Assembly (NCBI GenBank): GCA_963713445.1 | Contig: CAVQMB010000024.1 | Location: 26,985 to 90,984, forward strand | Length of the DNA: 64,000 nucleotides | Direction: 5' to 3' | DNA from: an uncultured Gammaproteobacteria bacterium | Lineage (GTDB): Bacteria; Pseudomonadota; Gammaproteobacteria; Competibacterales; Competibacteraceae | Shown here: positions 1-64,000 of the stretch, in pieces | Layout: each line of letters opens with the position of its first letter | Numbering within the stretch: position 1 is the stretch's first letter | The notes under the pieces: generated by a model | What the model saw: only the letters and a program-made list of their open reading frames with translations | Database searches by the model: none | What the model was told of the DNA's origin: nothing | Program-made: the position numbers and the translations under genes

Positions 1-131
1 ACGAGCGCGATGCCAAACGGACGGTGGCCCCGTTGCGGCCAGCGGCCGACGCCGTCATTCTCGACACCACCGGTTTGACGATCGCGCAGGTCAGGGCGCG
101 TGCGCTGGCTATTGCGACAGAACGTTTGTGA
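1..131 (+). CDS. cmk: cytidylate kinase, 3' end only (start lies upstream of window)
   Basis: Frame +3 reads ERDAKRTVAPLRPAADAVILDTTGLTIAQVRARALAIATERL-stop, a Cmk-type C-terminus. It is followed by rpsA and ihfB as in the canonical cmk-rpsA-ihfB arrangement. Confidence 0.8.
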   Translation, partial: ERDAKRTVAPLRPAADAVILDTTGLTIAQVRARALAIATERL

Positions 132-230
132 TGTAGTCGATGTATACACCCAAGGGTCCCCGAGCTGATTCGGGGCTGACAATTTCATTCAACCAACCGG
201 CGGGCACGCCTGCCAACGAGCCATTGTCCA

Positions 231-1901
231 ATGACGGAAAGTTTCGCTGAGCTGTTTGAGCAGAGCCTAAACGAGAACCAGATGCAACCCGGTGCCATCG
301 TGATGGGCACCGTTGTCGAGGTTCGCGACGACATGGTGGTCGTCAACGCCGGCCTCAAGTCGGAAGGGCTTATCCCCATTGAGCAGTTCTTCAATGAGAA
401 CGGCGAACTCGAAGTGGCGGTGGGCCAGGAGGTCGAGGTCGCGCTGGACGCAGTCGAAGACGGCTTCGGCGAGACCCGGCTGTCGCGCGAAAAGGCCAAA
501 CGCGCGAAAGTCTGGAACATGCTGGAGAAGGCTTTCGAGGCCGACGAAATCGTCCACGGCGTCATCAGCGGCAAGGTTAAGGGCGGTTTCACTGTCGACA
601 TCGGTGAAATCCGAGCCTTCCTGCCTGGCTCCCTGGTGGACGTGCGACCGGTTCGGGATGCCTCTTATCTGGAAGGCAAAGAGCTCGAGTTCAAGGTCAT
701 CAAGCTCGACCAGCGCCGCAACAACGTGGTGGTATCGCGCCGCGCAGTAGTGGAGCAGGAATACAGTGCCGAGCGGGAAGCGCTGCTGGAAAGCCTGCAC
801 GAAGGACAGGTCCTCAAAGGCGTGGTCAAGAATCTGACCGATTATGGCGCATTCCTGGATCTGGGCGGCATCGACGGTCTGTTGCATATCACGGACATGG
901 CCTGGCGTCGGGTCAAGCATCCCTCCGAGGTCGTCAACGTGGGCGACGAGATCGAGATCAAGGTGCTCAAGTTCGACCGCGAGCGCAATCGGGTGTCGCT
1001 CGGTCTCAAGCAGCTCGGCGAGGATCCCTGGGAAGACATTACCCGTCGCTACCCGGTCGGCACTCGATTGTTCGGCAAAGTCACTAACATTGCCGACTAC
1101 GGGTGTTTCGTGGAAGTCGAGGAAGGCGTCGAGGGGCTGGTCCACATCTCCGAGATGGACTGGACCAACAAGAACGTCAACCCGTACAAGATGGTTACGG
1201 TGGGCGACGAGGTCGAGGTCATGGTACTCGACATCGACGAGGAGCGGCGCCGTATCTCACTCGGCATGAAGCAGTGCTCGGCCAATCCATGGGAAGACTT
1301 TGCGGCATCCCGCCAGAAAGGCGATCGGGTCAGCGGCAAAATCAAGTCGATCACTGACTTCGGTATTTTCGTCGGCCTGGACGGCAACATTGACGGCCTG
1401 GTGCACCTGTCGGACATCTCCTGGAGCATCCCGGGTGAAGATGCCATCCGGGATTACCGCAAGGGTCAGGAAGTCGACGCTGTGGTGCTGGCGGTCGACG
1501 CCGAGCGTGAACGTATTTCGCTGGGTATCAAGCAGCTCGACAAGGATCCCTTCTCAAACTACGTTGCCGAGCATCCCAAAGGCAGCATCGTCACCGGCAC
1601 CATCAGTACCGTGGACGCCAAGGGTGCGGTGGTCGATCTGGGCAATGGCATCGAGGGCATGCTACGGGTGTCCGATATCGCACGCGAGCGGATCGAGGAT
1701 GCCCGCAACGTGCTCAAATCCGGCGATGAGGTCGAAGCCAAGTTCGTCAACGTTGACAAGAAGAACCGGGCCATCACGCTGTCGATCAAGGCCAAGGAAG
1801 CGGCCGAGGAAGCGGAAGTCATTCAGGACTATACGCGCAAATCCGGTACCGGTACCGCCACGCTGGGCGACATTCTCAAGGAACAGATGGGCAAGGACTA
1901 A
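231..1901 (+). CDS. rpsA: 30S ribosomal protein S1
   Basis: 556-aa ORF with N-terminus [13 protein letters not shown] and six repeated S1/OB-fold segments (G.V....[10 protein letters not shown]-type). It sits between cmk and ihfB. Confidence 0.97.
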
Positions 1902-1908
1902 GACCGGA

Positions 1909-1942
1909 GGCGAGGCCACGGTTCTGGCGCCGTGGTCTCGCC
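1909..1942 (+). terminator. GC-rich hairpin just after rpsA (attenuator or partial terminator, no U-tract)
   Basis: GGCGAGGCCACGG-ttctggcg-CCGTGGTCTCGCC forms a 13-bp stem with one G-U pair, starting 8 nt after the rpsA stop. Confidence 0.4.
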
Positions 1943-1989
1943 TGCCGTATTATGCCGCCTCCCGTAAAACCAAGCCCAGGTGATCCGCG

Positions 1990-2295
1990 ATGACGAAGTC
2001 GGAACTGATCGAAGTCCTCGCTCACAAAAACAGCGATTTGCCGTTCAAGGATGTGGAACACGCTGTCAAAACCCTGCTGGAACACATGAGCGAATCCTTG
2101 GCCAACGGCGAGCGGATCGAGATCCGCGGTTTCGGCAGCTTCTCCCTGCACTACCGACCACCGCGCCTCGGGCGCAATCCCAAGACCGGGGAAACAGTCG
2201 CACTGACCGGAAAGCACGTTCCCCACTTCAAGCCCGGCAAGGAACTGCGCAATCGGGTCAACAAGTTTGAGCATGCCGACGCGACCTACGCCTGA
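1990..2295 (+). CDS. ihfB: integration host factor subunit beta
   Basis: 101 aa, MTKSELIE...[41 protein letters not shown], the HU/IHF fold signature. Position directly after rpsA. Confidence 0.95.
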
Positions 2296-2318
2296 TCGTC
2301 ACAAGTCACATGGTCACG

Positions 2319-2343
2319 AAACCCACCACTGGTGGGTTTTTTC
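2319..2343 (+). terminator. Rho-independent terminator of ihfB
   Basis: AAACCCACC-act-GGTGGGTTT stem followed by a run of T residues (TTTTTT). Confidence 0.8.
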
Positions 2344-2431
2344 GTTTAGGTCTGTACGCCGACCGAACCCCATGGCAAGATAATGCGTTCCGCAGTAATC
2401 AAAATGTAACTGCCACACTTCGGCTACCACC

Positions 2432-3640
2432 ATGCCGGTTCTGTTGCTGGAAGGCCTCACCAACGCAGTCAGCCTGTTCTGGCTCCTGTTGCCGTTAGCG
2501 GCTGCATCGGGCTGGTGGTTAGCACGCCGCGCCCAGCGCCGCGAAATACACAAACCTACCCGGGCCGACTACTTTCGCGGACTAAGCTATCTGCTGGACG
2601 ACAAACCGGATCAGGCTCTGGAGGTATTCGCCCAAATGGCCGAGCATGATCATGTTGCGGTCGAAACCCAACTGACTCTCGGTCATTTATTCCGCCGTCG
2701 GGGCGAAGTGCAGCGAGCCATTCACATCCATCACAGCCTGACCACCCGCAGCCATCTCACCACTGTGCAACGCCAGCGCGCGATTCTGGAACTGGCCGAG
2801 GACTACATGCGCGCGGGCCTGTTCGATCGCGCCGAGGCTCTGTATCGGGGTCTGATCGAGCAACCCACCCGCGGCAGCCACAACGCGGTCGCGCTCAACC
2901 GCATTATCAAGATCTACGAACAGGAAAAGGACTGGCGTCAAGCCATTGTCCACTGCGATCTATTGGAACGGCTGACCGGTCAGGTGCGCAAGATCGAAGC
3001 CGCGCATTACTGTTGTGAACTGGCCGTTGAAGCCCTGCAACAGCACCAGCCGGAAACGGCCTCAAGACACTTGCAAGAAGCCCTGCGACGGGACGCGGGT
3101 TGCGCCCGCGCCAACCTGCTGCGGGCGCAGCTGGCAATGGATCAGGGCGATCACTTGGGCGCCGTACAAACACTGACCGCCATTGAGCGCCAGCAACCTG
3201 CGCTGCTCAGCGAAACCCTGGAACCCCTGGCACATTGCTATGCCGAATTAGCCCGGCCAGAGGCCTTCAGTGCCTGGCTGCAAGCCGCCCACTCGCGCCA
3301 CCCGTACAGTTGGCTGACCACCAGTCTGGCCCGTCATATCGCCCAAACCGAGGGCACCGCGCCGGCACTCGATTTCCTGACTGAACAACTTCAGCGTCGC
3401 CCCAGCTTCGCCGGTTTGCGTGCGTTACTGGAGCTGAAACTGAACCAGGGGGGAGGCCATGACACAGACCTCGAAACCCTCTGCCGGACCAGCACAAGCC
3501 TGCTCGATAGCGCACTCCATTACCGCTGCGACCAGTGCGGTTTCACGGTCAAAACCCTGAACTGGCAGTGCCCGAGCTGCAAGAACTGGCAGACCATTAT
3601 CCCGCTGCCTGATCTGACCTGCCGCAGCGACAAGCCCTGA
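2432..3640 (+). CDS. lapB: LPS assembly regulator LapB (YciM): TPR protein with C-terminal rubredoxin-like zinc site
   Basis: 402 aa with an N-terminal TM helix ([19 protein letters not shown]), TPR-like repeats and C-terminal CDQCGF...CPSCKNW. It lies immediately upstream of pyrF as in E. coli. Confidence 0.85.
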
Positions 3641-3648
3641 GTGAATTC

Positions 3649-4371
3649 GTGCCCCCCCGTACGCCCCTAATCGTCGCGCTCGACGTCCCGGCCGCTGGTC
3701 CGGCGCTCGATCTGGCACAGCGGCTCGACCCTGAACTGTGCCGCCTCAAGGTCGGCAAAGAATTGTTCACCCGGGCGGGTCCCGGACTGCTCGAGGCGCT
3801 GCAACGGCTCGGATTCGAAATTTTTCTGGACCTCAAGTTTCACGACATACCCAACACAGTGGCGGCCGCCTGCCGGGTTGCCGCTGAGCTCGGTGTCTGG
3901 ATGCTGGACGTACATGCCTCGGGCGGACGCGCCATGCTCATGGCGGCACGGGAGGCGCTGGCGCATTTCAACCAGCCGCCGTTGCTGGTTGCAGTCACCG
4001 TACTGACCAGTCTGGCTCAGTCTGATCTGGCCGAACTCGGCTGGGCAGACACCGCTGATCAGCTGGTGCTACGCCTGGCCCGACTCGGCCAGGCATGCGG
4101 AATCGACGGGGTAGTCTGCTCAGCCCGGGAAGCAGCGCTGCTGCGCACGACTCTCGGCGGCACGCTGACTCTGGTGACTCCAGGCATCCGCCCGGCGGGC
4201 TGTGCCGACGACGACCAGCATCGTGTGATGACACCGACCGGGGCACTGGCGGCGGGCGCCAGTTACCTGGTCATCGGCCGCCCGATCACCCGCGCCAGCG
4301 ACCCGTTGGCTGCTTTGCAGGAGATCATGACCAGTATCAATGTTCAGGCTGGACTTGCAAAATGGACTTAA
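3649..4371 (+). CDS. pyrF: orotidine-5'-phosphate decarboxylase
   Basis: 240 aa with a GTG start. Contains LIVALDV, KVGKELF and [12 protein letters not shown] motifs. Confidence 0.93.
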
Positions 4372-4449
4372 TTGACTATTTTTAGTTATATTGCTTCTTG
4401 ACAAGCCAAGAAGTGATATCCGGGAAACCTCATTGATTAAGGAGTAATC

Positions 4450-4776
4450 ATGATGACATTCCGCACGCTATTAGTCGGTCTGCTGTTCGCGGTTCTGGTC
4501 AACCCGGCGTTCGCCCAGACCATCAACATCAATACCGCGTCGGCCAAGCAGATCAGCACCGCCCTATCCGGCGTTGGGCCGAAGAAAGCTGAAGCCATTG
4601 TTCAATACCGCAAGGCGCACGACCCCTTCAAATCGTTGCAGGATCTGCAGAAAGTAAAGGGCATAGGACCCAAAACGGCCGCCGACAACAAGGCCGTGAT
4701 CCGTTTTAGTGACAAAGCCGGTAGTTCCGACATGGGCAGCTCAAAAAGCGGGGCCGGCAACGACTCGTCATCCTAA
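4450..4776 (+). CDS. ComEA-like periplasmic helix-hairpin-helix DNA-binding protein
   Basis: 108 aa with a signal peptide (LLFAVLVNPAFA), INTASAKQISTALSGVGPKKAEAIVQYR and LQKVKGIGPKT HhH motifs. AAGGAG SD lies 6 nt upstream. Confidence 0.8.
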   Translation: MMTFRTLLVGLLFAVLVNPAFAQTININTASAKQISTALSGVGPKKAEAIVQYRKAHDPFKSLQDLQKVKGIGPKTAADNKAVIRFSDKAGSSDMGSSKSGAGNDSSS

Positions 4777-4814
4777 TTTGTTCCCACCATCACAATCCAT
4801 TAGACTCGATTATC

Positions 4815-4835
4815 GGGCCGCGCGTGACGCGGCCC
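4815..4835 (+). terminator. hairpin downstream of the ComEA-like gene (no U-tract)
   Basis: GGGCCGCG-cgtga-CGCGGCCC, an 8-bp perfect stem. Confidence 0.35.
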
Positions 4836-4892
4836 GTGTCACGTCGGTCCCGTCTGTCTGCTGGCCTGCTGCTGCCCACCGGAATTTGCTGA

Positions 4893-6140
4893 ATGTTTCG
4901 CCCGCTGGAGCTTTACATCGGTCTGCGCTACACCCGCGCCAAACGCCGTAACCACTTTATTTCCTTTATATCGTTGACCTCGATGCTGGGCATGGCGCTG
5001 GGTATCACCGCATTGATCACGGTGTTATCGGTGATGAACGGCTTCGAGCAGGAGGTGCAACAACGCATTCTCAGCCTGACGCCGCATATCACTATCAGCG
5101 GCTGGGACGGCCGACTGCAGGACTGGCCTGCGGTACTAAAACGCGTCAAACAGAATAGCGAGGTGCTGGCAGGAGCGCCGTTTGTGCGCGGTGAAGCCAT
5201 GCTGAACTATGGCGGACAAGTCAGTGGCGCCTTGATCGAGGGCATTCTGCCGCGCGACGAGCGACACGTTTCCGAGTTGGCCAGCAAGATGACACAGGGT
5301 CATCTCAGCGACCTCAAGCCCGGCGGCTTCGACATCATTCTCGGACAACAGCTCGCGGCCTCGCTCGGCATCGGTGTCGGCGACAAGGTTACGGTCATTA
5401 CGCCTCAGGCCAACACCACGCCGCTGGGCACCGTGCCAGTGTTAAAACAGTTTACTGTTGTGGGCTTGTTCGCTTCTGGCATGTACGATTTCGATCGTTC
5501 CCTAGCCCTGATCCAGGTGGACGATGCGGCGCGGCTGTTCCGGCTGGGCAATACCGTCACGGGCCTGCGCCTGAAGGTGGCGGACATGTTTCAGGCTCCC
5601 CGCATCAGCCGCCAGCTGGCAGGCCGGCTCAACGGGGGTTACCAGGTCAGCAACTGGACCCAGAGTCATGCCAACTACTTCCGTGCCGTTCAGATCGAAA
5701 AAACGACGATGTTCGTCATCCTGATGCTCATTGTGGCAGTGGCCGCGTTCAACCTGGTATCCACGCTGGTCATGGTGGTTACCGACAAGCAGGCTGACAT
5801 TGCCATCCTGCGCACTCTCGGCGCCTCGTCGCGCAGCATCATGGGCATCTTTATGGTCCAGGGCATCACCATCGGCCTGCTCGGCACCCTGCTCGGTCTG
5901 GCCGGAGGTTTGGCGCTGGCCTTCAATGTCTCCAGCGTCGTCGCGTTTATCGAGCGCACCTTCGGCGTGCACTTGATTGATCCGGACCTTTATCTGATTG
6001 GCAATCTGCCGTCGCACGTGGTGCCCAGCAACGTCGCCACGATCACAATCACGGCTTTCTTACTTGCCGTACTGGCCACACTGTACCCGGCCTGGCGCGC
6101 TGCCCGCACTCAGCCGGCCGAGGCACTGCGCTATGAATAG
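4893..6140 (+). CDS. lipoprotein-release ABC transporter permease (LolC/LolE family; the only copy here)
   Basis: 415 aa. [29 protein letters not shown]-terminus, large periplasmic loop, C-terminal FtsX-type TM bundle. Confidence 0.88.
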
Positions 6141-6816
6141 CCCGGTATTGCAGTGCCACGGTTTGTCCAAACGCTACCGGCAGGGTGATCAGCAACTTGA
6201 GGTATTGCGCAACGTCGAGTTCATGCTGGAACGCAGCCAACGCGTTGCCATTATCGGACCTTCCGGCGCCGGCAAGAGCACGCTGCTGCAACTGCTTGGC
6301 GGTCTCGACGCCCCCAGCGCCGGCGAAGTCATCGTAGCGGGTCACAACCTCACCCGCGCTAGCGACCGCCAGCGCGACCGGCTGCGCAACCGGTTTTTCG
6401 GCTTCGTTTACCAGTTCCATCACCTGCTGGCGGAATTCAACGCCCTGGAAAATGTGGCCATGCCATTGCTCATCCGTGGTGTCAGGTCGACTGCCGCGCA
6501 TGAGCAGGCCGCGGCTATACTGGCGAAAGTCGGCCTCAGCCAGCGACTCAGTCACCGTCCGGGAGAATTATCGGGGGGCGAACGTCAGCGGGTAGCCATT
6601 GCCCGGGCTCTGGTCACCGAACCGGCCTGCGTACTCGCCGACGAGCCGACGGGTAACCTCGACAGCGCCAACGCCGAGCAGGTTTTCGAACTGACCCTGG
6701 CTATGAACCGCGACCTGGGTACCAGCCTGGTGGTGGTCACTCACGATGTGGCGCTGGCCGAGCGCCTCGACAGTATATGGGTGCTCCGCGACGGCATCCT
6801 GCAGCGCCAGCGCTAA
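6133..6816 (+). CDS. lolD: lipoprotein-release ABC transporter ATP-binding protein
   Basis: ATG 6133 overlaps the permease stop (6138-6140). Walker [10 protein letters not shown], signature LSGGERQR, Walker [12 protein letters not shown]. Confidence 0.9.
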
Positions 6817-7358
6817 CCGGGTTGACGACCGGTTCGGGCACCGTAACGGGCTCGGCGGCGGCGTACGTGCAAAACGATGTGCAGACGCCAGATCAGCCGC
6901 ACCGCGGTATACGTCAGCGCACTAAGCACCAGTCCGACGGTCAGCGAGCCGAGCAGCAGGGGGCCGCCGTAGGCGCCCAGATTGCGCAGAAACCAGTCGT
7001 CAGCCGGCGACAGGTAGATCAACAGCTTGAACGGCCAGGTATGCAGCATCCAGCGACCCACCAGATAGGTCGCATAGAAGATTGGTGGCATAGTAACCGG
7101 ATTGGTGATCCAGACCGTGGCGACCGCCAGCGGCAGATTGACCCGTAGCCAAAGGCTGAAGGCCGCCGCCATAATCATCTGGGTAGGCAGCGGTATGAAG
7201 GCGACAAACATACCGACCGCCAGTCCTCCCGCTACCGAGCGTCGGTTGAGATGCCACAGATTGGGGTCATGCAGCCGATTACCGAACAGCCGCATGCTGC
7301 GATGACTGCGCAGCTTACCGTGATCGGGCATGATACGCTTAAGGAAGCGCTTGGACAT
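6813..7358 (-). CDS. DUF2062-family membrane protein
   Basis: Start moved to [13 protein letters not shown] (ATG 7358). The sequence ...[29 protein letters not shown].. is typical of DUF2062. The longer N-terminal extension in the track is Arg/Ala/Gly-rich and implausible. Confidence 0.7.
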
Positions 7359-7480
7359 GATGACTAAAGCAAGCCAGCGGCCGGAGACAATGGCCTGAAA
7401 ATATGGGGGAAAACGATCGCTGACGCAAGTACAGCAAGCGCCACGCGGCGGTGCCGGTCTGGCGGCGGGAGCGTTTAGCC

Positions 7481-9748
7481 ATGCGGCTGGCGGCAGTATC
7501 CTTTCTGGTAGGCACCCTGTTGCTGCATGCTTGCCCCCAGCTCCCACCCGCCTGGTGCCTAAGCGCCGTATTGCCCGCCCTGCTGCTGCTGATCGGACGC
7601 TGGACACGCCCCGCCGGATGGCTGTTGCTAGGCTTCCTTTGGACCTTGGCCTGGGCCCTGCCGCTGACACAAAACCCTTTGCCCGCCGACCTCGAAAAAA
7701 CTGATTTGCACGTCACCGGCTGGATCGCCTCGATTCCCGAACATCAGCAGCACCGCCGTCGTTTTCAATTTGCGATCCAGCACCTCAGTCACGCCGGTCA
7801 TACGATACACCTGCCGGGCCGTCTGCTACTCTCCTGGTACGGTAGTCCGCCGCAAGCACTTCAGGTTGGCGACCGCTGGCGACTGACCGTCCGGCTGCAG
7901 CGGCCCCGCGGCTTCCGCAATCCCGGCGGCTTCGATTACGAACATTGGCTGTTCCTGCACAGAATTGCCGCCACCGGTTACGTGCGCAGCAAGCCCGCTG
8001 CGGTACGGCTGGGTGGTGCCGAGCGTTTTCCGCTGACCCGCTGGCGGCAACACCTGGCGCAGCGCCTGCATCAGCTGCTGGCGGGTAACCGCTATGGCGG
8101 CATCCTTACCGCCATTGCCGTGGGGGACCGGCAAGGCATCGACAGCGACCAATGGCAACTGCTGAGGCACACCGGCACCAGCCATCTGATGGCCATCTCC
8201 GGTCTCCACATCGGTTTGGTCGCAGGCCTGATCTACTGGCTAATCCTGGGCCTTTGGTCCCTGTGGCCTATGGCAGCGCTGCGCTGGCCCGCCCCCAAAG
8301 CCGCGGCTGCGGGGGCCTTGCTTGCGGCCGGCGGTTATGCTTTGCTCGCTGGACTGGCGCTGCCCACCCAGCGGGCGCTGATCATGCTGGCAGTGGCGCT
8401 GCTGGCGCTGCTGCGCCAGCGCCCCGTGGTCCCCAGCCGACTGCTCGCGGCGGCGCTGTTAGCCGTGCTGCTGATCGATCCTGGGGCACCGCTGGCAGCC
8501 GGCTTCTGGTTGTCATTCAGCGCCGTCGGCGCACTGTTGTATGCCATCAGTGGACACTATCCCCGCCGCAGCGCCTGGTACCACTGGCCCCGACTGCAAC
8601 TGGTGGTACTGCTCGCGCTGGCACCCATCACCTTGCTGAACTTCCAGCGCATCACCCTGGTGTCTCCGCTGGCCAACCTGCTGGCAATCCCATGGGCTAG
8701 CCTACTGATCGTCCCGCAAACTCTGCTGGGAGTTCTCGCCCTCGCCATCAGCAGTTCCCTGGCGGGCGCTTTGCTGGCTCTGGCGAGTGCCGCCACCGAC
8801 CTCCTGTGGCGCCTGTTGCACCTTCTGGCCCAGTGGCACACAAGCCAGCTGGTGTTACCGGCACCACCACTGTGGACATTCATCTTCGTTGTACCCGGCC
8901 TGATGTTGCTGCTAGCGCCGCGCGGTATTCCGGGGCGATGGTTGGGATTGCCGTTGTGTTTGCCACTGGTCTTCTTTCCCAGCGGGCGACCCGCGCCGGG
9001 CAGTGCACTTTTCACCCTGCTCGATACCGGGTCGGGCTTGGCGTCGGTGGTACAGACAGCACACCATACGCTGGTCTATGATACCGGGCGCTGGTTCAGT
9101 GGGAATTTCGACGCCGGGCGTTTCGCATTGGTGCCATTTCTGCACCAAGCGGCCAGCCCCCGGGTCGACGTATTGATCATCAGCGACCCCGGCAACCGCT
9201 ACCGCGGCGGCGTACGCTCGCTGCGAGCAGCGCTGCCGGTCGCTCGGACACTGGTTCCGGACTCACGGGCATTGCCAATCAACGGCGCCGAGCGGTGTCA
9301 GAACCGGCACTGGCGCTGGGACGGCGTCCGCTTCCGGCTGTTCGCCACCGGGCCTGCCAGCAGTTGCGTATTGCTGGTCACGGCCGCCGGGCATCGCTTG
9401 CTGCTCACCGGCAACCCATCCGCTGATACGGTTCGGGCACTGTTCCCGGCACTGACCTCCCGGGCACCCATCGATGTGCTGCTGGCGCCCCAGCAAGGCC
9501 GTCGGCCGCCGCCCCAGGGTCTGCTCGAAAGCGCCCGCCCACGCTACGTTTTGCTCGCGACCGGCTACCACAACCGCTGGGGTTACCCGCGGCCCGCCAC
9601 CCTGCGCCGGTACCGCGCCAGCGGCGCCATTCTGCTGGATACGGCCACAAGTGGCGCGATCAGCTTCCGCCTCAGTACCCGACAAACGCTTCGGCCACGG
9701 CATTATCGCCAGGCAATGCGGCATTATTGGAACGCGCTCAAAAACTAG
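7481..9748 (+). CDS. comEC: DNA internalization competence protein ComEC/Rec2
   Basis: About 755 aa, polytopic, with a competence domain (ISGLHIGLVAG) and a C-terminal metallo-beta-lactamase-like domain. Start taken at ATG 7481; GTG 7451 is an alternative. Confidence 0.85.
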   Translation: MRLAAVSFLVGTLLLHACPQLPPAWCLSAVLPALLLLIGRWTRPAGWLLLGFLWTLAWALPLTQNPLPADLEKTDLHVTGWIASIPEHQQHRRRFQFAIQHLSHAGHTIHLPGRLLLSWYGSPPQALQVGDRWRLTVRLQRPRGFRNPGGFDYEHWLFLHRIAATGYVRSKPAAVRLGGAERFPLTRWRQHLAQRLHQLLAGNRYGGILTAIAVGDRQGIDSDQWQLLRHTGTSHLMAISGLHIGLVAGLIYWLILGLWSLWPMAALRWPAPKAAAAGALLAAGGYALLAGLALPTQRALIMLAVALLALLRQRPVVPSRLLAAALLAVLLIDPGAPLAAGFWLSFSAVGALLYAISGHYPRRSAWYHWPRLQLVVLLALAPITLLNFQRITLVSPLANLLAIPWASLLIVPQTLLGVLALAISSSLAGALLALASAATDLLWRLLHLLAQWHTSQLVLPAPPLWTFIFVVPGLMLLLAPRGIPGRWLGLPLCLPLVFFPSGRPAPGSALFTLLDTGSGLASVVQTAHHTLVYDTGRWFSGNFDAGRFALVPFLHQAASPRVDVLIISDPGNRYRGGVRSLRAALPVARTLVPDSRALPINGAERCQNRHWRWDGVRFRLFATGPASSCVLLVTAAGHRLLLTGNPSADTVRALFPALTSRAPIDVLLAPQQGRRPPPQGLLESARPRYVLLATGYHNRWGYPRPATLRRYRASGAILLDTATSGAISFRLSTRQTLRPRHYRQAMRHYWNALKN

Positions 9749-10498
9749 CCGGAAACGCTTTTGCCCAGCGGCCAGCGTGTTGCGTTTTGCGCTGACGCAG
9801 CGCTCAACGTGCGCGCCAGCGCTTGACGCGACCGTGTATTGACGAGCAAGCTAAGTGTATTACTAGAATAAACTTGCCGCTGTCGGATAATAGTGGACTG
9901 CATACTTTCGCTGAACATCATAATAAGCCTACGATAGCCAAACGAACTATCGACTGAATGTCTAAACTCGAAGCCGCGGTCGAAGGGATCGAATCGATCA
10001 GCGCGACCAAGTGGGGGAACACGCTGCTAACGGCTGAGCCGGCGGAATGGTCTAACAGACCCCGCGGCACAAGGGCGTCATCTACCCCAAACCTCCTGCT
10101 TAAGAACCACCCAGTAACAGCTGATCTGTCGCGCCTCGCTGAACAGTGTGACCGGCGCTGCGCATGCGTTCCCGTGGTCGTCAACCATAACGGAGACACG
10201 TAGCGACGAAAAGACCCAATCAACGGATTCGGGTGGCGCACAGCATCCCGAATCAGGCAGCCGGGCAGCCAACCCGCTTTGGGTACGGTTGCGGTTGCGG
10301 CCATCCGACGGGTTGCCATACAGGGAGGTCGCAGGCACCTTGCGTCGGCTAGACGACGGTTCCAGGACGAGGGTCAAGAGCCTGGCCCGGCAGCACGCTG
10401 CGGCAGCCGAGCTCACAGGAATTCGCCTCGGACTCACACCGTCACGGTGAAACAGGCGCCAACGGCGTCACCAAGGCGACTTACTTGGAGGAGGTAAC

Positions 10499-11770
10499 AT
10501 GCTTCATAAGGTGCACAAAGTGCTTCACGGCGTCACCCACCAGCAAGTGCGGGGCGGGTTTGCCGCACTGGCCGCAGGCGTGGCGCTAGCGGTCACGGCC
10601 GGACCATTGTACGCGGCACAGCCCATCAAAATCGGCGTCATTGCACCGGCCGCTGCAATTGACGGCAAATCCATCTTTCAGGGCGCCGAGCTCGCGGCCG
10701 AGCAAATCAATGCCAAAGGCGGTATCGCCGGGCGCCAGATCAAACTCATCGAGTACGACGACCACGCCTCCGCCTCTGATGGGGTGCGGGCCTTCCAGCG
10801 CGCTGCCCGGCAGGATCGGGTGGTGGCCATGGTGGGCAATTTCATCAGCGAGGTCGCACTGGCCGTCGAGCCTTGGGCAGCCCGCCTGAAAGTGCCCTAC
10901 ATCATTACTGGAGCGGCCAGCACCCAGCTCAACAAGAACGTCGGCAACCACTGGCCGGCGTACAAGTACATTTACATGGAGAACCTCAACTCCTACTTCC
11001 TCGCCAGAAATGTATGCGACGCCGCCCACGACATACTGGTCAAGCAGCTCCATTACAAGACCGCGGTGATCATGCGCGAGGATGCGGCGTGGACCAAGCC
11101 GCTGGGCGCGGAATATGACAACTGCCTGCCGAAAGCCGGGCTCAAGGTGCTGGACGAGATCGTTTTCTCGCCCGATACCAACGACTTTTCGCCTATCTAC
11201 AACAAGATCGAAGGTCTTAAACCTGACGCCATCATCACCGGTATCGCCCACGTCGGTGTGAAACCGACGGTGCAGTGGCACAATCAGCAGGTGCCCGTAT
11301 TCATGGGCGGCTGGAGTTCACAGGCCGGCGCCAGTACCTTCTGGAATGCCACCAACGGCGCTACCGAGGGCGTAATGACGGGTAATCTGGGCGCCGGAGA
11401 CGCCAGCCTGACCCCCCAGACCAAATCGTTCGCCGCAACCTACACCAAGAAGTTCAACACCAGCCCGGCCTATAACGCCTACACAACCTACGACGCCATC
11501 CATGTGCTGAAAAACGCCATCGAACGGGCGAAGTCCACCAACAACAACAAGCTGGTCGCAGCACTGGCAAAAACTGACTATGAAGGCACTATCGGCCAAG
11601 TCCAGTTTTATGACCATAAGGCCAAGTTTCCGCACGCGATGAAATACGGGGCGAAATACGTCACCGGCGTGGCACTGCAGTGGCAGGCCGGCAAGCAGGT
11701 CACCATCTGGCCGCCGAAGGCTGCCAGCGGCAAAGTCATGGTGCCGGATTTCGTCAAGAAGGGTCAGTGA
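10499..11770 (+). CDS. periplasmic substrate-binding protein, type-I PBP (Leu/Ile/Val-binding, HAAT family); ligand unknown
   Basis: 423 aa with a signal peptide and IKIGVIAP...GGIAGRQIKLIEYDD motif. Strong SD TTGGAGGAGG lies upstream. It is followed by HAAT permeases and ATPases. Confidence 0.85.
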   Translation: MLHKVHKVLHGVTHQQVRGGFAALAAGVALAVTAGPLYAAQPIKIGVIAPAAAIDGKSIFQGAELAAEQINAKGGIAGRQIKLIEYDDHASASDGVRAFQRAARQDRVVAMVGNFISEVALAVEPWAARLKVPYIITGAASTQLNKNVGNHWPAYKYIYMENLNSYFLARNVCDAAHDILVKQLHYKTAVIMREDAAWTKPLGAEYDNCLPKAGLKVLDEIVFSPDTNDFSPIYNKIEGLKPDAIITGIAHVGVKPTVQWHNQQVPVFMGGWSSQAGASTFWNATNGATEGVMTGNLGAGDASLTPQTKSFAATYTKKFNTSPAYNAYTTYDAIHVLKNAIERAKSTNNNKLVAALAKTDYEGTIGQVQFYDHKAKFPHAMKYGAKYVTGVALQWQAGKQVTIWPPKAASGKVMVPDFVKKGQ

Positions 11771-11777
11771 TCCACCC

Positions 11778-11836
11778 GGCCGCCGCAAACTATCACGGCG
11801 GCCCTGCCGCGGGGCACTGCCGGCCGGCAGTGCCCC
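11778..11836 (+). promoter_or_regulatory. two consecutive strong hairpins between the binding-protein and permease genes
   Basis: GGCCGCCG-N10-CGGCGGCC (11778-11803) and the 26-nt perfect palindrome GGGGCACTGCCGG/CCGGCAGTGCCCC (11811-11836). Confidence 0.6.
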
Positions 11837-11866
11837 GCCGACATCTGACAGGGGAGTGGTGGGCCT

Positions 11867-12748
11867 ATGCAACATCTGCTGCTGCAGATCCTGGTGGACG
11901 GCTTTGCGATCAGCGCCATATATGCGCTTGGGGCGGCTGGCTTCACCATCATCTTCGGCGTTTCGGGCGTACTCAATCTTTCACACGGCGCCATCATGGT
12001 GGTCGGGGCGGTCATCGCCTGGTACATGGCCACCCATCTGCACGTGGGCGTCTACCTGGGCAGTCTGATCGGCATCCTGGCCGCGGTGGTGGTGAGTTAT
12101 CTGTTGTACTGGCTGGTCATCCGGCCTATTGACCGATCGACACGCATTCCAGCCGACGAGAAAGAAATTTTCATCCTCACCACCACCCTGCTGGTGGGGA
12201 TCATGATCCAAGGGGTGCTGGACTATATCTTCGGCTCCAATCCGGTGACGACCCCTCCCATTGCCAGCGGCGTACAAAAGTTTGCCGGCGTCAACATCAC
12301 CAACAACGAACTGCTGATCGGAGTGATTGCGTGGCTGGTGCTTGGCGGACTATGGTTCTTCATCAACAAGACCCGTACCGGTAAAGCCTTGCTGGCGGCC
12401 TCCATGAGCCCGACGGGGCTGGCGCTGATGGGTTATGACATCCGCCGGGTTCACAATCTCCTGTGGGGGCTCTATGGGCTGCTGGCCGGCTTTGCCGGCG
12501 TACTGCTGGCTTCTTTCCTGGGAGCTAATGCCGAGATCGCCGGCCAGCTCACCGCGAGCGCGTTTTCCATCGTCGTGCTGGGCGGGTTGGGTAGCGTGCC
12601 AGGCTCGCTGGTTGCCGCCTATATCATCGGCTACCTGGGCACCATCACAGCCTATCTGGTGTCGCCGGCCTATACCGAGCTGCCTGGTCTGATGATCCTG
12701 GTGCTCATCCTCTACATTCGGCCTCAAGGCCTGTTCGGACGACTGTAG
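11867..12748 (+). CDS. HAAT-family ABC transporter permease (LivH-like)
   Basis: 293 aa, polytopic. LQILVDGFAISAIYALGAAGFTIIFGVSGVLNLSHG is a LivH-type N-terminus. Confidence 0.88.
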   Translation: MQHLLLQILVDGFAISAIYALGAAGFTIIFGVSGVLNLSHGAIMVVGAVIAWYMATHLHVGVYLGSLIGILAAVVVSYLLYWLVIRPIDRSTRIPADEKEIFILTTTLLVGIMIQGVLDYIFGSNPVTTPPIASGVQKFAGVNITNNELLIGVIAWLVLGGLWFFINKTRTGKALLAASMSPTGLALMGYDIRRVHNLLWGLYGLLAGFAGVLLASFLGANAEIAGQLTASAFSIVVLGGLGSVPGSLVAAYIIGYLGTITAYLVSPAYTELPGLMILVLILYIRPQGLFGRL

Positions 12749-12759
12749 GAAGCTCGGCC

Positions 12760-13689
12760 ATGGTGCAGATACTCCGCTCTCCCAAACTGTGGCTGGCTGC
12801 AGCGATCATCGCCGTGCTGGCCGTGTTTCCCTCATTCATGGGCTTTTACTTCCTGGGCGTGCTGACCATCGCCTACTATTTCGCGGTTTACGCCATGTCC
12901 TGGGACTTGCTGTTTGGCTACTCCGGGGAGGTCAATTTCGGGCCTACCTTTCTGGTGGGCCTGGGCGCCTACGGTGCCGCCTTGCTCAACACGTATACAG
13001 CGACACCGTTATGGCTGTGTGTGCTCGGCGGCACGGCAACAGCCATTGTCGGCGGTCTGCTGCTGGCCGGACCGGCACTGCGGCTGCGAGGGCCTTACTT
13101 TGGGCTGGTGACGCTCGTCGCAGTCCTGCTGCTGGTGAAGATTATCACCATCTTTGCCGGCGTGACCGGCGGCGAGATCGGCCTGGCACTGCCGGATGTG
13201 ATTGCCATCAGTGCCGCCACCAATTACTACTGGGCGCTCGGATTCATGGCGGTCAGCGCGCTGGTGATGACACTTATCGCCAACTCCAATATTGGCCTGA
13301 TACTGCAGGCGAGCGGCCAGGATCCTGTGGAAACCGAGGCGCTGGGTTTTTCGGTCACCAAATTCAAGCTGCTGGCGTTTACGCTGAGTTCACTGTTCTC
13401 CGGAATGGCCGGTGCGATGACGGTATTCTATCTGGGTACCGCATCACCCAGCACGGTGGTGGCCATTACGGTAACCATTCAGATCATCATCGCCACCGTG
13501 CTCGGCGGACGCCGATCTATTCTGGGTTCGATCATCGGCGCCGTGTTCCTGATCGTCGCGGGCGAAGTCCTGCGCCCCCTGGGCCAGCTCAGCACCGCAG
13601 TGGTGGCGGCGCTGGCGCTACTGGTGCTGCTGTTCTATCCGGATGGTTTCTTCGGTTTATTGCCGCGCAGTCTCGGAGGCCGCCGATGA
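12760..13689 (+). CDS. HAAT-family ABC transporter permease (LivM-like)
   Basis: 309 aa, polytopic. SWDLLFGYSGEVNFGPTFLVGLGAY motif. Confidence 0.88.
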   Translation: MVQILRSPKLWLAAAIIAVLAVFPSFMGFYFLGVLTIAYYFAVYAMSWDLLFGYSGEVNFGPTFLVGLGAYGAALLNTYTATPLWLCVLGGTATAIVGGLLLAGPALRLRGPYFGLVTLVAVLLLVKIITIFAGVTGGEIGLALPDVIAISAATNYYWALGFMAVSALVMTLIANSNIGLILQASGQDPVETEALGFSVTKFKLLAFTLSSLFSGMAGAMTVFYLGTASPSTVVAITVTIQIIIATVLGGRRSILGSIIGAVFLIVAGEVLRPLGQLSTAVVAALALLVLLFYPDGFFGLLPRSLGGRR

Positions 13690-15191
13690 GCATTCTGGAG
13701 ATCAGCGGCCTGTCCAAACGATTCGGCGGCCTGCGTGCGGTCAATGAGGTCGATTTTGGTGTTGCGAAAGGCGAAATACTCGGGCTCATCGGGCCCAACG
13801 GATCGGGCAAATCGACCACATTGTCGCTGATCATGGGTATCGTCCGACCCGACGCCGGCTCGATCCGCCTGGACGGCCGCGAAGTGGCGGGTTGGCCAAC
13901 CCACCGGGTCGCCGAACACGGCATCGGCATGGTCTTCCAGCACTCCCGGCCACTGCACCGGCAGACCGTACTGGAGAACATCAAGCTGGCGCTGCTGCCC
14001 AACACCATTTTCCAGCTTTTCCCCAGGCCGGAGGTGGCGCGCCAGGCGCAAGAGATCGCCGAACGCGTGGGGCTTGGCGATGTTATAAATCATTATCCCG
14101 ATGCCCTCGCTTACGCTGATCTACGGCGCCTGGAGGTGGCGAAAGCCATTGCCCTCGACCCGACTGTAGTGCTGCTCGACGAACCCTTTGCCGGCCTCGC
14201 GCCCAACGAGGTTCGTGAGTTTTCGAGTCTGGTAACGGCCCTGCGGGATCAGGATCATGCCATTGTTCTGGTGGATCACAACGTCAAGGCAGTCGCCTCG
14301 CTGGTGGATCGGGTGGTAGCGATGTACGTGGGCGAGAAGATTGCCGAAGGCACACCCGCCGAGGTCACCGGCAATGCACGGGTACGCGAAGTCTATTTCG
14401 GCGGCTCACTCGACGAGGCTCACCCTACCACCGAACAGATCAAGCAGGCACTGCACGTCGAGGACCAGACTACAGCCGAAACCAGGCGTCAGGCGCCGGT
14501 GCTGCTCGAGGTTGGGATCGACTCGGTTCGTTACGGCAAAGCCCAGGCGCTGCGGGATACCCGCATTCAGGTGCATGAGGGTGAATTCGTGTCCGTCGTG
14601 GGCTTGAACGGTGCTGGCAAGAGCACACTGTTCAAGTCCATCATGGGTTTCGTCGGCTATGACGGCGACATCGCCTGGCGGGGTGAGTCCATCAAGGGCC
14701 GCACGACAGCGGCAATCGCCACCTCCGGACTAGCGTTATGCCCCGAGACGCGTGAGCTGTTCCGCTACATGAGCGTGCGCGAGAACCTGGAAATGGGCGG
14801 ACAACGCCTCGACAAAAGAGGCTTGCGGGACAGCCTTATGCGGGTGTTTGAGCTGTTCCCGGTGCTGGCGGAACGGCAGCGGCAGCCGGCGTTGACGCTG
14901 AGTGGTGGAGAGCAGCAACAGCTCACTATCGGGCGGGCCTTGATGCAGAACCCACGGCTGCTGATACTCGACGAACCCACGCTGGGGTTGGCACCGTTGA
15001 TCATCGAGAACATCTCGCGCGCACTGGAGCGGCTACGCGCCGAGACCGGTCTGGCCATTCTGCTTGGCGAACAAAACGTAACCTTCGCCCTGCAGCACTC
15101 GGACCATATGTATCTGCTGGAAACGGGCGATCTGAACTGGCAAGGCAGCGCCGAGGTCTTTGTCGAGGAAGCCGGCGCGGACTTTCTGTGA
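13686..15191 (+). CDS. fused tandem ATPase: LivG-like and LivF-like nucleotide-binding domains in one 501-aa polypeptide
   Basis: ATG 13686 overlaps the LivM-like stop (ATGA). NBD1 has GPNGSGKST and VVLLDEPFAGL. A linker of about 30 aa follows (SLDEAHPTTEQIKQALHVEDQTTAETRRQAP). NBD2 has GLNGAGKST, LSGGEQQQ and LLILDEPTLGL. There is no stop codon between the domains. Confidence 0.85.
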   Translation: MSILEISGLSKRFGGLRAVNEVDFGVAKGEILGLIGPNGSGKSTTLSLIMGIVRPDAGSIRLDGREVAGWPTHRVAEHGIGMVFQHSRPLHRQTVLENIKLALLPNTIFQLFPRPEVARQAQEIAERVGLGDVINHYPDALAYADLRRLEVAKAIALDPTVVLLDEPFAGLAPNEVREFSSLVTALRDQDHAIVLVDHNVKAVASLVDRVVAMYVGEKIAEGTPAEVTGNARVREVYFGGSLDEAHPTTEQIKQALHVEDQTTAETRRQAPVLLEVGIDSVRYGKAQALRDTRIQVHEGEFVSVVGLNGAGKSTLFKSIMGFVGYDGDIAWRGESIKGRTTAAIATSGLALCPETRELFRYMSVRENLEMGGQRLDKRGLRDSLMRVFELFPVLAERQRQPALTLSGGEQQQLTIGRALMQNPRLLILDEPTLGLAPLIIENISRALERLRAETGLAILLGEQNVTFALQHSDHMYLLETGDLNWQGSAEVFVEEAGADFL

Positions 15192-15204
15192 CAGCTCAAG
15201 CCGC

Positions 15205-15450
15205 GTGTTCAATCTGGCCGACAAGGTCGCAGTGGTTACCTGCTCCAGCCGCAATGCCGCCGCCTGCAAGACCGTCGTTCGCACCATGAAACAGAACGGC
15301 CTCGAGGCCGGAGCACCGCTCCGGCACATTGGCGTACCCGATGACATCGGTGGCCTGGCGCTATTGCTGGCTTCACCGTTGGCGTGTTTCATCACGGGCC
15401 AGGTCATCGTGGCCGCCGGCGGCGTTGCCGTTACTAACCTCATGTGCTGA
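15205..15450 (+). pseudogene. short-chain dehydrogenase/reductase remnant (N- and C-terminal pieces joined, central ~170 aa missing)
   Basis: VFNLADKVAVVTCSSRNAAA corresponds to a degenerate TGxxxGIG region. It is joined directly to APLRHIGVPDDIGGLALLLASPLACFITGQVIVAAGG, the SDR C-terminal signature. The total is only about 80 aa. Confidence 0.6.
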
Positions 15451-15587
15451 CACCGCGGCCATCCTGGCGGCAACTAAAGGGTGGTTTAACCGGCTCCAGA
15501 GTACCGAACAACGACCGGACGCTTTGCGCATGGCGGCGGACAGGCGACAATGGGGGTTTATCCGCAAGCAATCATACGAAGACGCGC

Positions 15588-16694
15588 ATGTCCGGCAACA
15601 CACTTGGTATGTTATTCACCGTCACGACCTTCGGCGAAAGCCACGGTCCGGCGCTCGGTGCCATTATCGATGGCTGCCCGCCGGGCCTGGAGCTAAGCGA
15701 AGCCGACCTGCAAGCGGATCTCGAGCGCCGGCGGCCCGGCAAGAGCCGCCACACGACGCAACGCCGCGAGCCTGATCAGGTGCGGATTCTATCCGGCGTA
15801 TTCGAGGGTCGTACCACCGGCACGGCAATCGGCCTGCTGGTCGAGAACGTCGATCAGCGCTCGCGCGACTACAACGCGATCATGGATAAGTTCCGGCCCG
15901 GCCATGCGGATTACACCTATCACATGAAGTACGGCCGCCGCGATTATCGCGGCGGTGGTCGCAGTTCGGCCCGGGAGACCACCATGCGGGTGGCGGCCGG
16001 AGCGATCGCCAAGAAATATCTGCGGGAACGCTATGGCGTTCTGGTCCGCGGTTACCTGGCCCAGCTCGGGCCGTTGCAGCCGACGCGAATCGACTGGGAT
16101 ACCGTCGATGACAACCCGTTTTTCTGTCCCGACCCCGATCTGGTGCCAAAACTAGAGGCCTATATGGACCAACTGCGGCGCGACGGCGATTCGATCGGGG
16201 CACGGGTGACGGTGGTTGCCAGCCAGGTACCCTCCGGCTGGGGCGAACCGGTATTCGACAAGCTCGACGCCGATATCGCCCATGCCCTAATGGGCATCAA
16301 TGCGGTCAAGGCGGTCGAAATCGGCGCTGGCACCGCCGTAGCCGCCCAGCGCGGTAGCGAACACCGCGATGAACTGACCCCGGCTGGCTTTCTCAGCAAC
16401 AACGCCGGCGGCGTGCTGGGCGGGATCTCCAGCGGCCAGGACGTGGTGGCCCATCTCAGTCTTAAACCCACCTCCAGCATTCGGTTGCCGGGTCGTACAG
16501 TCGACACACAAGGCCAGCCTGCCGAGGTCATCACCACCGGCCGCCATGACCCTTGTGTCGGCATCCGCGCCACGCCGATCGCCGAGGCCATGGTGGCACT
16601 GGTGTTAATGGATCACGCGTTGCGCCAGCGCGCGCAGAACGCAGATGTCGCCCCGGGTTTGCAGCCACTACCCGGCCAGGCACCCCAGCGTTAG
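15588..16694 (+). CDS. aroC: chorismate synthase
   Basis: Start at [33 protein letters not shown] (ATG 15588), the classic AroC N-terminus. Also contains RPGHADYTY and GRHDPCVG motifs. Confidence 0.95.
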
Positions 16695-16731
16695 TATCAT
16701 CACTGCACGGTCTCCCTACCGAACAGCGACC

Positions 16732-17256
16732 ATGGCCCGCATCGACATCATTCGCGACGACATCACCCAATTGCAGGCCGATGCCATTGTCAACGCCGCC
16801 AACACATCGCTGCTCGGTGGCGGCGGAGTTGACGGCGCCATCCACCGCGCCGCCGGACCGGAACTGCTGGCCGAGTGCCGCCAGTTGGGTGGCTGTCCGA
16901 CCGGCGAGGCCCGCATCACCCGCGGCTACCGGCTGGCGGCCAAGCATGTCATCCATACCGTCGGGCCCATCTGGCGGGGCGGCCATCAAGGTGAGGCAGG
17001 CTTACTAGCAGCCTGCTATCGCAACAGTTTGCAACTCGCCCGGGAGCACGCGCTGCACAGCGTTGCGTTTCCGGCGATAAGCTGCGGCGTATTCGGCTAT
17101 CCCCCCGATCAGGCGGCCCGCATCGCCATTACCACGGTGCGTGAGTGCACCGCCGACGACAACATCATCCGCCAGGTATGGCTGGTCTGTTTCGGCCAAC
17201 CCATTCTCGAGGTTTATTGCCACGCCTGGCGTGACCTGAGTGAGAGTAACCCATGA
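16732..17256 (+). CDS. macrodomain protein (O-acetyl-ADP-ribose deacetylase, YmdB-like)
   Basis: Start at [42 protein letters not shown] (ATG 16732), a canonical macro-domain signature. Confidence 0.85.
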
Positions 17257-17711
17257 CCCAAGTAACCATCCGGCGGGCCGCGGCCCTCGACCTGGCGGCC
17301 ATCGTCGCCTTCAACCAGGCCATGGCCTGGGAAACCGAACGTCGCGAGCTGTCGGCCGAGGTCATAAGTCCGGGCGTCGAAGGCCTTTTCAACGCGCCCC
17401 AGTACGGCTTTTATTTGGTCGCCGACGCCGCCGCCGAGGTAGTGGGCTCGCTGATGGTGACATTCGAGTGGAGCGACTGGCGCGACGGGCTGATCTGGTG
17501 GATTCAGAGTGTCTATGTACGGCCTGAATGGCGCCGTCGCGGCATCTACCGTGATCTCTACCAGCACGCCAAGTCGCTGGGCGCCGCGCAGGGTTCGGTG
17601 CGTGGCTTCCGGCTTTATGTGGAAAAAGACAACCTGGTAGCTCAACGCACGTATGCCAGTTTAGGGATGCAGGAATCAGACTATAAACTGTTCGAGGAGA
17701 TACTCGACTGA
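17253..17711 (+). CDS. GNAT-family N-acetyltransferase
   Basis: 152 aa. ATGA overlap with the macrodomain stop. Acetyl-CoA motif A-like segment [17 protein letters not shown]. Confidence 0.8.
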
Positions 17712-17765
17712 CTACGCCGCCGGTATCACACGGCGTCCACATCAACCCACTTGCACGGTTTGCCC

Positions 17766-19319
17766 ATGCCCGCTCAACGACCGAACATCCTGCTGGTGAT
17801 GGCCGATCAGCTGACCCCGTTCGCCATCGGCGCTTACGGCCATCAACTGGTCAAGACCCCGAACATCGACGCGCTGGCCGGGCATGGTGTGGTATTCGAC
17901 GCAGCCTACTGTAACAGTCCGCTATGCGCACCGGCCCGCTTCGCCCTGGTCAGCGGCCAGCGCATTTCGCGCATCGGTGCCTACGACAACGCGGCCTATC
18001 TGGCCAGCACCGTACCAACGTTTGCACACTATCTGCGCAGCCTCGGCTATCAAACCTCGCTGGCCGGCAAGATGCACTTCGTCGGGCCAGACCAGTTGCA
18101 CGGTTTCGAGGAACGCCTCACCACCGACATCTATCCCGCTGACTTCGGCTGGACGCCGGACTGGCACCATCCCGAACAGCGCATCGATTGGTGGTACCAC
18201 AACATGCTAAGCGTGAAACAGGCCGGCGTGGCAGAGATCACCAATCAGCTGGAATTCGACGACGAGACCGGTTATCAGGCTACGCAGAAACTGTACCAGC
18301 TGGCACGCAACAAGGACCGGCGGCCGTTTCTGCTAACGGTGAGTTTCACCCATCCGCATGATCCTTACGCGACCCGCCAGCGTTACTGGGATCTGTATGA
18401 TCACACCGCCATCGACCTGCCCAGAGTGGCAGCAATCCCTTACGACCAGCAGGATCCGCACAGCCAGCGGCTGTATCAGGCGACCGATATGGGCCGTTAC
18501 CCGATCACCGACAACGACATCCGCAATGCCCGCCACGCCTACTATGGCAATGTCAGCTACATCGACCAATGGCTCGGCCGGCTGCAAACGACGCTGGCTG
18601 ACACCCGCTTGGCCGACGACACCGTGGTTATATTCACCAGTGATCACGGCGACATGCTGGGCGAGCGCGGGTTATGGTACAAAATGAGCTTTTTCGAGAG
18701 CGCCAGCCGCGTACCATTGATCGTAGCCGCACCGGCAAGATTCCAAAGCGCGCGTATCAAACAACCCGTATCCCACGTCGACCTCCTGCCCACCCTGGTG
18801 GATCTGGCGCGCCAGGACCAGCCAGCGCCGGACTGGATCGATCCTCTGGACGGCTGCAGCCTGCTGCCGCTGGTGGAAGGCGCAACGAACGCGGGACCGG
18901 ACGCAGTGCTCGCTGAGTACTGTGGCGAAGCTGCGATCGGGCCTATCCTGATGATCCGCCGCGAACGCTACAAGTACGTGTTTTGCGCCGGCGACCCGCC
19001 GCAGCTATTCGATGTTGAATCCGATCCCGGTGAGCTCACTAACCTGGCTGCCGATCCCGCACACGCCGAGCTGGCGGCGCGGTTCCATACCGAGGTGCTT
19101 GAGCACTGGGATCCGACCGCTCTCAAGCACGCGGTGATCGCCGATCAGGACCGGCGTCGCTGGCTGGATCAGACATTGCGCCAAGGCCGGTTCACGCCAT
19201 GGGACTACCAGCCACCGCATGACGATACCCAACGCTATATGCGCAACCACCTGGATCTGAACGAACTGGAGTCGCATTCGCGGTTCCCGCGATCGCGCTC
19301 TGAGAGTGAATTCGACTGA
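17766..19319 (+). CDS. betC: choline-sulfatase
   Basis: Start at MPAQRPNILLVMADQL (ATG 17766). Sulfatase active-site motif SPLCAPAR. The long stretch GKMHFVGPDQLHGFEERLTTDIYPADFGWTPDW matches BetC as I remember it. Confidence 0.8.
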   Translation: MPAQRPNILLVMADQLTPFAIGAYGHQLVKTPNIDALAGHGVVFDAAYCNSPLCAPARFALVSGQRISRIGAYDNAAYLASTVPTFAHYLRSLGYQTSLAGKMHFVGPDQLHGFEERLTTDIYPADFGWTPDWHHPEQRIDWWYHNMLSVKQAGVAEITNQLEFDDETGYQATQKLYQLARNKDRRPFLLTVSFTHPHDPYATRQRYWDLYDHTAIDLPRVAAIPYDQQDPHSQRLYQATDMGRYPITDNDIRNARHAYYGNVSYIDQWLGRLQTTLADTRLADDTVVIFTSDHGDMLGERGLWYKMSFFESASRVPLIVAAPARFQSARIKQPVSHVDLLPTLVDLARQDQPAPDWIDPLDGCSLLPLVEGATNAGPDAVLAEYCGEAAIGPILMIRRERYKYVFCAGDPPQLFDVESDPGELTNLAADPAHAELAARFHTEVLEHWDPTALKHAVIADQDRRRWLDQTLRQGRFTPWDYQPPHDDTQRYMRNHLDLNELESHSRFPRSRSESEFD

Positions 19320-19351
19320 GCGGCCGACGCGGCATCAATACCCCATGGTAC

Positions 19352-19370
19352 CCGCGCGTCCCCCGCGCGG
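19352..19370. terminator. hairpin between convergent betC and the TauE-like gene
   Basis: CCGCGCG-tcccc-CGCGCGG, a 7-bp GC stem with no clear U-tract on either strand. Confidence 0.35.
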
Positions 19371-19379
19371 TGGCTGATG

Positions 19380-20135
19380 TCAGCCGTGCGTCGCCAACAG
19401 ACCGGCGGCCGTGATGAGAAAGCCGCAGAACAACAGCCGCAGCGACTTCTCCGGCAACCGGTGTGCCAGCCGCACGCCGTGTGACACGCTGACCACACCA
19501 CCGATGGCAAGCGGTAGCCCGAAGCGCCAGTCCACCTGGCTATGCCCGGCATACGTTGCCAGGCCCACCACCGTACCGGGCGCAACCATCGCCAGCGCAT
19601 GGGACTGAGCCCCGGCCTGGCGCAGCCCAAAATAGCGGATCAGCACCGGCGGCACCAGCAGTGCACCACCAACCCCGAACAGGCCCGAAATCGATCCACC
19701 AGCCGCACCCACCAGCACCAGCCAGCCGGCCCTTAGGCGCGCACCCGTAAGTACGGCCCGCGGCCTGGCCAGCGCCAGCCAACCCAGGTACAGGCCGATG
19801 GCCAGCACGAACAGGACAAAAGCTGTGCGCAGCCGGAATGCCGCAACGTGCAAGGCGAGCAACGCCGCAAGATAGGTAAAGACGACACCGCCACCGGCCA
19901 GCATCAACGCATAGCGGCGATTCAATGCTCCCAGCTGATGGTTACGCCACAGCCCCAACAGCACGTTCGGCACCACCATAACCATCGCCGTCCCCTGCGC
20001 CAGTTGCTGATGCATACCGAACACCAGGCCCAGCATGGGAATGGCGATCACGCCGCCACCAATGCCGAACAGCCCGCCCAGTGCACCCAAAATACCACCC
20101 AGGAATACCAGGACCACTACTTCCAAGCCACCCAT
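19380..20135 (-). CDS. TauE/SafE-family anion (sulfite-type) exporter
   Basis: 251 aa with 7-8 TM segments and repeated GIGGG/GVGG motifs (LFGIGGGVIAIP, LFGVGGALLVPP). Confidence 0.75.
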   Translation of the reverse strand: MGGLEVVVLVFLGGILGALGGLFGIGGGVIAIPMLGLVFGMHQQLAQGTAMVMVVPNVLLGLWRNHQLGALNRRYALMLAGGGVVFTYLAALLALHVAAFRLRTAFVLFVLAIGLYLGWLALARPRAVLTGARLRAGWLVLVGAAGGSISGLFGVGGALLVPPVLIRYFGLRQAGAQSHALAMVAPGTVVGLATYAGHSQVDWRFGLPLAIGGVVSVSHGVRLAHRLPEKSLRLLFCGFLITAAGLLATHG

Positions 20136-20179
20136 CCGCCAGGCTCCAGCACATCTTGCAAGAATTCACCGTGCGACCT

Positions 20180-21208
20180 TCAATCACCGGCCTCCACCAG
20201 CAATCGCAACCGTGCCGGTAGTCGAGCCCGCAGGCGAGCACCGAACTGCCGCTCGTGGCGCTGCCAGACAATCCCCAGCCCGACGATGGCAAGGCCGAGA
20301 AACGACAAAACGACCGGGAACCACAGGCTGTGAAGGAACACACGGTTGGCCAGATAACCGAGGTACCCGGCGACGCCGAGCCCGCCAAATACCACGAAGA
20401 CGCGCCGGCGCAGGACGGTACCGACCAGCAATAAACCGACATTCAGCAGGCAGTACATGAGCCGTGCCAGCTCACTAGCGGAGTGGGACAGGCTGAGCCC
20501 AGCCCAAAATGCCAACATGCCGAACAAGTAGAGCCAGAAGCCGAAGTCAGGCCGTCGGCCCAACCGCAGATCCACCAGGAACGCCAACACCAGCATACCC
20601 AGCCCGAACCAGAGCGAGAAATCCCGGCGCAGTTCCCAGCCCCAGTCATGGCCAAACAGGAACGGGACCAAATCCATGCTCAGATACCATAGCGTCACAG
20701 CCACCGGCATCAACAGAAACGGCAGCCGGTAGCGCGCGAACAGCAAACAGGCTGCCGCCAGGGTGGCGAGCTCCATCAGAATCCAACGCCACGAGATCAG
20801 GCTATGGTAACTGCGATACACAGCGCCATCCGGCCACAAACCAAGCCCTTTCTGCAACCCATATACGGCCAGCGGCACGAGGGCTACCGCCAGCGCAGCG
20901 GTGGGACCTGCCGGCACCGGCAACCGGTGCTGTATCAGGTACTCGGTCAGCGCCACAGCCAATAGGATGTAGAGTCCGCCGACCAGCAGTAACCCCCATC
21001 CGCCGAGCAGTTCCCAGCCCAGGGTCACGAACAGCGTCATGGCGGCAATTGCGATCAGCCCACCCAGGTAGTACAACAAATGGGCCAGCCGCAACCTGGG
21101 TTGATTGCGCTCCTGTTGGCACAGAAACTGCCACAGGGCGTCGGCCTGCTGCGGTTGGATGAGCCCCTCGCGGACAACGTAATCGAGGTCCAAACGGGTG
21201 ATCTGCAT
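20180..21208 (-). CDS. polytopic membrane protein, DUF2157-like
   Basis: Start at MQITRLDLDYVVREGLIQPQQADALWQFL (ATG 21208, GGAGTG SD). A soluble N-terminal helix is followed by about 9 TM segments. Confidence 0.6.
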   Translation of the reverse strand: MQITRLDLDYVVREGLIQPQQADALWQFLCQQERNQPRLRLAHLLYYLGGLIAIAAMTLFVTLGWELLGGWGLLLVGGLYILLAVALTEYLIQHRLPVPAGPTAALAVALVPLAVYGLQKGLGLWPDGAVYRSYHSLISWRWILMELATLAAACLLFARYRLPFLLMPVAVTLWYLSMDLVPFLFGHDWGWELRRDFSLWFGLGMLVLAFLVDLRLGRRPDFGFWLYLFGMLAFWAGLSLSHSASELARLMYCLLNVGLLLVGTVLRRRVFVVFGGLGVAGYLGYLANRVFLHSLWFPVVLSFLGLAIVGLGIVWQRHERQFGARLRARLPARLRLLVEAGD

Positions 21209-21481
21209 GACCGGCACTCCAACTCCGTGAGTACGCCAGCCACTGTAACGCATTTGCCTGCCGCTGGTAGTATCGATGCGGTTTGCCTAGACTGAGCCGC
21301 GAGCAGTGGCTGTTGCTGAAGAGCTTAATCTGTAGGTTCCCGCCGGGTTGAAGCGGTGGCGTTGGTGCGCGCCTTTGGCACGACAACCTCAAAGACACCC
21401 CGCCGTCTAAGCCGACAGTCCGCGTCCAAAATTGAGGCTGCTGCGTATGAGCCAGCATCTACAAATAATCCTGGGTCTCTC

Positions 21482-22156
21482 ATGCCAGAAGCAAAACGCC
21501 ACACTGTTCCATCCCGCCGGCTGATTTCAGCCGGCAAGGCCGTGACGTTCGGCTTGGCGCTGATCCCGTTGGGATACCTCTGCTACTGGGCTTGGGTTGG
21601 CCGACTGGGCGCCAACCCGGTGCAGACCATGACCTTTCTTACCGGCGACTGGGGCCTGTACTTCTTGCTGATGACGCTGGCGGTGACGCCACTGCGACGG
21701 CTCAGCGGCTGGAACTGGCTCCAGCGCTTCCGGCGTATGTTGGGACTGTTCGCCTTTTTCTATGTGCTGCTGCACTTTCTTGTCTACCTGGTCTTCGACC
21801 AGTTTTTCGACCTGGGTTCGATCGCGGCGGACATCGTCAAACGACCCTATATAACGGTAGGCTTCACCGCTTTCATGCTCATGATCCCGCTGGCACTCAC
21901 CTCCACCAATGCCATGATGCGGCGGCTTGGCCGCCGCTGGCAGCAACTGCATCGGCTGACCTACCTGATCGGCGTGCTAGCCATCCTGCACTACCTGTGG
22001 CTGGTCAAGGCCGACATACGCAGTCCGCTCAGCTTTGGCACAATACTCGCTATCTTGTTAGGCTACCGGCTTTGGCTGTACTGGCAGCGCCAGCTGGCCG
22101 TGCAACGTTTCAAGGCGCTGGATTCAGTTATGGCCGCCCAGGCGGGCAGCGACTAA
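21482..22156 (+). CDS. msrQ: MsrQ/YedZ-like haem-binding membrane subunit (ferric-reductase-like TM domain)
   Basis: Start at MPEAKRH (ATG 21482). Contains GANPVQTMTFLTGDWGLYFLLMTLAVTPLRR and LHRLTYLIGVLAILHYLW motifs typical of YedZ. Confidence 0.65.
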   Translation: MPEAKRHTVPSRRLISAGKAVTFGLALIPLGYLCYWAWVGRLGANPVQTMTFLTGDWGLYFLLMTLAVTPLRRLSGWNWLQRFRRMLGLFAFFYVLLHFLVYLVFDQFFDLGSIAADIVKRPYITVGFTAFMLMIPLALTSTNAMMRRLGRRWQQLHRLTYLIGVLAILHYLWLVKADIRSPLSFGTILAILLGYRLWLYWQRQLAVQRFKALDSVMAAQAGSD

Positions 22157-22195
22157 GCCACGACCAGCCACTATCCTTGTAGGAAAAGCGCAACC

Positions 22196-22447
22196 ATGAT
22201 GGCAGTGATAACCGCGCTGGCCGTAACCGTGGCACTGATTGCCGGCTCGGTTTATCTGATCAACGTGTTATGGCCGCTACTGCCGGGCTGGATGATGCTA
22301 ATACTGTTCATGCTGCTTGCGGTGATCGTGATCGGTTACCCGATTTTCAGTCTGGCGCGCTGGTCGGATCGACGGCTACAGCGCCAGCGCCAATCCGGTG
22401 CCAAACCACAATACAAACATGACACTTATGCCGACGAGGATGACTGA
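22196..22447 (+). CDS. small two-TM membrane protein, unknown function
   Basis: 83 aa with two hydrophobic helices and a charged tail. AGGAAAAG SD upstream. Confidence 0.5.
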   Translation: MMAVITALAVTVALIAGSVYLINVLWPLLPGWMMLILFMLLAVIVIGYPIFSLARWSDRRLQRQRQSGAKPQYKHDTYADEDD

Positions 22448-22456
22448 TAATGCCGG

Positions 22457-23053
22457 TCAATCGGTCGCAACGGCATAGCCGAATTCGGCGGCCGAGTGGG
22501 TCAGCCAGCCCCAGAAACTGACAGCGTAGCTGCGTAGGACATAAAGGTCGAATATATCGCCACCGCTGTGATGCAGAACTGTGTGGATCCCATGCACCGC
22601 TGAGACGGCCACAGCGCCGACCGGCAGCACGCGCGGATGCAGATCAACCGGCAGACCTTTTGCCAGGACCTGCCGAACCGCTGGGCCGCGAAGCCGCAGA
22701 CCACAGCGAGCATGGCTGAGGTCGGCCACAGTCGCCGTATCGCTGTCGAACCCGGCGCGCAAGCGATCCAGTAACTCGCCGTCGGCTCCCTCGGCTACGA
22801 CCCAATAGGTTTCCGCCCCGATCGAAAGCATCGCGACTGCATTATCCGCGCTGGCACGGTTGGGTGCCGGCACTGGCAGAGTCAGGCCGGTATCGATTGC
22901 GCGGGCGAAGGCGTCAGCCCGGTCCGGCCAGTGACAAAGCTGGGCGATGAGCAGTCCCCGGCGCTGCGTCAAGGTAACACCGGGCGCGTCGGTATCGCGG
23001 CCGAAGCGCCCGGCCTCGAGGGTATGCTCCAAAGCAGAAATGGCATTAGCCAC
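22457..23053 (-). CDS. mgdD: N-methylglutamate dehydrogenase / sarcosine-oxidase-family gamma subunit
   Basis: GTG 23053 has a GGGAGA SD 8 nt upstream and overlaps the alpha-subunit stop by 8 nt. About 198 aa, the usual SoxG size. It is last in the beta-delta-alpha-gamma order. Confidence 0.65.
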   Translation of the reverse strand: MANAISALEHTLEAGRFGRDTDAPGVTLTQRRGLLIAQLCHWPDRADAFARAIDTGLTLPVPAPNRASADNAVAMLSIGAETYWVVAEGADGELLDRLRAGFDSDTATVADLSHARCGLRLRGPAVRQVLAKGLPVDLHPRVLPVGAVAVSAVHGIHTVLHHSGGDIFDLYVLRSYAVSFWGWLTHSAAEFGYAVATD

Positions 23054-26027
23054 GGAGGCGTTCTCCCTGGGGATCAACAAAATGGGGTTCGACGATTTCC
23101 ACGGCGACGTGCTGATTGCCGAGCGGATCAGCAGCGTAGAACGTCTCGCCCAGGCGCACAGTACCACCGCGGACAAACCCAAGGCCGATTTCGCGACCCA
23201 GTTCCGGGCTGAAACAGGCCGAGCTCACATGTCCCCAGCTGTCACAGGGCTCGCGCGGTTCGGCCTCGCGCACCAGGTGCGCACCCGTGGTGAGGAAATG
23301 GTCTGGTATCACCGACCGCAGCCCTACCAGACGCGGCCGCTCCGGATCATCGAACCCGTCCCGATGCATCAGGGCCCGGCCGATGAATTCCTTCTGCATC
23401 CGCGCCAGGCCTCCCATTCCCAGATCGTGCAGGGTGCGCCGCCCATCGAGTTCAGCCCCGGTGAAATGCCCCTTTTCAATGCGCAGTATATCCATCGCAT
23501 CGAGGCCGTAGGGCGTGATGTCATGCGCCTGCCCCGCCTCTAACAGCGACGCCCACAGAGTAGACCCGTAGTCTGCGGGAACGTACAACTCATAGGCCCG
23601 CTCGCCGGAGAAACTGATACGGATGATCCGCAACGGTATGCCGGCGCCGGCCAGCCGCGTTTCCAGCAAGCCCATGAACGGCAGTCCGGTATCGCTGACA
23701 TCGTCGTCGACCAACTGCGCCAGCACCTCGCGGCTGAGGGGACCGGCCAGCGCCAACCCGGCCCACTGGTCAGTCGCTGAATTGACGCTGACCCTTAGTT
23801 CTGGCCAGAGCACCTGCAGCAGGTACTCCAGATGGCGCAACACGGCCGGTGCGTTGGCCGTAGTGGTCGTCATGAAAAACCGCTCGTCAGCCAGCCGGGT
23901 GGTGGTGCCATCATCGAAGGCAATACCATCCTCACGCAGCATGACACCGTAACGGGCCCGGCCGACCTGAAGCTTGCGCCAGCCATTGACGTAGGTCCGG
24001 TCCAGCAACAACGCCGCATCGGGCCCTTGCACATCGATCTTGCCAAGGGTAGATACGTCGGTAATGCCCACTGCCTGCCGAACCTGGCGGGCTTCGCGAA
24101 TAGCGGCATCGCGGCGACTCTCACCGGAGCGGGCATAACCACTCGGTCGCTTCCACTGACCGGCATCGGTAAACCGCGCACCGGCTTGCTGATGCAACCG
24201 GAACATGGGGGTATAGCGCACCGGAGCGAACCGGTGCCGCACCGAGTGCCCGGCCAGCGCGCCCAGCGCCACCGGCGTATAAGGTGGCCGGAAAGTCGTG
24301 GTACCCACTTCCGCTATCGCCAGTTTGCGCTCCAGCGCCAGCAACGCAAGCGCATTGATGTTGCCGGTCTTGCCCTGATCGGTCCCCATACCGAGCGTCG
24401 TATAGCGCTTGAGCAGCTCGACCGAGTCATAACCCTCGCGCGCCGCCAGCGCCACGTCGCTGGTCGTCACGTCGTTCTGCAGATCGACGAATCGTTTGCC
24501 GCTGCCCGGTACCGCCCACAACGCGGCCGGCGCTTGCTCGCTGGATTCGGCCAACCCTGGCAGCGCCAGCGGGGCTGCATCAAACCCGCAGTCACTGGCC
24601 GCCTGCCGGCCGGCCGCGGCGCCCTGCTGCAGGCACTGGCCAAGCCGCCACTCGCCCTGACAGGCGCCAGCGCCGCGCCATGGCTCGCGCGGCGCGCCCG
24701 GCACGAAGCCGAGAATCCGCTGATCGAAGGTAGGCCGCCCGCCCGCCTGGCTGTGCAAATGCAAGGTCGGCGACCAGCCGCCCGAATTCAGCAGCAGGTC
24801 GCAGTCGACACTGATGCCGCTGGGCCGCAGACGGCCGTCGCGCCAGGCGCGCAGGGCGACACTGCGCACACCCAAGTGACCGTAGACGGCACTGACCACC
24901 ATGCCAGGATGCAATGTCACACCATCACGCTGACAAGCCGTAGCCAGCCCGGCCGGTGTGGCGGGCCGCGGATCGACCAGCGTCACCTCGGCACCGGCGC
25001 GGGCCAGATCGCGGGCCGCCAGGTAACCGCTGTCGTTATTGCTGAACACGACCGCCCGCCGGCCCGGCAGAACCGCGTAACGATTGAGATAAGTGCGGGC
25101 GGCGCCGGCCAGCATCACCCCGGGGCGATCGTTGCCCGGAAAGACCAGCGGCCGCTCGATGGCACCGGTCGCCAGCACCACCTGACTGGCACGTACAATC
25201 CAGTGTCGCTGACGTGGCAGGTGCGGCGGCGGTTCAGGCAGGTGATCGGCGGTTCGTTCCACCAGTCCCATGACATTGCCATCGTAATAGCCAAACGCCG
25301 AGGTGCGAGTCAGGATCCGCACCTCCGGCAGTTGCTCCAGCTCGCCCGCGGCCTGCGCCGTCCACTGGCGAATCGGCTCGGCATCGGCTGGCGTACGGCC
25401 CTGCGCAACACTGCCACCCAGAAACGGATTCTCATCCACCAGCAGGACCCGCGCACCGCTGCGCCCGGCCGCCAGCGCCGCAGCCAACCCCGTCGGACCG
25501 GCCCCGACCACCAGCACATCACAGAACGCCTCAATCCGTTCGTAATGGTCCGGATCCGGGTCATAGCTGGCACGTCCCAGTCCCGCCGCTTTCCGGATGA
25601 AATGTTCGTAGAATTTCCAGCCCTTAACGCCGGGCCACATGAAGGTCTTGTAGTAGAAGCCGGCTACGAACACGCTCGAAAGCAAGCTGTTGACGGCACC
25701 GACGTCGAACCTCAGGCTGGGCCAGCGACTCTGGCTCTCGGCCTCCAGGCCATCATAGAGTTCAACCAGCGGTGCCCGCGTGTTCGGTTCACGCCGGGCG
25801 CCCCAGCGCAGGGTGACCAGACCCGAAGCCTCTTCCGGGCCGGCACTGGAAATGCCGCGCGGGCGATGGTACTTGAAGCTGCGGCCGACCAAACGCACGC
25901 CATTGGCGAGCAGAGCGCTGGCCAGGGTATCACCGGCGTAGCCTTGGTAGAGGCGACCATCGAAGCGGAAACTGACCGGTTGGTTGCGGTCGATAACGCC
26001 GCCGCGGGGAAGGCGCACGCCGCTCAT
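23046..26027 (-). CDS. mgdC: N-methylglutamate dehydrogenase / sarcosine-oxidase-family alpha subunit
   Basis: 993 aa. Rossmann motif VLVVGAGPTGLAAALAA, with a C-terminal GcvT-like folate-binding domain. Confidence 0.8.
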   Translation of the reverse strand: MSGVRLPRGGVIDRNQPVSFRFDGRLYQGYAGDTLASALLANGVRLVGRSFKYHRPRGISSAGPEEASGLVTLRWGARREPNTRAPLVELYDGLEAESQSRWPSLRFDVGAVNSLLSSVFVAGFYYKTFMWPGVKGWKFYEHFIRKAAGLGRASYDPDPDHYERIEAFCDVLVVGAGPTGLAAALAAGRSGARVLLVDENPFLGGSVAQGRTPADAEPIRQWTAQAAGELEQLPEVRILTRTSAFGYYDGNVMGLVERTADHLPEPPPHLPRQRHWIVRASQVVLATGAIERPLVFPGNDRPGVMLAGAARTYLNRYAVLPGRRAVVFSNNDSGYLAARDLARAGAEVTLVDPRPATPAGLATACQRDGVTLHPGMVVSAVYGHLGVRSVALRAWRDGRLRPSGISVDCDLLLNSGGWSPTLHLHSQAGGRPTFDQRILGFVPGAPREPWRGAGACQGEWRLGQCLQQGAAAGRQAASDCGFDAAPLALPGLAESSEQAPAALWAVPGSGKRFVDLQNDVTTSDVALAAREGYDSVELLKRYTTLGMGTDQGKTGNINALALLALERKLAIAEVGTTTFRPPYTPVALGALAGHSVRHRFAPVRYTPMFRLHQQAGARFTDAGQWKRPSGYARSGESRRDAAIREARQVRQAVGITDVSTLGKIDVQGPDAALLLDRTYVNGWRKLQVGRARYGVMLREDGIAFDDGTTTRLADERFFMTTTTANAPAVLRHLEYLLQVLWPELRVSVNSATDQWAGLALAGPLSREVLAQLVDDDVSDTGLPFMGLLETRLAGAGIPLRIIRISFSGERAYELYVPADYGSTLWASLLEAGQAHDITPYGLDAMDILRIEKGHFTGAELDGRRTLHDLGMGGLARMQKEFIGRALMHRDGFDDPERPRLVGLRSVIPDHFLTTGAHLVREAEPREPCDSWGHVSSACFSPELGREIGLGFVRGGTVRLGETFYAADPLGNQHVAVEIVEPHFVDPQGERLRG

Positions 26028-26302
26028 GCCGGATCCTCTTCGTCGTATAGGGTGCGGGCCAGCCGGGCACCGAACACCTCATGGGTACCGGTGTCACGCT
26101 CTACCACCAGCCAGGCACGGCAGCCATGACCATGGTGCCAGAGTTCCTGATGACGGCCGCGCGGGTTATCACGCATGTAGACATAATCGGTCCATTGCGC
26201 GGTAGGGGCATCGGCAGCCGGGCGGCGCACCGTGGCGTCGCCCAGATAAGTAAACTCGCTGTGGTCACGCAGGCCGCAATGCGGGCAGGGAATGCGGATC
26301 AT
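26024..26302 (-). CDS. mgdB: N-methylglutamate dehydrogenase / sarcosine-oxidase-family delta subunit
   Basis: 92 aa. MIRIPCPHCGLRDHSEFTYLGDA is a SoxD-type N-terminus. 4-nt overlap with the alpha-subunit gene. Confidence 0.8.
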   Translation of the reverse strand: MIRIPCPHCGLRDHSEFTYLGDATVRRPAADAPTAQWTDYVYMRDNPRGRHQELWHHGHGCRAWLVVERDTGTHEVFGARLARTLYDEEDPA

Positions 26303-26314
26303 GATCGCTCGCGC

Positions 26315-27571
26315 TCAATGACGATTGGGATACGGTCCGGTGCTTTCCTCGTCCAGCAGATGGCCGGTCGCGAAACGTTCCAGACTATAAGGACGGTTGA
26401 ACTCGTGCGGTTCATCGTGGGCGATCGTGTGCGCGAACACCCAGCCGGAACCGGGTGTAGCCTTGAAACCACCGTAGCACCAGCCACCGTTCAGATAGAG
26501 ACCGTCGACAGGGGTCTTGCCGATGATCGGTGAACCATCCATGGTCATGTCCATGACGCCGCCCCAGTGGCGCAGCAGACGCAGCCGCCCCAGCATCGGA
26601 AACATAGTGACAGCGGCTTCGGCGACATGCTGTACCAAGGGCAGATTGCCGCGCTGGGCATAGGAGTTGTAACCATCCAGGTCGCCACCGAACACCAGAC
26701 CGCCCTTGTCGGACTGGCTGATATAGCAATGCGCTGCGCTGAACGTGGCCACGGTGTGGATCAGCGGCTTGATCGACTCGGTCACGAACGCCTGCAGCAG
26801 ATGGCTTTCGATGGGCAACCGCAGGCCGGCCATTGCTGCCAACCTACCCGTATTGCCGGCCACCGCTGTACCGATTCGGTCGGCCCGGATGTCGCCGCGG
26901 CTGGTCTGTACGCCGCGGACTCGCTCGCCGTCATACAGGAAACCCGTCACCTCGCAGTTCTGGATAATGTCGACACCCAGCCGATCGGCGGCCCGGGCGA
27001 AGCCCCAGGCCACCGCATCGTGGCGCGCATTGCCGGCCCGCTGCTGTAGCAGACCACCATACACAGCGAAGCGGGAATCGCCGTCCTGGTATAGGCCTGG
27101 CAACATGGCGCGGACCTGGTCAGGATTGAGAAACTCGGCATCAACTCCGTTCAGACGCATGGCATTGCCGCGGCGGCGGAAGCGCTCGGCAACGCTCTCG
27201 GACTGGGCAACGTTGAGCACGCCACGCTGGCTGAACATCACGTTGTAATTCAGATCCAGGCTAAGCCCCTCCCACAGCTTCAGCGAATGTTCGTAGAAGC
27301 GGGAGTTGCCCGTCAGTTCATAGTTCGAGCGGACGATGGTGGTGTTGCGCCCGGTGTTGCCGCCACCGATATAGCCTTTCTCCAACACCGCCACATTGCG
27401 GATACCGTGATTTCGGGCCAGGTAATAAGCGGTAGCGAGCCCATGCCCGCCGCCACCGATGATGATGACGTCGTAACCTGCCTTCGGCACCGAGTCGCGC
27501 CAAGCACGCGGCCAACGTCGATGCCCTCTGAGCGCGTGCCCTAGCAACGCCCAGGCTGAATATCTGCCCAT
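26315..27571 (-). CDS. mgdA: N-methylglutamate dehydrogenase / sarcosine-oxidase-family beta subunit (FAD)
   Basis: 418 aa. YDVIIIGGGGHGLATAYYLA is an FAD-binding dinucleotide fold. Confidence 0.8.
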   Translation of the reverse strand: MGRYSAWALLGHALRGHRRWPRAWRDSVPKAGYDVIIIGGGGHGLATAYYLARNHGIRNVAVLEKGYIGGGNTGRNTTIVRSNYELTGNSRFYEHSLKLWEGLSLDLNYNVMFSQRGVLNVAQSESVAERFRRRGNAMRLNGVDAEFLNPDQVRAMLPGLYQDGDSRFAVYGGLLQQRAGNARHDAVAWGFARAADRLGVDIIQNCEVTGFLYDGERVRGVQTSRGDIRADRIGTAVAGNTGRLAAMAGLRLPIESHLLQAFVTESIKPLIHTVATFSAAHCYISQSDKGGLVFGGDLDGYNSYAQRGNLPLVQHVAEAAVTMFPMLGRLRLLRHWGGVMDMTMDGSPIIGKTPVDGLYLNGGWCYGGFKATPGSGWVFAHTIAHDEPHEFNRPYSLERFATGHLLDEESTGPYPNRH

Positions 27572-27667
27572 GGCTGGGATTCCGGTCTGTAGAAGCTGTT
27601 ATGGGTGTCTAATCCGCAAGCTTAACGGTTCCCGATCGCTGGCCGCAATCGTCCCGATACCGCGGAC

Positions 27668-28975
27668 CTACAGGTCCAGCGTGTTACGGCGCTCCCAGTC
27701 GCTCAGGCAACGGCTGTAGTCATTCCATTCCTGCGTCTTCATCTTGATATAGGCCCGGCTGAATTCATCGCCGAGGGCCGCTTGCAGTACCTCATCGCGC
27801 TCAAAAGCCCGGATCGCATCGATCAGATAAAGCGGCAGCCGCTTCACATCCGGGGCCTTGTGGCCTTCTGAGTACATATCGATGTCGAGCCGGGCGCCGG
27901 GCTGACGCTGCTCATGGATGCCCTGCAAGCCAGCCGCCAGATTGACTGCCTGTAGCAGATACGGATTGGCCGCGCCATCGGCCTGACGGAACTCGAAGCG
28001 TCCGGCATCGGGCACACGGACCATGTGGGTGCGGTTGTTGCCGGACCAAGTGATAGTATTAGGCGACCAGGTCGCACCTGACATGGTGACCGGTGCGTTG
28101 ATCCGCTTGTAACTGTTGACTGTCGGGTTGGTAATGGCACTCATAGCTTCAGCATGGTGCAAAATACCCGCCAGGAACTGGTAGGCCTTCTCCGACAAGC
28201 CCAGTTCATCGCCGTCATCGTGCATGATATTGCGGGTAGCGTGGGGATGCTCCCATAGCGACAGGTGCACGTGACAACCGTTGCCGGTAAGGTGCATGAA
28301 CGGCTTCGGCATAAAGGTTCCGCGCAGGCCGTGCTTTTCGGCAATCGAGCGGACCATGAATTTGAAGAACGCGTGGCGATCCGCTGTCTGCAGGACCGAA
28401 CTGTAATCCCAGTTCATTTCGAACTGCCCGTTCGAATCCTCATGATCGTTCTGGTAGGGTCCCCAGCCCAGTTCCAGCATGCCATCACAGATCTCGGCTA
28501 TTACATCGTAACGCCGCATCACAGCCTGCTGGTCATAGCAGGGTTTCTCAGCTGTATCGAGGTCATCAGAGATGGCCGTTCCATCCGTGTTGATGAGGTG
28601 GAATTCCGCCTCGACACCCGACTTGGGATGAAAACCCTGCGCTTCTGCGACACCGACCAGTCGCTTGAGCACATTCCGCGGCGCCTGCTCAAGCGATTTG
28701 CCGGCCATCCACAGGTCGCAGGCTACCCAGGCGACATCGCGCTTCCAGGGTAACCGTATAACACTGTCGGGGTCGGGTAACGCGAACATATCCGGATCTG
28801 CCGGGCTGAGATCCAGGTAGGTCGCGAATCCGGCAAATCCGGCTCCGGCCTCCTCCATCTGCGCGGCAGCGGCTGCCGGCACAAGCTTGGAACGCTGTAC
28901 GCCGCGCAGATCGGTAAAGTTGAACAGAAAATACCGGATATCGTTCTCTTGCGCGAAAGTTTGAAGCCTACTCAT
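27668..28975 (-). CDS. gmaS: gamma-glutamylmethylamide synthetase (type III glutamine-synthetase family)
   Basis: 435 aa with a GS catalytic domain (GVEAEFHLI, HVHLSLW, NPTVNSYKR). It lies between the mgs and mgd genes. Confidence 0.75.
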   Translation of the reverse strand: MSRLQTFAQENDIRYFLFNFTDLRGVQRSKLVPAAAAAQMEEAGAGFAGFATYLDLSPADPDMFALPDPDSVIRLPWKRDVAWVACDLWMAGKSLEQAPRNVLKRLVGVAEAQGFHPKSGVEAEFHLINTDGTAISDDLDTAEKPCYDQQAVMRRYDVIAEICDGMLELGWGPYQNDHEDSNGQFEMNWDYSSVLQTADRHAFFKFMVRSIAEKHGLRGTFMPKPFMHLTGNGCHVHLSLWEHPHATRNIMHDDGDELGLSEKAYQFLAGILHHAEAMSAITNPTVNSYKRINAPVTMSGATWSPNTITWSGNNRTHMVRVPDAGRFEFRQADGAANPYLLQAVNLAAGLQGIHEQRQPGARLDIDMYSEGHKAPDVKRLPLYLIDAIRAFERDEVLQAALGDEFSRAYIKMKTQEWNDYSRCLSDWERRNTLDL

Positions 28976-29028
28976 TGTTCAGATCTCCCCGGGTGGCATT
29001 TAGGATTATCAAAGGCATAAACCGAGCG

Positions 29029-30339
29029 TCAGGTCCAACCGGGAATCCAGTTGGTACCCGCGAGAGGTATTCGCGCCATGGCCGCTGCCTCCATGGTCAA
29101 CGCGACCATGTCCTCAGGCTCGAGGTTGTGAACATGTGACTTGCCGCAGGCGCGAGCTAAAGTCTGGGTCTCAAGCGTCAGAGTGGTCAGGTAGTTGCGC
29201 ACACGCTGGGCTGCCAACTCCGGATCAAGGCGCTGCTCAAGTTCCGGGTCCTGGGTGGTGATGCCGACCGGACATTTGCCGGTGTGGCAGTGATGGCAAT
29301 GCCCTGGCGAAGTACCTAGCACCGCATAGTCCTGTTCGAAAATCGGTGCGTTGCAGTTGAGCGCCATCAAGGCTGCCATACCTATAGACACGGCGTCGGC
29401 ACCCAACGCAAGCGCCTTGGCCACGTCGCTGCCCGTGCGAATGCCACCGGATACAATGAGCTGCACTTTGCGGTGCATGCCCAACTCCTTCAGAGCGTCC
29501 ACCGCTTGCCGCACGGCCGGCAGCGTCGGTATGCCCACGTCCTCGATAAAGCAGCTCTGGGTCGCGGCAGTGCCGCCCTGCATGCCGTCAAGCACGATGG
29601 CATCGGCACCTGCCTTGACCGCCAGCATGGTATCGTAGTGGGTCCTTGTAGCGCCGATCTTGACGTAGATCGGTTTTTCCCAATCAGTGAGTTCACGCAG
29701 TTCGTGGATCTTGATTTCAAGATCGTCGGGACCAGTCCAGTCCGGGTGACGGCTTGCGCTGCGCTGGTCGATGCCGACCGGCAGGGTGCGCATACCCGCG
29801 ACTCGCTCGGTGATCTTCTGGCCCAACAGCATACCCCCGCCACCTGGCTTTGCGCCCTGCCCCACGACTACCTCGATGGCATCCGCACGGCGGATCTGGT
29901 CAGGCTGCATCCCGTAGCGCGATGGCAAATACTGATAGATTAGCGTCTTGGACGCTTGGCGCTCCTCATCAGTCATGCCCCCATCACCCGTCGTGGTGCT
30001 GGTACCCATATCAGTGGCAGCCATGCCAAGCGCCTGTTTGGCATTCGCGCCCAGCGCGCCGAAACTCATGCCGGCAATGGTGATCGGTATCTTAAGTTCA
30101 ATCGGTTTCTTGGCGAAGCGCGTGCCGATTACGACATTGGTATCACACTTTTCCCGATACCCTTCCAGCGGGTAACGCGACACCGACGCACCCAGAAATA
30201 CCAAGTCGTCGAAATTCGGTACCTTGCGCTTGGCGCCAGAACCCCGGATGTAGTAGAGCCCTTCGGCCGCCGCGCGCTGGATTTCAGCAATCACATGCGG
30301 GGGGAATGTCGCGGATTCACGCTGCTTTCTAGGATCCAT
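29029..30339 (-). CDS. mgsC: N-methylglutamate synthase subunit C (FMN-binding GltB-domain-2-like)
   Basis: Start at MDPRKQRE (ATG 30339); GTG 30351 is an alternative. Contains ITIAGMSFGALG, VVGQGAKPGGGG and GGTAAT motifs of the glutamate synthase FMN domain. Confidence 0.8.
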   Translation of the reverse strand: MDPRKQRESATFPPHVIAEIQRAAAEGLYYIRGSGAKRKVPNFDDLVFLGASVSRYPLEGYREKCDTNVVIGTRFAKKPIELKIPITIAGMSFGALGANAKQALGMAATDMGTSTTTGDGGMTDEERQASKTLIYQYLPSRYGMQPDQIRRADAIEVVVGQGAKPGGGGMLLGQKITERVAGMRTLPVGIDQRSASRHPDWTGPDDLEIKIHELRELTDWEKPIYVKIGATRTHYDTMLAVKAGADAIVLDGMQGGTAATQSCFIEDVGIPTLPAVRQAVDALKELGMHRKVQLIVSGGIRTGSDVAKALALGADAVSIGMAALMALNCNAPIFEQDYAVLGTSPGHCHHCHTGKCPVGITTQDPELEQRLDPELAAQRVRNYLTTLTLETQTLARACGKSHVHNLEPEDMVALTMEAAAMARIPLAGTNWIPGWT

Positions 30340-30353
30340 TGCCGTCCCCACCC

Positions 30354-31040
30354 TCAGTAATACGAAAGGTTATTGATCTTGAAGTTGTAAAGCTGGCGTG
30401 CCGAACCATAACGCCGGAACTCCCGCGGGTCGGCATCAATCGCGGCACGCTCGAGCAGATCCCGTAGGGTCGCCAGGTGTTCGTCGCCCATGGGCTTTTC
30501 GATGCAGTCGGCCCCCAGGCTTTCCACGTTACCGCGCACGAACAGCTTGGCCTCGTACAGGGAGTCGCCAAAATGGGCGCCCGCATCGCCGCACACGACG
30601 AGGTGGCCGGCCTGCGCCATAAAGGCCGACATGTGTCCCACCGAGCCACCCACAACGATATCTATGCCCTTCATCGAAATGCCACAGCGTGCACTGGCAT
30701 CTCCCTTGATCACCAGCAACCCCCCATTGCCGGTGGCACCGGCCGACTGGCTGGCATAACCCGCAACCCTAACGGTCCCGGACATCATGTTTTCAGCAAC
30801 GCCGACGCCCGCATTGCCATCGATGGTGACCGTAGCCTGTTTGTTCATACCGGCACAGTAATAGCCGACATGGCCTCTCACCCGGACGCTCAACGGCGCA
30901 TCCAGGCCACACGCAATCGCGTGGCGACCCTTGGGGTTAAGGATTTCAAACTGCGTCTCGTCGGGGTTGCCCTCACGACCCTGCAGACGCCTATTCAGCG
31001 TGCGCAGATCCACCTCATCCAGATTCACCGTCGCCATCAT
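30354..31040 (-). CDS. mgsB: N-methylglutamate synthase subunit B (GXGXG-repeat, GltB C-terminal-domain-like)
   Basis: Start at ATG 31040 in a TGATG junction with the mgsA stop; ATG 31055 is an alternative. Repeated G.(A/V)G..(G/A) beta-helix motifs (GNAGVGVAENM, GDASARCGISM, GSVGHMSAFM, GDAGAHFGDSL). Confidence 0.75.
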   Translation of the reverse strand: MMATVNLDEVDLRTLNRRLQGREGNPDETQFEILNPKGRHAIACGLDAPLSVRVRGHVGYYCAGMNKQATVTIDGNAGVGVAENMMSGTVRVAGYASQSAGATGNGGLLVIKGDASARCGISMKGIDIVVGGSVGHMSAFMAQAGHLVVCGDAGAHFGDSLYEAKLFVRGNVESLGADCIEKPMGDEHLATLRDLLERAAIDADPREFRRYGSARQLYNFKINNLSYY

Positions 31041-31939
31041 CAGGCCCTGCCCCAACTGTAAACCGTCGCTGGCTTCGGCTCCCAGACCTGGGCATGCTCC
31101 GCACCTGGCAGACGGGCGATGGCACGATATTCAGTGCTCATCGCGACCCAGTCATCGGTTTCCGCCATGATGGCATGCTTGCATGCGATCGGATCGCGTA
31201 CTACCGCAAAGCCATCGCTAGTGCCAACCGCAAACGTAAAAAAGCCGTCCAGATCCACGAGGCAGGCCTCCAGCGCCTCTTTCAGCGATGCCCCTTCACG
31301 CAGACGCCAAGTCAGGTAAGCCGCCGCGACCTCAGAATCGTTCTCGGTTTGAAACCGCAGGCCAGCGTTGTGACTCAACCAGTCGCGCCAGAGATGATGG
31401 TTCGACAACGAACCGTTATGCACCAGACACAAGTCATCACCACTATTGAACGGATGAGCCCCTTCAGTCGTAACCGCACTCTCAGTGGCCATGCGGGTGT
31501 GTCCAACCGCATGTGACCCGGTCATACTGGCAATGCCGAACTCTTCCAGCACATGCCGGGGTAATCCCACTTCCTTGAAGATTTCGAGCGTGTGCCCGGA
31601 ACTCATGACGCGGATCTCTGGATGACGTCGTTCAAGCCAGCCGCGCAAATCAGTATCCGGCTCATCGACAGTCAGGATCGCGTGGGTCGCGATGTGCTTG
31701 AGCTGAAGCCGCACACCCAGGTCGGTTTCGGCCTCCTCGACGATGCGGTCCCAATCGAAGTGCCGGTTACCATGGTATGCCACCACTTTTGCGCCGACAG
31801 CCTGATCCTCGCGGTAAACGGCGATGCCCGCGCTGTCCGGACCACGTTCTGTCATCTCGATCAGCATGGGACAGAACAGCTTGCCGAGCTGCCCCTGCAG
31901 ATCCGGATTCTTCAGGTACAGACCTACGATTCCGCACAT
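31040..31939 (-). CDS. mgsA: N-methylglutamate synthase subunit A (class-II/Ntn glutamine amidotransferase-like)
   Basis: Start moved to MCGIVGLYLK (ATG 31939), placing the catalytic Cys at position 2. GGAGGAG SD upstream. Confidence 0.8.
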   Translation of the reverse strand: MCGIVGLYLKNPDLQGQLGKLFCPMLIEMTERGPDSAGIAVYREDQAVGAKVVAYHGNRHFDWDRIVEEAETDLGVRLQLKHIATHAILTVDEPDTDLRGWLERRHPEIRVMSSGHTLEIFKEVGLPRHVLEEFGIASMTGSHAVGHTRMATESAVTTEGAHPFNSGDDLCLVHNGSLSNHHLWRDWLSHNAGLRFQTENDSEVAAAYLTWRLREGASLKEALEACLVDLDGFFTFAVGTSDGFAVVRDPIACKHAIMAETDDWVAMSTEYRAIARLPGAEHAQVWEPKPATVYSWGRA

Positions 31940-31998
31940 AACCCCAATACTCCTCCACTGCACACAGGCGTTCAGTAAAACCGCCACGGTTGAGACTC

Positions 31999-32011
31999 GG
32001 TAAACTTTACC
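31999..32011. promoter_or_regulatory. 13-bp perfect palindrome upstream of mgsA (candidate operator)
   Basis: GGTAAA-C-TTTACC lies 60-72 nt upstream of the mgsA ATG, in the gap after the XRE-cupin regulator gene. Confidence 0.35.
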
Positions 32012-32053
32012 TCAATGCATATTAATTTCATAGAGGGATTATTTAACGAGGTT

Positions 32054-32704
32054 TCATTCCTCAGCTTCTGAGCGGGGATAGACGATAATCGACAGATAGC
32101 GCGACGGTAGTCGCACGAGTTCCAGAGGTCCGTGCGTGGCGATTGCGTCAAAAAACAGGGAGTCGCCAGGACCGATATGAAAAGTCCTGTCGCCGTGGCG
32201 ATAGATCAGCTCCCCTTCCAACATGTAGATGAACTCCACCCCTTCATGTTGGAAATCGCCGAACGGCTCAGAGCCCTCGGTAAGCGTGATCATATAGGGC
32301 TCGACCGCAACCGGGCCGCGCACCCCGTGCCCCAGAAGCTCATAGATGTGACCTGCGCGCGTACCCCGGCGATCGATTTCCAGACCTTCGCCAGCCGGCA
32401 CATAACAAACATCGCGGCTCGCGTCGAGACGTGCGAACAGCGCCGACAGCGAGATCCCCAGTGCATCAGCCAACGCGGCCAGAGTTGAAAGTGACGGTGA
32501 GGCATGACCGTTCTCGATTTTGGACATCATGCCCTGGGACAGATTGGCCCGTTGCGCCAGCGCCAGCACGGTCATGTTGGCATTGCGCCGATGCTTGCGT
32601 ATTTCCGCGCCGATGTATTTTTCCAGGTCGCGCCGTACCGGGCCTGCTGTGGTATCCGGTATCAGGCCAAGCGATTCGGCATCCTGCGATCTGCGATACG
32701 CCAT
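32054..32704 (-). CDS. XRE-family HTH transcriptional regulator with C-terminal cupin domain
   Basis: Start at MAYRRSQ (ATG 32704, GGGAGG SD). HTH segment MTVLALAQRANLSQGMMSKIENGHASPSLSTLAALADALGISL. Cupin segment GVEFIYMLEGELIYRHGD. Confidence 0.85.
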   Translation of the reverse strand: MAYRRSQDAESLGLIPDTTAGPVRRDLEKYIGAEIRKHRRNANMTVLALAQRANLSQGMMSKIENGHASPSLSTLAALADALGISLSALFARLDASRDVCYVPAGEGLEIDRRGTRAGHIYELLGHGVRGPVAVEPYMITLTEGSEPFGDFQHEGVEFIYMLEGELIYRHGDRTFHIGPGDSLFFDAIATHGPLELVRLPSRYLSIIVYPRSEAEE

Positions 32705-32848
32705 AGTAGAGCCTCCCAAGGGCAAGGGGCGACGCCGCCGCACCATTGCTCCCCGGATCCTCCACCTACATCAATGCCAGGCGATTGTTATAGCGGTGGT
32801 GTCCCGGTCCCGGCCGATCGAAAGCCCAAGCACTCAAAAGTGCCCCAA

Positions 32849-33205
32849 TCACGCATCATGTCGGGCACTGGCAGCGGCGTCGCGACGATAGTATTCCCAA
32901 CGATACCGGGCAACCCGGTAAGCATCCATGAATGAAACGAAATATACAAACCAGCCGCCCGCATAACGCGCGAGAAGGCTCTGATCAGCGTCCGCAAAAT
33001 GGGACGTCACGATACCCAGAAGAATAATGTAAAACAGCATAATCAAACCACGGGTCGGTTGACCGTTCACGACCTGGCCAGCGCCCGGCAGCAATATACC
33101 GGCGGCCAGCACCAGGACCGGATGCCAGGGGCGGCGGACACTAGGCTGAAGGCGGTTAGGCTGGGGCAGCACCATCACGCGCCTCCTGCTCCAGATCGTG
33201 CGCAA
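32849..33205 (-). CDS. small membrane protein, unknown function
   Basis: 118 aa in the track. LLPGAGQVVNGQPTRG is followed by TM helices. The start is uncertain: it overlaps the upstream ORF by 20-50 nt. Confidence 0.45.
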   Translation of the reverse strand: MRTIWSRRRVMVLPQPNRLQPSVRRPWHPVLVLAAGILLPGAGQVVNGQPTRGLIMLFYIILLGIVTSHFADADQSLLARYAGGWFVYFVSFMDAYRVARYRWEYYRRDAAASARHDA

Positions 33206-33845
33206 GCTCGATCAACCGGTCGAGCAATCGTCGGGCGAGCTCAGCTGGTACGGTAATCTCATCAAACAGCACGCCGCGCACGATGCGGTAACGCAGTTTG
33301 TCGGCCTGACACAGTTGGTAGACAAAGCGGATCCCCCGTGGCGTCACTAGCAACTCCTTGGTCCTGAGATCGACAAAATCCGCGATATAGGGCGCCAGTC
33401 GCTCGACCGGCGGCATCGCTGCCGGTTCATCGGTGCGCAGCCACGCATGCTGAGGCCAGCCTGACGGTATCTCGATCGAATAGGGCAGTTGCCCGGAGGG
33501 TGAGTAGTACTCCAGGTTTTCCGGCCGCATCAGAAAATCGAACACACCGCGCCAGGGCAGCGCATGCTTGACCGTGACCAGGAGCCAGAGAGACGGGATC
33601 TTTCGATACCCGAGGTGATCGTCGAGCGGTCGCAGACGTACCTGGTAGCCGTGATAAGTGCCCTCGAGCGACGGAAAATCAAGGTTCTGCTGGTTGAGCC
33701 GAGACTCCGTCAGCAACGGCATGACCTCGTCGAACATGGCCCGCCGGCGGCGGCGTACGGCACGGTTGTGCTGACGCTGAAAATGCCACATTAGCACGGC
33801 TGCAAGAACCGTAATTGTCAGAACAGCAATTAATCGGGTCGACAT
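33156..33845 (-). CDS. hypothetical protein with a single N-terminal TM anchor
   Basis: 229-aa ORF with coding-like composition. I recognise no family. Confidence 0.55.
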   Translation of the reverse strand: MSTRLIAVLTITVLAAVLMWHFQRQHNRAVRRRRRAMFDEVMPLLTESRLNQQNLDFPSLEGTYHGYQVRLRPLDDHLGYRKIPSLWLLVTVKHALPWRGVFDFLMRPENLEYYSPSGQLPYSIEIPSGWPQHAWLRTDEPAAMPPVERLAPYIADFVDLRTKELLVTPRGIRFVYQLCQADKLRYRIVRGVLFDEITVPAELARRLLDRLIELAHDLEQEARDGAAPA

Positions 33846-33909
33846 CGATCCCTCTGGGAAAATCGGGTGCTTCCGGCCTGGCTGTCCCAGGACGGAAGCA
33901 CCCAGCCGG

Positions 33910-34335
33910 TCAATGCACTATCGTCACGGCACAATGCGCTTTCTCGGCAACGCCATAGGCCACGGAGCCAATCCGCGATGTAGCGCTGCGGCCAGTGTGG
34001 CCGACCACGATATGATCGAAACCATGCTCACTGGCATAGTCCACGATCGCACCACCAATGTCCCGCGCGTTGACAGTGACACAGGTGACATCACCCAATC
34101 CGGCCTCCTCGGCTCGCTTACGCGCCGCTGCCAGTTCCATCCGATCCTGGGCCATGACGGCACCGAGAATCTTGGAATCCCAGAAGCGCTGCTTGGTCGC
34201 CTGCTCGGTATTAACACGTTCTACGGTCAGGAAACAGATCGGGACACCAAGCTGTTTGGCGAAATCCACCGCAAATTCCACCGCCCCTTCCGAGGCGTGC
34301 GAACCGTCAGCTGCACACAGAATTTTCGACACCAT
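33910..34335 (-). CDS. universal stress protein (UspA family)
   Basis: 141 aa. ILCAADGSHASEGAVEFA and C-terminal IVVGHTGRSATSRIGSVAYGV motifs. Confidence 0.85.
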   Translation of the reverse strand: MVSKILCAADGSHASEGAVEFAVDFAKQLGVPICFLTVERVNTEQATKQRFWDSKILGAVMAQDRMELAAARKRAEEAGLGDVTCVTVNARDIGGAIVDYASEHGFDHIVVGHTGRSATSRIGSVAYGVAEKAHCAVTIVH

Positions 34336-34350
34336 CGTGCAATCCCTCCC

Positions 34351-35760
34351 CTAGTAGCCCTCAGGCCTTGGCCATGGCATCGTGAACTGCGATCCACGTT
34401 CCACGAACTTGTAACGGCGAAAATGAAACCAGACCGAGATGATGATGTAGAAAGCCATAGTAGCCAGTAGCGTACTGCCATAGCCCAGAAACGTGGCAAA
34501 GTATGTCATGACGCACAATATGAATAACGTGATCGCCGGTAACGGGTGAAACGGATGCACGTAGCCACGGTCAATGCTTCCGAGCGGCCATTGCCGGCGG
34601 AACTTGACCATGTTGATAGTCATGAATGTATATCCGAGCAGCCCCGACAGGATGGAAAATGTAATAACCTGATCCAGCAGACCCGTGAAGCCGAATGACA
34701 CCGCAACCGGAATCAAAAACACAATAGACCGGAAAGGCGTGCGATAGCGCGGATGCACGGCGCCAAACACGCGTGGCAGATAACCGTCGCGCCCCAGCGA
34801 GAACCATGCCCGCGCGGCATCGTTGATGGTACCGTTGGCTGACGCGAGAGCGGAAAACGCAGTCCCCACAAACAGGAACGCTGTCACCGCCGGGATGCCA
34901 AGGACCCGTGCACTGTCATACAGTGGCACGCTGGCCTGTCCCAGATACTGCCACGGTAGCACACCACTTGCCACATACCAGGTTAGAGTCGCGGCTATCA
35001 ACAGCGTGATCATTCCGGTCATCGTGCCCAGCGGCAGCGAACGCCGCGTCGATCGGGTTTCCTCCGCCGCCTGCGTGGTCCCCTCGATACCCAGGTAATA
35101 CCACATACCAAACTGCAGCGCGGCGATTACACCGATCCAACCATAGGGCAAACCGACCAGCAGTTCCTTATGATGCATCACCTTGCCCAAGCTCCAGGGC
35201 TCAGCAACAAAGAACAATACGATGATCGATACGAACGCGATAAATGTAATGACGAAATTCACGTTCAGCGTTATGGCGACACCACGGTAGTTCAGAAACG
35301 CCAAGACGCTGATGGCCAACACCACGAACGGCTTGGGATCAAGCCCTGGGTGGCCCGTCTGGGCTGCCACCTGATGCATAAGGTCGCCGACCACCAGTGC
35401 ATCGGCGGCCTCCAGCATGGTATAGGCAAGCACGAGATAAAGCGCCACGTTGAACGCCATCAACGGGCCGATGATGTGCTTGGCCTGGGCATACTGGCCA
35501 CCGGCCGCAGCAACCGTCGATGTCACCTCGGAATCGACCATCGCCACGCAGGTGTATAACAAACCAATAAACCAGCACGCTATCAGCGACGCCTCCGGCC
35601 CCCCCTTGCCCACGGTGAAATTCCAGCCCATGAATTCACCAACAAGGACGATACCGACACCGAGCGCCCAGACGTGTACCGGCCCCAGCACCTTAAGAAG
35701 CTGAAGGCTACCCTCTTGTCGCTCCCCAGCACCTCCATCTTCGGTCGCTCCGTTAGCCAT
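34351..35760 (-). CDS. APC-superfamily permease, ethanolamine-permease (Eat)-like
   Basis: Start taken at MANGATEDGG (ATG 35760), which overlaps the stop of the upstream 55-aa ORF (ATGGCTAA). About 12 TM segments. GPVHVWALGVGIVLVGEFMGWNF is an APC-type N-terminus. Confidence 0.8.
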   Translation of the reverse strand: MANGATEDGGAGERQEGSLQLLKVLGPVHVWALGVGIVLVGEFMGWNFTVGKGGPEASLIACWFIGLLYTCVAMVDSEVTSTVAAAGGQYAQAKHIIGPLMAFNVALYLVLAYTMLEAADALVVGDLMHQVAAQTGHPGLDPKPFVVLAISVLAFLNYRGVAITLNVNFVITFIAFVSIIVLFFVAEPWSLGKVMHHKELLVGLPYGWIGVIAALQFGMWYYLGIEGTTQAAEETRSTRRSLPLGTMTGMITLLIAATLTWYVASGVLPWQYLGQASVPLYDSARVLGIPAVTAFLFVGTAFSALASANGTINDAARAWFSLGRDGYLPRVFGAVHPRYRTPFRSIVFLIPVAVSFGFTGLLDQVITFSILSGLLGYTFMTINMVKFRRQWPLGSIDRGYVHPFHPLPAITLFILCVMTYFATFLGYGSTLLATMAFYIIISVWFHFRRYKFVERGSQFTMPWPRPEGY

Positions 35761-35920
35761 TGTTGACATCCTCCACCAGGAGGTCTTCACCTTCCCGGGA
35801 ACTCAGGAGGTATGCTTCAGAATACTCAGAACTGACCTTGAACATGTCGACCACCATCCACAGCAGCAGAACCGCCGACACGATCCAGGCCCCATAACTC
35901 AGAACGTTCCAGAAATCCAT
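35753..35920 (-). CDS. 55-aa single-TM protein (not in the ORF track), translationally coupled to the permease
   Basis: My own translation gives MDFWNVLSYGAWIVSAVLLLWMVVDMFKVSSEYSEAYLLSSREGEDLLVEDVNNG-stop. AAGGGGG SD lies 7 nt upstream. Its stop overlaps the permease ATG. Confidence 0.55.
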   Translation of the reverse strand: MDFWNVLSYGAWIVSAVLLLWMVVDMFKVSSEYSEAYLLSSREGEDLLVEDVNNG

Positions 35921-35969
35921 GGTTAAGCCCCCTTAGTGATTTAACTCATCGATAGGCCCAAGATGGGCG

Positions 35970-36356
35970 TCACCGTCGATCACCAAACGCCTCATTGATG
36001 ACCTCCTTGTATTCCTTGTCGGACATTCTGAGCAGGATGACGAAATACCCCACAATCACAATTGCCGTGATAATTAGTGATATCCAGCTGAAATCGTAGT
36101 TGAACCGGGTATTAATCAATTTCCCCGCTTCCTGGGCGTCATAACCGAGCTTATGCCATTGCTCTTGCATAACGGGATTTTGGTGGAGTGACTGCCACGT
36201 GGGGTTTGACTTGGCGTCGGGTACCGTGTAGGTGTTGGCCCCACCACCCAACAACAACGGCAGCAAGAGACATATGTAGACCAACGCAAGCACAAAGATG
36301 CAGTCCACGGCCTGCCCCCACCCACCCTGTTTTGGGGCGATATATTTTTTGACCAT
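35970..36356 (-). CDS. 128-aa two-TM membrane protein with a periplasmic-type loop, unknown function
   Basis: The ORF has a strong SD (TAGGAGGAGATA-ATG), TM helices at about residues 18-40 and 95-115, and coding-like composition. Confidence 0.6.
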   Translation of the reverse strand: MVKKYIAPKQGGWGQAVDCIFVLALVYICLLLPLLLGGGANTYTVPDAKSNPTWQSLHQNPVMQEQWHKLGYDAQEAGKLINTRFNYDFSWISLIITAIVIVGYFVILLRMSDKEYKEVINEAFGDRR

Positions 36357-36389
36357 TATCTCCTCCTAGTTGTGATTCACAGTGGGCTG

Positions 36390-36701
36390 TCAGTGATCGA
36401 AAGCACCGTCGCGATGCCGACCCTTCCTCGCTCGTTTTTCATCCAGATGCCTTATATCCGGCTCGTAGACCCTGCGCTTGTGCTGGCGATACTGGCTCAG
36501 CATGGCGGTGATCGATCCGGTGTTATAGATGAGAACCAGGCCGCCGCCGATAAATAGCGCGAGCACCGCATCAAAATCGATCATCGTCCTGATCGTAAGG
36601 AAGGTGAAGAGATAAACGATCCAGAGTACGACGACGAACCCGATACCCCAGATCTTGTCGCGCGCATACATTGCATCCATACGGTCCTCGAGAGAAGTCA
36701 T
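36390..36701 (-). CDS. 103-aa two-TM membrane protein, basic C-terminal tail, unknown function
   Basis: The ORF has a strong SD (TTAAGGAGGTGCGTCC-ATG). It is the first gene in the co-directional run ending at mgdD. Confidence 0.6.
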   Translation of the reverse strand: MTSLEDRMDAMYARDKIWGIGFVVVLWIVYLFTFLTIRTMIDFDAVLALFIGGGLVLIYNTGSITAMLSQYRQHKRRVYEPDIRHLDEKRARKGRHRDGAFDH

Positions 36702-36834
36702 GGACGCACCTCCTTAAGGTTGGATTATCGTGAGCCGGCCGTGCCATCCTGGCGAACGACCGTCCGCATCTACCATCGGTGCCGCACGTGCAGCCCGACG
36801 CATTCTGCACTGCCGGGGCATCCTTCGAAGAAAC

Positions 36835-36871
36835 ACATTGGCAATGTCGAAGAACATGCACCCCAGTGCAT
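36835..36871. promoter_or_regulatory. two palindromes in the leader/promoter region of the membrane-protein/permease module
   Basis: ACATTG-G-CAATGT (36835-36847) is flanked by direct TCGAAGAA(A)C repeats. ATGCAC-CCCA-GTGCAT follows at 36856-36871. A TTGACG -35-like hexamer on the minus strand lies at 36902-36907. Confidence 0.3.
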
Positions 36872-36975
36872 ATTACTTTCCTACAATGACTAACAGGCCC
36901 ACGTCAAGAAAAAACGGCAGAACACTCCAAAACAGCCGTCGATAGTTTTAGAGAAACAATCAAAAATCACTCCGG

Positions 36976-37070
36976 ATAATCTAATATTTCTTTTAATTTC
37001 AAAGATATATATTTATATATATTTATATTTTAATAATATATATTTCTAAGTAATCAAAAACATTAGAACA
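36976..37070. other. extreme AT-rich low-complexity tract
   Basis: By my count about 10 G/C in 95 nt, within a genome that is otherwise >60% GC. It contains (TATATATTTA)x2 and TAATAATATATATTT. Confidence 0.9.
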
Positions 37071-37208
37071 TCGCTATCGCACCTAGCACCATTGGCCATG
37101 CCGAGCGCCTCGACCAATACTTCAAGCGCGGTGAGGATCAGCCGAGTTTCGCATGGTAATTGCTGAGGTGGGCGTATCACGCAGGGCGAGCGTAATCTCA
37201 TTAGAAGT

Positions 37209-37287
37209 AAAAATGCCGGGGCTGAAGAGCCCCGGCAAATAACCACCAAAGGAGGAGTTTGGAGGAGAAACATCCAGCAGGATGTTG
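37209..37287 (-). ncRNA. candidate small RNA, copy 1 of 3 (anti-SD-core sRNA)
   Basis: RNA sense: AACAUCC-UGCU-GGAUGUU hairpin, then UCUCCUCCAAACUCCUCCUUUGGUGGUUAUUU, then terminator GCCGGGG-CUCUUCAG-CCCCGGC-AUUUUU. The 5' end is inferred about 7 nt after the -10 hexamer. Confidence 0.75.
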
Positions 37288-37293
37288 CGTTGC

Positions 37294-37322
37294 AGTATAT
37301 GTCCTATGTTGCGCTGCGTCAA
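37294..37322 (-). promoter_or_regulatory. sigma70-type promoter of sRNA copy 1
   Basis: Minus strand: TTGACG (37322-37317), a 17-nt spacer, then TATACT (37299-37294). Confidence 0.75.
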
Positions 37323-37373
37323 TAGCGGCTGGAAGGCTTTCCGTCGGGAGAACACTTTTTGACACGCGCACAT

Positions 37374-37454
37374 AAAAATGCCGGGGCTGAGGAGCCCCGG
37401 CAAATAACCACCAAAGGAGGAGTTTGGAGGGAACACTCGAAACCTCGAATGTTG
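37374..37454 (-). ncRNA. candidate small RNA, copy 2 of 3
   Basis: RNA sense: AACAUUCG-AGGUUU-CGAGUGUU hairpin, then CCCUCCAAACUCCUCCUUUGGUGGUUAUUU, then terminator GCCGGGG-CUCCUCAG-CCCCGGC-AUUUUU. Confidence 0.75.
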
Positions 37455-37460
37455 AGAAGC

Positions 37461-37489
37461 ATTCTAGTCAGGATGCTGCAACGCGTCAA
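37461..37489 (-). promoter_or_regulatory. sigma70-type promoter of sRNA copy 2
   Basis: Minus strand: TTGACG (37489-37484), a 17-nt spacer, then TAGAAT (37466-37461). Confidence 0.75.
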
Positions 37490-37543
37490 CCGATCTAGAG
37501 CGATTCTAAACAATCGGTAATCTGGTAGAAGATTTCAAACAAT

Positions 37544-37622
37544 AAAAAGCCGGGACAGAGAGTCCCGGCAATAAACCACCAAAGGAGGAGTTTGGAGGAG
37601 AAACATCCTACATCGGATGTTG
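37544..37622 (-). ncRNA. candidate small RNA, copy 3 of 3
   Basis: RNA sense: AACAUCC-GAUGUA-GGAUGUU hairpin, then UCUCCUCCAAACUCCUCCUUUGGUGGUUUAUU, then terminator GCCGGGA-CUCUCUG-UCCCGGC-UUUUU. Confidence 0.75.
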
Positions 37623-37628
37623 CAACGC

Positions 37629-37657
37629 AGTATAAAACACATGCTGCACTGCGTCAA
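37629..37657 (-). promoter_or_regulatory. sigma70-type promoter of sRNA copy 3
   Basis: Minus strand: TTGACG (37657-37652), a 17-nt spacer, then TATACT (37634-37629). Confidence 0.75.
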
Positions 37658-38075
37658 CAGGAGCAGTGACATCTCATGCAGCATGACCGCCCCTAATTAA
37701 CCAAGACTGTCACCGCACGGCAAAGTTCCCGTCACTAGCACCAAAGCGGACAGCACTTGCAGCTGACAGCCGGGTGAGCGTGATTACGCCGCCGACGTGG
37801 CAGCCGCGAACCCGTTTGTCGCATGCAATACGTACCCATACCCCACAAGCGGCACGGATTCACTGGATCGCGGGAATCGGGAGCGGAGCAAGACGTCAAT
37901 CGCCCCCAGTCAACCAAAAAAAGCGGCGCTGGAGCGCTGAAAAGCTGCGGTTTGCGGTCACGGAAACACTGACATAGCACCGCAACAGAAATCAGAGGCG
38001 CCAGTACAGGCTTGCCGCAGTCGCCTTTAGGAGACAGTCGGGTCGGGGACGGTTCCTATCAGCCCTGGCTTGTTC

Positions 38076-38104
38076 GCCGGCTTCAGCTCCACACCGAAGC
38101 CGGC
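38076..38104 (-). terminator. hairpin about 25 nt downstream of nuoN (possible end of the nuo operon, no U-tract)
   Basis: Minus strand: GCCGGCTTC-ggtgtggagct-GAAGCCGGC, a 9-bp stem. Confidence 0.4.
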
Positions 38105-38130
38105 CACAGAAGTTGCCGGCCCGTTACCGA

Positions 38131-39573
38131 CTAAATATGAAATGCGGCGTAACACAACGACATCAGCGCCGTAGGGTAAATCCCAAGGGCGATGATCAGC
38201 AACCCGTTGGCGCTTATGCCGATCCGAGTATCAAGGTGCGGAACCGTCAGCGTACCTTGTTCGGGCTTGTCGAAGTAGACGTACTTGACCACCCGCAGGT
38301 AGTAGAACGCTCCGATCACGGCAAAGATCACCGCCAGTACCGCAAGCCATACCAAGCCGGCGCTAATCGCCGCCTGCAAAACTGCCAGTTTGGCATAAAA
38401 ACCAACCAGAAACGGGATGCCCGCCAGCGACATCATAAATACCAGCATCATGAACGCGAGCCATGGGTTACGCTCATTAAGCCCCTTCAGATCCGCGATC
38501 TGATCAGCCTCGAAACCGGCGCGGCTGAGCAGTATAACGATCCCGAAGGCGCCGGTAGTCATCACCGCATAGGTAATGGCATAGAACATGGCAGCGGCAT
38601 AGCCCTGTGGTGTACCGGCGATCACGCCAAGCAACAGGAAACCGACATGCGAGATGGTCGAGTAAGCCAGCATGCGCTTAATATTGGTCTGCGATATCGC
38701 CACCAGGTTACCCAGCACCAGAGACAAGGCGGCCAGTATCACCAGCATCTGCTGCCAGTCGCTATGGAGGGCACCCAGGCCTTCGGCCAGGACCCGGATC
38801 AACAACGCAAATGCCGCAATCTTGGGGGCAGTACCGAGATACAGCGTCACCGACGTCGGAGCACCTTCATAGACATCCGGCAGCCACATATGGAACGGCA
38901 CCGCACCCAGCTTGAACGCCAGGCCAACCACCAGGAACGCGACGCCGAAAGCCAGCGCAAGATGGTTGTCGACATGTGATTTGCTGAGTTCCGTGGCAAT
39001 GGTATGCAGTTCCAGGCTACCGGTGGCTCCGTATATCATGGAGATACCGTACAACAGCATGCCGGAGGCCAGTGCGCCGAGCACGAAGTACTTCATTGCG
39101 GCCTCTGAGGCGTTGCCGGAGTCGCGCTGGAAGCCGACCAGCGCGTACTGACACAGCGCCAGCAGTTCGAGTCCCAGGTACACGGTAAGGAAGCTACCCG
39201 CCGACACCATCACCATCATGCCGAGCACACCAAACAAACCCAGCACGTAGTATTCACCACGGAACAACTGGCGTTCCCGCAGGTAATCGCGGGAGTACAG
39301 GAACACGGCCCCGGAAATGACATAAATACTCAGCTTCAGCACGGTCGCCAGCGGGTCGCTGACATAATGGCCGTTGAAGCCCACCACCGTGTTGGCGTGG
39401 TAGCCGTAGAGCGTGACCAGAAATGCACCCACCAGGGTAAGCTGGGCGAGGCCGTAAGTGATCCAACGCTGTTCCTGTTTAAGGAACACGTCGACCACCA
39501 GCACCAGGCAGGCCATGGCCATCACGAACAGTTCCGGCGCAACGAGAGAGAGGTCGGGTATGGCGAAATGCAT
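38131..39573 (-). CDS. nuoN: NADH-quinone oxidoreductase subunit N
   Basis: 480 aa, polytopic, ND2/NuoN-like. Last gene in the nuoA-N order. Confidence 0.93.
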
Positions 39574-39586
39574 GGTGGGCCTTTCC

Positions 39587-41101
39587 TTACAGCTTGGACA
39601 TGCTGAGGTGCTGGGCTAGGTGGGCGACGCTGGCATGCATAACCGAAACGAGCGGGTTCGGCCAGATGCCGATCAGCAACACCAGGACAGCCAGCAGGCC
39701 CAGCATGATGAATTCGCGCTGGTTTATATCGCTCAAACCGGCAACGCCGTCGCTCGTTACCGCACCGAAGATTACCCGTTTCACCAGCCACAGGGTGTAG
39801 GCCGCACCGAGAATCAGGGTCAGTGCGGCGAGAAACGCGATCCAGAAACTGCTCTGGATGCTACCGAGAATGACCATGAATTCACCGACAAAACCCGACG
39901 TGCCCGGCAGTCCCGCGTTGGCCATCGCGAACAACACCATGAACGCCGCGAACACCGGCATGGTGTTGACCACGCCACCGTAGTCGCTGATCTGGCGGGA
40001 ATGCAGCCGATCGTACATCACCCCGACGCAGAGGAACATGGCACCGGAGATCAGGCCGTGCGACACCATTTGCACCATGCCACCTTCCAGTCCGAGGGCG
40101 ATGCCCGCGCTGCCCGGCGCCTTGGCTGTCAGTCCGAAGACGATGAAGAAGCCCAGCGTTACGAACCCCATGTGGGCGATCGACGAGTACGCGATGAGCT
40201 TCTTCATATCCTGCTGAACCAGCGCCACCAGCCCGATATAGACCACCGCGATCAGGGACATAGCGATAATCAGCCACGACAGGCTGGCGGCGGCATCCGG
40301 TGTGATCGGCAAACTGAACCGCAGGAAGCCGTAGCCACCGATCTTCAGGGTGATGGCGGCCAGGATGACCGAACCGCCGGTCGGCGCCTCAACGTGGGCA
40401 TCTGGCAACCAGGTATGTACCGGCCACATCGGCACCTTGACCGCGAACGCGATCAGGAACGCCAGGAAGATCAGCACCTGCTCGGTCATATCGAGCGGCG
40501 CCTTCTGAAACGCCAGGATCTCGAAACTGCCAGTCTTGAAATGGAGGTAGATCAGTGCAACCAGCAGGAACACCGAACCCAGGAAGGTATACAGGAAGAA
40601 CTTGATGGTCGCATAGACCCGGCGCGGCCCGCCCCAGATGCCGATAATCAGAAACATCGGTATCAGCATGGCCTCGAAAAATACATAGAACAGGATGGCA
40701 TCGAGCGCCGAGAATACGCCCACCATGAGGCCTTCCATGATCAGAAACGCGGCCAGGTATTGCGCCACCCGGTATTGGATCACCTCCCAGCAGGCGATCA
40801 CCACCAGCACTGTCATGAAGCTGGTCAGCAGGATCAACGGCATCGAGAAGCCGTCCACACCCAGGTGGTAATTGATCTTCAAGTACGGAATCCAGGGTGC
40901 GAATTCCTGGAACTGCATGGTGCCGACCGCCGGACTGAACAACGTATATAGCGGGATGCTTAGCAGGAACGTGGCGATGGCAACCGTCAGCGCCAGCCGT
41001 TTGGCCTTGGCCGGACTGTCATCACCGATAAACAGGACTGCGACGCCGCCCAGAATCGGCGTCCAGATGACAAAACTCAGAAACGGAAATGCGATCTCCA
41101 T
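39587..41101 (-). CDS. nuoM: NADH-quinone oxidoreductase subunit M
   Basis: 504 aa, ND4/NuoM-like antiporter-type subunit. Confidence 0.93.
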
Positions 41102-41110
41102 GGGGCTCCC

Positions 41111-43135
41111 TTACCGGCTCACGACCCAGGTGAGTAACGCCAGCAGACCGATGATCATGGCGAAGGCGTAGTGGTACAGATAACCGGATTGCAAATAGCG
41201 CGCGACACCGGAAAACCAGCCGACTACCCGAGCGCTACCGTTAACCATCAGACCATCGATCAAACCGGCATCACCGTATTTCCACAACCCGCGGCCCAAC
41301 CAGCGACCGCCGCCAACGAACACCGTCTGGTTAAAGGCATCGAAGCCGTACTTCTTATCAAGCGCCCGCTGCACAAAGGCCAGCGGCGGCGATTGTCGAC
41401 ACCAGGCCTGAATTTGGCCCGGCAACTCCGGTCGGTAGTAGTACAAAAACCAAGTCGTCAGAAAGCCTAGCAACGCCAGGCCGAAGGCGATCGAGAAGAA
41501 TCCGTGCAGCGCGAAGCTGATGGCACCATGATAATCCTCGGCCAGCTTCGGCATGATCCGGTGCGCCGGCGCAACGTAGATCGCACGCCGGAATACGTCA
41601 CCGAACAACAGCGGCTTGATGGTCAACGCACCGATAATGAACGACGGGATGGCCAGGAGAATCAACGGTATCGTTACCACCGCCGGCGATTCCTTGGGGA
41701 GGCCTCCATGATGGCCGTCGTGGCCGCCGTTGTGATGAAAATGCTCCTCGCCATGGAACACCACAAAATATAGCCGAAACGAATAGAACGACGTCACAAA
41801 CACACTGAGCAACACACACCAGTAGGCAAAACTGGCACCGGCTGTATGCGCCAGATGATCGGCTTCGATGATGCTGTCCTTGGAGTAGAAGCCAGAGAAG
41901 AAGGGCGTACCGACCAGCGCCAGAGTGCCGATCAGCATAGTGATCCAGGTGATTGGCATGTACTTGCGCAGGTTGCCCATCTTCCAGATATTCTGTTCGT
42001 GGTGCAGCGCGATGATGACCGAGCCGGCACATAGAAACAGCAGTGCCTTGAAGAACGCGTGGGTCATCAGGTGGAAGATGGCAACCGAGTACGCCGACGC
42101 TCCCAGCGCTACGGTCATATAACCGAGCTGCGACAGAGTCGAGTAGGCAATGATGCGCTTTATATCGTCCTGCACCATACCCAGGATACCCATGAACAAC
42201 GCGGTGATTGCGCCGATCACCAGCACCACGCTGAGTGCGGTATTGGAAAGCTCGAATAGCGGTGACATCCGCGCCACCATAAAAATGCCTGCCGTCACCA
42301 TGGTCGCAGCATGGATCAGGGCTGAAATCGGTGTCGGGCCTTCCATCGAGTCCGGCAGCCAAACATGCAGCGGCACCTGGGCCGACTTACCCATGGCACC
42401 GACAAAAAGCAGGATGCAGGCCACACTCAGCATCGACCAGGGGTGCCCGGCAAAGACCTCGATCGTGGCGGTCGCTTGCTTGGGAGCCGCATGGAACACG
42501 GTCGCGTAATCCAGGCTATGAAAGTACATTGCGATCAGCGCGATGCCCAACAGGAAGCCGAAGTCCCCGACCCGGTTGACCAAAAACGCCTTGAGGTTGG
42601 CGAAGATGGCCGATTCGCGGTTCATGTAGAACCCGATAAGCAGATAGGACATCAGACCGACCGCTTCCCAGCCGAAGAACAGCTGCAGGAAGTTGTTGGC
42701 CATCACCAGCATCAGCATGGAGAACGTGAACAGCGCGATGTAGCTGAAGAACCGCTGGTAGGCGGCCGGCCGGGCGCAGCTGTCTTCAGGCCACAGCTCT
42801 TCGTCGTGCCACATATAGCCGATGGTGTAGATATGCACCATCAGCGACACGAAGCTCACCACACTGATCATGATGGCCGTCAGGTTGTCGATCAGGAATC
42901 CAATATCCATGTGCAGGCCGCCAACCACGGCCCACGTGTAGATCCGACCATTGAACGCCGGCGCACCCTGAAAAACATGGTGCCACAACACCACCAGGCT
43001 CAACAGAAATGCCAGACCAACACCCAGGCTGGCGATCCAGTGTGCCCCGGAACGGCCGATCTGGCGGCCGAACAGACCGACCACAACAGCGCCAATGAGC
43101 GGAAACAGTGCGATCCAGATATAAACCTGTACCAT
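41111..43135 (-). CDS. nuoL: NADH-quinone oxidoreductase subunit L
   Basis: 674 aa, ND5/NuoL-like with a long C-terminal extension. Confidence 0.93.
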   Translation of the reverse strand: MVQVYIWIALFPLIGAVVVGLFGRQIGRSGAHWIASLGVGLAFLLSLVVLWHHVFQGAPAFNGRIYTWAVVGGLHMDIGFLIDNLTAIMISVVSFVSLMVHIYTIGYMWHDEELWPEDSCARPAAYQRFFSYIALFTFSMLMLVMANNFLQLFFGWEAVGLMSYLLIGFYMNRESAIFANLKAFLVNRVGDFGFLLGIALIAMYFHSLDYATVFHAAPKQATATIEVFAGHPWSMLSVACILLFVGAMGKSAQVPLHVWLPDSMEGPTPISALIHAATMVTAGIFMVARMSPLFELSNTALSVVLVIGAITALFMGILGMVQDDIKRIIAYSTLSQLGYMTVALGASAYSVAIFHLMTHAFFKALLFLCAGSVIIALHHEQNIWKMGNLRKYMPITWITMLIGTLALVGTPFFSGFYSKDSIIEADHLAHTAGASFAYWCVLLSVFVTSFYSFRLYFVVFHGEEHFHHNGGHDGHHGGLPKESPAVVTIPLILLAIPSFIIGALTIKPLLFGDVFRRAIYVAPAHRIMPKLAEDYHGAISFALHGFFSIAFGLALLGFLTTWFLYYYRPELPGQIQAWCRQSPPLAFVQRALDKKYGFDAFNQTVFVGGGRWLGRGLWKYGDAGLIDGLMVNGSARVVGWFSGVARYLQSGYLYHYAFAMIIGLLALLTWVVSR

Positions 43136-43139
43136 GACT

Positions 43140-43445
43140 TCAGCCTTTCATCGAATTCAGGTCGGCGACGTTGATGGTCTGGCGGTTGCGGAACAGCACC
43201 ACCAGGATCGCCAGACCGATGGCCGCTTCGGCCGCCGCCACCGTCAGGATGAAGAACACGAAGATCTGCCCGGCGGTATCACCGAGAAAGCGGGAAAACG
43301 CGATGAAGTTGAAGTTCACCGCCAGCAGCATCAGTTCGATCGACATCAGCAGCACTATGACATTCTTCCGATTGAGGAAAATGCCGGCGATGCTGAGGCA
43401 GAACAGGATTGCTCCCAGGATCAGATAATCAGTCAGCGCGAGCAT
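43140..43445 (-). CDS. nuoK: NADH-quinone oxidoreductase subunit K
   Basis: 101 aa with 3 TM segments, ND4L-like ([16 protein letters not shown]). Confidence 0.93.
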
Positions 43446-43474
43446 CGATCCCCCGGTTGTTGATTGTTCATGGC

Positions 43475-44068
43475 TTATTTCTTGTCACTGGCCATACTGA
43501 CCAGGCGTACCCGGTTACGGCGGTTGACGGCGACCTGCTGGGCCGGATCCTGATACTTCGTTCCCGGTCGCCGACGCATGGTCAGTGCGATAGCCGCGAC
43601 AATGGCCACCAGCAGGATGACTGCCGCGATCTCGAACGGATAGACGTACACCGTATACAACACGCTACCCAGAGCCTGGGTATTACTGTAGTCCGCCGCA
43701 TGCTGCCCGAGCTGAAACCCGGCGAAATAATGACCGCCAACCACCAGCCCCATTTCGATCAGGACGACGACCGCTACCGCAATGCCGACCGGTAGATAAC
43801 GGGTGAAGCCCTCACGCAGCGGGGCGGTATTGATATCCAGCATCATCACGACGAACAGGAACAGCACCATAACCGCACCCACATAGACCAGCACCAGGGC
43901 AATGGCCAGAAACTCGGCCTCGAGCAGCAGCCACAACGCTGCGCTGGTGAAAAACGCCAGCACCAGGAACAGCACCGCGTGGACCGGATTGCGCACCGTG
44001 ATCACACGGGCCGCGGCGAAGACGAGAATCGCGGAGAAGACGTAGAACAGAAATTTTTCGAAGCCCAT
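43475..44068 (-). CDS. nuoJ: NADH-quinone oxidoreductase subunit J
   Basis: Start moved to [11 protein letters not shown] (ATG 44068, 13 nt after the nuoI stop). ND6-like. Confidence 0.9.
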
Positions 44069-44081
44069 GAGCGTTCCCGGA

Positions 44082-44570
44082 TCAGCGGTAGGGCGCATCC
44101 GCCGCACGGTCGGCGGCGATCTGCGCTTCATATTTGTCGCCGATCGCGAGCAGCTTTTCCTTGGTCATGATCTGCTCGCCGCGGGACTCAAAATGGAAAT
44201 CGTGGACGCGGGTCTCGACGATCGAATCGACCGGACAGGCCTCCTCGCAGAAACCGCAATAAATGCACTTGAACAGATCGATGTCGTAGCGCGTGGTACG
44301 GCGGGTTCCGTCTTCCCGTTCCTCCGAATCGATGGTGATCGCCAGCGCCGGGCAGACCGCTTCGCACAGTTTGCAGGCAATGCAGCGCTCCTCGCCATTG
44401 GGATACCGGCGCAGCGCGTGCAGGCCCCGGAAGCGCGGCGATTGTGGCGTGCGTTCCTCCGGGAACTGCACCGTGACCTTACGGGCAAACAGATAACGGC
44501 CGGTCACCCGCATACCCAGCAGCAGCTCCCACAGGGTGAAGGTCTTGAAATAGTGTCGCAGAGATTGCAT
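44082..44570 (-). CDS. nuoI: NADH-quinone oxidoreductase subunit I
   Basis: 162 aa with two 4Fe-4S ferredoxin motifs, [12 protein letters not shown] and [12 protein letters not shown]. Confidence 0.95.
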
Positions 44571-44582
44571 CGCGGCCTCCGC

Positions 44583-45590
44583 TTAAGCAAACCAGGGAGG
44601 AAGATGGAGCAGGATCATGCCGCCCAGCACGAAGATCCATACCAGCGTTACCGGAATGAAGACTTTCCAGCCAAGCCGCATGATCTGATCGTAGCGATAG
44701 CGTGGGAAAGTGGCCCGGAACCAGAGGAATAAGAACAGCATCAACGCCGTCTTTATGATGAACCAGTGGATGCCAGGCGCGCCAATGACCGGGATACCGG
44801 CAAACGGCGACATCCAGCCACCCAGAAACATCACCGAGGCCAGCGCGGAAATAAGGATCATGTTGGCGTATTCGGCCAGGAAGAATACCGCGAAGGCGGT
44901 TCCCGAATACTCCACATGGAAACCGGCAACGATCTCCGACTCACCCTCAGCGACGTCGAAGGGGGAACGGTTGGTTTCCGCCACACCAGAAATAAAATAG
45001 ACCACGAACAAGGGTAGCAACGGTAACCAGAACCAGTGGAAAACATTGCCCTGCTGGGCCAGCACGATGTCGCTGAGGTTGAGGCTGCCGGCCGCCATCA
45101 GCACACCCACTAAGGCAAATCCCATAGCGATTTCGTAGGCCACGATCTGGGCTGCCGAACGCATGGCACCGAGAAGCGCATATTTCGAATTCGACGCCCA
45201 TCCGGCAATAATCACCCCATAAACACCCAGCGATGTCATTGCCAGAAGATACAACAGGCCTGCATTCACGTTGGCCAGCACCACGCCGTTGGCAAACGGT
45301 ATCACCGCCCAGGCTGCCAGCGCTGGCCCGATTGCGAGAACTGGCGCAATAATGAACAGCAACCGGCTGGCTCCCGTCGGAATGATGACTTCTTTCAGCA
45401 GCAGCTTGAGAACATCCGCAAACGGCTGCAATAGTCCCTGGTAGCCGACCCGGTTGGGCCCCAGCCGGACCTGCATGAAACCGATCACCTTGCGCTCGGC
45501 ATAGGTCAGGTAGGCCACGCTCAGGATCAACGGCACCAGGATGGCCACGATCTCGGCCACAATGATGATCAGCGTCAGTAGGCTCTCCAC
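44583..45590 (-). CDS. nuoH: NADH-quinone oxidoreductase subunit H
   Basis: 335 aa, ND1-like ([19 protein letters not shown]). Confidence 0.95.
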
Positions 45591-45627
45591 GATTTATCCC
45601 ATGCGCTCCGCTTGTTGTTGATGGCTG

Positions 45628-48000
45628 TCAGGCAGCACTCAGCTCGACCGAACCGATAACCGGTCCCAGATTCACACTGCCATCCAATGCGGCGGGTAAC
45701 CAGACACAGCCGGGAGGTACGCTGTCGTCGAGTTGCAGGGGCAGTTCAGCGTCAAAGCCGTCCTGTTGCACCAATGCCCGGGCCACGTTATGAAGACCGA
45801 GCTGCCGGGCCAGGGCATTGCTCAAACGAATACAGGCTGGCTCAGAAAGTGGTGTCTGTTGCAGCGGCTGTGAGCGTCGGGTCAGGGCATCGACGGCGTA
45901 GATCGGCACTTCACCGACACGCCACACGCCCTCTGCCTGCGGTACCCCATGCCCGGCTTCGGAAACCACCAGGTTGTCAGGCTTGAGATCCTGACAAGCC
46001 GCCTGCAGTTCGGTCCGCACTTGTTGCGAATCAAGATAATCGAAACCTGCCAGATCGAACTGGTTGCCGAGTACCCGCAACACTTTCCAGGCCGGCCGGG
46101 CTTCGCCCAGAGGCTGGCAGGCGCCTTGAAAACTCTGCCAGCGCCCTTCAGCGTTGACCAAGGTTCCCGAGGTCTCCGCAAAAGTAGTGGTCGGCAGAAT
46201 CAGATCAGCATAGTCCCGCGTGGTGGCACTGGCGAAGGGGCTCAGCACCAGCACGAACTCGGCACGCCGCACCGCTTCAAGCGCCTCGGCACCGGCCCAG
46301 CAATCGTAGTCCGGCTCTACGCCGCCGACCATGATATACGCACGCCGGGGTTTGGCCAGCATCTCGCGCGCCGCAAGCCCGGTGCCAGCAAGTGGCTGAC
46401 CGGCGGGACCACGATGGGGCACCACCCCGGCGAGCCAGCCGCCGGCAGCGTTGGCGCCGTCGCTCAGATAGCCCAGCGCGGCATCGCCGGCACCGGCAAT
46501 GTAGACCGCCAGCGCCCGGAGTGTAGAGAAGTTCGGGTGCATCCGCGCCTGGTTGCCCAACAATACTGTCGCCTGCTGGCCACTGGCCAGGCTGTCGGCC
46601 ATAGTCCGGGCCGCGTCGTCGACTTCGGCAGCCGCCAGCAAAGCCTTCAGATTGGCCGGCACCGCATTGTCGCTGCTCTCACTCAATGCCTTCGCGACCC
46701 CGGCCAGGGCCGTCACCATACCGACCGGATCGGTGACCGTCGCCGCGCGCAGCGGGTAGCGGAAATCGAAGTCGCGGCAGTTGATGGCCATCACTGCAGC
46801 ACCCTTAAGCGCGGCCTTGCGCAGCCGATGACTGGCCAGCGGTTGCTCCATACGCATATTGGACCCGACCAGCAGTGCCGCATCAACGGTTTCCAGCTCG
46901 GCCAGACTCTGGCCCAGCCAGGGAAACACCGGATCGGCAGCGGGGTCATCACAGTCGGCTTGCCGCAAACGATGATCGATGTTGTTGATTCCCAGACCGC
47001 GGGCCAGCTTTTGGATCAGATACATCTCTTCCAGCGTTGCGTTGGGCGATACCAGCACGCCGACTGCATCCGGTCCATGTTTGTCCAGCACCGATTTGAG
47101 GCCATCACGAGCGGCATGCAGTGCATCCTGCCACTCTAGTTCGCCGTGCTGGCGCTGCCAGGGTCGACGCACCCGGTCCTCGCTGTAAATCCCCTGATAG
47201 CTGAACCGGTCGCGGTCGGCGATCCAGCTCTCGTTGACGGCCTCGTTGTCGCGCGGCACCACCCTCATTACATGGCCACGGAGGGTATGTACGTAGACGT
47301 TGGAACCGACCGCATCGTGGGCAGCGATCATCGGATGCTGAAGATACTCCCAGGAGCGACCCGTGTTACGTGACGGGCGTGCTACCAGGGCGCCAACCGG
47401 ACACAGATCGATCACATTGCCGGACAGCTCCGAAACGATGCTCTTTTCAATGAAGGTGCCGATTTCCATGTGCTCGCCGCGGCCGGTGGCACCGAGTTCG
47501 CGCAATCCGGCGATCTCATCGCCAAAGCGCACACACCGGGTGCAGTGGATACAGCGTGTCATTTCGGTTCTGATCAGCGGGCCGACGTCCTTATCCTTGA
47601 CCGATCGCTTGCCTTCGCTGAACCGCGAAATACCGGACCCGTAGCCCATGGCCACGTCCTGCAGCTCACACTCGCCGCCCTGGTCGCAAATCGGGCAGTC
47701 CAGTGGATGGTTGATCAGCAGGAACTCCATCGTTCCCCGCTGGGCATCCAGTGCCTTGGACGAATGGGTCCACACTTTCATGCCGTCAGCAACCGGCGTT
47801 GCGCAGGCCGGCAGCGGCTTGGGCGCCTTCTCCACCTCGACCAGACACATGCGGCAATTAGCAGCAATCGACAGTTTAGGGTGGTAACAGAAGCGCGGGA
47901 TGCGCACACCGGCGGCGTCGGTCACCGCAATCAGCATGGCACCTTTACGTGCCTGCAGCGGCTCACCGTTAACCTCGATATTAACCCATTCTTCGCTCAT
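45628..48000 (-). CDS. nuoG: NADH-quinone oxidoreductase subunit G
   Basis: Start at MSEEWVNIEVNG (ATG 48000); TTG 48015 is an alternative. N-terminal 2Fe-2S/4Fe-4S cysteine clusters (CRMCLVEV, CPICDQGGEC, CIHCTRCVRF) plus a molybdopterin-oxidoreductase-like domain. Confidence 0.93.
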   Translation of the reverse strand: MSEEWVNIEVNGEPLQARKGAMLIAVTDAAGVRIPRFCYHPKLSIAANCRMCLVEVEKAPKPLPACATPVADGMKVWTHSSKALDAQRGTMEFLLINHPLDCPICDQGGECELQDVAMGYGSGISRFSEGKRSVKDKDVGPLIRTEMTRCIHCTRCVRFGDEIAGLRELGATGRGEHMEIGTFIEKSIVSELSGNVIDLCPVGALVARPSRNTGRSWEYLQHPMIAAHDAVGSNVYVHTLRGHVMRVVPRDNEAVNESWIADRDRFSYQGIYSEDRVRRPWQRQHGELEWQDALHAARDGLKSVLDKHGPDAVGVLVSPNATLEEMYLIQKLARGLGINNIDHRLRQADCDDPAADPVFPWLGQSLAELETVDAALLVGSNMRMEQPLASHRLRKAALKGAAVMAINCRDFDFRYPLRAATVTDPVGMVTALAGVAKALSESSDNAVPANLKALLAAAEVDDAARTMADSLASGQQATVLLGNQARMHPNFSTLRALAVYIAGAGDAALGYLSDGANAAGGWLAGVVPHRGPAGQPLAGTGLAAREMLAKPRRAYIMVGGVEPDYDCWAGAEALEAVRRAEFVLVLSPFASATTRDYADLILPTTTFAETSGTLVNAEGRWQSFQGACQPLGEARPAWKVLRVLGNQFDLAGFDYLDSQQVRTELQAACQDLKPDNLVVSEAGHGVPQAEGVWRVGEVPIYAVDALTRRSQPLQQTPLSEPACIRLSNALARQLGLHNVARALVQQDGFDAELPLQLDDSVPPGCVWLPAALDGSVNLGPVIGSVELSAA

Positions 48001-48032
48001 GCTTGACCTGCTCAAGAGGTGACTGGTGACGC

Positions 48033-49325
48033 TCAGGCAGCCAATGGCCGGGCGCCTTCGACCATGCTGCGGCCGTGCTCGATGTAGTACTCGAACTCAT
48101 GGCGGTAATGCTTGAGGAAGCTGCGTACCGGCATTGCCGCCGCATCACCCAGCGCACATATAGTGCGGCCTTCGATACGCCGGGCGGCATCATCCAGCGT
48201 CTGCAGATCCTCCATCCGACCCTTGCCCTCGACGACACGGGTCAGCATTCGGTAAAGCCAACCGGTGCCTTCACGGCACGGTGTGCACTGGCCACAGGAC
48301 TCGGAATAATAGAACCGGGAAATGCGACGCAGCATCTGCACCATGTCGGTGGTGTCGTCCATTATCACCACAGCGCCGGAACCCAACAGCGAACCAGCCT
48401 TGGAAACGCTGTCGTAATCCATATTGGCTTTGAGCATCAGCTCGCCCGGCAGCACCGGCACTGATGAACCACCGGGAATCACCGCTTTTAGCGGGCGTCC
48501 TTTCCAGACACCACCCGCGAGACTCAGCAACTCCTTGAACGGGATACCCAAACCGACCTCAAAATTGCCAGGATTCTCGACATGCCCCGACACTGAAAAG
48601 ATCTTGGTTCCGCCGGCACTTTCGATACCCAGGTTCTTAAACCACGCAGCTCCCTTGCGCAGAATGGTCGGCACCGACGCCAGCGTCTCGGTGTTGTTGA
48701 TCGTAGTGGGTTTGCCGTACAGGCCGAAATTGGCCGGAAACGGGGGCTTGAACCGCGGTTTGCCAGGCTTCCCCTCAAGCGATTCGAGCAGGCCGGTCTC
48801 CTCGCCACAGATATACGCGCCGGCGCCCAGCGAGCTATGCAATTCAAAGCTGATACCGCTGCCGTTGATGTTCTGACCCAGCAGACCGGACTCGTAGGCC
48901 TCGCCCAAGGCCTGCTCGAAACGCTGGAAGGGGACATCCAGCCATTCCCCACGCATATAGTTATAGCCCACGGTGGCCCCCATGGCGAAACCCGCGATAG
49001 CCATACCCTCGACCAGAGCATGGGGGTTATAGCGCAGAATGTCGCGGTCCTTGCAGGTACCGGGCTCGGACTCGTCAGAATTGCAGACAAGATACTTCTG
49101 GACTGGCTTCTGGCGCGGCATGAAGCTCCATTTAATGCCGGTCGGGAAACCCGCACCGCCGCGTCCCCGCAGTCCGGACGCCTTAACCTCGCCGATAACC
49201 TGCTCCGGCGTCATCTCGCCCGCGAGGATCCTTTTCCAGGCCTGATAACCACCGATCTTCTGGTAGGTCGCCAGCGACCACGGCTGATCATGACCCAGGG
49301 TGGCGTAGCAGACTTCGTTGGCCAT
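48033..49325 (-). CDS. nuoF: NADH-quinone oxidoreductase subunit F
   Basis: 430 aa. [20 protein letters not shown] site and [12 protein letters not shown] 4Fe-4S site. Confidence 0.96.
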
Positions 49326-49328
49326 CGC

Positions 49329-49829
49329 TTACTCCAGGTTGTCCAGAATTTCGTCGACCTTCTCAGGCGTCAGATTTTCGTAGTAAACATGGTCGAGCTG
49401 CATCATCGGTGCCGAGGCACAGGCCGCCAGACATTCTTCCTCCTCTTTCAGAAAGAATTTGCCATCGGACGTGCTCTCACCGGTCTTGATGCCGAGCTTA
49501 TTTTCGATGTAGCGACGGATCTCGTAGCCGCCACGCAACATGCAGGAGATATTGGTGCAGACCGAGATGCTATGACGGCCAACCGGCCGGGTTTCCAGCA
49601 TGGAATAGAAGGTGCCGACCTCGTACACCGCGATCGGCGGCAATTCCAGATACTCAGCGACGGCATCCATCAGTTCGGTGGTCAGGTAGCCCCCATTGTC
49701 GTGCTGCACCACCCGTAGTGCCGACAGCACGGCAGAACGCTTCTGATCCGGCGGATACTTCGCCAGCCAGTGATCGATTTCCGCGCGGGCGTGCTCGGAA
49801 AGCACGTTCTTGCTGTCCACATCACTCAT
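49329..49829 (-). CDS. nuoE: NADH-quinone oxidoreductase subunit E
   Basis: 166 aa, thioredoxin-like 2Fe-2S subunit (VCTNISCMLRG ... CLAACASAP). Confidence 0.95.
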   Translation of the reverse strand: MSDVDSKNVLSEHARAEIDHWLAKYPPDQKRSAVLSALRVVQHDNGGYLTTELMDAVAEYLELPPIAVYEVGTFYSMLETRPVGRHSISVCTNISCMLRGGYEIRRYIENKLGIKTGESTSDGKFFLKEEEECLAACASAPMMQLDHVYYENLTPEKVDEILDNLE

Positions 49830-51082
49830 CAGCGATCGATCTCCCCGAACACAATATCCTGGGTTCCGATGATGGCCACCACGTCGGCCAACATATGACC
49901 CTGGGCCATCTCATTCATCGCGGCCAGATGGGCGAAACCGGGGGCGCGCACCTTGACCCGGTAAGGCTTGTTAGCACCGTCGGAAATCAAGTAAACGCCG
50001 TACTCGCCCTTAGGGTGCTCGATGGCCGCGTATACCTCGCCTTCCGGCACGCAATAACCTTCGGTGAACAGCTTGAAGTGGTTGATCAGGCCCTCCATGT
50101 CGCGCTTCATGACCTCGCGACGCGGTGGATTGACCTTAGGGTCGTTCAACAACACCGGCCCGGCATTGTTCCGCAGCCAGTCGACGCACTGCCGGATAAT
50201 GCGGTTGGACTGGCGCATCTCTTCGATCCGTACCAGGTAGCGATCATAGCAGTCGCCGTTGGCGCCGACCGGGATGTCAAAGTCGACCCGATCGTACACT
50301 TCGTAGGGCTGCTTCTTGCGTAGATCCCACTCGATGCCGGAACCACGCAGCATGGGGCCGGAAAAGCCCAGTTGCAGCGCCCGCTCCGGACTGACCACAC
50401 CGATCCCGACAGTGCGCTGCTTCCAGATGCGGTTCTCGGTCAGCAGTGTCTCGTATTCGTCCACCCGCTGTGGGAACCGCTCGCTGAAGGCCTCGATAAA
50501 ATCGAGCAGCGATCCCTGCCGGTCCCGGTTGATCTCGGCGATTTCACGCTCATCGCGATACTGCGATGGCTGATAGCGCGGCATGCTGTCCGGCAGATCG
50601 CGGTGGACCCCGCCCGGGCGATAATAGGTTGCGTGCATACGCGCCCCGGACACCGCCTCGTAGACGTCCATAAGGTCCTCGCGCTCACGAAACGCATACA
50701 GGAACACGGTCATGGCCCCGATGTCGAGCGCGTGCGAACCGATCCACATTAGGTGGTTCAAGATGCGGGTGATCTCATCGAACAGCACCCGAATGTACTG
50801 TGCCCGCAGCGGCGGCTCGATACCCAGCAGTTTCTCGATGGCCAGCACGTAGCCGTGTTCATTGCACATCATCGAAACGTAATCGAGCCGGTCCATGTAG
50901 CCGATGGTCTGATTGAACGGCTTGCTCTCGGCGAGTTTTTCGGTGCCGCGGTGGAGCAACCCGATATGGGGATCAGCCCGCTGGATCACCTCACCGTCCA
51001 TTTCCAATACCAGGCGCAGTACGCCATGGGCCGCCGGGTGCTGAGGACCAAAATTAAGCGTGTAGTTGCGAATTTCAGGCAT
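49829..51082 (-). CDS. nuoD: NADH-quinone oxidoreductase subunit D
   Basis: 417 aa. [15 protein letters not shown] signature. Separate from nuoC, unlike the fused E. coli gene. Confidence 0.96.
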
Positions 51083-51803
51083 TTCCGGCGCCCTCCTCCT
51101 GATCGCTTCCCAGATAGCGGAAATCGTCGCGGATTACGCGCGGCACCAGTGCCCTGGCCTCGATGCTGACCGGCTGGTACACCACCCGGCCTTGTTCCGG
51201 GTCGTAACGCATTTCGACATTGCCAATCAGAGGGAAGTCCTTGCGGAAGGGATGACCGACAAAGCCGTAATCAGTCAGAATCCGACGCAGATCGGGATGC
51301 CCTTCGAACACGATGCCAAACAGATCGAACGCCTCACGTTCGTACCAGGTGGCAGAATTCCAGATGTCGACGACTGAAGGCACCACCGGCAGCTCATCAT
51401 CGGGGGCATACACCCTGACCCGGAGACGCTGGTTGCGGGCGATTGACTGAAGCTGATATACAGCGGCGAAACGGCGCGCGCGGTCGGCCTCTTCGCCCAG
51501 TCGGCGGACCACGTCGCCGGCACGGCCACTGGTCGTTGGTTCAACCGCCCGACTGAATCCGGTGAACGTGGTTGTCTCGGTCGCCCACTCGATCTTGCCA
51601 TAGGCAGCGTAATCGACACCGGCAACATCCATCAACTGCTCGAAGTCGAACTCGGCTTCGTCGCGCAGCGCAGTCAAAACCTCGAGCGCTCGATCAGCCG
51701 GGACTTCCACCGTCACCTGGCCACGGTCCAGGGTGCTGGCCGCGAGGGCTTCGCCGAAGCGTTCACGCAACTGCTCTAGCAGCGACTCGACTGATTGACT
51801 CAT
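51075..51803 (-). CDS. nuoC: NADH-quinone oxidoreductase subunit C
   Basis: Start moved to [12 protein letters not shown] (ATG 51803, 10 nt after the nuoB stop). 30-kDa subunit motif [21 protein letters not shown]. Confidence 0.92.
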
Positions 51804-51813
51804 GTCGCTCACC

Positions 51814-52290
51814 TCAGCGGGCAATAGTGTTGGTGCGCCGGATCTTGTTCTGCAACTGTATGATGCCGTACAGCAGGGCTTCTGCGGTTGGCGGACACCC
51901 TGGCACGTAAATATCCACCGGCACAATACGGTCGCAGCCACGCACCACCGAGTATGAATAGTGGTAGTAACCGCCGCCGTTGGCGCAGGAACCCATCGAA
52001 ATCACCCAACGCGGCTCGGCCATCTGATCGTATACCTTGCGCAACGCCGGGGCCATTTTGTTAACCAAGGTGCCGGCCACAATCATGACATCTGACTGTC
52101 GTGGGCTGGGCCGGAATACCACGCCGAATCGGTCCAGATCATAGCGGGCGGCCCCGGCATGCATCATCTCGACCGCACAGCAGGCCAACCCGAAGGTCAT
52201 TGGCCACATCGAGCCGGTTCGGGCCCAGTTGATCAACTTGTCCGCTGTCGTGGTGACAACGCCTTTTTCCAGGATGCCCTCTATTCCCAT
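51814..52290 (-). CDS. nuoB: NADH-quinone oxidoreductase subunit B
   Basis: 158 aa. [20 protein letters not shown] and VPGCPP motifs (N2 cluster ligands). Confidence 0.96.
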
Positions 52291-52637
52291 TCCAGCGCCC
52301 CCTTATTCCACTCATAAATAAACCCGACCACCAGTATGCCCAGGAACAGAGCCATGGCCAGGAACCCGAACAAGCCGATATGTTTCAGCGAGACCGCCCA
52401 GGGGAAGAGGAAGGCTATTTCCAGGTCGAAAATAATAAAGAGGATAGCGACCAGGTAATAACGGACGTCGAATTTCATACGCGAATCTTCGAAGGCTTCG
52501 AAGCCGCACTCGTACGGTGAGAGTTTTTCGTTGTCGGGCCGACTTGGTGACAGTGCGAAGCCAACAGTAAGCAGTATAAATCCCACTGCGACAGCAATAA
52601 CCACGAAAATCAGCACAGGAAGATAATTCTCAAGCAT
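52281..52637 (-). CDS. nuoA: NADH-quinone oxidoreductase subunit A
   Basis: 118 aa, ND3-like (YECGFEAF). Confidence 0.95.
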
Positions 52638-52817
52638 AACCAGGCTCTCTCAAAGCGTCAGCGCGATGACACCTGCCGCTGACGGCAGGCGCCTGGGAAC
52701 AACCGCGCGGATCAGGCAAACACGCTGAGGAACGTTGCGATGCCATTCTATTGCACCGCACCATCACCCCATGTGACAGCATGTGACTTGCTGCTATTCC
52801 TTATTACATCCACGCCG

Positions 52818-52839
52818 CAAAGCACTATCCAGTGCTTTG
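52818..52839 (-). terminator. hairpin just downstream of tRNA-Leu
   Basis: Minus strand: CAAAGCAC-tggata-GTGCTTTG, an 8-bp stem 6 nt after the tRNA 3' end with no U-tract. Confidence 0.35.
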
Positions 52840-52845
52840 GAAATT

Positions 52846-52930
52846 TGGTGCCGATGGCCGGACTCGAACCGGCACGGCTTACGCCACTACCCCCTCAAGA
52901 TAGCGTGTCTACCAGTTCCACCACATCGGC
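52846..52930 (-). tRNA. leuU: tRNA-Leu (anticodon GAG)
   Basis: 85 nt. Acceptor GCCGATG/CATCGGC, anticodon stem CTATC/GGTAG with loop TT-GAG-GG, 13-nt variable arm, T-arm GCCGG-TTCGAGT-CCGGC, encoded CCA. It follows secG as leuU does in E. coli. Confidence 0.93.
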
Positions 52931-52940
52931 AAAAACGACC

Positions 52941-53336
52941 TTACTGCTGCGGCACCTTGGGTACATCAGACGGTGCCTTCGCAGGCTGGGCTGGTGCAGC
53001 AGGTGTCGTCGGTTTCGCAGGCGCTGCACTCTTCTGCTCTTTAGGCGCGGTCTGCTGTGGGACCGGCGCAGAAGCACCGCCCTGAATTACGCTAGCCGGC
53101 CCTTGCGACTGCGTAGCAAAATAACCCAACACCATGCTGGTAATGAAAAAACCTGCAGCGAGGGCACCGGTGGTCCGGCTCATAAATGATGCCGAACCAC
53201 GCGCCCCGAAAACGGTCGCCGAGGCACCCCCACCGAAACCGCTACCTGCATCCGCGCCCTTGCCCTGTTGGATCAGGATGAGCCCAATCAGCGCGAGCGC
53301 GATAAGAATATGCAACACCAAAAATATTGTATGCAT
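52941..53336 (-). CDS. secG: preprotein translocase subunit SecG
   Basis: 131 aa. ILIQQGKGADAGSGFGGGASATVFGARG signature, with a Pro/Ala/Gln-rich tail. Confidence 0.93.
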   Translation of the reverse strand: MHTIFLVLHILIALALIGLILIQQGKGADAGSGFGGGASATVFGARGSASFMSRTTGALAAGFFITSMVLGYFATQSQGPASVIQGGASAPVPQQTAPKEQKSAAPAKPTTPAAPAQPAKAPSDVPKVPQQ

Positions 53337-53339
53337 GAA

Positions 53340-54125
53340 TTAAACGCTATGGCCGGCGGCCTGTGCAATAGCCAGAAATTCCGCCGCATTCAGCGACGCC
53401 CCACCGATCAGGCCGCCGTCGATATCCGGCATGGCAAAGAGCGCCGCCGCGTTTGCGGCTTTGACGCTGCCTCCATACAGAAGGCGTATCGAGCGCGCTA
53501 TTCTAACATCATGTTCTGCAATCATGCTACGAATGAATGCGTGAACTGATTGGACCTGCTCAGGGTTGGCGCTGCGGCCGGTGCCAATGGCCCACACCGG
53601 CTCGTAGGCAACGACAGCGCCGTCCAATCCCTCGACGCCTGTCGCTTCCAAGACCACAGCTAGCTGCCTGGCAATGACCTCTTCGGTCAGCGACTGTTGC
53701 CGCTCCGCCAGTGACTCCCCAACACACAGAATAGGCCGCAGCCCGGCTGCCCGCGCGGCGACAAACTTGCCCGCCACCACAGCATCGCTCTCACCGTACA
53801 ACGCGCGTCGTTCGGAATGCCCGACCAGCACATAGCGACAATCGAAATCGGCCAACATGGCGCCGGCCACTTCTCCGGTATAGGCGCCCTCCGCATGCTC
53901 CGATAAATTCTGCCCACCCCAGGCGACGGCGCTGCCAGCCAGTCGCGCCGCTGCCTCGGGCAGGTATACGTAGGGCGGCAACACCACCAGTTCAACGCCG
54001 CTCAGCGTGGCGGCACCGGCCCGCACATCATCCAGCAGCGCGCAGGCTCCGTTCAGCGTGCCATTCATCTTCCAGTTGCCAGCGACTAGAGGCTGTCTCA
54101 AGGGCGTCTCCTCCGCGTTGCTCAT
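53340..54125 (-). CDS. tpiA: triosephosphate isomerase
   Basis: 261 aa. [29 protein letters not shown] and LYGGSV motifs. Confidence 0.96.
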
Positions 54126-55465
54126 GCCGCTACCGCCTGAGCAACGATCGACGCCAGGTCTTCGGCCAGAGTAGTTACCAGGGCTGCATCATAACCCTCC
54201 ACCATCACCCGGATCACCGGCTCGGTTCCTGAGGGTCGCAGCAAAACCCGTCCCTGCGTTCCGAGTTGCCCCCGGATCTCGCGCAACGCCGTTTGAACCA
54301 GAACCGACTGGGCCAGATCGACATTGCGGGCAAACGGGACGTTCACCATATGCTGAGGATACTTCCGCATGCCCGTGCGCAGATCAGCCAGGCTACGGCC
54401 ACTCTGGCTGACGGCAGTCAGCACCTGCAGGGCCGCGATAACACCGTCACCTGTGGTGGTTTTATCAAGACAGATCAGATGGCCGCAGCTTTCCCCGCCC
54501 AGCAGCAAGCCGTCGGCCAACAGTCGCTCGAGAATATAGCGGTCACCGACTTTGACCCGCTGCAACCCGACCCCAAGCTGATCGAGTGCTAACTCCAGTC
54601 CCAGGTTACTCATCTGGGTGCCGACCACCGCTGCATGCCGTTCACCATTATCCAGTCGATGTCGGGTGATGACATACAGAAGTTCATCTCCATCGACCAG
54701 CGCACCGTGCTCGTCAACCATGATGACACGGTCGCCGTCGCCGTCAAAAGCAATGCCGAGATGGGCACGCTGCGCGACGACAGCAGCGGCCAGCGCCGCC
54801 GGCTGGGTGGAACCGCAATCAAGATTGATGTTGAATCCGTCCGGCTTCACGCCCAGCGGAATCACGTCCGCTCCAAGTTCAGCAAAAACATTCGGTGCTA
54901 TGTGATAGGTCGCGCCGTTGGCGCAATCCACTACCAGTCGCAAACCGTTTAGCGTCAGCTGACCCGGCACGGTGCTCTTGCAGAATTCGATATAGCGGCC
55001 GGCTGCATCCACGATCCGCTCGGCCTTGCCCAGTTCTGCCGCCGGCACCGTGGCCAACGGTTCAGCCAGCAAGCCTTCGATGCGGCTCTCAAGCGCGTCT
55101 TCCAGCTTGCTGCCGGCGTGGGAAAAGAACTTGAGGCCATTGTCGTAATACGGATTGTGTGAGGCGCTTATGACGATACCAGCGCTCGCGCGCAGCGTAC
55201 GGGTCAGATAGGCAATACCGGGAGTCGGCATGGGTCCCAGCAGGGCGATATCCAGGCCCGCGGCTGACAATCCAGCCTCCAACGCCGATTCAAACATATA
55301 GCCGGATATCCGGGTGTCCTTGCCGATGAGGACCTTGTTTCGGCCCCGCTGGCGCAGTGCACGACCGGCAGCCCACCCCAGGCGCAGCATGAAGTCAGGT
55401 GTGATCGGACTCTCACCGACCCGCCCGCGAATGCCATCCGTGCCGAAATAGCGTCGCTGCCCCAT
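54122..55465 (-). CDS. glmM: phosphoglucosamine mutase
   Basis: Start at [14 protein letters not shown] (ATG 55465). Active-site segment [12 protein letters not shown]. Confidence 0.95.
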
Positions 55466-55511
55466 ACTACCCCCAAAAGAAACCGCCCGCACCGGGCTCC
55501 AGCGGCAGCGT

Positions 55512-55549
55512 AAAAAAAAACACCTCCCCCTGCAAGCAGGAGGAAGTGT
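55512..55549 (-). terminator. strong Rho-independent terminator after ftsH
   Basis: Minus strand: ACACTTCCTCCTG-cttg-CAGGGGGAGGTGT, a 13-bp stem with two G-U pairs, followed by nine T residues. Confidence 0.85.
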
Positions 55550-55573
55550 CGCGCTGTTTGCGGTCTAGTGCGT

Positions 55574-57511
55574 TTAATGCTGTTCCGCCGGACCACCGAT
55601 GGTGCCGCCGTTGCTCTTGCCCTTGCTCAAATCGACGACCGGCGCTCCGGACGACGGCTTGGGCGGTTCGCTCTGGTCAGCGTTCCAGTCCTTGGGCTCA
55701 CGCGGCGGACGACCTTCCATGATGTCGCGAATCTGATCGGAATCGATTGTCTCGTACTTGATCAGCGCCTCGGCCATGGCGTGCAACTTGTCCAGATTGT
55801 CATGCAGAATCTGTTCGGAGCGCTGATAGTTGCGGTTGATGATCGATCGCACCTCCTGATCGATAGCGTGCGCAGTCTCGTCCGAAAGGCTCTTGTGACG
55901 CGTCACGGAACGACCCAGAAAGACCTCGTCGTCATCTTCACCATAGGCCAATGGTCCCATGCGCTCGGACAGGCCCCATTTGGTCACCATACTGCGTGCG
56001 ATCTGGGTGGCCCGCTCAATGTCGTTCTGGGCGCCAGTGGTCACCGCGTTGCCGCCAAAAATCATCGCCTCGGAAATACGCCCGCCGAACAGACTGGAAA
56101 TCTGACTTTCCAGATGTTCCTTGCTGTAGCTATAGCGATCCTCCTCCGGCAAAAACATCGTCACACCCAACGCCCGGCCGCGCGGAATAATGGTGACCTT
56201 GTGCACCGGATCGTGCGACGGCACCGACAACCCGACAACGGCATGGCCAGCCTCATGGTAAGCGGTGAGCTTTTTCTCGTCGTCCTTCATCACCATGGAC
56301 TTACGCTCGGCGCCCATCATGATCTTGTCCTTGGCCTGTTCAAAATCACCCATATCGACCAGTCGCTTGTTGAGCCGAGCGGCAAACAGCGCCGCCTCAT
56401 TCACCAGATTGGCCAGATCGGCGCCCGAGAAGCCCGGTGTACCACGAGCGATAATCGCCGGCTGGACATCATCCGACAATGGCACCTTGTGCATGTGCAC
56501 GGTCAGGATCTTCTCGCGGCCACGCACATCGGGCAGCGGCACCACGACCTGCCGGTCAAAACGCCCCGGGCGCAGCAACGCCGGATCGAGCACGTCAGGC
56601 CGGTTGGTAGCCGCTATAACGATAATGCCTTCATTACCCTCGAAACCGTCCATCTCCACTAACAACTGGTTCAGGGTCTGCTCACGCTCATCGTGACCGC
56701 CACCCAATCCGGCCCCGCGATGCCGGCCCACCGCATCAATCTCGTCGATGAAGATAATGCACGGCGCGTGCTTCTTGGCTTGCTCGAACATATCGCGCAC
56801 CCTGGAAGCACCCACGCCAACGAACATCTCCACGAAATCCGAGCCGGAAATAGTGAAGAACGGGACCTTGGCTTCGCCTGCGATAGCCTTGGCCAACAAC
56901 GTCTTGCCGGTACCCGGCGGGCCCACCATCAGCACGCCGCGCGGAATCCGACCGCCCAGTTTCTGGAACTTGCCAGGATCACGCAGAAAATCGACCAACT
57001 CGGACACATCGTCTTTGGCTTCCTCGACGCCAGCGACATCCTCGAAAGTGACCTTGACCTGGTCTTCGCTCATCATGCGAGCCCGGCTCTTGCCGAACGA
57101 CATCGCCCCGCGGCCACCGCCAGCGCCCTGCATTTGGCGCAGGAAGAATACCCAGATACCGATCAGTAGCAGCATGGGGAACCAGCTGATGAAGATCTGC
57201 ATCAGCAGCGATTCCTGTTTGGGCGGCTCACCCTTGATCTCGACGCCGTTATTCAACAACTCGCCGATCATGGCACTGTTGTCGGTTTCAGGACTGTACG
57301 TCGTAAAGTGCTCGCCACTGCTGGTGCGACCCTTGATTTCGCGACCATTGATGTCGACTCGCGCAACCTGGCCCTGTTTAACCTCAGCCAGAAACTGCGA
57401 GTACGGCAGCTGCGATGCCGATGTGGTCCGGGGGCCAAAGCTGTTGAAGACAGACATCAACACCACAGCAATGACGACCCAGAGGAGAATGTTTTTTACC
57501 ATATCATTCAA
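55574..57511 (-). CDS. ftsH: ATP-dependent zinc metalloprotease FtsH
   Basis: AAA+ Walker [14 protein letters not shown], zinc site HEAGHA, two N-terminal TM segments. Start is ambiguous: TTG 57511 gives (M)[10 protein letters not shown] with GAGG 8 nt upstream. ATG 57502 and GTG 57520 are alternatives. Confidence 0.95.
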
Positions 57512-57604
57512 GGCAAGCACCTCTAGCGTCCGGCAACCCGAAACGCTCCATTAAGCGACTATTCGGGCACAGTTTATCAGTAAACAAACGCTTAAAATTA
57601 GACT

Positions 57605-58276
57605 TTAGCGGGGGGCATAGTTCCGAGCCACCAGATAAAGCTCAGAACTGCGGGCACGGGAGGCCCTGGGTTTTCGCACCCGAGTCGAGCCAAAGCTGGC
57701 GCGCAAATCGGCGAGCAGTGCATCGAACCCCTCGCCTTGAAAGACCTTGATCAACACATCCCCTCCCGGACGCAGGCAGCGCTGGGCAAAATCCAGTGCC
57801 AGCTCGGCTAAGTACATGACACGCGGCTGATCGACAGCCTTCACGCCACTGGTGTTGGGGGCCATATCGGAAATTACAAGGTCCACCGCCCGGCCGGCTA
57901 GCCGCGTCATCATTTCGTCCAGCACTTCCGTTTCCCGAAAGTCACCCTGCAGCAGAGACGCGCCCGGAATCGGTTCCATCGGCAGAACATCGAGCCCGAT
58001 CACGGTGCCACTGGCGCCGACCCGCTGACCGCAATACTGGGTCCACCCGCCGGGCGCGGCGCCTAAGTCAACCACGGTCGTGCCCGGGTGCAGAAGCCGC
58101 TCTTTGGCGTCGATTTCGGACAATTTGTACACCGCCCGCGAACGGAAACCCTCCCGCTGGGCCCGGCGCACGTACTCATCATCGAAATGCTCCTTGAGCC
58201 AGCGCGCACTGCTGGCCCGCCGACTACCCGCCACAGCCACTGCGCCCTGCACCGAACGGCCTGTAATCCAACCCAA
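57605..58276 (-). CDS. rlmE: 23S rRNA (uridine2552-2'-O)-methyltransferase RlmE/FtsJ
   Basis: [31 protein letters not shown] and [14 protein letters not shown] motifs. The exact start is uncertain (TTG 58276 or an internal GTG). Confidence 0.9.
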
Positions 58277-58389
58277 TCTTCCTCACCACGTATCCCTCAG
58301 GACTTGGTATCATCCGTACAATTACTGCCGCGGAAGACCGCCGTCACTCCGCGTCACTCTGTTCACACCGCCGTGCATTACGTAATAGC

Positions 58390-58681
58390 GATGCTCACCA
58401 ATCGTCAGAAACGTCACCTGCAAGCGCTTGCCCATGACCGCAAGCCGGTCATTATCGTGGGCGCCAACGGTCTCAACGAAGCCGTCATGGACGAGATGGA
58501 ACGCGCGCTCAGCCATCATGAGCTGATCAAGATCAGGATCAACGCTGCGGATCGTGAGGCGCGGGCTGCCATGATAACCCAGATCGGCCAAACCCTCGAT
58601 GCCGACGTGGTCCAGCGTGTGGGGCACGTTGCCACTTTGTTCCGGCGCAATCGCGAGGCCAGCCGGATTCAACTACCCTAA
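58390..58681 (+). CDS. yhbY: CRM-domain RNA-binding protein YhbY
   Basis: Start at MLTNRQKRHLQALAHDRKPVIIVGANGL (ATG 58390). Divergent from rlmE as in E. coli. Confidence 0.88.
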
Positions 58682-59743
58682 GTTGCCGTCGCGTCGGCGC
58701 CGATAAAGATAAGCGGTGACTTCCTGGCGGTCATGATACAACTGGCGCAGCCGTAGCTCACCGGCAGCGTCTCCCGATCCCTCAACAAGCAGCCGGCGGC
58801 ATAGCTGGACTTCCTGATAGCGCTTTTTCATTGGCAGTTTGAGGTTGAAGACTGCCTGCCGGCAAAGCCCGGCAGCGAACCAGGCCACCATCAGGGCCGC
58901 GATCCGGCGCGGTTGTTCGACCATGTCGCACAACAACCAGTCAACCGGCTGCGATGGCCGGTAGCGAAAACCATCCGCCTGGACATGCTTAACGCGGCCG
59001 CTCGCCATGACGCTTTCCGCCAGCGCCGCATTATCCACCGCGACCACGGTGAGTCCGCGCTGTGCCATCTGCCAACTCCAGCCACCCGGCGCGGCACCGA
59101 GATCAACCACCGTCATACCGGGGCGCAAGCGTCGGGCGCACTGCGCCGGTGTCAGCAGTGTCACCAAGGCCTCCTCCAGCTTAAGTGTCGCCCGGCTGGG
59201 AGCGGCACGAGACAACCTGAGCCGCGTGATGCCATTAGGCCACGGTGAGTTATTGCCAGGTGTCGATAAACCGAGCACCGCGTTGGTCGACGCTGGCAGG
59301 AACACATGCAGAATCCGCAGGCCGGCGGTGCCAGGCCGGTAGCCGTCGGACGCTGTCAGCCGCTGTTCCAGCAACCGCTGCAGCGTGCGCGCCAGTGGCG
59401 ACAAGGCTTTGCCGGCGTTGGTGTCCGGATACTCCAGCCGCAGCTCGCTGAACTGCCAGCGCTGAGACCGCACTGCAGCCATCAAAGGCGTTAACCGGTC
59501 GCGCGGGTCAAGCGCACCGAGCACGATCGGCTGGCCGATCAGCTGCCGGGCAAACACGAGTTCGGAGAAACGCAATGACGCCAGGCTGGCGCAGCCCTCA
59601 TAGCCTTCGAACAGCACCCAGCCGCTGTCCAGTCGACTGCGGCAGTAGCCATGGCAACCCAGGGCGAGCGCCTGGTTCTGGATCTCACTGGCGCATTCCT
59701 TCTCGAAGCCGGCCCGGCAATAAAGCAGCAACCATCCCGCCAT
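58673..59743 (-). CDS. rlmM: 23S rRNA (cytidine2498-2'-O)-methyltransferase RlmM
   Basis: 356 aa. LLLYCRAGFEKECASEI is a THUMP-like N-terminus, and [14 protein letters not shown] is a SAM-binding motif. Confidence 0.8.
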   Translation of the reverse strand: MAGWLLLYCRAGFEKECASEIQNQALALGCHGYCRSRLDSGWVLFEGYEGCASLASLRFSELVFARQLIGQPIVLGALDPRDRLTPLMAAVRSQRWQFSELRLEYPDTNAGKALSPLARTLQRLLEQRLTASDGYRPGTAGLRILHVFLPASTNAVLGLSTPGNNSPWPNGITRLRLSRAAPSRATLKLEEALVTLLTPAQCARRLRPGMTVVDLGAAPGGWSWQMAQRGLTVVAVDNAALAESVMASGRVKHVQADGFRYRPSQPVDWLLCDMVEQPRRIAALMVAWFAAGLCRQAVFNLKLPMKKRYQEVQLCRRLLVEGSGDAAGELRLRQLYHDRQEVTAYLYRRRRDGNLG

Positions 59744-59749
59744 CGGCAG

Positions 59750-60085
59750 TCAGCAACCAGAGCATGGCGGACCGATCACCGCCACACTGTTCTTGATCAC
59801 CCAGCGATGATTGCGGCGTTCGGCGACCGCCCGAATCTCGCTAACCGGATCACCCTCCACCACCAGCAAATCGGCATGGCAGCCCTCGGCAATTCGACCG
59901 CGCTCATCCAATCGCATCAACCCGGCAGCATTGCCGGTGCTGATGGTCAGAGCATCGATCGGCTTGATACCCACCTCGACCATATATTCGAGCTCGCGCG
60001 CGTTCTCACCGTGGTGATCCAGCATCCGGCCCTGACCATTGAACACCCGGCCACCCGCGTAAAGTGTCGCCATGACTCTCGTCAT
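59750..60085 (-). pseudogene. amidohydrolase-family remnant (short N-terminal piece fused to the C-terminal ~85 aa; catalytic core missing)
   Basis: The 111-aa ORF reads ATLYAGGRVFNGQG, an N-terminal beta-sandwich type segment. This is followed directly by HGENARELEYMVEVGIKPIDALTISTGNAAGLMRLDERGRIAEGCHADLLVVEGDP, a C-terminal amidohydrolase signature. Normal family members are about 400 aa. Confidence 0.55.
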
Positions 60086-60118
60086 CCCTCGTTCAGCAAA
60101 CCAAATCCGGTACCGTCG

Positions 60119-61147
60119 CTACCCGACCCGGCCCTCTTCAACTGCGTGACACGCGACCATGGCTCCGTCGGGCTGAGCCAGGCTACGCGGTATCTCACGC
60201 CGGCAGCGGTCGCTGGCCAGCGGGCAGCGCGGGTGGAACGTACAACCCGGCGGCGGATCGATCGGGCTTGGCACCTCGCCGGTAACCGGCACCCGCGGCC
60301 GGCCGCTCATCGAAAGGTCAGGCACCGCATCCAGCAGCATGCGCGTGTACGGATGACGGGGCTGGCCGAACAAGGCTCGGGCCGCCGCCACCTCCACCAA
60401 CCGCCCCAGATACATCACGCCAACCTGATCGGAGACGTGGGCTATGACAGCCAGATCATGCGAAATGAACAGGTACGTCAGGCCCAGTTCCCGCTGCAGG
60501 TCCTTCATCAGGTTAAGCACCTGGGCCTGAACCGATACATCCAGCGCCGAGGTTGGCTCGTCGCAGACGAGGAAGCTTGGCTCGCTGGCGAGTGCCCTCG
60601 CGATGGAGATACGCTGACGCTGACCGCCGGAGAACTCATGCGGATACTTTTCAGCGTCGGCGGCATTGAGCCCGACCTGCTCCAGCAACCCGACCACACG
60701 GTCGAAAATAGCAAGCTTACCGCGCAGCAGACCAAACGCCTGAATCGGCTCGGACACGATGTCGCCGACCCGCCAACGCGGATTAAGGCTGGCGTAAGGA
60801 TCCTGAAAGATCATTTGCAGATGACGCCGCGCCGCTGTCAGGGCGCGCCGGTCACCACTGCCAATATCGAGCCCGCGAAACGTGATACGCCCGCGCGAGG
60901 GCCGGTACAGCCCCACGACCAACCGTGCCATGGTGGACTTGCCGCAGCCGGATTCGCCCACCAGCGAGAACGTGGTGCCCGGCGCAATCGAGAATTCAAT
61001 CCCGTCCACCGCCTTCAGGATTCGCCGTTGACCACGCTCCAGTACGCGGTTGAGCCATGGCGGTGAAACGTCGAAGTAACGGGCCACATCCGTGACTTGC
61101 AGCACCGGCTCCGAAGCCGTCGGCGCCGGCCCTGCCTGTTCAGCCAT
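60119..61147 (-). CDS. oligopeptide/dipeptide ABC transporter ATP-binding protein (DppF/OppF-like)
   Basis: Start at MAEQAGPAP (ATG 61147, 8-nt overlap with the upstream ATPase stop). Walker A GESGCGKST, signature FSGGQRQR, C-terminal CxxxxRC oligopeptide-type tail. Confidence 0.88.
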   Translation of the reverse strand: MAEQAGPAPTASEPVLQVTDVARYFDVSPPWLNRVLERGQRRILKAVDGIEFSIAPGTTFSLVGESGCGKSTMARLVVGLYRPSRGRITFRGLDIGSGDRRALTAARRHLQMIFQDPYASLNPRWRVGDIVSEPIQAFGLLRGKLAIFDRVVGLLEQVGLNAADAEKYPHEFSGGQRQRISIARALASEPSFLVCDEPTSALDVSVQAQVLNLMKDLQRELGLTYLFISHDLAVIAHVSDQVGVMYLGRLVEVAAARALFGQPRHPYTRMLLDAVPDLSMSGRPRVPVTGEVPSPIDPPPGCTFHPRCPLASDRCRREIPRSLAQPDGAMVACHAVEEGRVG

Positions 61148-62141
61148 GACCCACGTTTCCCAGTGGTGCCCCTGCAAGTTCGCGCACTCGCCAGCACGCC
61201 GCCTGCGAGCGGCCAGCCGGGAGCAGATCGGGCCGCTCACGACGGCAGCGCTCGATGGCATAGCGACAGCGCGGATGGAAGGCGCAACCCGCCGGGATCG
61301 CATTGAGCCGCGGCATCGAGCCGTCGATCTGCTGCAGCCGCTCGCCCTGGTGACCAATCACTGGAATCGCCCCCATCAGGCCCCGGGTATAAGGGTGGTC
61401 GGGATGTTTCACCACCGCCCGTACCGGACCGATTTCAGCCAACCGCCCGGCATACATCACGGCGACCCGGTCGGCAGTCTCGGCGATCACCCCCATGTCA
61501 TGAGTAATCAGCATAACCGCGGCGCCATGCTCTTCGCACAAGCGCTTGAGCAGGCCGATGATCTGAGCCTGGATGGACACATCGAGTGCAGTAGTCGGCT
61601 CATCGGCGATTACCAGACGCGGATTGGCACTCAGCGCCAGCGCGATCACTACGCGCTGGCGCATGCCACCCGAGAATTGATGCGGATACTGGTCGATACG
61701 CCGGTCCGGTGCCGGTATGCCGACCTCGGCCAGTAACTCCAGCGCACGGTTGCGCGCCTGGCGGCGGCTCAGCGCGGTGTGGGTGCGGATGGTTTCGATC
61801 AACTGCTGGCCGATGCTGTAGAGCGGATTCAGGCTGGTCAGTGGATCCTGAAAAATCGCACCGATGCGTTTACCCCGGATACGCCGCAACTCAGCGTACG
61901 GCAGGTTGTCGATGCGCTGGCCTTCCAACAGTATGCGACCGTCGGCGATCCGACCGGGCGGCTCCAGCAACCCGATGATGGCGGCACCGGTCAGCGATTT
62001 TCCGGCCCCGGACTCACCGACCACGCCCAGCACTTCGCCGTCTGCGATGGTAAGCGACACCCCATCGACGGCGGTCAAGACACCACGCCGGGTCGGAAAT
62101 TCGATGCGCAGATTGTCGACCTGAAGAATCGGTTGAGTCAC
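61140..62141 (-). CDS. oligopeptide/dipeptide ABC transporter ATP-binding protein (DppD/OppD-like)
   Basis: GTG 62141 has GAGGTGG 6 nt upstream. (V)[17 protein letters not shown]-terminus, Walker A GESGAGKS, signature FSGGMRQR. Confidence 0.88.
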
Positions 62142-62149
62142 CAACCACC

Positions 62150-63100
62150 TCAGCGTAACTTGGGGTTTAGGGCATCGCGCAGCCAGTCGCCCAACAGGTT
62201 GACCGACAACACCAGAAGCGCCAGCCAGGCGCCCGGAAACAGGGCGATCCACCATTCGCCGGCAAGCAGGTAATCATTACCGATGCGGATCAGGGTGCCC
62301 AGAGAGGGCTGGGTGGGTGGTACCCCAACACCCAGAAATGACAGCGTCGCCTCGGTCAGAATAGCCACCGCCAGATGGATAGTGGCGATGACCAGAACCG
62401 GCCCCAGCACATTGGGCAGTACGTGCCGCAGCATGATCTTCCAAGACGGGATGCCGATCACCTTGGCGGCCTGCACGTATTCCTTGCCACGCTCGATCAA
62501 CGTCGAACTGCGTACGGTGCGGGCGTACTGCACCCAACCGGACAACCCGATCGATAACACCAGCACCAGAATAGCAAGATCGTTGGCTTCGTCCTTGGGC
62601 AGAATACCGCGCAACACACCGTCGATCAGCAAGGCAATCAGGATAGCTGGGAAGCTCAGCTGCACCTCGGCAATGCGCATGATCAGGGCATCAACAAAAC
62701 CGCCTACATAGCCCGCGACCAGCCCCAGCACGACACCCAGCACCATGGCGAAGGCAACACTGGCAAAACCGACGTACAAGGACACGCGGGAGCCGAACAA
62801 GATCGTAGACAATAGGTCGCGACCCTGATCGTCGGTGCCGAGCGGATAAATGGCGCTGCCACCCGATTGCCATACCGGTGGCGTATTGGCCGCCATCAAA
62901 TCGATCTGAGCCGGATCGAACGGGTTGTGAGGCGCAATCCACGGCGCCAGCAGGGCCGCCAGAATCATGACGATCGCCACCACCGCGGCGACCATCGTCA
63001 CCGGCGAGTGGCTGAAGTTATAGAATAGATCACTGTCGAAGAATCGCTGGACGCTGTCGAGCAGACGTGCCCGCAGCGAGGGCAATGCCGGCTCAGCCAT
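62150..63100 (-). CDS. oligopeptide/dipeptide ABC transporter permease (DppC/OppC-like)
   Basis: 316 aa. PLGTDDQGRDLLS motif and EAA-type loop (YVQAAKVIGIPSWKIMLRHVLPN). Confidence 0.88.
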   Translation of the reverse strand: MAEPALPSLRARLLDSVQRFFDSDLFYNFSHSPVTMVAAVVAIVMILAALLAPWIAPHNPFDPAQIDLMAANTPPVWQSGGSAIYPLGTDDQGRDLLSTILFGSRVSLYVGFASVAFAMVLGVVLGLVAGYVGGFVDALIMRIAEVQLSFPAILIALLIDGVLRGILPKDEANDLAILVLVLSIGLSGWVQYARTVRSSTLIERGKEYVQAAKVIGIPSWKIMLRHVLPNVLGPVLVIATIHLAVAILTEATLSFLGVGVPPTQPSLGTLIRIGNDYLLAGEWWIALFPGAWLALLVLSVNLLGDWLRDALNPKLR

Positions 63101-64000
63101 GGGTCACCGCACGCTCGACCCGCAGCCGAGGATCAACCACGTAGTAGAGCAAATCCACGATCAGATTGATTATCACGAAGAACAGCGCCACCAGCATCAG
63201 ATAAGCCGACATGATCGGAATATCCACATTCTGGATCGCCTGTAGGAACAGCAGTCCCATCCCGGGCCACTGAAACACCGTCTCGGTGATAATGGAAAAG
63301 GCAATGATTGAGCCCAGTTGCAGGCCAGTGATGGTAATCACCGGTACCAGAGTATTCTTGAGGGCGTGGCCGAAGTTGATCGCCCGGTTGCTCAGCCCAC
63401 GGGCACGGGCGAACTTGATATAGTCGGTGCGCAGCACCTCCAGCATTTCGGAGCGCACCAGCCGCATGATCAGGGTGAGCTGATACAAACCCAGGGTCAC
63501 GGCCGGCATGATGATCGCTTTGAGTCCACTGATCGTGAGGAGTCCGGTGCTCCACCAGCCCCAATGGACCACCGCACCGCGGCCAAACGACGGCAGCAGA
63601 TTGACTTCCACCGAGAACAGGAAGATCAACAGAATGCCGATAAAAAACGTCGGCAGTGACACACCCAGCAACGATGCGCCGAGGAAGAACTTGCTCAGCC
63701 AGCTGTCTGGCTTGAGGCCCGTGTATACCCCCAGCGGCAGGCCGACCAGCAATGCGAACAGCGCGGAGACGAAGCTGAGCTCCAGCGTCGCCGGCAACCG
63801 TTGTTTGATCAAATCCGACACCGGCTGCTTCTGCATGTAGGAGATGCCGAAGTCACCATGCGCGGCATTGCGCACGAACCGCCAGAACTGGACCGGCATC
63901 GGCTCATCCAGACCCAGTTCATGACGCAGCTTGGCGCGCTGCGCCATGCTGGTGTCCTGACCGACCATCTGATCGATCGGGTCACCGACATAACGGAACA
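63093..64000 (-). CDS. oligopeptide/dipeptide ABC transporter permease (DppB/OppB-like), 5' end outside window
   Basis: The reading frame is open to the window edge (..FRYVGDPIDQMVGQDTSMAQRAKLRHELGLDEP..). EAA loop DYIKFARARGLSNRAINFGHALKN. Confidence 0.85.
   Translation of the reverse strand, partial: FRYVGDPIDQMVGQDTSMAQRAKLRHELGLDEPMPVQFWRFVRNAAHGDFGISYMQKQPVSDLIKQRLPATLELSFVSALFALLVGLPLGVYTGLKPDSWLSKFFLGASLLGVSLPTFFIGILLIFLFSVEVNLLPSFGRGAVVHWGWWSTGLLTISGLKAIIMPAVTLGLYQLTLIMRLVRSEMLEVLRTDYIKFARARGLSNRAINFGHALKNTLVPVITITGLQLGSIIAFSIITETVFQWPGMGLLFLQAIQNVDIPIMSAYLMLVALFFVIINLIVDLLYYVVDPRLRVERAVTHG

Follow-up and report, generated by a model that had tools for sequence, protein, structure and literature searches.

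Three tandem predicted small-RNA genes downstream of nuoN in a Competibacterales-like bacterium: a likely divergent branch of the RF02278/S17S family

Organization of the locus

The 64-kb stretch of DNA analyzed here (the window) harbors three tandem units on the minus strand downstream of nuoN, the last gene of the nuo operon. Each unit consists of a predicted promoter, a 5' hairpin (SL1), a C/U-rich core, and a predicted terminator (Table 1). According to a repeat finder, the three copies are spaced 165 and 168 bp from start to start, which agrees with the initial annotation of this DNA, in which minus-strand units recurring every 165-170 bp had been described. The 25-nt core, reading AACCACCAAAGGAGGAGTTTGGAGG on the plus strand, consists of the same letters in all three units, as had also been claimed, and a 23-nt pattern, CCTCCNNNCTCCTCCNNNGGTGG, has three occurrences in the window compared to 0.00 expected from 100 shuffles.

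A promoter scan of positions 36500-38500 yielded exactly three sigma-70-like sites, all of them on the minus strand and each with 10 of 12 matches, corresponding to the TTGACG-17-TATACT/TAGAAT/TATACT promoters that had been proposed. Each of these sites is followed, about 110 nt further downstream, by a strong terminator-like structure consisting of a G+C hairpin and a T-run; these three structures are the terminators already assigned to the units. Promoters and terminators are consensus matches and, thus, predicted elements. The initial annotation also held for SL1, which is formed by AACAUCC/GGAUGUU in the outer two units (type A) and by AACAUUCGA/UCGAGUGUU, including one U-G pair, in the middle unit (type B), for the G-C to A-U change in the terminator of the upstream unit (copy 3), and for the lack of conservation between the units. 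The promoter spacer of the upstream unit contains a conserved GCA-NN-GCA box (TTGACGCAGTGCAGCAT). This box, which shows enrichment, is located upstream of the window-type units as well as of RF02278-type loci (see below), and the upstream-unit promoter itself is conserved in homologs.

A covariance model (R1), built from the window copies and five metagenome loci and representing the window type only, was searched against the 64-kb window with filters off. It detected just the three units with 86.5-104.7 bits, the next best match having 10.9 bits. As a conserved upstream neighbor, nuoN marks the position of the sRNA locus in related genomes. A Peptidase_M74 gene, which follows nuoN in these relatives, was searched for in the window and is absent from it. 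The best named relatives of the RpsA protein encoded in the window are from Candidatus Competibacteraceae (86% identity), Competibacterales (84%), and Plasticicumulans (82%), and those of NuoN are from a Gammaproteobacteria MAG (74%) and Competibacteraceae (about 70%). Judged by these two proteins, the host is a Competibacterales-like bacterium outside the Betaproteobacteria.

Table 1. Features of the array and other genes of the window referred to in the text. SL, stem-loop; R1, covariance model of the window type; MFE in kcal/mol.
Feature	Position	Strand	Details
nuoN, last gene of the nuo operon	38131-39573	-	Proton_antipo_M, 274 bits
Upstream unit (copy 3, type A)	37544-37657	-	
Predicted promoter, upstream unit	37629-37657	-	TTGACG-17-TATACT, 10/12
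Predicted sRNA, upstream unit (about 79 nt)	37544-37622	-	Fold (MFE -32.4, z -6.3) and R1 (98.9 bits)
Parts of upstream sRNA	SL1 37621-37602; SL2 37598-37576; terminator 37569-37549	-	Seed 1 linker UUUCUCCUCC; U-tail
25-nt core, upstream unit	37574-37598		Identical in all units
Middle unit (copy 2, type B)	37374-37489	-	
Predicted promoter, middle unit	37461-37489	-	TTGACG-17-TAGAAT, 10/12
Predicted sRNA, middle unit (about 80 nt)	37374-37454	-	Fold (MFE -36.6, z -6.0) and R1 (86.5 bits)
Parts of middle sRNA	SL1 37453-37432 (longer); SL2 37430-37408; terminator 37402-37379	-	Seed 1 UUCCCUCC (altered)
25-nt core, middle unit	37406-37430		Identical in all units
Downstream unit (copy 1, type A)	37209-37322	-	
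Predicted promoter, downstream unit	37294-37322	-	TTGACG-17-TATACT, 10/12
Predicted sRNA, downstream unit (about 78 nt)	37209-37287	-	Fold (MFE -35.5, z -6.75) and R1 (104.7 bits)
Parts of downstream sRNA	SL1 37286-37269; SL2 37265-37243; terminator 37237-37214	-	Seed 1 UUUCUCCUCC; U-tail
25-nt core, downstream unit	37241-37265		Identical in all units
Liv-type periplasmic binding protein	10499-11770		SD region UUGGAGGAGG
Usp gene	33910-34335		

Predicted RNA structure and covariation

The three predicted RNAs of about 78-80 nt fold into the same three hairpins in the MFE and in the centroid structure with -32 to -37 kcal/mol. Their z-scores range from -6.0 to -6.8, and a fold of equal quality was obtained from none of 200 shuffles. 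In the upstream unit, SL2 has a 7-nt loop with the sequence CUCCUCC, and the SL2 stem of the window type is formed by CCAAA/UUUGG plus CC/GG across a U-U mismatch.

In a model-based alignment of 17 copies comprising 14 distinct sequences, standard pairs are found in 98% of the cells, and seven pairs are changed on both sides, with SL1 accounting for four of them and the terminator for three. Homologs with further compensatory pairs had been named beforehand as a finding that would support an RNA. The observed covariation score is reached by none of 500 column shuffles, and pairing falls to 27-46% when the 3' partners are slid by 1-3 columns as a control. A MAFFT-based RNAalifold analysis, which is not fitted to the model, revealed six compensated pairs. 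SL2 is invariant in this subfamily, with no compensatory change in the alignment, and covariation is neutral on this hairpin; a metagenome scan allowing R/Y freedom in SL2 returned, besides chance matches, the exact AAA core only and no compensated SL2 variants. The assignment to the minus strand is based on the U-G pairs in type-B SL1, which turn into A-C mismatches when read from the opposite strand, and on the polarity of promoters and terminators. Altogether, these results support three paralogous, self-contained genes on the minus strand for predicted small RNAs of about 80 nt.

CRISPR, REP, and mobile-element readings of the array were considered as well and dropped, because the units are promoter-to-terminator cassettes with neither spacer-like unique inserts of regular length nor associated genes.

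Relationship to RF02278 and the double-hairpin RNAs

At Rfam gathering thresholds, only a tRNA was found in the whole window and nothing at the array. In a relaxed search of positions 37100-37800, RF02278 ('Betaproteobacteria toxic small RNA') aligned over its full length (1-64/64) with all three units, with scores of 35.5 (upstream), 33.5 (middle), and 35.5 bits (downstream) and E-values of 2e-5 to 7e-5 (upstream, 2.3e-5; downstream, 3.4e-6 in a smaller search). No unit reaches the RF02278 gathering score of 50 bits, and by the Rfam criterion the units are, thus, non-members. Much weaker matches were obtained with other C/U-rich sRNAs, namely ncS16, NmsRb, anti-hemB, SorX, and alpha-r14. The initial annotation had recognized no family in these units, and the novelty implied by this is lost with the sub-threshold but full-length alignment to RF02278; its RNA call is untouched, an outcome that the annotation had itself anticipated for an Rfam hit.

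A scan for the core pattern in one genome per species returned at least 120 loci. Among the matches listed, about 105 are Burkholderiales intergenic units consisting of gUCUCCUCCACCCUCCUCCUUUGGUGGAUU, a G+C hairpin, and a U-run, including minor subtypes with AUC or AUU replacing ACC; about 10 of the 120 matches listed are chance matches in coding DNA, and none has the AAA core of the window. For five Burkholderiales units that were compared with Rfam, the RF02278 scores amount to 65-74 bits and exceed the gathering score throughout. R1 in turn scores canonical Burkholderiales members with 24-50 bits, which is not a fully independent result because these members had been preselected by the window-core pattern. 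The Burkholderiales units are the double-hairpin RNAs ncS03, ncS05, ncS27, and ncS62, which have been described with C/U-rich anti-RBS stretches in B. cenocepacia (PMC5688073), and S17S of B. pertussis; RF02278 comprises the same RNAs. In the S17 preprint, ncS27 is named bdhR1. Positions 2-28 of S17S (first 27 nt) have been reported to be 100% conserved across Betaproteobacteria (PMC11722255). In a manual count, the window core UUUCUCCUCCAAACUCCUCCUUUGGUGG equals the conserved S17S core UGUCUCCUCCACCCUCCUCCUUUGGUGG at about 24 of 27 positions, so that identity is incomplete, and the ACC-to-AAA change makes up two of the differences. The AAA variant is itself invariant within its own lineage.

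An origin of the array RNAs as a new sRNA family, which would share no common descent with RF02278, S17S, or NmsR and would have converged on anti-Shine-Dalgarno (anti-SD) seeds like CcsR, alpha-r14, and RsaE, is considered improbable. Such an origin would agree with scores under the gathering threshold of every Rfam family, with a host that is not a betaproteobacterium, with an SL2 register unlike that of canonical members, and with the weak matches to CcsR1 (20.4 bits), SorX (19.1 bits), and RsaE (18.0 bits), which show how easily C/U motifs cross-match. These unrelated C/U-rich families, however, score about 15 bits lower than RF02278, which aligns with all three units in full length (E about 1e-5). 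Furthermore, the order and spacing UCUCCUCCA-3 nt-CUCCUCCUUUGGUGG and the distance to the terminator are equal to those in RF02278, and the agreement with the invariant S17S core as well as the GCA-NN-GCA box upstream in both groups also speak against separate origins. A part of the similarity to RF02278 could still be convergent, as anti-SD C/U motifs arose in the unrelated RNAs CcsR, alpha-r14, and RsaE/RoxS. Judged by sequence, the three units are likely a divergent, lineage-specific branch of the RF02278/S17S/double-hairpin family and not a new family.

Homologs, synteny, and copy number

A metagenome scan for the AAA core resulted in five true loci (L123, L124, L126, L127, L128) and three chance matches in coding DNA. 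For the analysis of synteny, contigs encoding the closest NuoN relatives (77-81% identity) were chosen independently of the sRNA sequence. All of these loci, which represent four related assemblies, have nuoN followed by the Peptidase_M74 gene and then by R1 matches, with one copy in L134/135/136, two copies in L138 and in L139, and three copies in L142. The metagenome copies L123, L124, L126/L131, L127, L128, and L132 are situated at other loci. Near nuoN, no copy was found in L121 and L122 (NuoN identity 73-74%) or in the true Competibacteraceae L140 and L141. At a fadA-fadJ-SLT locus, two tandem copies are present in one metagenome contig and one copy in another sample. Tandem copy number is therefore labile, both at this locus and after nuoN, where it varies from one to three. 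The triple array of the window represents, as far as these loci indicate, one state of a variable locus and is not unique, since L142 has three copies, too.

Three types of siblings can be distinguished. Type A has the short SL1 and the linker UUUCUCCUCC. In type B, which is also found in L138, L139, and L142, the longer SL1 has the general form AACAUUCGA/UCGARUGUU, and the linker is shortened or altered (UUCCCUCC, UUUCUCC, UUCCUCC, or none). Type C, found in L142, is without 10 nt (AAACUCCUCC) and has a single seed left. The order of siblings is A-B-A in the window, B-A in L139, A-B in L138, and C-B-A in L142. The siblings appear to differ mainly in the number and identity of their predicted exposed C/U-rich seeds, in addition to SL1.

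The variation in copy number from one to three between close relatives and the 10-nt deletion that removes one seed from an L142 copy could be taken as signs of decay, in which case the units would be non-functional tandem duplicates with promoter- and terminator-like sequences and no regulatory role. This is very unlikely given the pattern of conservation. The 23-nt core is kept across at least nine distinct assemblies or samples, despite NuoN identities of 77-81%, in all but two copies, both of which are siblings from L142 (the core has a deletion in one of them, and seed 1 is missing from the other), whereas the sequence between the units is not conserved. In addition, both variable hairpins are preserved by compensatory changes, and all promoters retain TTGACG-17-TAnAnT.

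That the units are small protein-coding genes, either on the minus strand, with M(F/L/S)LLQTPPLVV... starting from the SL1 3' arm, or on the plus strand, with ML(R/Q)..VN.. antisense to the promoter, is hardly credible. In its favor, an AUG is present in the SL1 3' arm (GGAUGUU) of most copies, and reading frames of 23-75 aa exist on either strand. The middle unit, however, has no such AUG, and its frame is offset by 2 nt. The ORFs on the minus strand pass through the terminator to stop codons beyond the U-run and have no SD sequence because their AUG lies inside a hairpin. The plus-strand ORFs are alike solely in the residues opposite the promoter and then diverge, and the substitutions in the helices are compensatory and not codon-periodic. 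Over the full range of 21-104 aa, no ORF drawable on either strand is common to the three units. With homologs from independent assemblies keeping promoter, core, and terminator, and with compensated hairpins, the earlier reading as three paralogous RNAs of about 80 nt, and neither protein genes nor simple repeats, stands.

Proposed mode of action and putative targets

With good confidence, the array can be regarded as three sibling genes for trans-acting sRNAs from a divergent branch of an anti-SD family, which likely block ribosome-binding sites (RBS). Each RNA would be transcribed from its own predicted promoter and would start with the protective 5' hairpin SL1, followed by the exposed C/U-rich linker, which is UUUCUCCUCC in type A. 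A second C/U-rich seed, CUCCUCC, would be displayed in the 7-nt loop of SL2. The predicted 3' end, consisting of an A/U-rich spacer, the terminator hairpin, and a U-tail, resembles the usual Hfq-binding module; a gene for Hfq does not occur among the annotated genes of the window. One or both seeds may pair with purine-rich ribosome-binding regions of selected mRNAs in an Hfq-assisted manner, and this pairing would block translation initiation and render the mRNA less stable. SL1 could protect the 5' end, or processing at GUUUCU could cleave it off, similar to ncS27 and S17L. The copies presumably arose by local tandem duplication. Repression by RBS occlusion is expected because the modules and their order are as in S17S, NcS27, and the Neisseria siblings, in combination with the Hfq-type 3' end. 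The differences in seed 1 and SL1 between types A and B suggest partly distinct target sets or a control of dosage.

For S17S, Hfq-dependent repression of BP2158 at the RBS through the single-stranded Sites 1 and 2 has been reported; pairing involves the 5' single strand and the first loop, a sigma-54 activator is directly repressed, and the predicted targets are transporters for the most part (PMC11722255). Targets of homologs are mainly genes for transporters and for carbon and amino acid metabolism, and overexpression of ncS27 attenuates growth on several carbon sources (PMC5688073, PMC10987360). A similar target class may be assumed for the array RNAs. A target search within the window with RNAduplex revealed no outstanding match at a credible start codon, and a scan of the window for contiguous complementarity produced weak leads only, 64 kb being too small for meaningful target prediction. 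These leads are the gene for a Liv-type periplasmic binding protein, the SD region of which (UUGGAGGAGG) is complementary to the type-A linker over 10 contiguous nt, and the Usp gene as a lead for type B.

Implications

RF02278 ranks among the best-conserved sRNA families known from Betaproteobacteria. What these RNAs do physiologically is only beginning to emerge, as for S17S of B. pertussis, NcS27 of B. cenocepacia, and the Neisseria siblings. The novelty of the array is modest and comprises a non-betaproteobacterial host, a core that is specific to the lineage, does not vary within it, and comes with a shifted SL2, and an arrangement in one to three tandem copies with sibling types varying in their seeds. 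As a divergent, Competibacter-like branch, these RNAs would indicate that the model and the name in Rfam understate the range of the family, and window-type sequences could join the Rfam seed alignment. Nature provides variants in types A, B, and C, which have one or two seeds and in which SL2 is shifted, and these could be useful to dissect how the two C/U-rich sites are employed. In a relative of glycogen-accumulating bacteria from wastewater plants, the array could plausibly serve to slow uptake and metabolism as a global post-transcriptional brake. Most likely, its biology extends known principles and does not introduce a new one.

A further step, which is possible though rather doubtful, would be to regard the AAA-core RNAs as the first recognized members of a tsRNA/S17S/NmsR group outside the Betaproteobacteria, joining RF02278 and the Neisseria siblings in an ancient superfamily. 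The basis for this would be that they combine the S17S core with the linker, the three-hairpin layout, and the tandem arrangement of NmsR. If this is true, the array of one to three copies after the nuo operon expands and contracts rapidly in a Competibacterales-like clade, and the copy number together with the seed content (two, one, or altered) would tune the translation of mRNAs for transporters and carbon metabolism. The GCA-NN-GCA box, along with putatively sigma-54-driven copies beside TctC genes, could then indicate a common transcription factor that controls the superfamily as a whole.

Comparison with known systems

The closest resemblance is to the RF02278 family, with which the array RNAs share a C/U-rich 5' single strand, a hairpin with a CUCCUCC loop, and, separated from it by a short A/U spacer, an intrinsic terminator. 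This architecture, i.e., an unpaired C/U stretch at the 5' side, a C/U-loop hairpin, and a Rho-independent terminator, is present in all three units, both in the MFE and in the centroid fold. Several paralogs per genome and the GCA-NN-GCA box upstream are further common traits, and some RF02278 members (ncS27, S17L) likewise have 5' extensions with hairpins, which are cut off by processing. In contrast to CCACCC in RF02278 members, the window core has CCAAAC, and because of this ACC-to-AAA change the register of SL2 is shifted, with CCAAA/UUUGG and a 7-nt loop in the window type compared to the canonical UCCACC/GGUGGA with a 10-nt loop. The conserved SL1 at the predicted 5' end is another difference from RF02278 members. 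The window copies are in tandem, whereas the 8-kb Burkholderiales loci searched contain one copy each and the paralogs of B. cenocepacia have been described as dispersed (Sass 2017, PMC5688073). Finally, the host is Competibacterales-like, while RF02278 is a family of Betaproteobacteria.

The Neisseria RNAs NmsRa/NmsRb (NgncR_162/163, RcoF1/2) act via the SL2 loop and the SL1-SL2 linker, occlude the RBS, bind Hfq, and slow the growth of E. coli (PMC9973317). Like the window units, they are adjacent siblings with own promoters, which are predicted ones in the window, and with three stem-loops. The seed GUUUCUCCUC in the SL1-SL2 linker is common to both, and the seeds in the SL2 loop are UCUCCUUU in the window units and CUCCUCCUUU in NmsR. 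The NmsR layout of adjacent siblings, three stem-loops, and seeds in the linker and the SL2 loop is found in the window as well, which is a matter of architecture and not proof of descent. The RF02877 (NmsRb) scores of 22.8 and 16.6 bits compare to a gathering score of 52 and, with E-values of 0.055-0.36, are not significant. The SL1 and SL2 stems differ between the two groups, and Neisseria has two copies compared to one to three in the window lineage.

CcsR1-4 of Rhodobacter sphaeroides are four homologous sRNAs, which are reportedly arranged in tandem and co-transcribed (Billenkamp et al. 2015). With these RNAs (RF02791, loops with CCUCCUCCC), the window units share the tandem arrangement of short, mutually homologous hairpin RNAs with an exposed C/U-rich anti-SD motif. 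The score for RF02791 is 20.4 bits, compared to a gathering score of 65.3. CcsR RNAs are processed from a transcript that also includes a small ORF upstream of them, whereas each window unit has its own predicted promoter and terminator, and CcsR is alphaproteobacterial, unlike the host of the window. The resemblance between CcsR and the array RNAs is probably convergent.

Genomic surroundings of the sRNA array

The locus following nuoN is rearranged in the window's lineage. In all examined relatives of the window's NuoN with at least 73% identity (contigs L121, L122, L134-L139, and L142), the next gene after nuoN encodes a Peptidase_M74, of which no trace was detected in the window by tblastn. 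The spacer that replaces this gene contains an 81-aa ORF without a Pfam match. Another triple tandem sRNA array is located after nuoN and the Peptidase_M74 gene at positions 2484-2916 of the JGI metagenome contig L142, whose NuoN is 81% identical. Copy 1 of this array has lost 10 nt (AAACUCCUCC) and retains a single C/U seed, copy 2 has no linker seed, and copy 3 belongs to type A, which is defined by the stem-loop AACAUCC/GGAUGUU and a C/U-rich linker seed.

Directly downstream of the window's array, a stretch of roughly 100 bp (36960-37065) is very poor in G+C. Over this block, G+C drops to 0.39-0.40 compared with 0.55-0.60 in the surroundings (300-nt windows), and it contains a tandem pair of a 31-nt repeat (36984-37045). 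The gene cluster further downstream (23046-35790, minus strand) is consistent with methylamine use via the N-methylglutamate route. Elsewhere in the window, a single 800-aa ORF harbors two ABC ATPase domains, one LivG-like (residues 303-540) and one LivF-like (residues 573-789). Over its initial ~300 codons it overlaps the permease gene upstream, which lies in a different frame. Either this is a fused ATPase gene, or the ORF call extends too far.

Coordinates of features in the window and in metagenome contigs L123 and L127
Feature	Location	Strand	Remarks
ORF, 800 aa	window 12789-15191	+	LivG-like and LivF-like ABC ATPase domains
Sarcosine-oxidase-like alpha and beta subunits	window 23046-27571	-	
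Type III glutamine-synthetase-like enzyme	window 27668-28975	-	645 bits
GltB-like FMN protein, GXGXG protein, amidotransferase	window 29029-31987	-	
XRE-type regulator	window 32054-32746	-	
Usp	window 33910-34335	-	
Ethanolamine-permease-like transporter	window 34351-35790	-	
GCA-NN-GCA box, TTGACGCAGTGCAGCAT	window 37636-37652, 37468-37484, 37301-37317		inside -35/-10 spacer
Spacer replacing Peptidase_M74 gene	window 37660-38130		470 bp
sRNA copy of the window's type	L123 2231-2322	-	metagenome
sRNA copy of the window's type	L127 4344-4435	-	metagenome

Elements upstream of the sRNA genes

The sRNA copies on L123 and L127 lack a sigma-70 promoter, in place of which a correctly spaced sigma-54-like element, TGGTGCTGTT(T/A)TTGCA, is present. 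Both are immediately followed on the same strand by a gene for TctC, the receptor of a tripartite tricarboxylate transporter.

A GCA-NN-GCA/TTGC-N3-GCA box was found upstream of 61-63 of the 111 sRNA family members among the matches listed, compared with 3-9 of 111 control segments; this count drew on the upstream regions of loci L001-L128. The box may be a shared operator for some regulator. A common upstream motif has also been mentioned for double-hairpin RNAs (Sass 2017, PMC5688073).
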